Part shown: in pieces, positions 1 to 32,000 of the stretch | Layout of the letters: every line of letters starts with the position of its first letter | Numbering within the stretch: the first letter of the stretch is position 1 | From: Acaryochloris marina MBIC11017 | GTDB lineage: Bacteria > Cyanobacteriota > Cyanobacteriia > Thermosynechococcales > Thermosynechococcaceae | Reading direction: 5' to 3' | Assembly: GCF_000018105.1 (NCBI RefSeq) | Contig: NC_009925.1 | Coordinates: forward strand, 5,880,001 to 5,912,000 | DNA: 32,000 bases | Position numbers and translations under genes: made by a program | The notes under the pieces: generated by a model | Told to the model about the DNA's origin: nothing | Seen by the model: only the letters and a program-made list of their open reading frames with translations | Database searches by the model: none

Positions 1-1375
1 CCCGTAAACGGCGGACCAACATTTGCGGGTCTCCTAGCATTTCACCCACAATCGGAATAATCGCTTGAGGTCGGAAGTAGAACCGACGATACATGCGCTC
101 TACAGCATCCTCAATCGCGGCACTCGAAAGATTGGGATAGGCCAAGGTTGAGGTTTGAATCCCGGAATCTGCTAACAGAGAGGTATCGCTAAACCAGTTA
201 TTCTCTTTAGCCTGGGCGTAAAGGGCTGTGCCGGGATAAGGGGCCGCAATCGATACCTGAATGGTATGGGGGTTCACCTCACAGGCAAACCGAATTGTTT
301 CTTCGATGGTTTCCTGGCTTTCGTTGGGAAGGCCAATAATAAAGGTGCCGTGGACGGTGATACCGAGTTTGCGACAGTTGGCCATAAACTTCCGAGCCAC
401 TTCCAGTTTGATGCCCTTATTGATGCCGTCCAGAATTTGCTGATTGCCAGACTCAAACCCCACTAACAATAGCCGGAGGCCGTTATCTCGCAACTGCTTG
501 AGGGTGTCGTAGTCTAGATTGGCCCGGGCGTTACAGCTCCAGGTGAGTTTGAGGCGTTTGAGATGTTCACTAATTGCGATCGCACGAGGTTTATCAATCG
601 TAAACGTATCGTCATCAAACATATATTCCCGCACCGTATCGCCAAACAGGTACTTGGCCTGCTCCATTTCTTTGCCCACGGCTTCGGGGCTTTTAGCGCG
701 GTAATTATGGCCACCAATGGTTTGGGGCCACAAACAGAAGGAGCACTTAGCCGGACAGCCACGCCCCGTGTAAAAGGAAATATAGGGATGGAGAAGATAG
801 CCGATGAAATACTTTTTGATATCCAAATCGCGAGCATAAACGGGCAGGACGCTCGGCATGGCATCCCAGTCGTGGATCAGGTCCCGCTCGGGATTGTGTT
901 GAATTTGATTATCTGCGTCGCGATAGCTAAGCCCCTTGATTTCTGATAGAGGCAGACCTTCGGCCACATCTTTGCAGGTATAGTCAAATTCGTTGCGACA
1001 GACAAAATCAATAATGGGGTTATCCCGCAGGGTTTCTTCCGGCAAAACGGCAACGTGGGCACCAATAAAGCCAACCCGAGTACCAGGCTTTTGGGCCTTA
1101 ATCGCTTCCGCACATTTGACATCATTGGCAAGGGAAGGCGTGCTGGTGTGCATAATCACCAAGTCATAATCCTTGGCGACCTTAAGCACATCTTCGACGG
1201 TTTGTTCATGGGGAGGGGCATCAATCAGCTTACTTCCTGGCACTAAGGCTGCAGGTTGGGCCAGCCAGGTGGGATACCAAAAGGAGGTAATTTCTCGTTT
1301 GGCCTGATACCGGGCACCAGCACCCCCATCAAATCCATCAAAAGAGGGGGGACTCAAAAATAAGGTTTTCTGCAC
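1..1375 (-). CDS. hpnJ: B12-binding-domain radical SAM enzyme, HpnJ-like (hopanoid-associated); C-terminus runs off the window
   Basis: Not in the ORF track because it is open at the window edge. Hand translation of the minus strand from GTG at 1375 gives VQKTLFLSPPSFDGFDGGAGARYQAKREITSFWYPTWLAQPAAL..., uninterrupted to position 1. It contains the radical-SAM CxxxCxxC motif (GRGCPAKCSFC). The N-terminal pattern matches my recollection of the HpnJ family. Track ORFs at 514-1131 are wrong-frame or antisense. Confidence 0.8.
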   Translation of the reverse strand, partial: MQKTLFLSPPSFDGFDGGAGARYQAKREITSFWYPTWLAQPAALVPGSKLIDAPPHEQTVEDVLKVAKDYDLVIMHTSTPSLANDVKCAEAIKAQKPGTRVGFIGAHVAVLPEETLRDNPIIDFVCRNEFDYTCKDVAEGLPLSEIKGLSYRDADNQIQHNPERDLIHDWDAMPSVLPVYARDLDIKKYFIGYLLHPYISFYTGRGCPAKCSFCLWPQTIGGHNYRAKSPEAVGKEMEQAKYLFGDTVREYMFDDDTFTIDKPRAIAISEHLKRLKLTWSCNARANLDYDTLKQLRDNGLRLLLVGFESGNQQILDGINKGIKLEVARKFMANCRKLGITVHGTFIIGLPNESQETIEETIRFACEVNPHTIQVSIAAPYPGTALYAQAKENNWFSDTSLLADSGIQTSTLAYPNLSSAAIEDAVERMYRRFYFRPQAIIPIVGEMLGDPQMLVRRLR

Positions 1376-1721
1376 AGTTTCACTCCTCACTTAAAGATGC
1401 AGTCACAGCAAAGTTTCTAGCTTTAGAAACATCAATTGAGGACCATCCCTCAAACGCCCAGAACACTGAAGCAACCATAGCCTATCAAAAACTGGCCTTG
1501 CATGGCCGTGGGTTCTGTCTCGGTTGCAGTTGATTTATCCAGTCGGGATAGATATTATGGCAGTTCTGCTCCTTGAAACGCCAAACGTTAGTTTTAAATT
1601 GCATTCTGGATGGGTTTTAAACCGTCTGATTCAACCAGCGGAACAAATCGTTTCTTCAAATCGCTATTATTGGGGACCACCGCTCGATATTCTGTGATCA
1701 CGATCAGTTAAAGGATGAGAT

Positions 1722-2993
1722 ATGGTTTCGGTTGGGGTGTTTATAGATTTAAGATGGCACCAAGCCGCAGGCGGGCATGTCAAATGCTGGGAATCCTTTG
1801 CCAAAGCCGCAGCCACATTACCGGAAGAGCTAACACTAAGTCTGCATTTTTTAGGGGATCAAGAACAGGTTATCGAACTCGCTCCCAATGTTCGCTACAT
1901 TTTGCATCCACCCCGGTTTAGTACTGAACGTCTGACCTTCCTGAAAGATGTTCCTGGACATACGGATATTGCCCCCTCGAATCCTTCTCTGATTCCCTAT
2001 TTGGAAAAGCTGGATATTGTCCATATCACCCATCCTCAGTTCACATTTGGGAAGACGGCCAAACGGTATTGTCAGCAACAAGGCAAACCCCTGATTGCTT
2101 CAATTCATACGGATACGCCAGAATATTCCCGAATCTATACGGAGCAGGCCCTGGAAAAACTCTTTGGTCAGGGATGGTTGAATCAACTGCTTTCCCAACA
2201 GCTGCAAATTCCACGACGGTATAAGCAGTTGATGGTGGCCCGCCAAAAGCGTTACTGGCAATCCTGTGCCCATGTGCTGACCGCTCAGCCTTCTGACTTT
2301 GGGGTGGTCAATACTGTTTTACCCAAGTCACACATTTCCCATCTCCGACGGGGCATTGATAAGGAATTGTTTCATCCTCAACATCGCGATCGGTCTTGGT
2401 TGGAACAAACCTACAACATCCCTCCTGGAAAGTTTCTGCTGTTATTTGTGGGGCGCTTAGATGCCTGCAAAAATATCCTTACCTTTGCCCAAGCCGTGAA
2501 GGTTCTGCTAGATCAGGGCCTGCCCGTTCATGCCCTCGTTGTCGGTCAAGGCAGTAGCGATCAAGAAGTGCAGGCTATCCTTGGAGACCATGTGACCTTA
2601 ACAGGCACGATTAACCACGATCAGCTGGGTCCCATCTTTGCCAGTGCCGATCTGTTTGTGTTTCCCTCCCAAACAGAGACCATCGGCAATGTGATTGTGG
2701 AAGCGAAAGCGTCTGGATTACCTGTTATTATTTCTAGTCATGGCGGCGCTTACCAGTCGGTACAAGCCTCTGGGGAAGATGGCGTTGTGATTGAAGACGA
2801 TTTGCCCGAGACTTGGGCGGGTGCGATCGCAACCCTGTATCACGACCCCGATCAGCTTGCCCAGATGAAACAAGCCACTCTCGCCCATATTGATCAGCAT
2901 TGGCCTACTTGGCTAGAAGTGTTGCAAAACGACTTGCTGCCCGTTTGGCAGGCAGTGGCTTCGATTCCAGACCGAGTCACCAAACGACCTTAG
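1722..2993 (+). CDS. Glycosyltransferase, GT4 (group 1) family
   Basis: 423-aa ORF. C-terminal GT-B/GT4 signature FPSQTETIGNVIVEAKASGLPVI (E-x7-E type). Divergent from the radical SAM gene. Confidence 0.8.
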   Translation: MVSVGVFIDLRWHQAAGGHVKCWESFAKAAATLPEELTLSLHFLGDQEQVIELAPNVRYILHPPRFSTERLTFLKDVPGHTDIAPSNPSLIPYLEKLDIVHITHPQFTFGKTAKRYCQQQGKPLIASIHTDTPEYSRIYTEQALEKLFGQGWLNQLLSQQLQIPRRYKQLMVARQKRYWQSCAHVLTAQPSDFGVVNTVLPKSHISHLRRGIDKELFHPQHRDRSWLEQTYNIPPGKFLLLFVGRLDACKNILTFAQAVKVLLDQGLPVHALVVGQGSSDQEVQAILGDHVTLTGTINHDQLGPIFASADLFVFPSQTETIGNVIVEAKASGLPVIISSHGGAYQSVQASGEDGVVIEDDLPETWAGAIATLYHDPDQLAQMKQATLAHIDQHWPTWLEVLQNDLLPVWQAVASIPDRVTKRP

Positions 2994-3100
2994 ATTTAGA
3001 AAAAATTAGGACTTCCCCCGAGTGCCATCCTTTAGTATGTAGAGGTGGGGACTACACTCTTTATATTTGTTCTTCAGCGGCTGCATCTCTGAGCAAGACT

Positions 3101-4228
3101 ATGACCACAACAACTCCCGAATCCACTCAGACCATGACGGCTAACAAGCGTGGGTTACCCGTCACCATTATCACGGGCTTTTTGGGCAGTGGAAAAACAA
3201 CCCTTTTAAACCACATTCTCTCCAATCAGGAAGGTTTAAGAACGGCTGTTCTGGTCAATGAGTTTGGTGAAATTGGCATTGATAATGATCTCCTGATCAC
3301 CACGGGTGATGACATGGTGGAGCTGAGCAATGGCTGTATCTGCTGCACTATAAATAATGATTTAGTAGATGCGGTTTATAAGGTTCTGGAGCGGTCTGAA
3401 AAGATTGATTATCTGGTGGTGGAAACTACAGGATTAGCCGATCCTTTACCAGTCGCTTTGACCTTCCTAGGCACCGATTTACGAGATGTGACTCGCTTAG
3501 ATTCAATTGTAACGGTGGTCGATTCTGAGAATTTCAGTTTGGATCTGTTCAATAGTGAAGCCGCTCAAAGCCAGATTGCCTATGGCGATATTATCTTGCT
3601 TAACAAAGCTGATCTAGTGGATGAAGCGAATCTGGATCTGCTAGAAGTGCGGGTCCGGGAAATGCGTGAAGGTGCTCGGATCATCAGGACCACTAAAAGC
3701 CAGGTTTCCCTACCGTTGATTTTGAGTGTCGGGCTATTTGAATCCGATAAGTATTTTGATGAGCACGGCCACGGCCACAGCCATGACCATAGCCACGATC
3801 ACGACCATCATGATCACGATCATGGCCACGACCATCACGACCACAGCAATTGCGACCATGACCATGGCCATTGCGAGCATGATCACGACCATCATCACTC
3901 CCATCATTTAGATAACGATGGGTTTACATCCCTCTCTTTTCAAAGCGATCGCCCCTTTTCAGTTCGCAAGTTTCAAAAGTTCTTGGATGAACAGCTTCCC
4001 CTCAACGTCTTCCGAGCCAAAGGGATTCTGTGGTTTGATGAAAGCGAGAAGCGTCATGTCTTTCATTTAAGTGGTAAGCGCTTTTCCTTAGATGATGAGG
4101 ACTGGAGAGGCGAGCCCAAGAATCAGCTGGTGTTAATTGGGCAAGATTTGGATCATGATCAGTTGCGATCGCAAATCGAAAACTGCTTAACCACCAATTC
4201 CACCAATAGCAGCAAAGGATTTGGCTAA
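3101..4228 (+). CDS. COG0523 (CobW/YeiR/ZigA-like) G3E GTPase metallochaperone with a His/Asp-rich insert
   Basis: P-loop GFLGSGKTTLLN, CxCC motif (GCICCT), NKADL. His/Asp tract at 3764-3907. Start set at ATG 3101 (MTTTTPE...); the track start at 2900 would overlap the GT gene by 94 nt. Confidence 0.85.
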   Translation: MTTTTPESTQTMTANKRGLPVTIITGFLGSGKTTLLNHILSNQEGLRTAVLVNEFGEIGIDNDLLITTGDDMVELSNGCICCTINNDLVDAVYKVLERSEKIDYLVVETTGLADPLPVALTFLGTDLRDVTRLDSIVTVVDSENFSLDLFNSEAAQSQIAYGDIILLNKADLVDEANLDLLEVRVREMREGARIIRTTKSQVSLPLILSVGLFESDKYFDEHGHGHSHDHSHDHDHHDHDHGHDHHDHSNCDHDHGHCEHDHDHHHSHHLDNDGFTSLSFQSDRPFSVRKFQKFLDEQLPLNVFRAKGILWFDESEKRHVFHLSGKRFSLDDEDWRGEPKNQLVLIGQDLDHDQLRSQIENCLTTNSTNSSKGFG

Positions 4229-4304
4229 GAAATGATTCTGGCGTTTATGGCTTCAACCCATAAACGCTATACTTGCGAGGTAGATTAATTATCTACCCCA
4301 ATAA

Positions 4305-4377
4305 GGGCATGTAGCTCAGTGGATAGAGCATCAGATTCCGGTTCTGAGGGTCGGGGGTTCGAATCCCTCCATGCTCG
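4305..4377 (+). tRNA. tRNA-Arg, anticodon CCG
   Basis: Hand-folded cloverleaf. Acceptor stem GGGCATG/CATGCTC (one G-T pair), D stem GCTC/GAGC, anticodon stem TCAGA/TCTGA with loop TTCCGGT (CCG at 34-36), T arm GGGGG-TTCGAAT-CCCTC, discriminator G. No encoded CCA. Confidence 0.9.
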
Positions 4378-4411
4378 CTTTTGAAAAAAGCTCGAAATAT
4401 ATACCCTTTCA

Positions 4412-4442
4412 GGGATTCCTAGATTTCAGGAGTCCCTTTTTT
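4412..4442 (+). terminator. Rho-independent terminator downstream of tRNA-Arg
   Basis: 8-bp stem GGGATTCC / GGAGTCCC (one T-G pair), 9-nt loop, followed by TTTTTT at 4437-4442. Confidence 0.55.
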
Positions 4443-4493
4443 AGCTTATAAATAAAGAACATATGTACTATAATTAGGCCTAGTTGGGTATGG

Positions 4494-4546
4494 TTGGGGT
4501 AAAAATTGGGGTAAAAATAAGCCGAGCATAAGAGCTTTTACCCCAA
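4494..4546. repeat. Perfect 12-bp tandem TTGGGGTAAAAA x2 (4494-4505, 4506-4517) plus an inverted 11-bp copy TTTTACCCCAA (4536-4546), just upstream of the integrase start
   Basis: Read directly from the sequence. A partial fourth copy GTTGGGTA lies at 4483-4490. The position suggests integrase arm-type or operator sites. Confidence 0.6.
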
Positions 4547-4556
4547 GTAAGATTTG

Positions 4557-5720
4557 ATGGACACTCAAACGCCTAAAGCTAAAGCCAGCAAGGGTTCCGT
4601 TAAAATCAAAGTTTCGAATAATCGACTGCAGCTTGTCTTTTCTTGCGGTGGCAAGCGACATTACCTCAGTTTGGGCTTATCGGACTCCCAGACCCATCGC
4701 AAACTGGCGGAAATGAAGGTCAGAGCAATTGAGTTGGACATCGTTTCGGACAACTTTGATCAAACCCTTGAGAAGTACAAGCCTCAATTTACCCGAAGCT
4801 CTATTACCCCAATTACCCCAACACCACCCAACCTGCCCAGCCTTGATCATCTGTGGGAACAGTATGTTGAGTTCAAACGCCCTAGCGTATCGCCAAACTA
4901 TCTAGCAAAAGAGCTAGGGACTGCTGAACGGGTGATTAATAACCAATTACCGACGCGATCGCTAGAGGATGCCGTCCAAATTCGAGATTGGGTTGTGGCC
5001 CATAAACCTGCTAATGCGGCCAAGCGCTTAATCACTCAGCTGTCGTCTTGTTGTGACTGGGCCACCAAAAGCAATCTAATTGAGGTCAATCCCTTTAGCG
5101 GTATGGCGAAGGAACTCAAGCTTCCCAAAAATGGGAAAAAGCAACAGATCGATCCCTTTACCCAGCAGGAGCGTAATCAAATCATTCAGGCTTTTACTGC
5201 GAATCAGTATTATGGCCACTACGGTCCCTTTGTCAGCTTCCTATTTAAAACGGGCTGCCGACCGTCCGAAGCCATTGCCTTGCAGTGGAAACATATCGCA
5301 CCTGACTTCCAGCTGATTATTTTTGAGCAGTCAGCCATAGATACGGAATATGGCCTAAAAATGCGCAAGGGTTTAAAAACGCAAGAGCGTCGTCAATTCC
5401 CTTGCAACACTTCCTTACGAGACCTACTGATCACTCACCAACCCTCGGACTGTGAACCTGAACTTCTAGTTTTTCCTAGCCCAGGTGGCAAGCTAATTGA
5501 CTTTCATAATTTTCGAAATCGGGCCTGGAAAACCATTCTGGGAAACCTGAAAGAGATTCGCTACCGTAAGCCTTACCAAACCCGTCATACCTTTATTACC
5601 TTGGCCCTAGAGAATGGTTTGGATGCCAAGGATGTCGCTGGATTAGTGGGTAACTCTCCCGAAATCATTTACAAGCACTATGCCGGAACAAAGCGAGAAC
5701 TTGTGGTGCCTGAATTTTAA
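4557..5720 (+). CDS. int: Tyrosine recombinase / phage-type integrase
   Basis: Catalytic-domain motifs GCRPSEAIAL (Arg), YQTRHTFITLAL (H-x-x-R) and IIYKHYAG (Tyr). Lies immediately downstream of a tRNA gene. Track start 4554 is TTG; ATG is at 4557. Confidence 0.9.
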   Translation: MDTQTPKAKASKGSVKIKVSNNRLQLVFSCGGKRHYLSLGLSDSQTHRKLAEMKVRAIELDIVSDNFDQTLEKYKPQFTRSSITPITPTPPNLPSLDHLWEQYVEFKRPSVSPNYLAKELGTAERVINNQLPTRSLEDAVQIRDWVVAHKPANAAKRLITQLSSCCDWATKSNLIEVNPFSGMAKELKLPKNGKKQQIDPFTQQERNQIIQAFTANQYYGHYGPFVSFLFKTGCRPSEAIALQWKHIAPDFQLIIFEQSAIDTEYGLKMRKGLKTQERRQFPCNTSLRDLLITHQPSDCEPELLVFPSPGGKLIDFHNFRNRAWKTILGNLKEIRYRKPYQTRHTFITLALENGLDAKDVAGLVGNSPEIIYKHYAGTKRELVVPEF

Positions 5721-6019
5721 GGGGAGCGCTTTTTCTTTCTTCGCCTTCGAGGGGGTGGCTGATTGGAGGGCAATGCCCCCAAAAAGTTCTCAATCGCCTG
5801 GTTATGGGTGCCTTTATCCATCCGCGTTGCGGCCCAGTCTTTCATCAGCTCGACGTTATAGCGGACACAGCGGCTTGAATAGCGAACCCAGTGAATCCCC
5901 TCAATCAGTTGATTGGAAAGCCGCAGCTTTTTCAAGCTGGATTCAGAAAGACCGACAATCTTAGCGGCCTCATGCTTGTTGCACCAAACAGCGGGTTGTG
6001 AATTGGCTGGAGATTTCAT
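5717..6019 (-). CDS. Excisionase/AlpA-like helix-turn-helix DNA-binding protein
   Basis: 100 aa. HTH segment NKHEAAKIVGLSESSLKKLR followed by a W-containing wing (GIHWVRY). Its start overlaps the primase stop as ATGA (6016-6019). Confidence 0.6.
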   Translation of the reverse strand: MKSPANSQPAVWCNKHEAAKIVGLSESSLKKLRLSNQLIEGIHWVRYSSRCVRYNVELMKDWAATRMDKGTHNQAIENFLGALPSNQPPPRRRRKKKRSP

Positions 6020-8463
6020 GGTGTTGCCCTCCGAATCAGTCGTACATCCTGGCGCTCATATTCCTTCGTGATCAGCCAAGCTTTACCCTTAACTTCTACC
6101 CATCCAGGCTTTTTACGGGGAAATCCCACCACCTGCACCTGGCGACCCGTAAAATATCCCGTTAATAATTCCACCCAATCGCCTTCCTTTAGATCTGGTG
6201 CAGGAGGACTCACACCAGTTCGCTGATGGTGATGATCAAGAGACACCGACCCTTGCTCTGAGTGGCTTTTCGGGACTTGCTCACCTTGAACAGCAAGTTC
6301 ACGCCCATTAGAATCGCGTGTCTGAGCAATGGGGTGATCAGACGACAAAGATCCGTGATATATCGTTGTTGTAGTCACCTGATCCGAAGAGGTTGATTTA
6401 GGATCATCTGATACCAGCCCTTGCCTAGCTTGGGTTTCAGTCACCTGATCATCTGATTCGGGATACGTGAATATTTTTTTGCGAGATTTGCCACCGCGAC
6501 CATTATTGGCATCAACCTCTCGGATCCCTTCCGTAATATGTCCCTGTCGCCATAGCCGCTTGACCAGTCTGCGCATATGAGATTCACTACAGCTAAACTG
6601 AAGGGCCAATTCAGCAATCTCAAATGCAATGCCTGGAGCGTGCTGGAAATGGTCTAATAATCTCCCCTCAAGACCGCCTTGCCCTTGAGGAGTGCATTTG
6701 AAGTCACCGTGGTAAACAATCACACAATCATCCGGGTCATAGCTGATCACAAACTTGCCAGAACAGCGACTCCGAGATTTATTGATACTCCAGATGCGTT
6801 GGTCTTCCGGCAGGTTATCCTCTGGCTTGGGATGACGGAGGTACCAAACTTCGCTGACATTATCGGGAATGGCCGTGGTCCCTCGACTCTCCCCCAGCTT
6901 GTTTGTGTGATGAAGAATCAAGAATGTACAGCCATAGGTATTGGCGATATTCCGCAAGTCATAAATACAAGCCCCATAGTTGGTATCCTTCTCCGCTAGC
7001 TCACTTGCCCGATTAGCAGCCGTAAAGGAATCGATAATCACGAGAGTGGGTTGTTCTTGCTCAATCCAGCGGGTGAGCTGGGGCAGTTGGGAAAACTGCC
7101 ATTCCGTCTCCACCTGCACCATCCCCGGCTGAAACTGCTCATAATTGGCATCCCGTAATGAATCCGAGAAATCTACATCCGGCTCATCGGTTTGGATAAT
7201 CAGAACCTTGCCCTGAGTGGTCCGAAAACCATTCCAAGATTGGCCAGAAGCCACAGCATAGGCCAAATCATAACTCAGCCGACTTTTGCCTGTGCCTCCA
7301 TCCGCAATCAAGGCAATGGTGCTGGCCTTGGGAATCTTGCCCGCAATAATCCACTCTCGACTTTCAGGAGCACGAGCGAGGAAATCAACAACGTCCATTG
7401 GTGCAAAGGGACGAGCACATTCCAAGCGCGTCTGGTGGATTTTGCGAAGTTGAGCAGTTGAGAGTTCAGCCCGTTTTGCTAACCGATTCAACTCCCACAG
7501 TTGGCGAGCGGTATCTTCAATCTGAAGGATTTCGTCAATCTTTTCCAGACACTGCTCATAGTTGAGCCGGGTATCATGAGTCTTATGATTGGGCCGAGTG
7601 GCCTGTCGTGCAGCAGCCTTAATTTGGCTCAAACTACAATCCGCATTCAGAGCATCGCTGATATCCCATCCCTTAGGAATGGGGGTCTGGTTAAAAGGCA
7701 CTTGAGCAATCTTAGCTCTATGTCCCAACTGCAGGGCCAGCTTTTCAGCCCCCTTTTGTCCTGGTGGATCCAGGTCATAGAAGATCGTGACTGGGCCGGG
7801 TAGGCGTTGCAGCTGCTCAGTTGGCGGAATGACATTACAGCCACAGGTGAAGGTTGAGATCGCAATCTTTGTATCGTCTCGCATCGCCCAACCCAGCAAG
7901 ATCGCATCCCATTCCCCCTCACATAGATAGGTCTGCTTAGCTGCCTTGGGCTTATGGGTAAAGTAGACCATTGCAGGCAGCCCTTTCTGAGACCAGGTAG
8001 GTCTATAACTCCAAGGTTCAATTCTGAACTTTCGATAGTAACGAGTATCTTGATCATCTGCAGGAATAGGAATGACAATTCCGGCTCGACCATGATGAGT
8101 CACTAAACCTAAACGATAGTGTTGAATTAGCTCAGGGGTAATCCCTCGATTTTTCAACCACTGTTGCGCTTGTCCTCGTTTACCGTCATTGCCATTCAGC
8201 AGCCAATCGGTAGTCGTCTGCAGTTGATCAGGGGTATAGATCAACGGTGAATTTTGATTCGCCAAGTCCAAGGATGAGGTTTTCTCTATGCCTAGGCTGT
8301 CGCGGATTTCTTCAGGGGTACAGCCTGCATGACACTTGTACGCTCCACTGTCTAACAGAGCCAAGCTTTTCTGGGATGGACGACGGCCCTTTTTACGACT
8401 GCAGCTAGGACAGTACGCTCGTCCGCTAGCGTTGAAATTGATAAAGTCTTGAATCTCAAACAT
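6016..8463 (-). CDS. Bifunctional DNA primase / RepA-like (AAA_25-type) helicase with a C-terminal wHTH and KOW/SH3-like tail
   Basis: Zn-ribbon CPSCSRKK...YKCHAGC. Toprim acidic motifs YLCEGEWDA and FYDLDPPGQ. Walker A ADGGTGKS, Walker B LVIIDSF, LILHHTNK. Track start 8475 is TTG; ATG at 8463 (MFEIQDF) is preferred. Confidence 0.85.
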   Translation of the reverse strand: MFEIQDFINFNASGRAYCPSCSRKKGRRPSQKSLALLDSGAYKCHAGCTPEEIRDSLGIEKTSSLDLANQNSPLIYTPDQLQTTTDWLLNGNDGKRGQAQQWLKNRGITPELIQHYRLGLVTHHGRAGIVIPIPADDQDTRYYRKFRIEPWSYRPTWSQKGLPAMVYFTHKPKAAKQTYLCEGEWDAILLGWAMRDDTKIAISTFTCGCNVIPPTEQLQRLPGPVTIFYDLDPPGQKGAEKLALQLGHRAKIAQVPFNQTPIPKGWDISDALNADCSLSQIKAAARQATRPNHKTHDTRLNYEQCLEKIDEILQIEDTARQLWELNRLAKRAELSTAQLRKIHQTRLECARPFAPMDVVDFLARAPESREWIIAGKIPKASTIALIADGGTGKSRLSYDLAYAVASGQSWNGFRTTQGKVLIIQTDEPDVDFSDSLRDANYEQFQPGMVQVETEWQFSQLPQLTRWIEQEQPTLVIIDSFTAANRASELAEKDTNYGACIYDLRNIANTYGCTFLILHHTNKLGESRGTTAIPDNVSEVWYLRHPKPEDNLPEDQRIWSINKSRSRCSGKFVISYDPDDCVIVYHGDFKCTPQGQGGLEGRLLDHFQHAPGIAFEIAELALQFSCSESHMRRLVKRLWRQGHITEGIREVDANNGRGGKSRKKIFTYPESDDQVTETQARQGLVSDDPKSTSSDQVTTTTIYHGSLSSDHPIAQTRDSNGRELAVQGEQVPKSHSEQGSVSLDHHHQRTGVSPPAPDLKEGDWVELLTGYFTGRQVQVVGFPRKKPGWVEVKGKAWLITKEYERQDVRLIRRATP

Positions 8464-8608
8464 ATAAATGCCCAACGCAAAACCTATCTGCTAGGCAGTT
8501 CCATGGATAAGACACCTGCAGAAAGCTAATTTCTTTAAACAGTATATATGTACTATTTCAAAAAAGGATATTCATGCAGAATAGTCATATAATTCTTGGC
8601 ATGAGTCA

Positions 8609-9295
8609 GTGGTGGATATCCCCATGCGTAAGGTCTTTAATGCAGATAGTTTTACGGGTCGAATGGCCATCTTGGTGGATGAGTATAAAAATGCCACTCA
8701 TCTCGCCAAAGTGGTCGGCGTGAATGACCGAACGATCCGAAAATGGATGGCGGGAACGGAACCCGCTCGAAACTATCTGGAGCTATTGGCTGAAAAGCTT
8801 GAGGTCAATATCGAATGGCTGGTACTCGGTCGGGGACCTATTCGGCGGGCGGATGGGGGGATTGGTGATGGCACTTATGTCCAAATCCCTCTCTATGATG
8901 TTCGAGCGGGGGCTGGGGAAGGCATGATTGCGGAGGACAAGGAGCAGATCGAGGAACTGATGGCGTTTAGTCGATCCTGGATTCGTAGTGAATTACGTAC
9001 TAGCCCAGCTCATTTGAGTTTGATTCATGTCAGTGGAGATTCGATGGAACCAACTCTGCGACCTGGGGATGTGGTGCTGGTGGATCAGCATCAAGCGGAA
9101 GGGGGGACGGATGGGGTTTATGTGTTGCGTCGGGATGGGCATTTGCAGATTAAACGTCTGCATTGGTTATCAGGGAAAGTTTTGAAGATTATTAGTGATA
9201 ACCCTATCTATCAGCCGATTGAGGTGGATTTATCTCAGTTGACGGAGGAGTTTCAGATTATTGGCCGAGTGATTTGGGGCGGGAAGCGGTTTTGA
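8609..9295 (+). CDS. CI/LexA-type repressor (XRE HTH plus S24 peptidase domain)
   Basis: HTH THLAKVVGVNDRTIRKWMAG. S24 Ser/Lys dyad context GDSMEPTL ... LQIKRL. Divergent from the primase gene. Start is either GTG 8609 or ATG 8624. Confidence 0.85.
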   Translation: MVDIPMRKVFNADSFTGRMAILVDEYKNATHLAKVVGVNDRTIRKWMAGTEPARNYLELLAEKLEVNIEWLVLGRGPIRRADGGIGDGTYVQIPLYDVRAGAGEGMIAEDKEQIEELMAFSRSWIRSELRTSPAHLSLIHVSGDSMEPTLRPGDVVLVDQHQAEGGTDGVYVLRRDGHLQIKRLHWLSGKVLKIISDNPIYQPIEVDLSQLTEEFQIIGRVIWGGKRF

Positions 9296-9453
9296 GCTTT
9301 GGTAATTGATGCAGGGTTTTGATGACTACTCCGCTCTTGAAAATCCAGACACACTGTTTGGTGAACACTTGGAAGCTATAGCCCGCCAACTTTAATGCTC
9401 ATCACCGGATAGCAAAACTAGCTAAAGCGATGGAAATGGCGAATCAGGATAAT

Positions 9454-9927
9454 TCAGCTTCTAGCTAGAAGTTGGTCAATCTGAACGAGCGCTTCTTCCA
9501 ATTGGCTGACGATAGAGCGGGTAATCATCAACCCTCCTTCAACTAGTACGGTGCCATTGAGTGGATGGAGAATTGGTTGTTGTACCCTTTTACCTATCAG
9601 AGCATCGAGATCTTCAATCTCACTGAGATACATACCCGCAGGCAGCTCTACGACAACACCTTCTCCAAGAACTCTGGCTTGGCAGGCCAAGCGAGAATTA
9701 TCCTGGCAATTTGAGAGCAGCTCTAGGGTTTTTAGCTCTCTCTTACTTTTAGGTGACAAGCTCTCCGTACCAGACTGGATATACACATGACAGGTACTAC
9801 AACGCCCCCGACCACCACAACTCCAATTAACATTTAATTCCTGCTGGAGCAACATGGACAGCAAGTTTTCATTGGTTTTGACGGAAACCTCATGATCGAT
9901 GGGCTCCAACTGAATTTGTTTAGGCAT
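9454..9927 (-). CDS. 2Fe-2S ferredoxin-like protein with a ~60-aa C-terminal extension (copy A)
   Basis: Cys pattern C37-x5-C43-x2-C46-x35-C82 (CGGRGRCSTCH ... RLACQ). Paralogous over its full length to 11534-12016. Start set at ATG 9927 (MPKQIQLEPI) by alignment with the paralog; the track start 9999 would overlap the upstream gene. Confidence 0.8.
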   Translation of the reverse strand: MPKQIQLEPIDHEVSVKTNENLLSMLLQQELNVNWSCGGRGRCSTCHVYIQSGTESLSPKSKRELKTLELLSNCQDNSRLACQARVLGEGVVVELPAGMYLSEIEDLDALIGKRVQQPILHPLNGTVLVEGGLMITRSIVSQLEEALVQIDQLLARS

Positions 9928-9979
9928 GATGGATGAACGTGTAGGCGATTTATGCAGACAGGAACGACTTAATCTTGGC

Positions 9980-10996
9980 TTAGCCGAAGAGATTTTCAAC
10001 TAACATGGGGTCGTCAGATTCTTCGTTGCTCATGGTCTCAGAGACAAGGTCATGAAGATTCAAGCTGACTTCACGAGCTTTCTCATACTGGTCAAGCTGA
10101 CCTGCCTCAAAAAAGAGCTTTGCTGCAACATGCAAGTCATCAACGGCACGTTGTTTTTGACCTAACTCAGATGCCATGATCCCTCGTTCAAAATAGGCCT
10201 CCGCATAAGAGGGTTTCAGTTGGATCGCCCTTGAAAAATCGTTCATCACCGTTTCTTGGTCTTCATTGCGTTGCAGGCGTTTTCGAATTACCCCGCGCTG
10301 ATAGAAACTTTCTGCAACGTTTGGCTCGTCAGAAATGGCCTGGGTAAGTGTATCAATTGCACGTAGAGTTTCCAGGAGTTCTTGAACACCCTTCGTTTGG
10401 GCTGCTATGAGTTGGGATTGATTCTGTTGAGTCTCAACTTGATTACTCAGATCCAATGTCGTTGATTGAAGGAGTGCGATTGCATTATGAAGATCTTCCA
10501 TTTTGGAGGACAGGTCGTCGAACTGAGTGACTGCTGAGCGTTGTTGCTCGCTCAACGCAGCTAGCGATGAATGATTTTGATCTTGAAGTTGGTTGAGACT
10601 GCTAATTTCCTCTCCCATTTGTGTAGTACGAGTGGTCAACCCTTGAAGAGCCTCTGAGGCTTGGGTATCTTGCTCATGTAATTCGTCTAACTTCAATTGA
10701 AGTTGTTCATTATTCTGCTGAGCCTCAGACAGCTCATTTCTCATGGAGTCAGTGTTTTGTTGAATCAAAAGGGATACTTCAACCCGCTGTTGTTCCAGCA
10801 TCTTCCCCGTTTGACGACGACGGTTAGCCAAGTTGATGGTCGCAGTCAGCGATAGGGGAATCATAACCATTGCAATTTGCTGTGACACTACAGCAGCAAC
10901 GGTTCCCCCAATGGAGGACACCACAGCTAGAGTTTCCGCAAGATCAAGCCAGTGAGATGTTTTTGTTCTTCCGTTCGTTTCTTTTGGCGACTGCAT
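9980..10996 (-). CDS. Membrane-anchored coiled-coil / TPR-repeat protein
   Basis: N-terminal hydrophobic segments (LAVVSSIGGTVAAVV, MVMIPLSLTATINLA). A ~170-aa Q/E/L-rich heptad region. C-terminal TPR-like repeats (AESFYQRG..., YAEAYFERG...). Confidence 0.65.
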   Translation of the reverse strand: MQSPKETNGRTKTSHWLDLAETLAVVSSIGGTVAAVVSQQIAMVMIPLSLTATINLANRRRQTGKMLEQQRVEVSLLIQQNTDSMRNELSEAQQNNEQLQLKLDELHEQDTQASEALQGLTTRTTQMGEEISSLNQLQDQNHSSLAALSEQQRSAVTQFDDLSSKMEDLHNAIALLQSTTLDLSNQVETQQNQSQLIAAQTKGVQELLETLRAIDTLTQAISDEPNVAESFYQRGVIRKRLQRNEDQETVMNDFSRAIQLKPSYAEAYFERGIMASELGQKQRAVDDLHVAAKLFFEAGQLDQYEKAREVSLNLHDLVSETMSNEESDDPMLVENLFG

Positions 10997-11042
10997 AATT
11001 GAGATACCCTTAAAAATTATTTGATAAAAATTTGATTACGAA

Positions 11043-11510
11043 TTAGCTTAATAAAGCCTGATTTAGATGAAGTGCTGGCATCATCAAATCTGTTTCTTCA
11101 GCGGAAAGATGCCCTCTTAAAACCTCTGGCATCTCCCTCCAAGTTAATGTAGAGGCCTGTTCATCCTTGACGGCTCGAACAATAGTGCGCTGCCACAGGA
11201 GAAGTCCATCCCTGAGTCGATCCAGGTCATTAAAGAGCATGGCGGTTGCGGCATACCGCAAGGTATTTTTCCGATCCCGACGACAGGTTTCTGAGTAGTC
11301 TTTGGGGCCTTTACAAAACACTTGCGGTTCAATATCCGTTAGTTGAACCTCAGAGTCGTCCATAATGGCGTCTTCAGCATCCCGAATCTTTTCATAGCCA
11401 CTGATGCGCTGGCCAACGTCTTGAAGATAAGACTTTACGCAAGCTAACTCGGCATCAGTGGCATACCGTCCATCGGCCTCAAGGCTAATGCGCTTTAGTT
11501 GTGACAACAT
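11043..11510 (-). CDS. Phycobiliprotein-fold (Pfam Phycobilisome family) protein, copy B; retains a Cys-x-Arg-Asp bilin-site-like signature
   Basis: SLEADGRYATDAEL resembles the phycobiliprotein N-terminal AD-x-GRYL-x3-EL motif. TCRRDRKNTLRYAATAM resembles KCARDIGYYLRMVTY around Cys84. GGGGGAA lies upstream of the ATG. Confidence 0.7.
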   Translation of the reverse strand: MLSQLKRISLEADGRYATDAELACVKSYLQDVGQRISGYEKIRDAEDAIMDDSEVQLTDIEPQVFCKGPKDYSETCRRDRKNTLRYAATAMLFNDLDRLRDGLLLWQRTIVRAVKDEQASTLTWREMPEVLRGHLSAEETDLMMPALHLNQALLS

Positions 11511-11533
11511 AATTCCCCCAATATTGATCTGGA

Positions 11534-12016
11534 TTAAACAAGTTTTGAATGGGCTAAATGGGTGACCACATCACTACGAGTCACCTCCAATTGGCTAATC
11601 ATGGAGCGGGTAATTAATTTCCCTTTTTCGACTAAGATGCGACCATCCAGTGGGTGAAGGATGTTTTCGTCTGCTCGTCGGCCGACTAAGCTCTCAATCT
11701 CATTCATATCGCCCAGATACATCCCCGCAGGAACCTCAACCACGACCCCATTGCCCAGAACTCGACATTGGCAAGCTAGTCGAGAAGTTATGGTACTGGT
11801 GGTAATTGCCCCCAGCGTTCGCTGTTCACGACGGCTAATGGGCGACAACTGCTCCATCCCTTCCGTGATGAAGATATGGCAGGTTGCACACATGCCCCGC
11901 CCCCCGCATTCTTGCAGAACTGTCAGCTCATTTTTAAGTAAGGCTGAGAGCACATGATCGTTGGTGGTGACACTGGTTTCTTGACCGAGGGGGTCTAGCC
12001 TAACTATCTTCGCCAT
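11534..12016 (-). CDS. 2Fe-2S ferredoxin-like protein with a ~60-aa C-terminal extension (copy B)
   Basis: CGGRGMCATCH ... RLACQ, with the same C-x5-C-x2-C-x35-C spacing as copy A. Shared extension motif ILHPL-G-x-LVE-G-x-ITRS-x-SQLE. GGAG lies upstream of the ATG. Confidence 0.8.
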   Translation of the reverse strand: MAKIVRLDPLGQETSVTTNDHVLSALLKNELTVLQECGGRGMCATCHIFITEGMEQLSPISRREQRTLGAITTSTITSRLACQCRVLGNGVVVEVPAGMYLGDMNEIESLVGRRADENILHPLDGRILVEKGKLITRSMISQLEVTRSDVVTHLAHSKLV

Positions 12017-12076
12017 TGCTCCATACTCCGAGATTGATGTTTCATCAGTATTGACATCCTCTGGTCTGGATAACGT

Positions 12077-12754
12077 CTAAGAAGCTACAGTTCCAGGTTG
12101 AGCGGTACACAACCGAGCCAGAATGGTGTCATGGTCTTGTGCTTCCGCTAACCAGGCTTGTGCCACTTTGACTCGTTCCGGCAATCCCAGAATGAAATAG
12201 TTCCATTCAGCCTGCATCGACTCGCAGGATGTTTGCACACCGTCCAACTCTCGACCGGTCAGTTGGCTGAAAAAGGCACTCAGTAGCCCCACTTCAATAA
12301 GGCATGAGGGACGGTCTTGCACATTCCTCGTTTTGGCAAAAGCAGAATATTGGGTCTTAACGACTAAGAACCCCTGTGAATAAGCTCCAAAATCAAAATC
12401 GATAAGGCCCCAACCATAGGTTTTCCAGCACTCCTTGAGGGATTGCAGAAATTCCACCATTTCCATTTCAGCTAGCGTTTTGCCATAGTATTGGCTGACC
12501 TCTGAGGTGAACCGTCGATAAAAATTCTTTCCCCACCAACGACCACATTGCTTTAAGACCACATCAGCAGCAGGTCCCACCTCATGCTCCAGGCTTTGAT
12601 TCAATGCGTTTAAAAACGTCTCAGGGAGGGCGATGAGTCGTGCCCCTTCCCGATTTTCAATTAGGCCTAACTCTGTATCTCCCTGGACATAGTGCTCAGG
12701 GGCAAAATAATTGCCTGGGATATGTTGATTGATTAATTTCTCAGCAGCTAACAT
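12077..12754 (-). CDS. V4R-domain (4-vinyl-reductase-type small-molecule-binding) protein, copy B
   Basis: 225 aa, paralogous to 13635-14351. C-terminal block CLIEVGLLSAFFSQLTGRELDGVQTSCE corresponds to the V4R core, but the distal Cys residues are lost. Confidence 0.6.
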   Translation of the reverse strand: MLAAEKLINQHIPGNYFAPEHYVQGDTELGLIENREGARLIALPETFLNALNQSLEHEVGPAADVVLKQCGRWWGKNFYRRFTSEVSQYYGKTLAEMEMVEFLQSLKECWKTYGWGLIDFDFGAYSQGFLVVKTQYSAFAKTRNVQDRPSCLIEVGLLSAFFSQLTGRELDGVQTSCESMQAEWNYFILGLPERVKVAQAWLAEAQDHDTILARLCTAQPGTVAS

Positions 12755-12773
12755 GTGATTTTTTCTCTAACCC

Positions 12774-13262
12774 TTATGCCATAACGACTAATTCACGGTT
12801 TTTATCTATGCTCACCAAGTGGGTGTCTATGCGTTGAATAAAGGGCTCTAGCAATACCAGTTGCTCTTCATTCAAGATGGAGCGCAAACATTGTTTGAGA
12901 AATAGACAAATATTGTGGTTAATCGCATTTAGGTCATCCCTCCTCAAAATTTCTGCATAGAACTTAAGCTGATTCTCTAGATAGTCGGGCTGATCCATCA
13001 GCATTGCCATGGCAGCGTATCTGAGCACCGAAATCCAACGAGTCAACATTTGTTCTAAGGTCGCTTGAGGAATGTTGGATGCCTCTTTTTGTAGTTGATG
13101 AGCCACGACTTGGAATATGGTTAACTCCTGATCCCGCAGGGCTTCATAGAGTGTGAGTCGGTCTTGTAAGGCCCCCACCTGTTGCTTAAATTGATTCATT
13201 TCAGTGGGTTGTAGATAATGATCCTCTGCTGTCCGCAGTAGATCTTCAAATTTAGATTGCAT
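12774..13262 (-). CDS. Phycobiliprotein-fold protein, copy A; lacks the bilin-site Cys
   Basis: TAEDHYLQPTEM and VLRYAAMAMLMDQPDYL align with copy B and with the phycobiliprotein helices. Start set at ATG 13262 (MQSKFEDLL), preceded by GAGGG; track start 13274 is TTG. Confidence 0.6.
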   Translation of the reverse strand: MQSKFEDLLRTAEDHYLQPTEMNQFKQQVGALQDRLTLYEALRDQELTIFQVVAHQLQKEASNIPQATLEQMLTRWISVLRYAAMAMLMDQPDYLENQLKFYAEILRRDDLNAINHNICLFLKQCLRSILNEEQLVLLEPFIQRIDTHLVSIDKNRELVVMA

Positions 13263-13299
13263 AGCTACCCTCAAAAAAGTTCAGAGAAATCATGGAGCT

Positions 13300-13638
13300 T
13301 TAATTCATCTCCCTCAGCATTTGGAAACAAATTGACTGGGATGGGAGAAACGGTGATGAGGGGTGACCTCCCCAAGCGAAGAATTGAAAGAAATCTGTCA
13401 CGGATAACCGTGTGGAGAACTCCTTTGACCTGGAGTGAACCCGTGATTCCTTAGTAGGCTGCCCAGTCCAGTTCAATTGGCTGAAAAATGTTTGTACAGA
13501 TTGTCGCGGCCAAGATTTTTGAAGGTTGCTAGGGGTGGAGTGGTTAGCAGATCCAGAAACTTGTTGCTGACCTGACCAATTACATGTGCCTAGAAACTGA
13601 CCAACCGTTAAAGATCGCCACGATATAGAGGTACTCAT
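13300..13638 (-). CDS. Hypothetical protein with three tandem ~34-aa repeats
   Basis: Repeats LTVGQFLGTCNWSGQQ / QSVQTFFSQLNWTGQP / LSVTDFFQFFAWGGHP. The ATG overlaps the upstream V4R stop as ATGA (13635-13638), implying translational coupling. Confidence 0.55.
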   Translation of the reverse strand: MSTSISWRSLTVGQFLGTCNWSGQQQVSGSANHSTPSNLQKSWPRQSVQTFFSQLNWTGQPTKESRVHSRSKEFSTRLSVTDFFQFFAWGGHPSSPFLPSQSICFQMLREMN

Positions 13639-14351
13639 GCTAAGTATTCTCCATCCCGCAAACGAGTAGCGATATCCTTGGCATTTGCCCCTTCGTTCTG
13701 CCAGAAGGTAGCCGCGTCAATTCGATTCTTCTTACCCAGTAAGAATTTGCAGTAGGTTTCACCCATGGCATAGCATTGCGTTTCAATGCAACTCAACTTC
13801 TTTTGAGTGAGTTGACTAAAGAACCCTGCAAATAACCCCGCATAAATATGGCAAACAGGCTTGCCGACATCTCCAAGGGTGCGAGCCACAGCAGAATCAA
13901 AGATATTGATGAACATGAAGCCATTGGTTTGGTCTTCAAGATCCACTTCCCAATTCCCCCATCCTTGACTTGTAAAGGGCCACCACCATGCTTCTAATGC
14001 AAGGGAGGGACGTGCCATTCTTACAGGTTTTTGAAATTGCTGTTCAAACCAGCCCTGAAAAAAGGCCGCATCTTGCTTACCCCATTCATGGCCGATGTTA
14101 TACATCACCACAGAGGAAGCCGATCCCACTTCCTGTTCTAAGCCATTGATCAGCGCAACAATGAAGTCTTCACTGGCCAAGATATTGCGTGAGTCATGCC
14201 AGTCCTCAATCGTGCCGTCAGAGCGATTGAAGGTAAAGAAATCCTCAAAGCGATAGTGATTGAGCTTCTGAGGGAATAATTCTTTAGAAGAATATTGTTT
14301 TTGAATGCAGTTTGAGGGCGCACTACTCAATTCTGCTGGTGCAAGAACCAT
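13635..14351 (-). CDS. V4R-domain protein, copy A
   Basis: 238 aa. C-terminal V4R-like core VCHIYAGLFAGFFSQLTQKKLSCIETQCYAMGETYCKFLLG, with the Cys pattern typical of V4R/BchJ-type domains. First gene of the operon. Confidence 0.65.
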   Translation of the reverse strand: MVLAPAELSSAPSNCIQKQYSSKELFPQKLNHYRFEDFFTFNRSDGTIEDWHDSRNILASEDFIVALINGLEQEVGSASSVVMYNIGHEWGKQDAAFFQGWFEQQFQKPVRMARPSLALEAWWWPFTSQGWGNWEVDLEDQTNGFMFINIFDSAVARTLGDVGKPVCHIYAGLFAGFFSQLTQKKLSCIETQCYAMGETYCKFLLGKKNRIDAATFWQNEGANAKDIATRLRDGEYLA

Positions 14352-15369
14352 AGAGAATAACCTTTTATAATGAAAATATTACGGGAATAAAAATATTGCG
14401 ATTACGGTTGAACGCTAAACAGTAGAAATTATAGATAAGCGGCTAACATTCGCTATTATCCTTAGCAAATCAACCTGCAAATATCAGTTTTATTTACTGC
14501 TTTAACCATTGAGTTAAAACAGCTCAAAGATTGTCGAACAATCAGTATTATTCCTAAATGATAATTCTGATAAAAGCTGATAAAATCAGCAATTCCACTT
14601 ATTTATATTTCTTTACAAAATAGCATGAAAGTAAGATGTTTGTATTTAAGAAATATTGACTATTTCAGAATAAAATCATTCTCTCTGGCCATTATTTTTC
14701 TTTGAATATCGCTTTATTTGTAAATTCGCCTGTTTTTATCTAGAAATCTTATTTATTTCCTTGTTGCAATGATTTAGACAATTACAGTAAATCCAATATC
14801 TCTGGCACATCAAAAGGATTTTAAGATTTTTTATATAGAGCCATCGAATACAAGTAGTTCAAGATACAATTGTTAGCCTTGTTTCTCCGTAAAATTACGG
14901 ATAGATTCACCACAAAATGCGGTAGACGCGAGGGCGATATGGCCCAAATTTCTTAAATCCTTAAAGTGGAACTCAATGGTCAATGGCTACAGCACTGTTT
15001 CCCTCAAACCAGTACAGGGTAGAAAACACGAAAAAAATTACGGATTGCACTAAACATTTGTCAAAAATAGATTGGCAAATGCATCTCATCCAGATGAATC
15101 ACCATACTTATTGCTTGTGTTCCTGAGTATGATCACAGGAGAAATACTAATATTCCTACAATAATTGCATAAAAATAAAATATAGTTCATTGGATGGAAT
15201 AATCAAATATAGGCATTAGATGAAGCTAAATCACTCTCACCCCCAAATAAAGGTCAGGGATAATACGGTTTAATTAACTCTGAGAACAAAATAAAATCAG
15301 TAGTGAGGAATATCTATAAAGCTTTCCTCATATTACTGATGCAAGTTCCCCTGATTAATCTGAGTTCTA
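14352..15369. promoter_or_regulatory. 1-kb AT-rich non-coding spacer between the divergent V4R operon and the 105-aa gene; carries four ATTACGG heptamers
   Basis: No ORF of 60 aa or more on either strand. ATTACGG at 14378-14384, 14401-14407, 14894-14900 and 15037-15043. Palindrome CCGTAAAATTACGG at 14887-14900. Confidence 0.35.
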
Positions 15370-15687
15370 ATGTTGCAAGTTACTGATATATCCGTTTTTT
15401 TTCAAAAGAATACTTCTGATATTCCAGATGATCATTTCGAGACGCCTAAGAAAATAGCTGTTATTGAGTCCTGGACTGCAATACAAAGGGGAAAGAGTGT
15501 TGTTATCAAAGGAAGACTCCTGGGCCATCCTAATTATCCCGACGGGGTTAAGATGATGACCTCAACAGTCTATCGTTACTTAGCGGGTGATGGTCACGTA
15601 TACATCAAAACTCAAAATTCCCTATATGAGTTGGGTCAACCTCTGAAGACAACTGATTTCCAAAAATTAGAACGAATGACCCAGTAA
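15370..15687 (+). CDS. Small conserved hypothetical protein (paralog of 24420-24776)
   Basis: Shares VIESW-x-I...V[VI]I[KR]GR...HP-x-YP-x-G...G-x-VY-x-T-x-NS-x-YELG-x-P with the second copy. Confidence 0.6.
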   Translation: MLQVTDISVFFQKNTSDIPDDHFETPKKIAVIESWTAIQRGKSVVIKGRLLGHPNYPDGVKMMTSTVYRYLAGDGHVYIKTQNSLYELGQPLKTTDFQKLERMTQ

Positions 15688-15939
15688 GAAATTTCATTCA
15701 TCATTAATGTAGACTACAAAGTTGGTGGCCAAAAGGTCTGAGTTGAAGCAACATAATAGATATTGATTCTTTTATATGTTCTATCAGATAAAACCAACTG
15801 TTGGAACGACTAAATATCGGTGCGTTAGCTCTTGAAAACGAAATAAATTATTTTTCCCAGATTCACAAGTCATCATTAATCTAATAAGGGCTTGCTTCGG
15901 AAGTCTAAGTTCCAATATTTGCAGTGTATCCAAGTGTTG

Positions 15940-17600
15940 AGGGCCCTTGAGAAGTGCAAGGAAAATCATTCAAAATATTTAAAACCCTTGCACCTGCAAC
16001 CCGATGTATCGCCGTCCATCCCCCGGTCAACTGTCCTTTGAGAACTTCTACTTGCCCTTTGGAGGGAAACTTTCAGGAGAGAATCGCTGGGTCAAACTAG
16101 CCGAGTTGATTCCTTGGGAGAGCTTTGAGTCAGAATATGCAGACCAATTCAGTCAGACCATGGGGGCACCTGCCAAACCCTTTCGTGTGGCCTTAGGGAC
16201 CTTAATCATCAAAGAGAAACTGGGTATATCCGACGCAGAGACCGTAGAACAGATTCGAGAGAACCCCTACTTGCAGTACTTTCTGGGGTTTAGTGAATAT
16301 CGAGAGAGTGCTCCGTTTGATGCCTCCATGCTGGTTCACTTTCGCCAACGGTTGAATCTAGAGCTGCTAGCTCAAGTCAATGACGCAGTCGTGGACTCTG
16401 TGCTGGCATCCGAGGGGTCTCCTGTGGCGATGTCCCCTGAGTCATCTCCTCCCTCTGACGATGATGAAGATGAGCCTCCTGCCCCTCCCAACCAGGGCCA
16501 ATTGTTGATAGATGCGACCTGTGCACCAGCCGATATTCGCTATCCGACAGACTTGGATTTGCTCAATGATGCCCGCAAAGCAAGCGAAGCCATCCTCGAT
16601 GCTTTATATGCTCAAGTCATGCTGTCCCTCAAGTGCAAACCTCGCACCTACCGCCAGAAGGCCCGCAAAGCCTATCTGGCCATTGCCAAAAAACGTCAAC
16701 CGAGCCGCAAGCTGATTCGTAAAGGGATTCGTCAGCAGTTGGGCTATGTGCGTCGCAATCTAGCCCATATTGATGGGTTGATAACATTGGGGGCTTCCCT
16801 ATCCCAATTGTCCCGGCGGCAGTACCGTCTGTTGCTGGTGATTCATGAAGTCTTTCGACAGCAAGAATGGATGTATCAACAGTCAGTACGTCGAGTGGAC
16901 GACCGGATTGTCAGTATGAGTCAGCCTCATGTCCGACCGATGGTCCGAGGCAAAGCTGGAACACCCGTTGAGTTTGGAGCCAAGCTATCCCTCAGTTGTG
17001 TGCGTGGATGTGTGTTTCTGGAGCGCTTGAGTTGGGATGCGTTCAATGAATCCCAGCATCTTCAACATCAAGTGGAAGCCTTTCGTCGTCGCTTTGGCCA
17101 TTATCCTTTCTCAGTCCATGCTGACCAAATCTATCGGACTCGGGCTAATCGACGATGGTGTAAAGCTCGGGGGATTCGCTTGAGTGGACCGCCGTTAGGA
17201 AGACCTCAACAAGACCCACAAGTACAGACCCAACTCAAGCAACAAGCGTGTGAGGATGAAAAGGTGAGGGTCCAGATTGAGGGTAAGTTTGGGCAGGCCA
17301 AGCGACGGTTTGGCTTGAATCGAGTGATGGCGAAGTTAGCGGATACGGCTGCCAGTGCGATTGCTATCACGTTCTTGGTCATGAATCTGGAGCGGTGGCT
17401 CAGCCACTTTTTATCGTTCATTTTTGGGGTGGGATTGCTGGTTTTGGAAAGCGTTATGGAGCTGTCAGGACTTCCTTGGGGCTTTGCTAGGGCCAGTCAA
17501 AGGATATGGCTCTGGCCGTCACAAATGGGTTGCTTGTACGATTTGATGCATGGAATTTGCTCAATTTACTTTCTCAGCAAACCCTAATAAAAGGGTTAAC
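15940..17600 (+). mobile_element. IS5/IS1182-group insertion sequence (boundaries approximate)
   Basis: Single long DDE-type transposase ORF. Tentative imperfect terminal repeats are GGGCCCTTGAGAAGTGCAA (about 15940) and the reverse complement of TTTACTTTCTCAGCAAACCC (about 17575-17595). The ends are not resolved and no target duplication was identified. Confidence 0.45.
16004..17587 (+). CDS. IS5/IS1182-family transposase
   Basis: 527 aa. The N-terminus SFENFYLPFGGKLSGENRWVKLAELIPWE is typical of the InsH-N (DUF772) transposase domain. The rest is a basic-rich DDE region. Confidence 0.8.
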   Translation: MYRRPSPGQLSFENFYLPFGGKLSGENRWVKLAELIPWESFESEYADQFSQTMGAPAKPFRVALGTLIIKEKLGISDAETVEQIRENPYLQYFLGFSEYRESAPFDASMLVHFRQRLNLELLAQVNDAVVDSVLASEGSPVAMSPESSPPSDDDEDEPPAPPNQGQLLIDATCAPADIRYPTDLDLLNDARKASEAILDALYAQVMLSLKCKPRTYRQKARKAYLAIAKKRQPSRKLIRKGIRQQLGYVRRNLAHIDGLITLGASLSQLSRRQYRLLLVIHEVFRQQEWMYQQSVRRVDDRIVSMSQPHVRPMVRGKAGTPVEFGAKLSLSCVRGCVFLERLSWDAFNESQHLQHQVEAFRRRFGHYPFSVHADQIYRTRANRRWCKARGIRLSGPPLGRPQQDPQVQTQLKQQACEDEKVRVQIEGKFGQAKRRFGLNRVMAKLADTAASAIAITFLVMNLERWLSHFLSFIFGVGLLVLESVMELSGLPWGFARASQRIWLWPSQMGCLYDLMHGICSIYFLSKP

Positions 17601-17937
17601 ATCTCACCAAGACCTTATAACCGCCACTAAGAGATGTGCCGTTTGACTGCATCTTCATTGCTTAGCTGAGACGATTCCAGACCACAGATAGCATGTTAAA
17701 ACTCGTGAAAAATCTTGCAGGGCTAGCGATAGCTCCAGGTGGTGGCAATGCGTGAGACATCGCAATGCAGTGCATCAGTTACCCGAAAGCAAGAGTTTTC
17801 TTGGGGGATGAATATCACTATTTGGAGGTTATGCAGGGAAAGGATTTCAGGCAGAAGCGCGATGTTCTATTGAAATGCTCCTGCTGGTCCTAGTTCGGTG
17901 GTATTACTCAGGGCACCTAGCTACGCTTTTTTAGATT

Positions 17938-18198
17938 ATGGAAATATTAGATAGCCCAATTGCCAGATGTTCCCATATACTGATGAGCTCCCCATCCCAA
18001 CAACAATTGATTCACTACCTCCAAAGCGATTTAGGCGTTTCTGAAAAAGCGATTGATCTTGCTGTGCGTCTTCAACAGCCTTTACAGGGGCCGATTCATA
18101 TCCTTCTATGGCAGTATGGCTTGATTGACATCGTACAGCTTGGCAAAGCTATTGAGTGGTGGGTGAATGAAAGAGAGGATGTCACAAGCAGGGGATGA
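17938..18198 (+). CDS. DUF2949-type small cyanobacterial protein
   Basis: LIHYLQSDLGVSEKAIDLAVR...ILLWQYGLIDIVQLGKAIEWW matches my recollection of the DUF2949 pattern. The true start may be the internal ATG at 17983. Confidence 0.55.
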   Translation: MEILDSPIARCSHILMSSPSQQQLIHYLQSDLGVSEKAIDLAVRLQQPLQGPIHILLWQYGLIDIVQLGKAIEWWVNEREDVTSRG

Positions 18199-18717
18199 TG
18201 CAATTGCTTCCTTGCCAATCACTGATCAGTCAAGACCTTAATCTGCGAATCTTCCTTAGATCAGGTAGTCAGAACTGATATTCCCATAAATTGCTAGTTT
18301 CTCTAGGCTATAGCTTTAGTATTTTTAGGCTTTCAACAAAAATCGCCTCATGATCTGAGGCATTGCAAAGTAAGCCCCATCCGTTCAACGCTGAACATCA
18401 GAAAAATTTGTCTGATTCAGCAAATTATTTCTCCTCAAAACCACGGATGTTTCGACAAATTTATATTTTGTTTAGAAATTATATTGAGTAATTTCCCTGT
18501 CGTCAGGGGGATGGGATAAAAGCCACGATCAAGGGAGTGCAGCAGGGTACCCCTGTTTGGCCAATATCTTCAGTTGGCGTAAAGTTCGTGTGTCTCATTA
18601 TGAATAGTTCCCACTTGAGAGAGTTAGTGAAACACCTAACCAATTTTGAAAAGAACGGTCTTTGCCCAAACCTATATAGCTTGGTCGAGCTGGGTCAACT
18701 AATCAGGAGAGAACGTC

Positions 18718-20184
18718 ATGAGTAATCCATTCGCTCAGCTGCTGGCCCAGCAATTACACTGTTTAGTCAAAATGAGGAATAGCCAACCTCATCAGGAGCG
18801 AGGGTTCGCGCTTCCCCTTGCCCTAGGGTTGGGCTTCATCATGATCTTGCTGGGGATGTCCTCCATGATCATGGCGCAGAGTGATCGGATCACCGCTTGG
18901 AATCGAAAAGAATCTGGTGCAAGTTTGGCTATATCAGAAGGAGGAATGGCTCGTACCCTAGCCCAGCTTACTCAAACGGATAACCGGATTCTCTTGACTC
19001 GAAACTATGACACCATCAATCCCAAGACCGGAACCACCTATCTCGGACCTGATGGCATTCTCAATTCTGGGGATGAAGAGTCTGCCACAGTGGATGAGTG
19101 GACAGGGTATACGGGCAGTAGCTCAACGCCCTGTGATGCAAGTGCAACGACAATCACACCGAATGTCACTCTTTCTGGAGCAATGAATTCAGGGGGCCAG
19201 TATGAGCTTAAAGCCTATCGTTATAATCCCACGGATCAAACCGGGACACTCCTCGTTGAGGGTCAACATGGAGAGAGAATATCCCATATTCTCTCTACCT
19301 TGGTCATCCAGTCAGAGATTGAGAATTTCCCAGGGGTTCTGGCCATGCAGGGAGCCGTTATTCGAGGACGTACTCTTATTGGTCAACATGCCAATCTTTA
19401 CTATGATCCGTCCTGGTCCGCGGACACCAGCTTAACGGATAAGTCAGCACCGAGTGATAGCGACCGTGCGAGCTATCTCAATGCGGTTTACTCAACAGCG
19501 CAAGATGGTCCAGGTAATGATTTGATTGCTGGCAACATTGTGGGATGCCAGATTACCCAAACACTGTCGGTGGATTTACCCGCAACGGTGACGAGTTTAG
19601 GTGAAGTTAAGAGTAGCACCACTCTTACTGCAGCCAACAGCCCCTACCATATCGAAGAACTGGAACTGGATGGTACCGATGTCGTTACCGTGGACACGAC
19701 GGATGGTCCTGTCTACCTGTATGTCACTGAATCCTTTGAATTACGAGGCAATGCTCAACTGAGAAATATCCGCACGGATGGCGAATCTCCACGAGTGGGT
19801 GATTTGAGGATTATTGTTCATAATGCAGGCGCTGGAACACCTCCCATCGAACTGTACGATCAATCCTGCATTGACACCGCTTTTGTCTATAACAAGATTA
19901 ACGACCTCCAGCTACAAGGTTCAGGTGATGGCTGTCCCAGTAGCGGCAATACTAACTTTGATGGGGTGGTATGGGTCGAAGATGTCGTCAGTTCCATCAA
20001 CATCAGTCCCCATACCCGAATCGTGCCTGCTGAGGATGATGACATCATCACGACGAATGGCAGTACATCCGGCATTCGGGTGCCCAACGATGTGTCCAGT
20101 CTGGCTGATGTCGTGAGTGGTATTGGTATCACTCCGACGAATAAATTTGGCTATGTCAAAAGTTGGCAACGGGTGAGGTTGTAG
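18718..20184 (+). CDS. PilX-N-like pilus-associated protein (large minor-pilin-operon component)
   Basis: N-terminus QERGFALPLALGLGFIMILLGMSSM resembles the PilX N-terminal segment. It is followed by a Thr/Ser/Gly/Asp-rich extracellular-type region and sits first in a prepilin gene cluster. Confidence 0.55.
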   Translation: MSNPFAQLLAQQLHCLVKMRNSQPHQERGFALPLALGLGFIMILLGMSSMIMAQSDRITAWNRKESGASLAISEGGMARTLAQLTQTDNRILLTRNYDTINPKTGTTYLGPDGILNSGDEESATVDEWTGYTGSSSTPCDASATTITPNVTLSGAMNSGGQYELKAYRYNPTDQTGTLLVEGQHGERISHILSTLVIQSEIENFPGVLAMQGAVIRGRTLIGQHANLYYDPSWSADTSLTDKSAPSDSDRASYLNAVYSTAQDGPGNDLIAGNIVGCQITQTLSVDLPATVTSLGEVKSSTTLTAANSPYHIEELELDGTDVVTVDTTDGPVYLYVTESFELRGNAQLRNIRTDGESPRVGDLRIIVHNAGAGTPPIELYDQSCIDTAFVYNKINDLQLQGSGDGCPSSGNTNFDGVVWVEDVVSSINISPHTRIVPAEDDDIITTNGSTSGIRVPNDVSSLADVVSGIGITPTNKFGYVKSWQRVRL

Positions 20185-20186
20185 TC

Positions 20187-20774
20187 ATGCATCAATTGAG
20201 ATCGATGAGCCATATCGATCGGTGGTTGTGGTTGTACTTGAAGCGGCCGAAAGCATCTTCAGGAGTTGATTCTTTAAAATCACTCTCTGCGAAGAGTGGA
20301 GGGTTTACCTTAATCGAGGTGTTGGTGGCGATGATTGTTGCTGCTGTGTTTGTCTCCATGACCATGCAGGCCATGGTAACTTCAGCGGCCTTTCGGGTGG
20401 TTGCTACACAATACGACGAGGCCGTGAGTTGGATTCAGGAAGATTTAGAAACCGTTGTCAATCAAGCGGCACAATATGAGATTACGACGCAACCCTACTC
20501 CTCTCGGTGTCTAGCCACCCTCAGTAGTGATGGGTTTGCATCCGGATTTCTCAATGACTCAGCTACGGGATTAGGGGGAGCTTCCACAACCATTGGCCCT
20601 AGAACACTGGGTGGGAAATACTATACCCTCACTCGTACTGCTAACTATGCAAGTTCTTCTGACCCCTATCGGTTGTTAAATGTCACCTATCAAGTGACGG
20701 AACAAGGGGATAGTAAACCGATTGCCACGGTAGAAACTGAGGTCATTCCCCATGCCGTATTCAAATGTCCCTAA
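20187..20774 (+). CDS. Prepilin-type N-terminal cleavage/methylation-domain protein (minor pilin)
   Basis: GG/FTLIEVLVAMIVAAVFVSM with Glu at +5. The leader is unusually long, about 37 aa from ATG 20187; track TTG 20163 would overlap the upstream gene. Confidence 0.75.
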   Translation: MHQLRSMSHIDRWLWLYLKRPKASSGVDSLKSLSAKSGGFTLIEVLVAMIVAAVFVSMTMQAMVTSAAFRVVATQYDEAVSWIQEDLETVVNQAAQYEITTQPYSSRCLATLSSDGFASGFLNDSATGLGGASTTIGPRTLGGKYYTLTRTANYASSSDPYRLLNVTYQVTEQGDSKPIATVETEVIPHAVFKCP

Positions 20775-21331
20775 ATCCCAGGTGATATTTTCTGAATTGC
20801 TGTCCCTTCAACAAAGCTTGATGTCTAATTCCAGATATATCGGCAACAGCCTGCGATTATTGCATGAATTTAGGGCCTCTTGGCCAACAACGGCTTCAGT
20901 ATAAGTATGCAATTTATCGGATATCTATTTTCCTCTTTTGGTGGAAATTCAGTGCTATTCCTGTCGCCAAAGACGCACAGGCAAAGCCAGAATTAGGGGA
21001 GAGCGTTCAAATGAGCTGATTGGTTTGGCCAATATTGTTGATTTGAATTAACCACCCAGTGAAATTTTTTATATCCATTAAAGATTTGTAATTCCTGGTT
21101 CTAGCTCATTCTCTCGCTAGAGAAGAACCTCTGATAGGCACTGCTAAGAATTGCGTGGGTAATGGCTTCGCCCCTACCGAAGCAACTTCATGCGCCTTAG
21201 TTCTGAAATTTTCGGTTGAGAATTTCTTTGCCAAATTCCTTGAGTAATGCAGAGTTGCCATCAATTTAGTGACGCTTCATCGCTCTCAGGGCCTCTTTCG
21301 AGCCCTGTTTATATTGCCGCTGTGATGTTCC

Positions 21332-22165
21332 ATGTTCCATTTCAATGCTCTCATTCCTCTAAGATCTTCTCCTTCAAATGCGGGATTTACCCTCCCAGAA
21401 AAGATGGTGATTTGCTGCCTTATCGGTATTGCTGCCGCTGCCTCTGCACCCAGCCTGATGGCTTCCATGAATCGGGCCAAGGTGAAACAGACGATGGCTG
21501 AGGTTCGGTCTGCTCTGAATGAAACCCAACGAGAAGCCATCAAGGGCAACAAAATTTGTACCCTTACTCTCAACTTTGTAGAAGGGAAGATTACTGGTCC
21601 TTGCCTCAAATCGGGGGATCGGACGTTGGATGCTGATGTGGCCATCGTCACAAACCTGACGGATCCGAGTTCCAGTGAGGCCCTGGATGAAGGGCAACCT
21701 GTTCTGATCGGTTCAGATGTGCAACTCTCACTGGGGCTGAGCGATGGAGAATCTGTTTCTCAAATTGCTATGGCTGCATCTCCTGAAAATACAGTCAACG
21801 ATTCTAAAGCAGGGATGGTAGTCCAGATTATTGCTCATCACAAGAACGGTAATGGCAACAAGGAGGGGGGAACACAAGGAAGCGATAATCCTCCTAACTC
21901 ATCAGCTTCTTCAGCCAGTATTCCCATCAAATATGGGGTGTTAGGTAATCCCGAATTTGCTATTGTCAGTGCTCAACAAACGCCGACGGACCCCACCGGC
22001 AAAATTGTCTTCTACAACCCACAAGATTCCCAAGTGACGAAACGCTGTATTGCTATTTCAAACACCCTTGGATTGACCCGTATTGGCACCTATCAAGGAG
22101 ACCTCAAACCGACCTCGATTACAGACTCCGGTCGATGCACTGCGGAGAACTGGGAAGAGCAATAA
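21332..22165 (+). CDS. GspH/FimT-like pseudopilin
   Basis: NAG/FTLPEKMVICCLIGIAAAAS prepilin signal, followed by RAKVKQTMAEVRSALNETQREAIK, typical of the GspH/FimT domain start. Confidence 0.65.
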   Translation: MFHFNALIPLRSSPSNAGFTLPEKMVICCLIGIAAAASAPSLMASMNRAKVKQTMAEVRSALNETQREAIKGNKICTLTLNFVEGKITGPCLKSGDRTLDADVAIVTNLTDPSSSEALDEGQPVLIGSDVQLSLGLSDGESVSQIAMAASPENTVNDSKAGMVVQIIAHHKNGNGNKEGGTQGSDNPPNSSASSASIPIKYGVLGNPEFAIVSAQQTPTDPTGKIVFYNPQDSQVTKRCIAISNTLGLTRIGTYQGDLKPTSITDSGRCTAENWEEQ

Positions 22166-22188
22166 AACATCACATGGGGGAATAGGGT

Positions 22189-23220
22189 TTGAATCAGCAG
22201 CCGGACAATCAGACATCGACTCTCCATCACGGGTATACCCTCGTGGAACTGTTGATTGCCACTATCATCACCAGTTTGGTGGTTAGTATTGCAGGTTACG
22301 GCGTTATAGCAGCAACCCAAGCCAACAAGCGGACGGAAGCGATTGCGGCTAGACGGCATGATTTAAGTCGGGCATTCGATTTCATCAGCAATGAAATTCG
22401 GATGGCCCACCGGATTAACCAATCTCAACTAACGAAGGCAACAAACCCTTCATCCATGTCGAGTCTATTAACAAGCGCAGGTTTGAATGCCTCCGATTGG
22501 ACGACCCCAGTCCTTTACTTAGAAATTCCCATCACCACCCAAGTCCCTGAGGTTTGCCCGACAGGCGGCCCCAATGCGGGTTCCCCACCTCCTCAACCAG
22601 CTGCCTACGATCAGGTGGTGTATGATATCCGTCCCAGTACTCAAGATTGGTTAGCGCCCAATTCGATATATAGATATGGCCGAGTTCCCAGAAGTGATGG
22701 CAGTATCGACCCCTGTAGTGATCCCGTTGCGAGTGATACCTTAGTGGATGCGATCGCAATGAACGTTGATACAACACCCGACTGCCCTACCCCTGGAGTA
22801 CTCATGGGAACAGGAGGGTTTCAAGCATGTGTGAATGGTAACCAGGTGGATTTATTCATGCGCAGCCGAATCTCAGAGTTTGAGATTCACCGTTTAAGCA
22901 GTACCGCAACCTCCCGCTCAGGGAATAGCCAGCCTATCCCAGTACTCACTGCAGTTCAGCAACCCGGAACCAATAATGTTGATTTGAACTGGCAATGGTC
23001 TGGTTCCACCAATGGGGTCACCTTTGAAGTCAAGAAGGAAATTACAACAACTGCACAAAAGTCCAAAATAAAAACAGGCGCAGATAGTAGTCAATCATTT
23101 GAGATGCAAGGCTCTCCAGGAGATCAGCATTGCTATTCTGTCACGGCAAAGGTGGGGCAGATCACTAGCCCGGAGAGCAACAAAGCTTGTTTTACACAGA
23201 TTGCAAATCCCATCAATTAA
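22189..23220 (+). CDS. Prepilin-type minor pilin with a C-terminal Fn3-like module
   Basis: HHG/YTLVELLIATIITSLVV. The C-terminal ~90 aa (PVLTAVQQPGTNNVDLNWQWSG...CYSVTAKVGQITSPESNKACF) has a beta-sandwich/Fn3-like pattern. Confidence 0.7.
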   Translation: MNQQPDNQTSTLHHGYTLVELLIATIITSLVVSIAGYGVIAATQANKRTEAIAARRHDLSRAFDFISNEIRMAHRINQSQLTKATNPSSMSSLLTSAGLNASDWTTPVLYLEIPITTQVPEVCPTGGPNAGSPPPQPAAYDQVVYDIRPSTQDWLAPNSIYRYGRVPRSDGSIDPCSDPVASDTLVDAIAMNVDTTPDCPTPGVLMGTGGFQACVNGNQVDLFMRSRISEFEIHRLSSTATSRSGNSQPIPVLTAVQQPGTNNVDLNWQWSGSTNGVTFEVKKEITTTAQKSKIKTGADSSQSFEMQGSPGDQHCYSVTAKVGQITSPESNKACFTQIANPIN

Positions 23221-23305
23221 TCCAGACAGTCTTGGTTAGCTCAACATTCAACACCTTATCCAATATTGACATGCAAAAAATCATCCGATCTTGCTAGATT
23301 TTGTA

Positions 23306-24248
23306 TAGCACTACGAAATCGTGTTAGTACTATTGAATAGAAGATACGTCTAAATCAGTATGCCAGCACCCTATAGTTACGACCTTCGCTGCAAAGCCCT
23401 TGCAGCGGTCAAGAATGGTGAACGAAAAGTTGACGTGTGCCGGATGTTCAATATCAGTCGTAACACGTTGCATCTATGGATAGTCCGTGAGGAATCCACA
23501 GGCGACTGCCAGGCGATTACCAACTATCAACAAGGAGCTCGCCACAAGATCACAGATTGGGACCGTTTTCGTGAGTTTGCCCAAGAGCATGGCGGGAAGA
23601 CCCAGGCCCAAATGGCCAAACTATGGGGAGATAATGTCACCCAGCAAAATATCAGTGATGCCTTGAGAAAGCTGGGATTGAGTCGAAAAAAAAGACCTAT
23701 GGCTATCGAGAACGGGATGAAACACAACGCCAAGAGTTTATAGAGCGACTAAAGACTAAACATGCCCATCAGATCGTCTATGTAGATGAAGCGGGTATCG
23801 ATAATCGAGCGGACTATCCCTATGGATACGGCCCCATTGGCCAACGATTCTATGACCTCAAATCAGGCAAGCGGACAGAGCGAGTCAGTTTCATTGCTGC
23901 GCTTAAAGAAGGTCAGTTATTTTCTCCCATGACCTTTGAAGGGTCTTGCAATTGGTTGTTATTCGAAGCGTGGTTACAGCAGAGTCTTATACCCCAGTTG
24001 CAACCGGGCGATATCATCGTGATTGATAATGCCAGTTTTCATCATGGTCTGAGTATTGAAGAAATCGTAGCTGAAGCAGGCTGTGAGATTTGGTATCTAC
24101 CGAGCTATTCTCCAGATCTCAATAAAATCGAGCGATGGTGGTTTGTGCTCAAAAACTGGATGAAGCAACGGTGGGATGAATTTGACACTTTCCGTGATTG
24201 TGTGGATGCTGCTTTTAAAGAGTGTACTAACGTGCTCCCGTAATGCTA
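23306..24248 (+). mobile_element. IS630/Tc1-mariner-family insertion sequence, copy 1
   Basis: Imperfect terminal inverted repeats TAGCACTACG...GTTAGTAC (23306-23330) and its counterpart ending at 24248, 19 of 25 positions matching. Flanking TA dinucleotides at 23304-23305 and 24249-24250. Sits in an intergenic position. Confidence 0.8.
23360..24243 (+). CDS. IS630-family transposase, two frames joined by a -1 frameshift at the A8 run 23686-23693
   Basis: ORF1 is the HTH part (23360-23743). Hand translation of the -1 frame is open from the A-run through VYVDEAG, VIDNASFH and YSPDLNKIERWW (the DDE triad) to 24243. Confidence 0.8.
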
Positions 24249-24419
24249 TAGAACCTAAAAACATAAAAATTAGATTAGAACTAATAGAAAAAGGAGGTAA
24301 TTTCGGCGTAATTACTGAGTTATTACACTCGGGTTATGACTAGGCTAGAACTATCTGGGAGTAGCAACTTTGAGTTTGACTCTCAGCATTATCGGAGTCA
24401 CACATTCTGAAGTTTGATC

Positions 24420-24776
24420 ATGTTCTCAGCCGATATCACAGAATATTATTTAGAACATTCTCGGCCCACGCTAACAGCATCCAGCACAACATCACTCAAC
24501 GTACCAGTGATTGAGTCTTGGCGTTGCATTGACATTAGGAATCAAGTGATTATTCGAGGGCGGATCTTTAACCATCCCAAATATCCAGCAGGAAAATCAC
24601 TGAAATCTTCACCTATTCAAGGTTGTTTGACCAAAGCTGGTCGAGTATATGTGACGACAAAGAACTCCATGTATGAGCTGGGTACACCCCATTCTGATTG
24701 TGCTAATGATGTTCTAGATTGGCTTAACTACACGGATCATCAACCCATAGAGAAAGTGACTTATTGGGGAGAGTAG
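24420..24776 (+). CDS. Small conserved hypothetical protein (paralog of 15370-15687)
   Basis: Same motif set as the first copy (VIESW, IIRGR, HPKYPAG, NSMYELGTP). Track start 24414 is TTG; ATG is at 24420. Confidence 0.6.
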   Translation: MFSADITEYYLEHSRPTLTASSTTSLNVPVIESWRCIDIRNQVIIRGRIFNHPKYPAGKSLKSSPIQGCLTKAGRVYVTTKNSMYELGTPHSDCANDVLDWLNYTDHQPIEKVTYWGE

Positions 24777-25787
24777 TACTTGGGTAGCCAAGTTAGATTA
24801 TCTCAGCCCTTGCACTAAGTAAAGCTTAAGAAAGGTCCTATTTAAGGAAGTAATTAGCCAAGATACACCCACAGGAAAAAGGTCGTTACTTTTGGAGTTA
24901 GCTTGCGTAAAATCCATTGTCAAGTGGGCCTTAAAAATTTATATAGTACGAAAAGTCTACAGACAAGATCAGATTCGGTACCTAAACTGTCGTCTCTGTA
25001 GTCTCGAATTCAGCGAAGGAAAGAATACCACCTTTTTGAATAAAAAGATTCAAGAAATTTGTGCAACAGCAGTAGGTCGTCAAACTGCAGAAAGGTCGTT
25101 CAAAAAAACGTTGGAGGAAACAATAGTCTTTATCAAACCACAGTGCAAGTGAGGATTTTAATTTAGAGCAACTGCTCCCACAGCTCATCAGTATACCCAA
25201 ATATTCTCTGATAAAGATCAATCAGAATTATCATTTGAGGCTACATCCGAGTGAATATGATTGATTCAAGAAACTGGCTTTATCATGGTCAACTCCTTCA
25301 AAATTTGAGTGTTTCCGAACGAGTGCAAGTCCTGGCTGGTAATAGGCTGAGAGAATAAATCTTTATTTCTGGTTGCTGTCCTCAGACGATTGATCAGAAT
25401 TCTTCTTCCAAGAGATTGTCTCCGCTAGCTTCGCAGACACCTTCTTCTGAAGCTGGTTGCGATTGTCATCATAGAACTTGAGAGTATTGAGATTGGCGGT
25501 TGGCATTGGTCGATTTCAAAATTGAGTAGATGTTGCCATCGGACATCGCCAGATGAATAAGGGAATGAGTTGGTCAGCGAGAGGAAGTCGTGCTTTAGCT
25601 GTACTATAAACCTTGACAACCCCAGTGAAACCTCGACTTATACGCTTTCTGATGTAGGAAAATCTTAATTAAGCAAGACTTTGAAATTCATTCGCATCAC
25701 TTTGTCAGGTGTGCTCTCGGCTTGGGTATTCTCAACTAAAAAGAGATGAGAATAAAGCAATTCTCTGATCTATCACAGAACGTTTGT

Positions 25788-25822
25788 GGACAGTTCCAGT
25801 ACCGAGAACTGTCCCTTTTTTT
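25788..25822 (+). terminator. Orphan rho-independent terminator
   Basis: Perfect 9-bp stem GGACAGTTC / GAACTGTCC, 9-nt loop, then C plus a T7 run (25816-25822). No annotated ORF ends nearby. Confidence 0.55.
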
Positions 25823-26104
25823 AAACAAAAATTTCTCATAGGAATAAAATAATCGATTTAATCGGGTGACTAATTTAATCGCTCTTTTGAGTGTCGATCC
25901 CATTTACCTTGCTGGCTAATTGGGATAAGAGTGGAATCATGATTTAGCTGGTGTTTATGCTCATCGTTACTCATCAATCTATCTCGGCTTGGCGTTAGAT
26001 GAGTCAAATAAGGGACGCATTAATAGTACAAATAAACTAATATGGTTGTTGGCACGATTTTCTACAAGCCTCTCTGTCAATATGAATGATTCATTCAGCC
26101 ATTC

Positions 26105-26371
26105 ATGAGTAGTTCATCTCTATTGCTGTCTCGTAAAGATGCCTTGCACATTCTGTCTGAGGAGCGAGGACGCTCTCCTGCCCATCCTCTTGACCCTAGC
26201 CTGATCAGCAAGTGGTGCGCAGATTTGGGCTTTGCTTCGGGCCTGCAGGAGTTTGATGAAGCACAGATGGCTCAACTAAGAGCGATGAATCAGCACTACT
26301 TCCAGGGGGGTAGCAGGATTGAGCTTCTTGAAAAGATGAGGAATCCCAAATGGTATCAATCACCGAACTGA
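26105..26371 (+). CDS. Small hypothetical protein, first gene of the 26.1-32 kb operon
   Basis: 88-aa ORF. Its stop overlaps the next in-frame ATG as TGATG (26369-26373). Confidence 0.45.
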   Translation: MSSSSLLLSRKDALHILSEERGRSPAHPLDPSLISKWCADLGFASGLQEFDEAQMAQLRAMNQHYFQGGSRIELLEKMRNPKWYQSPN

Positions 26372-26868
26372 TGAAATATGGCAGTCGTCGCAAAGTCGAG
26401 GCGATCGCAGCTGAACTCGGCTACCCCAAAGCCGATGAATACCCAGAAGAAGTCCTAGAAGAAGTTCAGAAAAGAATCAGTACCAAGAAACAGTCCGTCA
26501 GTTCTAAAGCCCACACTGCAGCCGATTCTGAGACGGAAGCCGAAGCACAGCAGGATCTTCGCTATGTGCAAGAGGCCGCTGAGCACCGAGCCGCAGGGCT
26601 GCTGATTTCCTTAGATGCCCTGACTATGATGCATTGTGCCTCGCGCCAGTTCACAGATCCCAAACTGCAACAGGCCGTCAACGACTCCCAAACCCAGCTC
26701 AAACAAATGCTTACAGGCGTAGCTGTCTACTATGACCCCGACCATTTTTTATCCCCCACCCCGCTAGCCCAGATCACGGCTGGGGGGAATGGTTCGACAC
26801 AATCTCCGAAATCGCTCAATGGCAAGCCAAGCGACTCCGAGCTGAACGTCGTCGAAGTCGTTTGCTAA
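26371..26868 (+). CDS. Acidic hypothetical protein
   Basis: ORF 26350-26868. The start is placed at ATG 26371 because of the TGATG coupling with the upstream stop. No recognisable domain. Confidence 0.45.
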   Translation: MKYGSRRKVEAIAAELGYPKADEYPEEVLEEVQKRISTKKQSVSSKAHTAADSETEAEAQQDLRYVQEAAEHRAAGLLISLDALTMMHCASRQFTDPKLQQAVNDSQTQLKQMLTGVAVYYDPDHFLSPTPLAQITAGGNGSTQSPKSLNGKPSDSELNVVEVVC

Positions 26869-26882
26869 CGGTCTTGATTGCT

Positions 26883-26915
26883 GCGATGGCCGAAGGCCGG
26901 TCGGAGACCATCGCA
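26883..26915. repeat. 33-nt palindrome-containing repeat, copy 1 (intergenic)
   Basis: GCGATGGCCGAAGGCCGGTCGGAGACCATCGCA. The termini GCGATGG/CCATCGC are inverted repeats and the core is GGCC-GAA-GGCC. It matches 29940-29972 at 31 of 33 positions. Confidence 0.8.
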
Positions 26916-26991
26916 ATCGGTATCACTATCATCCTCACTAGAACTCCAGGGGATCCCCACAAAACGGAACCCCCAATCGGAACTGAACAAA

Positions 26992-27927
26992 ATGCCGATT
27001 AAACGCCACAAACGCCGACTCGCCAATGGAGAAGAGCGCGTCTATCTCTATGCCGTATCCAAGGATGGCTCTCAGAGAAGATCCCTATCCAGCGTTCCTG
27101 CCAGTTCCGTTTCCCTTCCCCTCTATAGAAAGGCAGAAAAAAATCGTATCGTTGCTGCTTTACAAGCCAACTCTAGCTTGTTGGTTGTCGGTGAAGCGGG
27201 CATCGGCAAAAGTGTTCTGGGTGAAGCTGTGGCTGAGGAGTTGCAGGAGTTAGGTTTTATGGTTGCGATCGCACATCCTCTGACCGCCAAACAAGCCTAT
27301 CTGGATATAGCCCAGCAATTGGGTGTAGAGACAGAAACCATAGAGGGAAGATCCCTGACCTCGAACCAGTTATCGACTGCGATCTCAGAATGGCTGAAAG
27401 ACAATACCGCTTTTATTATCTGTGATGATGCCCATCGGTATACGGTTCAGTTTCGTACCTGGCTCGCTCAGCTCCATGAGCAAGGTCAATCTCTATTGCT
27501 ATTGGCAACATTCCCACCAGCCCGAGATATTTTTCTAAAGTTGCCTCGGATCGAACTCAAACCCCTTACCGATAAGCCCATCCGTCAGATTATGCGTTCC
27601 ATGGCTCAAAGCCTCGGTATCGATATGATGCCGTCTCAATTGTCCAAGTTGCAGCAGCGCTGTGGTGGTAATCCCATGCTGGCTCAGCGAGTGGTCAGGG
27701 AGGAATATCTGGGCCTGGATGCTACCAACCCGGACCACACCCAATGGATTGATGGCACTCCGTTTCTGATCGCCGGACTGATGGTTCTGGTGATTACTCG
27801 CTTTATTGGTCTGGGCCTTAACAGTACCAGCCTCTATTTAATCGGTGGCATTCTCACGGTGGCAGTCGGGGTAATTCGTCTATTGGTTTATGCCATGCCC
27901 CGCAAGTCAGGGAAGTTAGGCCGATGA
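26992..27927 (+). CDS. AAA-type P-loop ATPase with a C-terminal double transmembrane anchor
   Basis: Walker A GEAGIGKS and Walker B AFIICDDAH. C-terminal hydrophobic helices FLIAGLMVLVITRFIGLGL and LYLIGGILTVAVGVIRLLVYA. Start set at ATG 26992; track TTG 26878 would read through the 33-nt repeat. Confidence 0.75.
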   Translation: MPIKRHKRRLANGEERVYLYAVSKDGSQRRSLSSVPASSVSLPLYRKAEKNRIVAALQANSSLLVVGEAGIGKSVLGEAVAEELQELGFMVAIAHPLTAKQAYLDIAQQLGVETETIEGRSLTSNQLSTAISEWLKDNTAFIICDDAHRYTVQFRTWLAQLHEQGQSLLLLATFPPARDIFLKLPRIELKPLTDKPIRQIMRSMAQSLGIDMMPSQLSKLQQRCGGNPMLAQRVVREEYLGLDATNPDHTQWIDGTPFLIAGLMVLVITRFIGLGLNSTSLYLIGGILTVAVGVIRLLVYAMPRKSGKLGR

Positions 27928-28178
27928 TGATTGTCACTCATACTGCCCTGAGTATTGCCGGGACTGCCTTAACGATGGGAACAGCAGATCCAGTTGTACT
28001 GGGAGCGGCTGCCCTAGCAGCCCAGCTCCCAGATATGGATACGAGTAAATCTCTGCCAGGCAGAATTCTCTTCCCGGTGAGTAGATGGTTAGAGAAACGC
28101 TTTCCCCATCGGTCGGTGACCCATAGCTTTATTGCTACCGGGTTGATTGCTTTCATTTCTACGCCCCTGATGTTTATA

Positions 28179-29259
28179 AGCAGATGAACAAAATTAATTA
28201 CATAGAATTTCCTGGTTGTAAACTACCTGAGTCCTCTGTTTACATCCATTGATTTGATGTTATTAGTCCGTCCTATCTCCACCGAAAGCTTACGCTTATT
28301 GCATCGGATTTATCACAGTAGTCGCCATCATCAGGTCAGACAACGCGCCCATTGCCTCATTTTGTTCGCCCAGGGTTGGCCCCCCTACACCTTAGCCTCC
28401 CTTTTTAGTGTGAGTCCTAAAACGGTTTACAACTGGCTTAAGGCTTGGAACAACCGAGGATTTGCAGGACTCTATAATCACCCAGGTCGAGGTCGAAAAC
28501 CGATGTTTAATCCCGACCAACAACAGCAGATTTATGAGTGGACTCAGGCATCTCCCATCCAACTCAATCAGGTGTTAGCTCAGATTGAACAACAGTGGTC
28601 AGTACGCGTGTCAAAGGCCACAGTTAAACGCGTCTTGAAGCAGATGGACATGAGCTGGCATCGCTTTCGCCAAGGGACATCAGGCCAGCCTTTATATGCC
28701 CACTACCTCGAAAAAAACAGCAGTTAGAACATCTCAAGGAACAGGAAGAGAAGGGAGACATCCATCTATTCTTTATGGATGAGAGTGGTTTTTCGTTAGT
28801 CCCCTGTATTCCCTATGGATGGCAACCCATAGGGACGTATCTGGAAATACCGACTCGTTCAAGTAAACGCTTGAATGTTCTGGGGTTTTTGAGTCGACGA
28901 CAAGGGCTACATGCTTATACATCAGAACAGACCATCACCAGTGAGGTTGTCAGTCATTGCATTGATACCTTTTTTGCTGACGTGGAGTTGCCCACCGTCA
29001 TTGTGGTGGATCAAGCCCCTATCCATACGAGCCAATCAATCTATGAGATGAAAGCAGAGTGGGCCGAACGGGGAATTACCTTGTTTGAGTTGCCAAGCTA
29101 TTCTCCCCATCTAAATTTGATTGAGCGTCTGTGGCAATTCATGAAATATCAGTGGATTGAAATGAGTGCCTACTGGGGGTGGTCATCTTTGGTCGAATAT
29201 GTGGAAAGAGTTTTGAAAGCCTACGGCGATGATTATGTAATTAATTTTAGCTAGGTGCT
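28179..29259 (+). mobile_element. IS630-family insertion sequence, copy 2 (unrelated in sequence to copy 1)
   Basis: Terminal inverted repeats AGCA...AAAATTAATTACATA, 20 of 26 positions matching. TA target-site duplication at 28177-28178 and 29260-29261. Confidence 0.85.
28257..29254 (+). CDS. IS630-family transposase, -1 frameshift at the A7 run 28711-28717
   Basis: ORF1 is the HTH part (to 28727). The -1 frame reads KKQQLEHLKEQEEKGDIHLFFMDESGF..., with VVDQAPIH and YSPHLNLIERLW (DDE). Confidence 0.8.
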
Positions 29260-29939
29260 TAAGACAGCCTATTTGGCAAGCGGTTGTCTTAGGTTATTTC
29301 TTTGGTTGGTTTGGGGATGTATTTACAAAGTCTGGGGTCTGTGCGTTTTATCCCAGCTCTGCTCGCTTGGTAATTCCGGGTAATCCTCGCATGAGGTTGT
29401 CTACTGGCAGTGGTGCTGAAGTTTTTGTTTTTGTAGCTCTATTGGCGGTGGCGATCGCAACCATAAACATCAACAGCAATGGAGGTGTATTAACTGCCTT
29501 TAACAAAGTGCTGGGTGTTCCCAGTGGTGCCGTGGAAATTGTGGGTGAAGAGGGGAGTAAATATCTGATGATTGCCCAAATCCGTGGCCGGAATGCCATT
29601 ACCCAACAACGCATTGATGCCAGCTTTGAGGTCATTAAGCCCCTGACTCAGAATGATTTGCTAGTCAAAGATAAACAGGGAATTGTCTATCGAGCGGGCG
29701 TTAGTCAAGAGTCTCAAATTCTGGCGAGTCAGATTCAAGTACAGCGAAGTTCACCTATTTCAGTTCAGCTTCAATCCATCAATTTGGATAGTGATGATGT
29801 TTACGCTGCTGTTGAAAATTTACCCCCAGAACGCACCTATATTACCGGGACTTTGACCATCGAAGATTCTGAGGATTTGCAACTGCGAACCAATCCGCAG
29901 CAGTTCAACTCAATCACGTTACAGCCTGCCCAAGGATAC

Positions 29940-29972
29940 GCGATGGCCGAAGGCCGGTCGAAGACCATTGCA
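29940..29972. repeat. 33-nt palindrome-containing repeat, copy 2 (inside the coding sequence)
   Basis: GCGATGGCCGAAGGCCGGTCGAAGACCATTGCA. It lies in the C-terminal domain of the disrupted hydrolase gene and is translated as AMAEGRSKTIA. Confidence 0.8.
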
Positions 29973-30057
29973 CATCTCGTATCAGCCAGTCCCCAAGAAG
30001 TTGCTCAGCAGCTCGGCTCCTACTTTGCCACTGGATCGCTCATTGTGAGGACCATCA

Positions 30058-31155
30058 ATGTTCGCTCGTGAGAAACCTTTACCCCAAGCTGTACTCAGCC
30101 CCAATGCTCCACAGGCTAATGATCTGATCGAGGAAGATGGAATTCGGTTGGGTAGCGCCTATTGGAATCCTGAGATTCTACCCAATGGGCATATTGTGGC
30201 GATTGGTGCCAGTGGATCGGGTAAGACGCAGACCCTAAAAGCGATCTCCTTTGCAATGCACCAGACCTATCCTCAAATCCAAGTCATCTTGATCGACTTT
30301 CATGGTGATCAAGATATTGCGGGTGAAACCTGCTTCCCCCTTCATATGAATAGTGATTGGGGGATTAATTTGCTGGTGTTGAATTTGGATCCCGAAGGTG
30401 GGGGTCCCAACTTACAGTCGATCCAGGTGGTAGCGCTGTTGAAAAAGACCTTGCGGCTGGGTCCTAATCAGGAGGGTCTTGCGTTGGAAGTTTTGGGAGA
30501 GTGCTATCACCGTCGAGGCATTCTTCAATCTGATAGTTCGACCTGGACGCGTGAGCCACCCAACTTTACGGATGTGCAAAGAGTAATTGAGGACCGAATT
30601 GAGAATGGCTGCAAGGATAGTCAGAAATTACAACTCAAGCTGGCAGCGACCTTTATCTATGGCATTTTCAATCGCGCTCAGCCGGAGTTGAGTGAGAAGC
30701 TGATTCGGATTGATTTATCGAAGTTACCGCCTGAGTTAGCGGCAATCGCTGCTGAATCTTTGGCTCGTCAACTGATGAACAATCATAGATTACAGGGAGA
30801 GATTGAAGGTAAGCTACCTTACACCTATTTATTCATTGATGAAGCTAAAGAGATGCCCAAGATCGCTGGTTCGGCTTGCGATCGCATTATCGCTGATGGT
30901 CGCAAATACGGGTTAGCCCTAGTTCTGGCGTCCCAGTCTGAACGCCATCTCAGCCTAGATGTGATTGGCAACTCTGCGACCAAGATTGTCTTGCCCGTAG
31001 ATCAGACTGAGGCCAAGAAAGTGGCTCGAAAGTTTCGATTTGCAGAACAGAAGGTCGCTCAGTTAAAGCCATTGACAGCATTATGTCGATTTGGGACTCA
31101 AGCTCAACAGGTAGAGATCATCCCTTATTTTCAGAGGATCCAGGAGGAGCGTTGA
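30058..31155 (+). CDS. HerA/FtsK-superfamily (DUF87-like) P-loop ATPase
   Basis: Walker A GASGSGKT, Walker B YLFIDEAKE, and GRKYGLALVLASQS as in HerA-like ATPases. The start overlaps the upstream gene by 14 nt. Confidence 0.75.
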   Translation: MFAREKPLPQAVLSPNAPQANDLIEEDGIRLGSAYWNPEILPNGHIVAIGASGSGKTQTLKAISFAMHQTYPQIQVILIDFHGDQDIAGETCFPLHMNSDWGINLLVLNLDPEGGGPNLQSIQVVALLKKTLRLGPNQEGLALEVLGECYHRRGILQSDSSTWTREPPNFTDVQRVIEDRIENGCKDSQKLQLKLAATFIYGIFNRAQPELSEKLIRIDLSKLPPELAAIAAESLARQLMNNHRLQGEIEGKLPYTYLFIDEAKEMPKIAGSACDRIIADGRKYGLALVLASQSERHLSLDVIGNSATKIVLPVDQTEAKKVARKFRFAEQKVAQLKPLTALCRFGTQAQQVEIIPYFQRIQEER

Positions 31156-31156
31156 T

Positions 31157-31444
31157 TTGATTTCAAGAGTTAGAGCCGTCATCAGAAACAATGTTCCGGC
31201 TTGGCTAAATGTGGAGGTGAACCGATATTTTATTCAGAATTTGCGGGAGGCATTAACGCCGCCTACACCCTCCAAGTCGTTTGGTCCCCATTGGCGACGA
31301 ATTGCTCAGGTCTATAAAGCGTTGGATCAGGCAGAAGCAGGGGCTACATACTCTACGTTGATTCAGCATGTTCGACAGGTGACGGGGACAGGATGTTCAA
31401 GAAAGCTGATTGCCAAATGGAAGCGAGAACGGGGATTACGATAG
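31157..31444 (+). CDS. Small basic protein with a putative C-terminal HTH
   Basis: TTG start 8 nt after a strong GGAGGA (31143-31148) and 1 nt after the upstream stop. C-terminus YSTLIQHVRQVTGTGCSRKLIAKWKRERG. Confidence 0.5.
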   Translation: MISRVRAVIRNNVPAWLNVEVNRYFIQNLREALTPPTPSKSFGPHWRRIAQVYKALDQAEAGATYSTLIQHVRQVTGTGCSRKLIAKWKRERGLR

Positions 31445-32000
31445 CGTTGCTAATGGTGGGGTGCGCTCAGCCCCAGATTTCAAATGAAACTACTGAGACG
31501 ATTGCGGCTGTGTCGCCCACCAGTAAACCTCGACCAGCACCTCCCCAAAAAAATACTCCTCGACGATTAAAGATGCGGTTGACCTTAGATCGGCCAGAAG
31601 ATTTGAAGGTAAAGGTTGGTGATGAAGTTGTAAAGGGGCAACTTCTGAGCGATCGTTCCGTAATCCGAACCAGACTTATGCGGAAGCGAAACATTGTGCG
31701 CCGCAAACTTAAGCAACTTCAAAGGCCAGCCATATCTTCCCTCTCTGCAGTGGAGAAAGCTGAGGTGGAGCAAGCCCGCTTCAATGTGGAACAGGCGAGA
31801 AGTGCAATCTCAGCTTTCCATGCCGATTCTCCCTGGACAGACTATGCCCGCTCCGTGCTGCCAATTTCTGAGAATATTCCATTGAGACAATTGCAGAACC
31901 AGTATCTGCAAGCCAAGGGAGAGCTTGCAATCGCAATTGCCAAGCTACAGGACTCTCAGCAGAGAAATAAAGTTCTACAGCATTCTTCGACTCAAACAGG
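31417..32000 (+). CDS. HlyD/membrane-fusion-protein-like lipoprotein; C-terminus runs off the window
   Basis: Not in the track because it is open-ended. Hand translation gives MEARTGITIALLMVGCAQP (lipobox-like MVGC), a lipoyl-like half-motif LKVKVGDEVVKGQLLS, then coiled-coil-type sequence. The start is uncertain (31393, 31417 or 31453). Confidence 0.55.
   Translation, partial: MEARTGITIALLMVGCAQPQISNETTETIAAVSPTSKPRPAPPQKNTPRRLKMRLTLDRPEDLKVKVGDEVVKGQLLSDRSVIRTRLMRKRNIVRRKLKQLQRPAISSLSAVEKAEVEQARFNVEQARSAISAFHADSPWTDYARSVLPISENIPLRQLQNQYLQAKGELAIAIAKLQDSQQRNKVLQHSSTQT

Follow-up and report, generated by a model that had tools for sequence, protein, structure and literature searches.

The window, the whole 32,000-nucleotide stretch of Acaryochloris marina MBIC11017 DNA that was analysed, contains eight intact co-directional open reading frames on the minus strand at 9454-14351 (Table 1). 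Their products are a pair of V4R proteins, a pair of globins with the phycobiliprotein fold, two 2Fe-2S ferredoxins of the extended adrenodoxin type, a 112-aa triple-repeat protein and a TPR protein anchored in the membrane. The tight packing reported in an earlier note on this DNA was reproduced, with spacings of -4 (an ATGA overlap at 13635-13638), 37, 19, 60, 23, 46 and 52 nt, and its V4R, phycobiliprotein-fold, ferredoxin and TPR assignments held up. The region upstream of the first gene has a GC content of 0.36, and a search of it for a sigma-70 consensus gave no convincing match. Similarity to the copy on plasmid pREC3 spans 9462-14906 and so covers precisely the operon together with the 555 nt before its first gene.

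Table 1. Features of the operon and its surroundings (positions in the window).
Feature	Position	Strand	Basis
V4R protein, clade A (V4R-A), Slr0144 orthologue, 238 aa	13635-14351	-	Pfam V4R, E 4e-26
Small repeat protein, Slr0145 family, 112 aa	13300-13638	-	ATGA overlap with upstream gene; three W..LSV..FF...NW.G repeats
Phycobiliprotein-fold globin without bilin-attachment Cys, Slr0146 orthologue, 162 aa	12774-13262	-	Pfam Phycobilisome borderline; profile comparison
V4R protein, clade B (V4R-B), Slr0147 orthologue, 225 aa	12077-12754	-	Pfam V4R, E 9e-8
Adrenodoxin-like 2Fe-2S ferredoxin, Slr0148 (Fed5) orthologue, 160 aa	11534-12016	-	Fer2, E 1e-9
BBAG (bilin biosynthesis-associated globin), Slr0149 orthologue, 155 aa	11043-11510	-	Pfam Phycobilisome, E 1e-12; CRRD at Cys76
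Membrane-anchored coiled-coil/TPR protein, Slr0151 positional and C-terminal-domain homologue, 338 aa	9980-10996	-	TPR_9/TPR_11/TPR_17 matches
Second Fed5-like extended 2Fe-2S ferredoxin, 157 aa, operon end	9454-9927	-	Fer2, E 6e-12
AT-rich 5' region, presumed promoter/5' UTR	14352-14906	-	Co-duplicated with operon in pREC3 copy
Mobile-element backbone flanking operon	4305-9295		ARAGORN tRNA and Pfam domains
tRNA-Arg(CCG)	4305-4378		ARAGORN
Tyrosine integrase	4554-5720	+	Pfam Arm-DNA-bind_2 and Phage_integrase
Primase/helicase-like protein	6016-8475	-	Pfam AAA_25
HTH/S24 repressor	8609-9295	+	Pfam Peptidase_S24 and HTH_3

The two V4R proteins match different proteins of Synechocystis 6803. V4R-A is 62% identical to Slr0144 over its full length (E 1e-116) and only 25% identical to Slr0147, while V4R-B matches Slr0147 (BAA18547) at 51% identity (E 4e-81) and Slr0144 at 29%. 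The small protein encoded between V4R-A and the first globin consists of three repeats of the pattern W..(L)(S/T)V..F(F/L)...(N/A)W.G. It matched no Pfam or NCBIfam model, is absent from the protein database, and RefSeq does not annotate it in the pREC3 copy. Against the Slr0145 orthologue of Synechocystis salina it shows 34% identity (E 9e-10), and a positional homologue was found in 51 other loci. It does not have the C-terminal DLxLxDLSDLF motif of the Slr0145 family, and without it could be impaired.

The globin encoded next scored 22.1 bits against the Pfam Phycobilisome cut-off of 22.2, and as a single sequence is thus borderline. Its phycobiliprotein fold was confirmed at the profile level: hhalign of the Slr0146-type family against the BBAG family gave 99.2% probability (E 2.8e-19, 153 columns), and the best matches of the family profile among PDB sequences were all phycobiliproteins, headed by allophycocyanin beta (1.9e-6). 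The Slr0146-type family has (K/T)HW at the position where BBAGs, including this one and most aligned family members, have CxRD. The BBAG, annotated in databases as 'allophycocyanin/ApcA', is 41% identical to the S. salina protein at the slr0149 position. The two globins are about 28% identical to each other and the two V4R proteins 31%; both pairs are therefore, as judged by this divergence, ancient paralogues and not the product of local or recent tandem duplication.

Both ferredoxins have cysteines 37, 43, 46 and 82, the C-x5-C-x2-C-x35-C spacing already recognised in the earlier note, and they share 52% identity over their full length, including the conserved C-terminal extension of about 60 residues. 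The first shares 65% identity with Synechocystis Fed5 (BAA18548; E 2e-70), and its PDB relatives, E. coli Fdx and putidaredoxin, align to residues 1-97 only. The second is 59% identical to Synechocystis Fed5. Every relative that is at least 72% identical to it comes from Acaryochloris or Acaryochloridaceae; canonical 160-aa Fed5 proteins follow at no more than 64%, and in a neighbour-joining tree it falls outside the sampled Fed5 orthologues. After the TPR gene, neither the canonical Acaryochloris copy nor the copies of other genera have such a ferredoxin. This second ferredoxin is a Fed5 paralogue restricted to Acaryochloris.

In the TPR protein, residues ~19-55 form a hydrophobic segment that precedes a coiled-coil-like region, and the TPRs come after this at ~237-294. 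Only the C-terminal third of the protein can be aligned to Slr0151: residues 207-332 are 35% identical (E 6e-20) to an 'slr0151 family photosystem II repair protein', the source name of relatives in the 90%-identity clusters.

The gene order V4R-A, (repeat protein), globin, V4R-B, Fed5, BBAG, with V4R-A first, was found in 43 of 68 cyanobacterial loci, spanning Acaryochloris, Thermosynechococcaceae, Pleurocapsales, Chroococcidiopsis, Crocosphaera and Synechocystis. The paired V4R and globin genes are kept in nearly all cyanobacterial copies. Our reference locus, from S. salina (L042), was tied to the slr numbers through 90%-identity clusters with BAA18547 (slr0147) and BAA18548 and through relatives named as slr0151 family repair proteins; it also has Fed4 and a Ser/Thr kinase at the expected positions. 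Taken with reciprocal best matches to the Synechocystis 6803 proteins, on which the orthology rests, seven of the eight genes appear to be one-to-one counterparts of those for Slr0144, Slr0145, Slr0146, Slr0147, Slr0148 (Fed5), Slr0149 (BBAG) and Slr0151. The eighth is a lineage-specific second Fed5-like ferredoxin in place of the plant-type Fed4 and the SpkG kinase. From sequence comparison, the cluster is the cyanobacterial pap operon (Synechocystis slr0144-slr0151) in a second A. marina copy, borne on a mobile element.

The operon reportedly owes its name to Wegener in 2008. Name and phenotype are covered in PMC4853703 and PMC9145668. Compared with the Synechocystis PCC 6803 operon, in which slr0152/spkG is co-transcribed, the A. 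marina copy has the seven orthologous genes in the same order, and the compact co-directional arrangement common to both is consistent with a single operon. In contrast to Synechocystis, it has no Fed4 between the BBAG and TPR genes, its TPR gene is followed by the second ferredoxin and not by SpkG, the coiled-coil of its TPR protein is longer than that of Slr0151, its repeat protein has no C-terminal acidic motif, and it lies on a mobile element as one of several copies in the genome. 'Cluster e' of Cassier-Chauvat (2014) has both allophycocyanin-like genes, both 4VR genes, both fed genes, with an adrenodoxin-like Fed5, and the TPR gene (PMC4284462). Like the accessory copy, 'cluster e*' (Cassier-Chauvat and Chauvat 2014) is complete except for fed4, although it does not have the extra adrenodoxin-like ferredoxin after the TPR gene. 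The canonical A. marina copy (L071) has the first seven genes in the same order, encoding proteins of similar lengths (237/117/161/223/160/155/338 aa) with 40% to 80% protein identity and about 70% DNA identity to the accessory copy. It differs in having no second ferredoxin, in being surrounded by housekeeping genes and not an integrase, and in its longer Slr0145-like protein (117 aa vs 112). Two copies close to it in Acaryochloris MAGs (L067 and L003) retain the Slr0145-family C-terminal motif. Particular to the accessory copy are the mobile context, the absence of Fed4 and SpkG, the second Fed5-like ferredoxin and the Slr0145-like protein without its C-terminal motif.

In Synechocystis the operon has been linked to photosystem II assembly and repair (PMC4853703, PMC9145668). 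Interactions among Slr0144-Slr0149 on thylakoids were validated by AP-MS (PMC9880817), and Slr0151, an intrinsic membrane protein, binds CP43 and D1 (PMC4853703). By analogy, the soluble pap proteins would form a single thylakoid-associated complex, as Slr0144-Slr0149 co-purify. The two globins may associate as alpha and beta do in a phycobiliprotein monomer, with the CxRD globin carrying one bilin; the two V4R proteins may hold a hydrophobic tetrapyrrole-type ligand, and Fed5 may supply or sense electrons. The TPR protein would tether the complex to the membrane and contact D1 and CP43, and photosystem II intermediates would thereby be stabilised during assembly and repair. The tetrapyrrole link and TPR membrane tether proposed in the earlier note are in line with this literature on the orthologues. 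It seems probable, at roughly 85%, that the cluster is an accessory paralogous pap copy, carried as cargo of a tRNA-Arg integrase element, with a role in photosystem II assembly or repair like that of its orthologues. The absence of Fed4 and SpkG counts against a photosystem II role for the accessory copy, and a competing photosystem I assignment exists for the operon (PMC4853703, introduction).

The strongest alternative, which we consider unlikely, treats the genes for the two V4R proteins, the two globins, Fed5 and the repeat protein as a core of six that is left over from a module for bilin biosynthesis or handling, inherited from heterotrophic bacteria. The core genes would then serve to metabolise, store or sense bilins with no dependence on photosystem II, and only the TPR protein and neighbouring genes would account for the Synechocystis phenotype. 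Rockwell, Martin and Lagarias (2023) trace the cyanobacterial cluster (BBAG, two V4R, Fe-S), which many cyanobacteria have lost and others carry in duplicate, to pre-PcyA bilin-biosynthesis clusters with FDBR and heme oxygenase. They showed autocatalytic bilin binding by BBAG-1, -2 and -3 of other bacteria, and caution that the photosystem phenotypes may stem from slr0150-slr0152 and not from the core genes (PMC10151467). The A. marina copy resembles their cluster in its CxRD BBAG, one V4R per clade and adrenodoxin-like Fe-S protein. A planctomycete locus combines V4R, PBP-like globin and V4R-like genes but has no TPR gene. In contrast to the pre-PcyA ancestors, however, the A. marina copy has no FDBR or heme oxygenase gene anywhere in the window, as in all cyanobacterial versions, and it adds a Cys-less globin, the repeat protein and the TPR protein to the core. 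BBAG is followed by the TPR gene in the majority of cyanobacterial loci and in every Acaryochloris copy, and the TPR gene comes next in nearly all of the 43 loci with a long enough contig, which argues for a shared function. A review also ties loss of slr0144-slr0152 to lower photosystem II activity and slower growth (PMC9145668).

Decay of the accessory copy, as a redundant mobile-element passenger turning into pseudogenes, is very improbable. Its surroundings are mobile, the pREC3 copy is broken by IS21 and IS110 insertions, and the repeat protein without its C-terminal motif is not called as a gene. Against this, all eight reading frames are intact, the same intact arrangement recurs in several independent sequencing runs, and element and operon have a matching arrangement in the A. 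marina MBIC10699 chromosome. Near-identical or related copies lie on plasmids pREC3 and pREC2. Where dS was measurable against canonical and plasmid copies, dN/dS was 0.05-0.16; in comparisons with diverged copies the V4R, Fed5 and BBAG genes gave values of about 0.05, and the TPR gene gave 0.16. Because the frames are intact and dN/dS is low, the copy appears functional rather than decaying, with its genes under purifying selection.

The earlier note had proposed that two duplicated heteromeric units make up a redox or sensing system that is linked to tetrapyrroles and not yet described, and knew of no characterised system arranged in this way. Its account of the domain content is correct, but the literature and the orthology to slr0144-slr0151 refute that reading, to which we give hardly any weight. 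From 2004-2008 onwards this architecture has appeared repeatedly in print, as the pap operon (PMC4853703, PMC4284462, PMC9145668), which provides a functional description, and as the BBAG/V4R/Fe-S cluster (PMC10151467). For Acaryochloris it was described in 2018, when Partensky noted that 'apcA' genes are slr0149 homologues beside slr0144-0148 and slr0151-0152 neighbours (PMC6002478). Each module is indeed present in two copies, but the V4R and globin pairs are ancient paralogues found in most cyanobacteria, not two new units, and only the second ferredoxin is lineage-specific. Nor is that ferredoxin the canonical partner of the first; in Synechocystis the plant-type Fed4 has this place.

The earlier note was right that this is no antenna locus: light-harvesting allophycocyanin subunits are the least probable reading of the globin genes, since the source annotation 'allophycocyanin subunit alpha ApcA' and the match of the BBAG AlphaFold model (pLDDT 85.9) to allophycocyanin subunits by Foldseek against the PDB (TM 0.83) are set against NCBIfam equivalog scores of 27 bits for ApcA (cut-off 270) and 24 for ApcB (cut-off 228), identities of only 14-24% to solved phycobiliproteins, neighbours without linker, lyase or apcB/apcC genes, an apcA annotation that Partensky et al. 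explicitly term erroneous (PMC6002478), and the weak fluorescence (3-7% quantum yield) of the BBAGs characterised from other bacteria (PMC10151467).

By their coordinates, minus-strand orientation and domain content, the eight genes that an earlier note had read from the sequence were borne out in every particular (see table). Packing is tight: one pair overlaps by 4 nt (ATGA, 13635-13638), and the other gaps are 19-60 nt. Profile-HMM searches found Pfam V4R in both V4R proteins (V4R-A, E 4e-26; V4R-B, E 9e-8), Phycobilisome in the bilin biosynthesis-associated globin or BBAG (E 1e-12), Fer2 in both ferredoxins, and TPR in the seventh gene product. Both ferredoxins have cysteines at 37/43/46/82, the spacing C-x5-C-x2-C-x35-C, and share a tail of ~60 aa. 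In the 112-aa protein the repeat W..(L)(S/T)V..F(F/L)...(N/A)W.G occurs three times. The note went on to propose an undescribed tetrapyrrole-linked system. This fails because the architecture is that of a textbook-adjacent cyanobacterial operon, which has been published, named, partly characterised by genetics and proteomics, placed evolutionarily and noted for Acaryochloris. The note was thus a correct reading of the sequence with an incorrect claim of novelty.

The operon is slr0144-slr0151 of Synechocystis PCC 6803, whose eight proteins were summarised by Rast et al. 2016 (PMC4853703). According to that review, Wegener et al. 2008 named them Pap, for photosystem II assembly proteins. The TPR protein Slr0151 is intrinsic to the membrane and binds CP43 and D1 (PMC4853703). 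Cassier-Chauvat and Chauvat 2014 listed the genes as "cluster e" (hypothetical, 4VRa, allophycocyanin-beta-like, 4VRb, fed, allophycocyanin-alpha-like, fed, TPR), with Fed5 (slr0148) adrenodoxin-like and Fed4 (slr0150) plant-like (PMC4284462). Mutual interactions among Slr0144-Slr0149 were validated by AP-MS (Xu et al. 2021, PMC9880817). In Synechocystis the genes form one operon, its loss lowers PSII activity, and Slr0151 is needed for efficient PSII repair (jointly PMC4853703, PMC9880817, PMC9145668, PMC11863333 and PMC10151467). According to the same five papers, an spkG (slr0152) deletion mutant loses Fed5 phosphorylation, which a 2018 study ties to SpkG and Slr0151. The role in PSII assembly and repair and the thylakoid-associated protein complex are known in Synechocystis only (PMC4853703, PMC9880817, PMC9145668). 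The cyanobacterial cluster, with slr0144-slr0149 as the example, descends from pre-PcyA bilin reductase clusters of heterotrophic bacteria (PMC10151467). For Acaryochloris, Partensky et al. 2018 recognised "apcA" genes as slr0149 homologues beside homologues of slr0144-0148 and slr0151-0152, and considered the apcA name probably wrong (PMC6002478).

Features of the window, in order of position
Feature	Window coordinates	Strand	Description
tRNA-Arg(CCG)	4305-4378		mobile-element backbone
Tyrosine integrase	4554-5720		mobile-element backbone; Arm-DNA-bind_2 and Phage_integrase; a 100-aa ORF follows
AAA_25 primase/helicase-like protein	6016-8475		mobile-element backbone; 819 aa
HTH/S24 repressor	8609-9295		mobile-element backbone; LexA/CI-like
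Second ferredoxin	9454-9927	-	157 aa
TPR protein	9980-10996	-	
BBAG	11043-11510	-	CxRD globin
Fdx1	11534-12016	-	Fed5-like
V4R-B	12077-12754	-	
Cys-less globin	12774-13262	-	Slr0146-like
Repeat protein	13300-13638	-	Slr0145-like; 112 aa
V4R-A	13635-14351	-	first gene
HLR1-like direct repeat	14602-14619		RpaB-type
IS5-family transposase	16004-17587		
DUF7305 protein	18718-20184		

Judged by direct comparison with the Slr proteins, all but one of the eight genes are pap orthologues, and they stand in canonical order. As an anchor for the slr numbering we used a Synechocystis salina locus (L042). Its proteins share 90%-identity clusters with PCC 6803 BAA18547 (slr0147) and BAA18548 (ferredoxin), its TPR protein clusters with relatives named at source "slr0151 family photosystem II repair protein", and the places expected for slr0150 and slr0152 are taken by a plant-type Fer2 protein of 111 aa and a protein kinase of 654 aa. 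V4R-A is 62% identical to Slr0144 (E 1e-116) and 25% to Slr0147, while V4R-B is 51% identical to Slr0147 (E 4e-81) and 29% to Slr0144. Fdx1 is 65% identical to Fed5 (E 2e-70), with the four cysteine ligands present and a C-terminal extension found family-wide. Identities to the S. salina proteins are 34% for the repeat protein with the Slr0145 orthologue (E 9e-10), 43% for the Cys-less globin with the protein at the Slr0146 position, and 41% for BBAG with that at the Slr0149 position. The TPR protein matched an slr0151-family protein over its C-terminal 126 residues (35% identity, E 6e-20), and no alignment of its N-terminal two-thirds to the Slr0151 family was obtainable. The position of its gene after that of BBAG is conserved, and it has TPRs and a hydrophobic N-terminal segment.

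Compared with Synechocystis, the window copy lacks Fed4 and SpkG and has a second Fed5-like ferredoxin after the TPR gene instead. Between the BBAG and TPR genes there is a gap of just 46 nt and no plant-type Fed4, both ferredoxins being adrenodoxin-type. As published variants of the cluster ('cluster e*', PMC4284462) also lack fed4, its absence does not exclude membership of the pap family. There is no SpkG kinase downstream, where the second ferredoxin is followed by the convergent S24 repressor. Such adjacent genes are often missing in other cyanobacteria (Rockwell et al., PMC10151467).

Conservation of the neighbourhood bears out the identification. A scan with a BBAG alignment of 9 sequences, taking one genome per species, gave 68 loci, which were then searched by tblastn with the eight window proteins. 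The order V4R-A, (repeat protein), globin, V4R-B, ferredoxin, BBAG was found in 43 of the 68, from many cyanobacterial families. V4R-A is the first gene in these 43 loci, and the TPR gene follows in nearly all of those whose contig is long enough. Six Microcoleus/Planktothrix-type loci have the same genes in two divergent halves. Five Thermosynechococcus loci (L006-L009, L011) are reduced to V4R-A and, after it, a pair of adjacent BBAG-like globin genes, with neither V4R-B nor Fed5 detected beside them. The "two copies of three modules" of the earlier note are ancient paralogue pairs. The V4R proteins are 31% identical to each other and the globins about 28%, and both pairs are conserved throughout cyanobacteria, so there was no local duplication.

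The repeat protein matches no Pfam or NCBIfam model, and a protein database search with it gave no matches. Its homology rests on tblastn synteny and direct comparison: repeat motif and position are the same in 51 other loci. The Slr0145 family, uncurated in both Pfam and NCBIfam, has 2-4 repeats of W..LSV..FF...NW.G and ends in an acidic motif under strong conservation, (D/E)LxLxDLSDLF. The window protein keeps three repeats and lacks the D-L-x-L-x-D-L-S-D-L-F-type motif, which nearly all other members have. The gene is unannotated in the RefSeq record of a plasmid copy (pREC3 of A. marina MBIC10699) and, in the collection searched, uncalled in the chromosomal island copy.

As a lone sequence the Cys-less globin is borderline, since it scored 22.1 bits against a Pfam Phycobilisome cut-off of 22.2. 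A profile built from an alignment of 22 positional orthologues placed it more firmly. It aligned to the BBAG family by hhalign with 99.2% probability (E 2.8e-19, 153 columns), and its best sequence matches in the PDB were all phycobiliproteins. Family alignment and profile comparison both showed the CxRD motif to be absent from this globin. BBAG has the motif, which holds the bilin-attachment Cys of the BBAG-1/-3 and cyanobacterial type, as C76-R-R-D, and most aligned relatives keep CxRD. Its AlphaFold model (pLDDT 85.9) matched allophycocyanin subunits at TM 0.83 with 14-24% identity, and on this model BBAG is a phycobiliprotein-type globin fold outside the light-harvesting clades. Identity as the light-harvesting ApcA was rejected at 27 bits against an NCBIfam cut-off of 270; the ApcB equivalog cut-off was also missed. 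No antenna genes, including an apcB/apcC neighbourhood, were found in the window. The 'allophycocyanin/ApcA' names that databases give these genes are wrong and still propagating. Identity as BchJ, the bacteriochlorophyll 4-vinyl reductase-type V4R protein, was likewise rejected: the score was 24.8 bits against the TIGR02019 cut-off of 74.3, and the C-terminal V4R domain alone aligned. In a distant cyanobacterial BBAG subgroup (e.g. Leptolyngbya-type) the CxRD cysteine is a tryptophan (W-K/Q-R-D), so not every cyanobacterial 'BBAG' can attach bilin covalently at this site.

The two ferredoxins are 52% identical end to end. Residues 1-97 match E. coli Fdx (1i7h) and putidaredoxin, and a PDB search found no solved relative of the ~60-aa tail. 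Given the adrenodoxin-type cysteine spacing and scores of 50-56 bits against TIGR02007 (ISC Fdx), whose cut-off is 132, they probably belong to the adrenodoxin/Fdx fold class and not to ISC Fdx itself. The structure model of the extended ferredoxin was poor (mean pLDDT 53.8) and was left out of the fold search. Within it, tail residues ~100-150 alone reached pLDDT 71-91, as short strands and a long terminal helix. Relatives of the second ferredoxin at >=72% identity all come from Acaryochloris/Acaryochloridaceae; next is the canonical 160-aa Fed5 at <=64%. In a rough neighbour-joining tree it branches outside all sampled Fed5 orthologues. By these comparisons, a second Fed5-like ferredoxin after the TPR gene is restricted to Acaryochloris.

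The operon directly adjoins four mobile-element genes, and it therefore looks like cargo, the first cargo, of an integrative element with 4305-9295 as its backbone. A search of the window and the comparison loci for an attR, in the form of a directly repeated tRNA-Arg 3' end, found none. Window positions 1043-15720 match the MBIC10699 chromosome (AP026075.1, near 2.73 Mb) with 99.9% identity. That strain has at least three further pap copies, one canonical and the others on pREC3 and pREC2. The canonical copy lies among housekeeping genes. It consists of seven genes, without a second ferredoxin, and shares about 70% DNA identity with the window copy. The pREC2 copy is also about 70% identical, with an ISL3 element ahead of a further ferredoxin gene. 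The pREC3 copy is 97.7% identical over window 10949-14906. IS21-like (istB) and IS110-family elements lie between its BBAG and TPR genes (L001, the pREC3 locus, 9413-13714), and its TPR ORF, as annotated, is cut down to 314 aa. Read from its sequence, this copy probably forms two separate transcription units or is impaired.

The similarity between the window and pREC3 spans 9462-14906, the operon plus 555 nt upstream, and from these limits the operon with its 5' region was the unit moved. V4R-A through BBAG are 99-100% identical in protein between the two, with dS <=0.035. Where window 9454-10959 is compared with L001 7951-9448, the last ferredoxin has 88% protein identity and a saturated dS of about 2.3. 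This difference suggests mosaic copies that recombined close to where the TPR gene ends. Against the diverged copies, the V4R, Fed5 and BBAG genes have dN/dS values of 0.05-0.06 and the TPR gene one of 0.16, and all ORFs are intact. Judged by these ratios, the window copy is maintained by selection.

A stretch of about 10 kb on the other side of the operon (15720-25667) is absent from the otherwise 96-99.9% identical MBIC10699 chromosome. It contains the IS5-family transposase, the DUF7305 protein and proteins with a prepilin-type N-methylation motif. Window positions 17786-23248 within it are 96.9% identical to the region adjoining the pap copy on pREC3, which indicates chromosome-plasmid exchange around the operon. 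Further on, 26878-31155 encodes STAND/AAA_22-type NTPases and a TrwB/FtsK-like protein (nSTAND6, nSTAND_NTPase5, TrwB_AAD_bind), which might belong to the cargo of the same island, with a part in defence or conjugation.

We searched 9200-15400 for regulatory signals. Promoter-like matches numbered 7, fewer than in shuffles (11.2), and the 10 terminator-like matches (5.0 in shuffles, sd 2.7) included none at an operon boundary. An HLR1-like direct repeat, TTTATATTTCTTTACAAA, lies 268 nt upstream of the first gene with one mismatch to the consensus. Matches at <=2 mismatches occurred in 10 of 53 orthologous upstream regions, with 2.7 expected from shuffles. As this enrichment is weak, the significance of the site is doubtful, and support for RpaB/HLR1 control of the operon is too weak for us to claim it.

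The protein families suggest how the set might work. The CxRD globin would be the bilin-carrying partner through Cys76; autocatalytic, lyase-free bilin binding has been shown for BBAG-1, -2 and -3 of other bacteria (PMC10151467). The Cys-less globin, predicted to keep the full fold including the N-terminal helices, would be its partner in an alpha/beta-like pair. V4R-A and V4R-B would form a clade-A/clade-B pair. The Fed5-type ferredoxins would be the redox component, with the conserved tail a candidate docking element, and the TPR protein would tether the whole set at the membrane. In the main alternative, raised by Rockwell et al. (PMC10151467), the core genes may act in the handling or sensing of bilins, and the PSII phenotype would come from the TPR protein and the genes next to it. 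Our synteny table links the TPR gene near-universally to the core, which argues for a shared function without settling the matter.

The new details are minor variations on a known theme. They are the mobile context, the chromosome-plasmid exchange, the Acaryochloris-restricted second Fed5-like ferredoxin, the truncated Slr0145-like protein and the signs of purifying selection on the accessory copy. The accessory Acaryochloris pap copies could be a functionally diverged, horizontally mobile version of the operon and not redundant duplicates, a reading that we consider unlikely, with a probability of roughly 0.15. The points behind it would be the movement between chromosome and plasmid, a deep-branching Fed5-like ferredoxin of their own replacing Fed4/SpkG, and the motif-less Slr0145-like protein. 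One possibility is a tuning to the chlorophyll-d photosystem II or to certain light/oxygen regimes. If the divergence is real, they would be a natural experiment on what the V4R/BBAG/Fed5 core does. Genomes in which selection has kept several diverged copies could help dissect the role of the V4R/globin/Fed5 core. The locus also shows that, in Acaryochloris, integrative elements and plasmids can carry accessory operons associated with photosystems.

Outside the cyanobacteria, a Gemmataceae MAG locus (L068, 2273-8130) encodes a Ser/Thr kinase with tandem kinase domains, a V4R protein, a 321-aa protein with no Pfam match, a phycobiliprotein-like globin, a V4R-like protein and a ParA-like ATPase. 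It has no Pfam-recognisable FDBR or heme oxygenase, and the pre-PcyA link is not advanced beyond PMC10151467. The kinase adjoining its V4R and globin genes echoes spkG in Synechocystis.

Follow-up and report, generated by a model that had tools for sequence, protein, structure and literature searches.

Two paralogous genes of the phycobiliprotein fold, here called copy A and copy B, lie in a minus-strand operon of the cyanobacterium Acaryochloris marina, within a stretch of 32,000 nucleotides (the window). Only copy B has a Cys-x-Arg-Asp signature resembling a bilin attachment site. This raises the question of what copy B is: an antenna subunit, the chromophorylated half of a heterodimer in a light- or redox-responsive complex, as the original prediction had it, or a protein in which the Cys has little to do with function.

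Copy B (positions 11043 to 11510, minus strand) encodes 155 amino acids and was classified from its Pfam match, AlphaFold2 model and Foldseek results as an alpha-subunit-like, phycobiliprotein-fold protein of the Slr0149 type, a cyanobacterial bilin biosynthesis-associated globin (BBAG). Its score against the Pfam family PF00502 ('Phycobilisome protein') was 48.5 bits, above the cut-off of 22.2, which places it in the superfamily. Codon 76 was read as Cys, as predicted (TGT, 11285 to 11283 on the minus strand). Together with its neighbours it forms the signature C76-R77-R78-D79 (11274 to 11285, minus strand), at the start of helix E and in the context D-Y-S-E-T-C76-R77-R78-D79-R-K-N-T-L-R-Y-A-A-T-A-M. 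The interval 11238 to 11285 corresponds exactly to C76 through M91. The motif is not remarkable by statistics alone, and we rejected that argument for it: the six-frame translation of the window contained eight occurrences of C-x-R-D, with about 4.4 expected. Since the bare pattern is not rare, its significance in copy B can come only from the homologous column.

The alignments provided such a column. With phmmer searches of PDB sequences, T-C-R-R-D-x4-L-R-Y of copy B aligned with A-C-L-R-D-x4-L-R-Y of phycocyanin beta, and phmmer and profile alignments also put C76, R78 and D79 on the bilin-binding Cys, Arg and Asp of allophycocyanin alpha (tCLRD, lCqRD). A profile of 115 copy B family sequences gave the same placement on PDB sequences, with E values of about 1e-10. 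The position proposed for the Cys, in the canonical attachment column, was thus recovered, and the combination of a helix-E attachment-site Cys with Arg-Asp that is a feature of ApcA is present in copy B. Directly before helix E, phycobiliproteins carry four residues that copy B lacks, and in phycocyanin beta this stretch includes an Arg-Arg pair. Because these residues are missing, the pocket of copy B may differ from that of the phycobiliproteins.

The predicted structure agreed with this placement. The AlphaFold2 model of copy B had a mean pLDDT of 95.8 and a pTM of 0.89, with helices at residues 2-12, 19-44, 46-60, 73-93, 96-113, 117-132 and 137-154. Cys76 is at the N-terminal end of helix 73-93, which in this model we equate with helix E of the phycobiliproteins; its placement is based on the sequence and profile alignments together with the predicted helix boundaries. 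Foldseek matched the model over its full length to allophycocyanin alpha and beta chains in the PDB (TM 0.82-0.88, 17-24% identity), and the best-ranking structural matches were allophycocyanin alpha chains. The model of copy A was less good (pLDDT 87.7), matching allophycocyanin and phycocyanin chains with TM scores of 0.65-0.71 against allophycocyanin. Both models had seven or eight helices, with a globin-like helical core following an N-terminal helical hairpin, and the view that the two genes are phycobiliprotein-fold paralogs was borne out. Copy B resembles allophycocyanin alpha and beta and phycocyanin beta in its fold, its N-terminal hairpin, the Cys-x-Arg-Asp at the start of helix E and the L-R-Y that follows. 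It differs from the light-harvesting phycobiliproteins in its low identity, its scores far below the ApcA and ApcB equivalog cut-offs, the four-residue deletion, its genomic context and a partner that lacks a bilin site.

The two genes belong to an operon of eight minus-strand genes, all with intact reading frames, tightly spaced and uninterrupted. The first gene (13635 to 14351) encodes a V4R-domain protein of the Slr0144 type (238 amino acids; Pfam V4R, 91.3 bits), which takes first place in about 50 loci. It is followed by a gene for a small protein of 112 amino acids in the Slr0145 position (13300 to 13638), the start of which overlaps the upstream stop by 4 nt. The small protein had no family match in Pfam or NCBIfam, and was recognised by weak and consistent phmmer matches at the same position in most loci. 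Next come copy A (12774 to 13262), a second V4R-domain protein, of the Slr0147 type (12077 to 12754; 225 amino acids; Pfam V4R, 32.6 bits; conserved position), a 2Fe-2S ferredoxin with a C-terminal extension, of the Slr0148/Fed5 type (11534 to 12016; 160 amino acids; Pfam Fer2, 38.7 bits), and copy B. The V4R domains also resemble those of the regulator MsvR, with scores well below the cut-off. By visual comparison, the 160-residue ferredoxin has a relative of equal length at the same gene position in Synechocystis salina (L060). Downstream of copy B is a coiled-coil and TPR protein of the Slr0151 type (9980 to 10996; 338 amino acids), found at the same position in most loci. Its matches to TPR_11 and TPR_17 were above the cut-offs, while the top match, TPR_9 at 33.6 bits, was just under the 35-bit cut-off; its C-terminal ending, NLFG, is shared with the S. 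salina ortholog. The last gene, which overlaps the TPR gene by 20 nt, encodes a second Fed5-like 2Fe-2S ferredoxin (9454 to 9999; 181 amino acids; Pfam Fer2, 45.3 bits). By eye it is clearly similar to the 160-residue ferredoxin, and a matching gene is annotated in the plasmid pREC3, described below. Other genomes had other genes or nothing at this position.

A scan of one genome per species yielded 254 relatives, and 80 loci were retained for the comparison of gene order. The order V4R, small protein, copy A, V4R, Fer2, copy B, TPR was found in about 50 of these cyanobacterial loci. In Oscillatoriales the two halves of the cluster were inverted relative to each other. The window matches slr0144-slr0151 of Synechocystis sp. 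PCC 6803 in gene order and in its set of domains (two V4R proteins, a small protein, two phycobiliprotein-like proteins, a Fed5-type ferredoxin and a TPR protein). S. salina L060 possesses the whole slr0144-slr0152 set, including a plant-type ferredoxin and a Ser/Thr kinase, and has an ortholog of copy B at the same position with 41% identity. This Slr0149 ortholog reads E-I-C-R-R-D, like the C-R-R-D of copy B, and the Slr0146 ortholog reads L-L-H-W. Compared with the Synechocystis cluster, Fed4 (the plant-type ferredoxin) and the kinase are missing from the window, and the extra Fed5-like ferredoxin follows the TPR gene. The operon is also plasmid-borne, with mobile elements at its flanks, and the family His is replaced by Arg in copy A. 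The window DNA was 99.5% identical to pREC3, a conjugative plasmid of 303 kb from A. marina MBIC10699, and for copy B an A. marina protein encoded on a contig of 303,490 bp showed 99% identity. Judged by homology and gene order, the locus is the A. marina counterpart of slr0144-slr0151 (the "pap" or cyanobacterial BBAG operon), in the form of a paralog carried on a plasmid.

Both the cluster and the motif have been described before. Rockwell, Martin and Lagarias (2023; PMC10151467) introduced the name cyanobacterial BBAGs for the Slr0149-type proteins. They described pre-PcyA gene clusters of heterotrophs, consisting of a heme oxygenase, an Fe-S protein, two V4R proteins and one or two phycobiliprotein paralogs (the BBAGs), and noted that some cyanobacteria have kept the slr0144-slr0149 cluster without the reductase and the oxygenase. 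In their argument, slr0144-slr0151 is derived from the cluster through which cyanobacteria acquired PcyA. The slr0149-type clade is separate from the phycobiliproteins in their study, with the cyanobacterial clade descending from the BBAGs of heterotrophs, and CXRD was noted in some cyanobacterial BBAGs. Partensky et al. (2018; PMC6002478) reported that the genes annotated 'apcA' in Acaryochloris, of which there are up to four, lie in slr0144-0152-like clusters and are homologs of slr0149. Cassier-Chauvat and Chauvat (2014; PMC4284462) drew the cluster with "allophycocyanin beta-like" and "allophycocyanin alpha-like" genes and described slr0148 as the adrenodoxin-like, dispensable Fed5. In Synechocystis, Slr0144-Slr0149 co-purify, and the interactions were confirmed by affinity purification with Slr0149-GFP (AP-MS; Xu et al. 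2021, PMC9880817). Conflicting links of the pap operon to PSI and PSII assembly and to repair were reviewed by Rast et al. (2016; PMC4853703), and the cyanobacterial proteins of the cluster are not essential (PMC10151467). The Cys-x-Arg-Asp signature of copy B is genuine and inherited, the cluster and the motif are both in the literature (PMC10151467, PMC6002478, PMC4284462), and the idea of a bilin site in this cluster is not new. What we add is the variability of position 76, the distinct conserved motif of the copy A family with its partial loss in the window, and the assignment of the two copies as beta-like and alpha-like.

The closest functional data come from BBAG-1 (POZ53552) and BBAG-3 (MBL9008307) of heterotrophic bacteria. 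Like copy B, these are CXRD-bearing paralogs encoded beside two V4R proteins and an Fe-S protein, and copy B was by this gene content and order identified as a cyanobacterial BBAG. In E. coli, BBAG-1 and BBAG-3 take up several bilins without lyases. Bilin signals remained after acid denaturation and were reported by the authors as adducts, and BBAG-1 was poorly chromophorylated. The BBAG holoproteins showed no photoactivity and fluoresced with yields of a few per cent. Bilin binding has been shown for BBAG-1, -2 and -3, all non-cyanobacterial (PMC10151467), and in the literature surveyed we found no demonstration of bilin binding by a cyanobacterial BBAG. [quoted passage not shown]

Copy A encodes a protein of 162 amino acids with an ATG start, classified from hhalign, AlphaFold2, Foldseek and profile results as a beta-subunit-like, phycobiliprotein-fold paralog of the Slr0146 type. 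It scored 22.1 bits against PF00502, marginally below the cut-off of 22.2, and most members of its family have precomputed PF00502 matches. The copy A and copy B families were aligned by hhalign over their full length (probability 99.6%, 156 columns), pairing C76 of copy B with M72 of copy A, R78 with T74, D79 with R75 and R80 with W76. In gene order copy A follows the small protein and precedes the second V4R gene, and it is similar over its full length to Slr0146-type members. At the equivalent place it reads E-Q-M-L-T-R-W-I-S-V-L-R-Y-A-A-M-A-M, where the site residues M72-L-T74-R75-W76 include neither Cys nor Arg-Asp. The absence of both, noticed in the original prediction, is therefore supported by sequence and by hhalign, but the residues there are not random. 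In this family helix E bears a conserved motif, [A/S]-L-K-H-W, in which Lys takes the Arg column and His the Asp column, and Trp101 is nearly invariant. From its conservation, the copy A family is one with a motif of its own and not a degenerate copy. The protein in the window departs from this motif with M-L-T-R-W. It has Arg (R75) where 86% of family members have His, and K-F-Y in place of E-W-L, so that the near-invariant Trp101 is gone. A close relative, P0121 (81% identical to copy A), retains the His and not Trp101.

C-x-R-D was present in none of the 65 copy A orthologs. In four of them, from genomes of Snowella and its Merismopediaceae-type relatives, the Cys column does hold a Cys (C-L-C-H-W). 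The two families occurred together in 65 of the 80 loci, from different species. The predicted asymmetry, a pair in which one member alone carries the signature, was borne out. Beta subunits were the best matches of the copy A profile in a search of PDB sequences, and alpha subunits were among the best matches of copy B (Foldseek, profile). A beta-like copy A and an alpha-like copy B fit an alpha/beta-like pair.

Conservation around position 76 was assessed in 197 distinct Slr0149-type sequences, comprising database homologs and genome loci. Position 76 was Cys in 113 (57%) and Trp in 53 (27%), with Tyr in 14, Ala in 8, Phe in 5, Ser in 3 and Thr in 1; the Trp type includes proteins of Microcoleus that read K-W-R-V-D. 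Asp79 was kept in 196 of the 197. Arg78 was found in 116 of 120 database homologs and in most of the orthologs from genome loci. Trp106 was present in every one of the Cys-, Trp-, Tyr-, Phe- and Ala-type sequences tabulated, which make up 193 of the 197. All eight Ala76 sequences have a Cys four residues later (A-Q-R-D-C), one helical turn away. We looked among the Trp-type orthologs for a compensating conserved Cys, as in ApcE, and found none that was consistent; a Cys at 120 or 144 occurred in only about 30%. Fitch parsimony on a rough neighbour-joining tree, with position 76 masked, placed Cys at the root of the family and required at least 16 changes between Cys and non-Cys, an approximate count. 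The Cys76-equivalent was kept in all Acaryochloris paralogs examined, and copy B retains every invariant family position. The family is small, with 458 clusters at E values up to 0.001 in an exhaustive search of 1.84 billion representatives, and Arg-Asp persists in distant representatives whose Cys column is Gly, Ala or another residue. This pattern argues for a pocket under strong constraint in which a covalent bond would be optional. With another residue at position 76 in 43% of orthologs, and at least 16 changes inferred, the conservation data indicate that such a bond cannot be essential to the function of the Slr0149-type family.

Several database records carry names such as 'allophycocyanin subunit alpha ApcA', and such a name implies that copy B is a genuine, light-harvesting allophycocyanin alpha. 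Its best structural matches and its CXRD site agree with that name, but copy B scored only 27 bits against the NCBIfam equivalog NF058521, for which the cut-off is 270, and its identity to solved allophycocyanins is no higher than the 17-24% given above. Neither apcB nor apcC is present in the window, nor is any linker or lyase gene; V4R, Fer2, TPR and mobile-element genes surround copy B, and the conserved synteny is instead with V4R and ferredoxin genes. The 'apcA' assignment in Acaryochloris has been argued to be erroneous (PMC6002478), and the clade stands apart from the phycobiliproteins (PMC10151467). On score, context and literature we rejected ApcA, an identity that is hardly credible for copy B. 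A different objection is that the plasmid copy could be a redundant, decaying duplicate, with the difference between copy A and copy B in the window partly due to relaxed selection. Mobile elements surround the operon: a tyrosine integrase, an AAA_25 protein, a LexA-like repressor and several transposases lie at its flanks in the window, and in pREC3 IS21 and IS110 elements interrupt the cluster between copy B and the TPR gene. A chromosomal copy with 74% identity is present in A. marina too, on a contig of 6.5 Mb. Because copy A has lost the near-invariant His (to Arg), which its relative P0121 keeps, and Trp101, and mobile elements surround the cluster, this operon copy may be under relaxed constraint. 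Against decay are the eight intact, tightly spaced frames and the full set of invariant residues in copy B. Decay is possible for copy A of the window but leaves the family-wide asymmetry unexplained, as the absence of C-x-R-D is typical of the whole Slr0146 family; as an account of the locus we regard it as distinctly unlikely.

Of the rivals, the strongest on account of the Cys/Trp polymorphism is one that accepts the pocket and discounts the Cys. It holds that the Asp and Arg bind a tetrapyrrole non-covalently and that Cys76 is a neutral ancestral residue or a redox-active thiol. The replacement of Cys by Trp, Tyr, Ala and Phe beside a nearly universal Asp79, and the Arg-Asp of distant representatives, are what this reading would lead one to expect, and the displaced Cys of the Ala76 sequences suggests positional flexibility. 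It is opposed by the acid-denatured bilin signals of the CXRD-bearing BBAG-1 and BBAG-3 in E. coli (PMC10151467), by the parsimony root and by the uniform presence of Cys in the Acaryochloris paralogs, and we consider it possible though rather doubtful. Far-red allophycocyanin alpha paralogs that lack the canonical Cys hold phycocyanobilin non-covalently and remain antenna components. They offer a possible analogy for the Slr0149 variants with Trp, Tyr or Phe, in which Arg-Asp is kept and the Cys is gone.

From the fold, homology, motif position, synteny and conservation described above, we infer, as the probable reading, that copy B is an Slr0149-type bilin-binding globin with an ancestral pocket, that copy A is its pigment-free partner, and that both belong to a tetrapyrrole- or redox-linked module encoded by a plasmid-borne pap operon. 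Phycocyanobilin would be the obvious candidate ligand in this host. Its pyrrole nitrogens and a propionate would be held by Asp79 and Arg78. In this lineage Cys76 may be joined to ring A by a thioether, with no dedicated lyase; a covalent link at this residue is plausible. Copy A, as a beta-like protein of the Slr0146 type, would have lost the site and become the pigment-free member of an alpha/beta-like pair. This pair, with the two V4R proteins and the Fed5-type ferredoxin, may constitute a module that handles tetrapyrroles or is linked to redox state and that acts in photosystem assembly or repair; it would be neither a light harvester nor a photoreceptor. The Fe-S and V4R partners make the redox connection plausible. 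The light-responsive complex of the original prediction was not supported, because the BBAGs tested so far are photoinactive and weakly fluorescent (PMC10151467).

A more elaborate and, we think, unlikely version can be put forward as speculation. The alpha/beta-like heterodimer, with bilin on the alpha-like subunit only, might form with the V4R and Fed5 proteins a relic module, for bilin handling or for bilin-dependent redox signalling, that informs photosystem biogenesis of the tetrapyrrole or redox status. The Cys-to-Trp and Cys-to-Tyr changes could then be switches between covalent and non-covalent binding, the conserved Lys-His-Trp of the partner a second ligand site of a different kind, and the plasmid copies of Acaryochloris specialised for photosystems with chlorophyll d.

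For the annotation of A. marina, these results mean that the protein is not ApcA, despite several database names, and that its motif is inherited rather than a new discovery. The window sequence is near-identical to a plasmid paralog already in RefSeq. Within the Slr0149-type family, conservation of the attachment Cys falls far short of that of the neighbouring Asp, which bears on how any C76A control should be read. The slr0144-slr0151 genes have been linked variously to PSI, to PSII assembly and to PSII repair. If the cyanobacterial members do hold a bilin, the account of the origin of PcyA given by Rockwell et al. would be tied to a physiological role.

At position 76, the putative attachment position of the Slr0149-type proteins and a cysteine in the window's copy B (11283-11285), many species have Trp (27% of 197 sequences, which include the orthologs from the 80 retained loci), Tyr, Phe or Ala instead. 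Asp79 was retained in 196 of the 197 Slr0149-type sequences. All eight Slr0149-type sequences with Ala76 had a cysteine at +4, in the form A-Q-R-D-C. Copy B of the window (11043-11510, minus strand) and its 99% relative possess two further cysteines, Cys24 and Cys66, both of which are lacking from the other orthologs. Cys24 falls on a column that is otherwise a nearly invariant Phe.

The copy B profile also matched two long proteins found in the search of sequence-database representatives, P0371 (835 aa) and P0373 (973 aa), each over seven to eight stretches. PF00502 was the only Pfam family detected in either. They appear to consist of tandem phycobiliprotein-like domains with Arg-Asp and no Cys (R-A-A-R-D, K-V-S-R-D). 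Among the loci from the genome scan, two variants had tandem copy B genes and another had a V4R gene as the sole partner beside copy B (L007 6380-7471; L047 7001-8142; L014 6209-7474). One of the two tandem loci also lacked copy A, the second V4R gene and the ferredoxin. The locus L064 (JBLNEP010000227.1, a 209-kb contig) carried an Oscillatoriales-type cluster with inverted halves and K-W-R-L-D, in a bin labelled Actinomycetota. This label is probably a binning error and not a sign of transfer.

A second Fed5-like 2Fe-2S ferredoxin of 181 aa is encoded in the window at 9454-9999 (minus strand) and shares 20 nt with the end of the TPR gene. Unlike the window, the Synechocystis salina locus L060 has a plant-type ferredoxin gene after copy B (7482-7817) and a kinase gene after the TPR gene (8883-10847). 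Both V4R proteins (12077-12754 and 13635-14351, minus strand) weakly matched the NCBIfam model of the MsvR C-terminal domain, with 27.6 and 42.6 bits against a cut-off of 220, and four cysteines lie within the matching domain of the operon's first V4R protein. In methanogens, MsvR acts as a redox-sensing regulator. In two loci the ORF matching the second V4R protein was far longer than usual (L068 3936-6419, about 2.5 kb; L005 5139-6464, about 1.3 kb), which suggests fusion or insertion in Thermosynechococcaceae-like genomes.

Mobile DNA surrounds the window operon (4554-9295, 16004-17587, 23360-24243 and 28254-29254), including genes for a tyrosine integrase, an 819-aa AAA_25 protein, a LexA/S24-like repressor and a DDE transposase, as well as IS630-type fragments. 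On the A. marina MBIC10699 plasmid pREC3 (L081 3527-5633), IS21 and IS110 elements separate copy B from the TPR gene.

In the Slr0146-type family, the columns corresponding to C-x-R-D-x hold a conserved [A/S]-L-K-H-W motif, and Trp101 is nearly invariant. Residues 72-76 of the window's copy A (12774-13262, minus strand) read M-L-T-R-W, and the region of residues 99-103 reads K-F-Y. We found no discussion of the His-Trp pair as a ligand site in the literature consulted on the cluster. The conserved His-Trp of the Slr0146-type family might represent a different ligand site.

Follow-up and report, generated by a model that had tools for sequence, protein, structure and literature searches.

Positions 26105-32000 of a 32,000-nt stretch of Acaryochloris marina MBIC11017 DNA (the window) hold a chain of overlapping genes for two kinds of ATPase, a membrane hydrolase, and an adaptor-like lipoprotein, which raises the question of what such a combination does and whether it belongs to a named system. 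The operon is one copy, broken by an insertion sequence (IS), of a widespread and unnamed gene module of plasmids and integrative elements. Judging from its sequences, we tentatively propose, with a rough probability of 0.4, that this backbone module of mobile elements encodes machinery spanning the cell envelope, by which the element's DNA is moved with no relaxase involved.

The Operon and Its Interruption

A preliminary description of this DNA reported seven linked genes on the plus strand. All seven co-directional, overlapping ORFs are present at 26105-32000, as are all the junction sequences listed for them and the quoted motifs GEAGIGKS, ICDDAH, GASGSGKT, FIDEAKE, and GRKYGLALVLASQS. The features are as follows:

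26105-26371, plus strand: g1, small conserved protein of 88 aa (cluster c18)
26350-26868, plus strand: g2, soluble protein of 172 aa
26992-27927, plus strand: g3, AAA+ ATPase anchored in the membrane by a C-terminal TM hairpin, its AAA_22/AAA_16 domain cytoplasmic
27924-28178, plus strand: g4, 5' part, residues 1-85 of the YdjM (DUF457) polytopic membrane domain
28179-29259, plus strand: IS630-family IS with imperfect terminal inverted repeats, interrupting g4
29262-30071, plus strand: g4, 3' part, the remaining YdjM domain, the last TM helix, and a ~190-aa beta-rich CTD
30058-31155, plus strand: g5, soluble 365-aa FtsK/HerA-superfamily P-loop ATPase of the DptH/mad8/T4CP-like branch
31157-31444, plus strand: g6, small protein of 95 aa, putatively DNA-binding (cluster c26)
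31417-32000, running off the window end, plus strand: g7, lipoprotein, a minimal periplasmic adaptor (membrane-fusion protein) with a lipoyl domain and an alpha-hairpin

The genes g3 and g4 share an ATGA (27924-27927), g4 and g5 overlap by 14 nt (30058-30071), a 1-nt gap at 31156 precedes g6, whose TTG start at 31157 has GGAGGA upstream, and g6 and g7 overlap by 28 nt (31417-31444). The TGATG at 26369-26373 exists in the sequence but is not the g1/g2 start junction for which it had been taken, since the conserved N-terminus MVxITELM places the start of g2 at ATG 26350, giving a 22-nt overlap with g1. The most likely start of g3 is not the opening of its ORF at 26878 but ATG 26992, which gives 311 aa and agrees with the start called in the relative L090. 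In annotated relatives the ATPase and hydrolase genes likewise overlap, by 1 to 4 nt; with these overlaps and an identical gene order in dozens of loci, the arrangement exceeds chance.

The module in the window is inactive because the IS630 element splits g4, in agreement with the earlier claim of IS inactivation. The transposase is itself split into two ORFs (28254-28727 and 28775-29254), a TA target duplication flanks the element (28177-28178 and 29260-29261), and its transposase genes are 96% identical to those of copies on Acaryochloris plasmids. Joining 27924-28178 to 29262-30071 restores an uninterrupted g4 frame of 354 aa, whose product shares 95% identity with an intact Acaryochloris protein of 346 aa. 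The orthologous locus L090 has no IS630 insertion.

The Encoded Proteins

The description of g3 as an ATPase with a double TM anchor agrees with its match to Pfam AAA_22 (2.1e-11) and with two predicted hydrophobic helices (residues 296-314 and 322-340 of the 349-aa ORF). It also matches the MuB-like PHROG family "DNA transposition protein" (4.7e-07), and the DNA-binding AAA+ proteins that it resembles are those of the MuB, TniB, and ORC types. The Walker A and Walker B motifs are kept across 73 homologues.

The fusion of YdjM to an otherwise unassigned domain is likewise upheld. Reconstructed g4 scores 77 bits against Pfam YdjM (cutoff 29), and H6, D37, D39, E57, H62, R63, H67, and D104 do not vary among 30 diverse homologues. 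The CTD is modelled by AF2 at a pLDDT of ~90, and no convincing or informative fold match to it was found in the PDB. A set of 1.84 billion proteins contains only 100 representative homologues of the CTD, and in nearly every case the match spans residues ~165-345 of a YdjM protein of ~345 aa. The positive-inside pattern of the g4 loops suggests that the CTD lies in the periplasm. The Thermus YdjM-CTD protein appears to be fused to an adaptor-like extension, in that its C-terminus carries a lipoyl-like motif and a coiled coil that are weakly matched by hhalign (E = 0.0016) and Pfam Biotin_lipoyl_2 (E = 0.0011).

The HerA/FtsK-superfamily assignment of g5 holds, with matches to Pfam TrwB_AAD_bind (30.6 bits, cutoff 20.5), to PADLOC mad8 (2.8e-21), DndH C-terminus and HerA models, and to the DptH ATPase domain in the PDB (7es4, 4.6e-10). 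Neither a TM segment nor a match covering the HAS-barrel region was found in g5. Its Walker motifs are invariant in 47 homologues. With Walker motifs and YdjM His/Asp residues conserved, both ATPase families and YdjM look active.

For g7, the HlyD-like label is confirmed at the level of the modelled fold, which is that of a true periplasmic adaptor with MacA, HlyD, and EmrA as top PDB matches. In the PDB, each of the 20 best Foldseek matches of the AF2 model is a periplasmic adaptor or an entry that includes one (MacAB, HlyD, EmrA/EmrAB, Spr0693, AcrA/AcrAB, MexAB, and a MacA-MexA chimera), at probabilities of 0.82-1.00 and about 1.0 for the best 14. The protein has the lipobox LLMVGC, and full-length relatives have 250-310 aa. 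In most relatives a neighbouring gene encodes a short TolC-like protein of the outer membrane; 10 of 21 members match Pfam OEP, and the Thermus partner matches TolC NCBIfam models. The Acaryochloris clade lacks this TolC-like gene downstream, which counts against the apparatus proposed below.

The C-terminal domain of g2 is homologous to c7 (hhalign A7 vs A8, 97.4% probability, E = 1.5e-11), whose gene lies ahead of the ATPase gene in most other loci; c7 was detected in 36 of the 65 with enough upstream sequence. Homologues of g1 occupy the equivalent position in six related loci (L002, L007-L010, and L070). The g6 cluster comprises five loci limited to the clade closest to the window; the small ORF is present as described, but its HTH label is unproven. 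Family-model searches gave no match for g1 or g6.

Distribution of the Module

The preliminary description could assign its gene combination to no named system, and it would count as refuted if the trio of ATPase, YdjM fusion, and HerA-like protein did not co-occur elsewhere or if the genes belonged to such a system. The trio recurs widely among related loci, and no named system covering these genes was found. The order c7/g2, AAA+, YdjM-CTD, (HerA-like), adaptor, TolC-like extends across 87 loci. Among the 60 related loci with enough flank, the AAA+ ATPase, YdjM-CTD, HerA/FtsK-like ATPase, HlyD-like adaptor, and TolC-like protein are all together in 28, and only the HerA-like gene is missing in another 12. 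The carriers are plasmids and integrated elements of cyanobacteria and of some Thermus, Nitrosococcus, and Acidobacteria. No module match was found in phages, and no publication naming the module was found in the literature.

Two proteins make up the universal core, the membrane-anchored AAA+ ATPase and YdjM-CTD; in 71 of 78 loci the g3-type gene lies directly upstream of the one for YdjM. A g7-type adaptor lies downstream in 54 of 67. The HerA-type ATPase co-occurs, as claimed, but falls outside this core: a g5-type gene is found in 47 of 74 loci and is absent from about a third, including those of Thermus, Nitrosococcus, Nodosilinea, Pseudanabaena, and Acidobacteria, where no other ATPase that could replace it was found close by. 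The core function can therefore do without the HerA-type ATPase. These loci lack what would be the obvious DNA pump, a point against DNA export.

Genomic Context

In the window, the operon is carried by an integrative element, whose backbone (4305-9295) and adjoining block are as follows:

4305-4378, strand not given: tRNA-Arg(CCG)
4554-5720, plus strand: tyrosine integrase
6016-8475, minus strand: primase-helicase
8609-9295, plus strand: CI/LexA-like S24 repressor
9289-26022, strand not given: 16.7-kb block that the orthologous island of Acaryochloris sp. CCMEE 5410 lacks (blastn of the window against L090)

The 16.7-kb block sits between the repressor gene and g1, outside the module. In CCMEE 5410, the integrase, primase-helicase, and repressor genes directly adjoin g1-g7, and the module is the only sizeable block of the Acaryochloris tRNA-Arg island besides them. 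Two negative results count against DNA transfer: no attR was found for the island, and no clt- or oriT-like repeats were found. The YdjM-CTD gene is also on 64 plasmids, some of them only about 19-23 kb; 63 are typed non-mobilizable and therefore have no known relaxase. In Microcystis, a rep gene adjoins the module. Of the earlier view of an accessory or defence locus, the IS inactivation stands, but the module is plasmid or integrative-element backbone beside par, rep, and int and not variable cargo.

A secreted staphylococcal-type nuclease is often linked to the module, and in one protein it is fused to the adaptor. In many loci the nuclease gene lies just downstream together with genes for secreted proteins (c9 and c17). 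A periplasmic nuclease beside a DNA duct would be awkward for DNA export.

Alternative Functions

That mobile elements carry the module for defence or exclusion is unlikely, though this reading fares best among the alternatives. Here g3 and the DptH/mad8-like g5 would sense invading phage or plasmid DNA, and the YdjM phosphodiesterase-like membrane enzyme or the periplasmic nuclease would respond, leading to abortive infection or, where hosts are naturally competent, to degradation of incoming DNA. The closest scored relatives of g5 (DptH and mad8) are defence-system proteins, g3 matches nSTAND and NB-ARC models below threshold (for its homologue in Thermus, the nSTAND1 score of 28.0 bits exceeds the cutoff of 27.1), and the linked nuclease would fit, as would the restriction-modification, toxin-antitoxin, and Abi genes that are often neighbours and the IS, since costly accessory loci are commonly inactivated in this way. 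However, PADLOC finds no complete defence system: the HerA-like protein alone matches its mad8 and DndH C-terminus models, the partner genes are absent, and g1, g2, g4, g6, and g7 have no match. No sensor domain accompanies the ATPase and TM hairpin of g3, and we know of no defence system with an adaptor and TolC-like duct. Synteny with par, rep, and int across four phyla, the small plasmids, and multiple copies per genome look more like a replicon-specific backbone.

Somewhat less probable is type-I-like secretion or efflux with a new inner-membrane engine, whose cargo could be the linked nuclease, the secreted proteins linked to the module, a toxin, or some other protein or small molecule. 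The adaptor fold, the TolC-like partner, the downstream secreted-protein and nuclease genes, and the NCBI name of g7 relatives ("efflux RND transporter periplasmic adaptor subunit") all point this way. The module nevertheless has no ABC, RND, or MFS transporter, and the linked secreted proteins appear to have their own N-terminal signal peptides and would therefore not need a one-step exporter. Secretion also leaves no role for an FtsK/HerA-type or MuB-like AAA+ ATPase and gives no reason why the module should be strictly confined to mobile elements.

Plasmid maintenance, in which the replicon would be tethered or positioned at the envelope by the anchored, DNA-binding AAA+ ATPase with its partners, acting together with the adjacent ParA system, is improbable: parA lies within 9 kb of the module in 22 of 50 loci, often divergent beside it, g3 has the DNA-binding relatives named above, and single metagenome bins with five to six module copies suggest replicon specificity, but the adaptor, TolC-like protein, and periplasmic CTD would be superfluous for tethering, and the module also occurs in a chromosomally integrated element, where partitioning is not needed.

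A Proposed Envelope-Spanning Apparatus

Under the reading that we prefer, the module would form an ATP-powered apparatus across the cell envelope. The inner-membrane platform would be g4, with its strictly conserved His/Asp metal site facing the cytoplasm and its private beta-rich domain in the periplasm. The MuB/TniB/ExeA-type g3 would be held beside it by the TM hairpin, with g2 (c7 elsewhere) as a soluble partner. In about two thirds of lineages, g5 would be a further motor, docked from the cytoplasm. The minimal HlyD/MacA-type g7 would bridge the periplasmic domain to the short TolC-like outer-membrane protein. This topology and physical assembly we infer, whereas the gene content and order, the conservation of the ATPase and metal-site residues, the adaptor fold of g7, and the setting in mobile elements are directly supported by the analysis.

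DNA as the substrate is likewise a conjecture, hinted at by the relationship of g5 to DNA-handling FtsK/HerA/T4CP ATPases, the MuB-like character of g3, and the linked secreted nuclease. Several hosts, namely Thermus, Synechocystis, and S. elongatus, are naturally competent. A push-pull precedent for DNA transfer has been described (PMC5365140), and plasmids spread by transformation in Synechocystis (PMC10667661). The proposed DNA movement would be analogous to the "push" step of Thermus transjugation and to the TraB-driven transfer of actinomycete integrative elements, although TraB has a DNA-recognition domain, whereas g5 has neither a comparable domain nor TM segments. The apparatus would allow plasmids and integrative elements to export their own DNA from a donor cell without a relaxase.

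Organization of the operon and its disruption

The preliminary description of a seven-gene operon on the plus strand, running from 26105 to the end of the window, agrees with the ORF listing, and the Walker motifs that it quoted are present in the sequence. Here the genes are called g1–g7: g1 and g6 encode small proteins (88 and 95 aa), g2 a soluble protein, g3 a membrane-anchored AAA+ ATPase, g4 a YdjM (DUF457) domain followed by a C-terminal domain (CTD), g5 an FtsK/HerA-like ATPase, and g7 an adaptor lipoprotein. All of the described junctions were found, namely TGATG at 26369–26373, ATGA at 27924–27927, a 14-nt overlap at 30058–30071, a 1-nt gap at 31156 that comes after GGAGGA and is followed by a TTG start, and a 28-nt overlap at 31417–31444. 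The TGATG string is present, but it is not the g1/g2 junction; conserved N-termini place the g2 start at the ATG at 26350, with a 22-nt overlap with g1. The start of g3 is probably 26992; the resulting protein has 311 aa, as in the gene call of the orthologous locus. Searches around the operon gave no meaningful repeats, promoters, or terminators, there is no repeat array upstream of it, and no cis-acting site was found.

The operon had also been described as inactivated by an insertion sequence (IS), and an IS630-family element does split g4:

28179–29259: IS630-family element in g4, with imperfect terminal inverted repeats and a TA duplication

IS630 copies with 96% identity to this element are present on Acaryochloris plasmids, and a megablast search of the operon against plasmids matched the IS alone. 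Splicing it out in silico restores a frame of 354 aa with 95% identity to an uninterrupted protein of 346 aa in Acaryochloris sp. CCMEE 5410, a strain in which the operon is intact. Compared with 346-aa relatives (in locus L007 and protein P0001), g4 carries eight extra codons (MAEGRSKT, 29930–29960) in the CTD, in a loop that is also variable in Gloeocapsa. The system in the window is a dead copy, of value because it points to the family.

Conservation of the module

Carriers of g5-like and YdjM-CTD proteins were identified by tblastn against PLSDB. The HerA-like protein is found on 146 plasmids, of which the best ~30 are all cyanobacterial. The YdjM-CTD protein is found on 64 plasmids, including pSYSX of Synechocystis PCC 6803 (two copies), several S. 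elongatus plasmids, and plasmids of Microcystis, Nostoc, Gloeocapsa, and Stanieria. Among more distant bacteria, it is carried by plasmids of ~19–23 kb in Thermus and by plasmids of Nitrosococcus and Allochromatium. The same annotated order is repeated in these neighborhoods: ATP-binding protein, metal-dependent hydrolase, DUF87 protein, HlyD-like protein, and TolC-like protein. A thermonuclease gene is often nearby downstream, and parA/parB or a CyRepA1 replication gene often adjoins.

A further 80 loci were retrieved from GTDB genomes with a YdjM-CTD alignment, and all ORFs of 87 loci were clustered (clusters are denoted c). The gene order across the 87 loci is c7 (related to the C-terminal domain of g2), the AAA+ ATPase (c1), YdjM-CTD (c0), the HerA-like ATPase (c6), the adaptor (c2), and the TolC-like protein (c5). 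Genes farther downstream often encode a secreted protein (c9) and a nuclease of the staphylococcal type (c11), and parA (c8) is often upstream.

Table. Partners of the YdjM-CTD gene, counted only in loci with enough flanking sequence
AAA+ ATPase precedes YdjM-CTD: 71/78 loci
Adaptor follows YdjM-CTD: 54/67 loci
TolC-like protein follows YdjM-CTD: 46/63 loci
HerA-like ATPase follows YdjM-CTD: 47/74 loci
All four partners present: 28/60 loci
Only the HerA-like ATPase missing: 12/60 loci
Only the TolC-like protein missing: 6/60 loci

The trio of ATPase, YdjM fusion, and HerA-like ATPase singled out in the preliminary description thus co-occurs elsewhere, in a recurrent gene order. The membrane-anchored AAA+ ATPase and the YdjM-CTD protein form the universal core, while the HerA-like ATPase is an accessory, since a form of the module without it occurs in Nodosilinea, Pseudanabaena, Blastocatellia/Acidobacteria, Thermus, and Nitrosococcus, and no substitute ATPase has been found near these loci.

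Five and six copies of the module are present in single MAGs, on different contigs (L013–L017 in Cyanobacteriota HOU_bin.0041 and L026–L031 in Synechococcaceae SM2_3_2), and three of these copies are on one 149-kb contig. The multiple copies suggest one copy per replicon or repeated acquisition. In Blastocatellia/Acidobacteria, four loci (L032, L033, L041, and L046) have the HerA-less module, with 35–39% identity to cyanobacterial YdjM-CTD proteins. As these copies are no more distant than many cyanobacterial ones, their sequences suggest transfer between phyla.

The YdjM-CTD protein

The reconstructed g4 protein matches YdjM/DUF457 (PF04307) over residues 1–153 with 77.1 bits (cutoff 29), and the same model is matched by 30/30 diverse homologues. 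His6, Asp37, Asp39, Glu57, His62, His67, and Asp104, the putative metal-binding residues, are invariant in 30 homologues from four phyla, and the domain is a putative catalyst. Similarity of YdjM to Zn-dependent phospholipase C is treated as a hint only since it has been detected in one of 30 members; the YdjM part of the Thermus protein has a sub-threshold match to the same family (24.6 bits). A literature match for “DUF457” was a false lead, as the paper concerns DUF4579.

After the YdjM domain, g4 has one more transmembrane (TM) helix and then the β-rich CTD of ~190 aa, for which a confident AlphaFold2 model has been obtained (pLDDT ~90). The YdjM-CTD profile has no sequence match in the PDB, and the CTD has no convincing PDB relative by fold. 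With the whole YdjM-CTD model, Foldseek gives just a local match of ~85 residues to the TrmB sugar-binding domain, to which we attach no interpretation. A search with the CTD alone against 1.84 billion representative proteins returned 100 relatives only. Nearly all of them have the domain at residues ~165–345 of proteins of ~345 aa, with a few proteins of 547–600 aa. For this reason, the CTD is considered a domain private to this system.

The ATPases and the small proteins

The g3 protein has an ATPase domain of the AAA_22/AAA_16 group, matches a MuB-like PHROG, and ends in two hydrophobic helices that form a TM hairpin. The g5 protein (365 aa) is soluble, belongs to the FtsK/HerA superfamily, and has no TM segment. 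It matches TrwB_AAD_bind above the cutoff (30.6 bits against 20.5, with the best stretch limited to residues 251–314), the PADLOC model mad8, the C-terminus of DndH, and the DptH ATPase domain (PDB 7es4), and its homologues carry the NCBI name [quoted passage not shown]. Other models of the superfamily remain below their cutoffs: FtsK_SpoIIIE with 20.9 bits (cutoff 24), DUF87 with 19 bits (cutoff 23.2), and the HerA NCBIfam models with 18–24 bits (cutoffs 800–970), in matches restricted to the Walker regions. The HAS-barrel region is covered by no match in g5. The Walker motifs are essentially invariant in both ATPase families. Together with the invariant His/Asp residues of YdjM, this points to active enzymes under selection.

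No family matched g1, g2, or g6. In its C-terminal domain, g2 shows homology to c7 (hhalign 97.4%), and therefore the clade of the window keeps the c7 component too. The c7 family profile gave nothing significant against the PDB by sequence.

The adaptor, its TolC-like partner, and the topology of g4

The g7 protein had been described as HlyD-like. It has a lipobox, and the AlphaFold2 model of its family has a structured part that is mostly above pLDDT 90. The call is confirmed by Foldseek, as the top 20 PDB matches of this model are all adaptors or pump entries containing them (MacAB, HlyD, EmrA/EmrAB, Spr0693, AcrA/AcrAB, and MexAB; probability 0.82–1.00). In the model, a split lipoyl domain flanks an α-helical hairpin, as in periplasmic adaptors. 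It is a minimal version of the adaptor, with lipoyl domain and hairpin only; the predicted secondary structure has no β-barrel or membrane-proximal domain, and the chain ends shortly after the second lipoyl half. By sequence models the family is barely detectable (Biotin_lipoyl_2 in 2/23 members), and neither the adaptor nor the TolC-like family profile gave anything significant against the PDB by sequence.

The TolC-like gene is present in 46/63 related loci. The outer membrane efflux protein model (OEP) is matched in 10/21 members, and the Thermus protein matches the TolC and NodT models. The proteins have ~230–390 aa and match a single OEP repeat. The partner encoded at L006 11292–12344 and the other c5 proteins are short, with one OEP repeat only, so a channel built from them would need a stoichiometry other than that of trimeric TolC. 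The window ends inside g7, and its closest relatives, L007 and L090 (the CCMEE 5410 locus), have no TolC-like gene downstream.

Two longer proteins may join components of the module. The Thermus YdjM-CTD protein has 550 aa (L004 7881–9533, plasmid pTCCB09 of Thermus sp. CCB_US3_UF1). Its C-terminal extension contains a lipoyl-like ‘LVRPGDAVEEGEPLA’ motif, a long coiled coil, and then ‘VRSPVAGRVAEVKV’. With its weak hhalign and Pfam matches, the extension looks like a membrane-fusion protein, in which case two components of the module would be naturally fused in the Thermus protein. Between the CTD and the extension there is no hydrophobic segment, and so both should share one compartment. The metagenomic protein P0146 (420 aa) is a g7-family adaptor with a C-terminal staphylococcal-nuclease domain. 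This single sequence, a possible assembly artefact, would tie the frequently linked thermonuclease physically to the apparatus.

The g4 protein has Lys/Arg-rich loops at residues 40–64 and 116–135. From these loops its last TM helix is predicted to exit to the periplasm, a topology that is our own reading of the sequence rather than the output of a tool. Based on the loops and on the common compartment of the CTD and the adaptor-like extension in Thermus, we infer that the CTD probably lies in the periplasm beside the adaptor, with the conserved metal site at the cytoplasmic face.

Mobile elements carrying the module

MOB-suite classifies 63/64 of the YdjM-CTD plasmids as non-mobilizable. The module has not been found in 50,697 phage genomes or in IMG/VR, and a phage origin is rejected on this basis. 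In the chromosome of CCMEE 5410, exact-protein look-up gives the order tRNA-Arg(CCG), tyrosine integrase, two small genes, an IS-hit primase-helicase, a CI/LexA-like S24 repressor, and immediately g1–g7. In the window, the following features precede the operon (strand as noted):

4305–4378: tRNA-Arg(CCG)
4554–5720: tyrosine integrase
6016–8475, minus strand: primase-helicase (AAA_25, 819 aa)
8609–9295: CI/LexA-like S24 repressor
9454–14351, minus strand: phycobilisome-like, 2Fe-2S ferredoxin, and V4R-domain genes (in the 16.7-kb block)
14000–16000: low-GC stretch, GC 0.36 (in the 16.7-kb block)
16004–17587: DDE transposase (in the 16.7-kb block)
20163–23220: prepilin-type N-methyl proteins (in the 16.7-kb block)
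23360–24243: second IS630-like element, two ORFs (in the 16.7-kb block)

The stretch 4305–9295 is the backbone of an integrative element, for which no attR repeat of the tRNA 3′ end has been found. The 16.7-kb block (9289–26022) is absent from the orthologous island of CCMEE 5410 and is inserted between the repressor gene and g1. In CCMEE 5410 the primase-helicase gene is interrupted by an IS (L090 3400–5106) with 92% identity to the DDE element of the window (15883–17590). With the IS630 element in g4 of the window, a different gene of the same island has been knocked out in each strain. Elsewhere, the S24 repressor directly precedes g1 in one Thermosynechococcaceae genome and is near the module in one Synechococcaceae genome.

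Based on its carriage by plasmids and on the island order in CCMEE 5410 and the window, the module either belongs to the backbone of a plasmid or makes up the bulk of a small integrative element that replicates itself. The transfer module of actinomycete integrative conjugative elements (AICEs) occupies the same position as the module does here.

Comparison with known systems

Among DNA-transfer systems, type IV secretion, including the cyanobacterial MPF-C type (PMC8600333), shares with the module the TrwB_AAD_bind match and the NCBI naming of g5. Against the VirB4 models of NCBIfam, g5 scores at best 30.3 bits (cutoff 643); none of the recurrent module proteins has the size of VirB4, no relaxase family matched g1–g7, and no other MPF component was found. 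The TraB system of Streptomyces plasmids and AICEs and TdtA-dependent transjugation in Thermus (both summarized in PMC5365140) share a relaxase-free mobile element and an ATPase of the FtsK/HerA superfamily. As in AICEs, the Acaryochloris element is integrated at a tRNA gene and has an integrase and its own replication protein, contiguous with g1–g7 in CCMEE 5410. However, the relationship of g5 is only distant by its FtsK_SpoIIIE and HerA scores, and g5 lacks the TM anchor, HAS barrel, and C-terminal DNA-recognition domain and is dispensable in a third of the module lineages. A TraB-type translocase with a clt site is not matched, as FtsK_SpoIIIE is below cutoff and no upstream repeat array was found, and nothing in TraB or Thermus transjugation corresponds to the adaptor, TolC-like, and YdjM parts.

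The ExeA/GspA and MuB/TniB ATPases resemble g3 in its AAA_22/AAA_16 group and MuB-like match. ExeA is anchored in the inner membrane and has a cytoplasmic ATPase, like g3. The g3 protein differs in having a TM hairpin and no periplasmic peptidoglycan-binding domain, and the module has no secretin, pseudopilus, or transposase partner as in type II secretion or transposition.

A defence or exclusion system, as raised in the preliminary description, is unlikely. The g5 ATPase core aligns with mad8, the DndH/DptH C-terminus, and HerA models; g3 has borderline STAND-type matches, and a nuclease is linked to the module. On the other hand, the module has none of the partners of the Dnd/Dpt, MADS, Sir2-HerA, or DUF4297-HerA systems (DptF/G, methyltransferase, other mad genes, Sir2, DUF4297, NurA), and its neighborhood is completely different. 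The only strong match to the MADS models is mad8 in g5 (74 bits); mad3 matches only the P-loop of g5, mad8 is weak in g3, and no other mad protein was matched. With DptF and DptG missing, the 365 aa of g5 align only with the C-terminal ATPase part of the ~1700-aa DndH/DptH. PADLOC matched no other component, and the backbone-like, replicon-specific distribution is atypical for defence cargo.

A type-I-like exporter of a protein or small molecule is quite unlikely. The HlyBD-TolC, MacAB-TolC, and EmrAB-TolC tripartite systems share with the module an adaptor with a lipoyl domain and α-hairpin and, in most module relatives, a TolC-family gene adjoining the adaptor gene, so these parts fit. In contrast to these systems, no ABC, RND, or MFS domain is found in g1–g7 or in the recurrent clusters of the 87 loci. 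The module has instead the YdjM-CTD protein and the TM-anchored AAA+ ATPase, with or without the FtsK/HerA-like ATPase. The modeled adaptor is minimal and the TolC-like protein short, and the ATPase types and the restriction to mobile elements do not fit an exporter. Plasmid maintenance at the membrane is improbable, since the linkage to parA fits but the periplasmic parts and the integrated copy do not.

Classical type IV secretion, type I secretion, HerA-NurA, MADS, and Dnd are rejected because their defining components are missing. That no named system could be assigned still holds, as the module failed defining tests for type IV secretion, type I secretion/tripartite efflux, HerA systems, MADS, Dnd/Dpt, and TraB-type transfer. 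Full-text searches of literature open without subscription found no description of the module either. A Synechocystis Grad-seq paper deals with a different DUF87 protein (Sll0284), a marine mobilome paper merely lists DUF87 matches, a pSYSX replication paper does not treat the module genes, and a Thermus vector paper does not mention them. Based on these results, we rate the module as a new kind of multi-component system, made from known domain families and with a putative function.

A possible DNA-transfer apparatus

We propose, with a probability of roughly 0.4, that the module is an ATP-driven, envelope-spanning apparatus that moves the element's own DNA. The YdjM-CTD protein would be the inner-membrane platform, with the AAA+ ATPase anchored beside it and g2/c7 as a soluble partner. 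The FtsK/HerA-like ATPase would be an added cytoplasmic motor, and the minimal adaptor and the TolC-like protein would form the periplasmic and outer-membrane duct. The mechanism is our reading of the gene content, conservation, folds, and context observed.

Several module hosts are naturally competent. Element DNA would be the favored substrate for several reasons: relaxases are lacking in the carriers, although these clearly move between phyla, both g5 and g3 fall in ATPase groups that handle DNA, the module has a linked nuclease, and competent hosts suit a donor-push, recipient-pull transfer as in Thermus (PMC5365140). Plasmid spread by transformation has been documented in Synechocystis (PMC10667661). 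The LexA/CI-like repressor upstream, which would make expression of the module damage-inducible, is a further reason. It echoes the SOS control of the enterobacterial ydjM (PMC8072944).

The main weaknesses of the DNA-transfer reading are that a third of the lineages can do without the HerA-like pump, that the Acaryochloris clade has no TolC-like gene, that a nuclease in the periplasm sits awkwardly with a duct for DNA, and that no cis-acting site was found. More tentatively, the module may be an unrecognized relaxase-independent DNA-transfer machine of double-membraned bacteria, in which an anchored AAA+ ATPase and a YdjM-type membrane phosphodiesterase, whose private domain is periplasmic, would be combined with a minimal membrane-fusion protein, a short channel of the TolC-like type, and optionally a pump related to FtsK/HerA.

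Significance

Most cyanobacterial plasmids have no known conjugation genes, and the suspicion that they use an unknown transfer mechanism goes back to 2010 (discussed in PMC8600333). If the proposal is true, a DNA-transfer machine of this kind would explain the spread of “non-mobilizable” plasmids and small integrative elements in cyanobacteria, Thermus, and others. The module is present on plasmids of laboratory cyanobacteria (pSYSX of Synechocystis PCC 6803, S. elongatus UTEX 3055 and PCC 11801, Microcystis, and Nostoc), and the hypotheses on its function are therefore directly testable by gene deletion. The module is also relevant to the engineering of stable cyanobacterial vectors and to the prediction of plasmid mobility. 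If DNA is moved, the module would define a new class of conjugation-like machinery in which the adaptor/TolC architecture is put to a new use. With a role in defence or export, it would remain a novel envelope machine of several components and would give the uncharacterized YdjM/DUF457 family its first functional setting.
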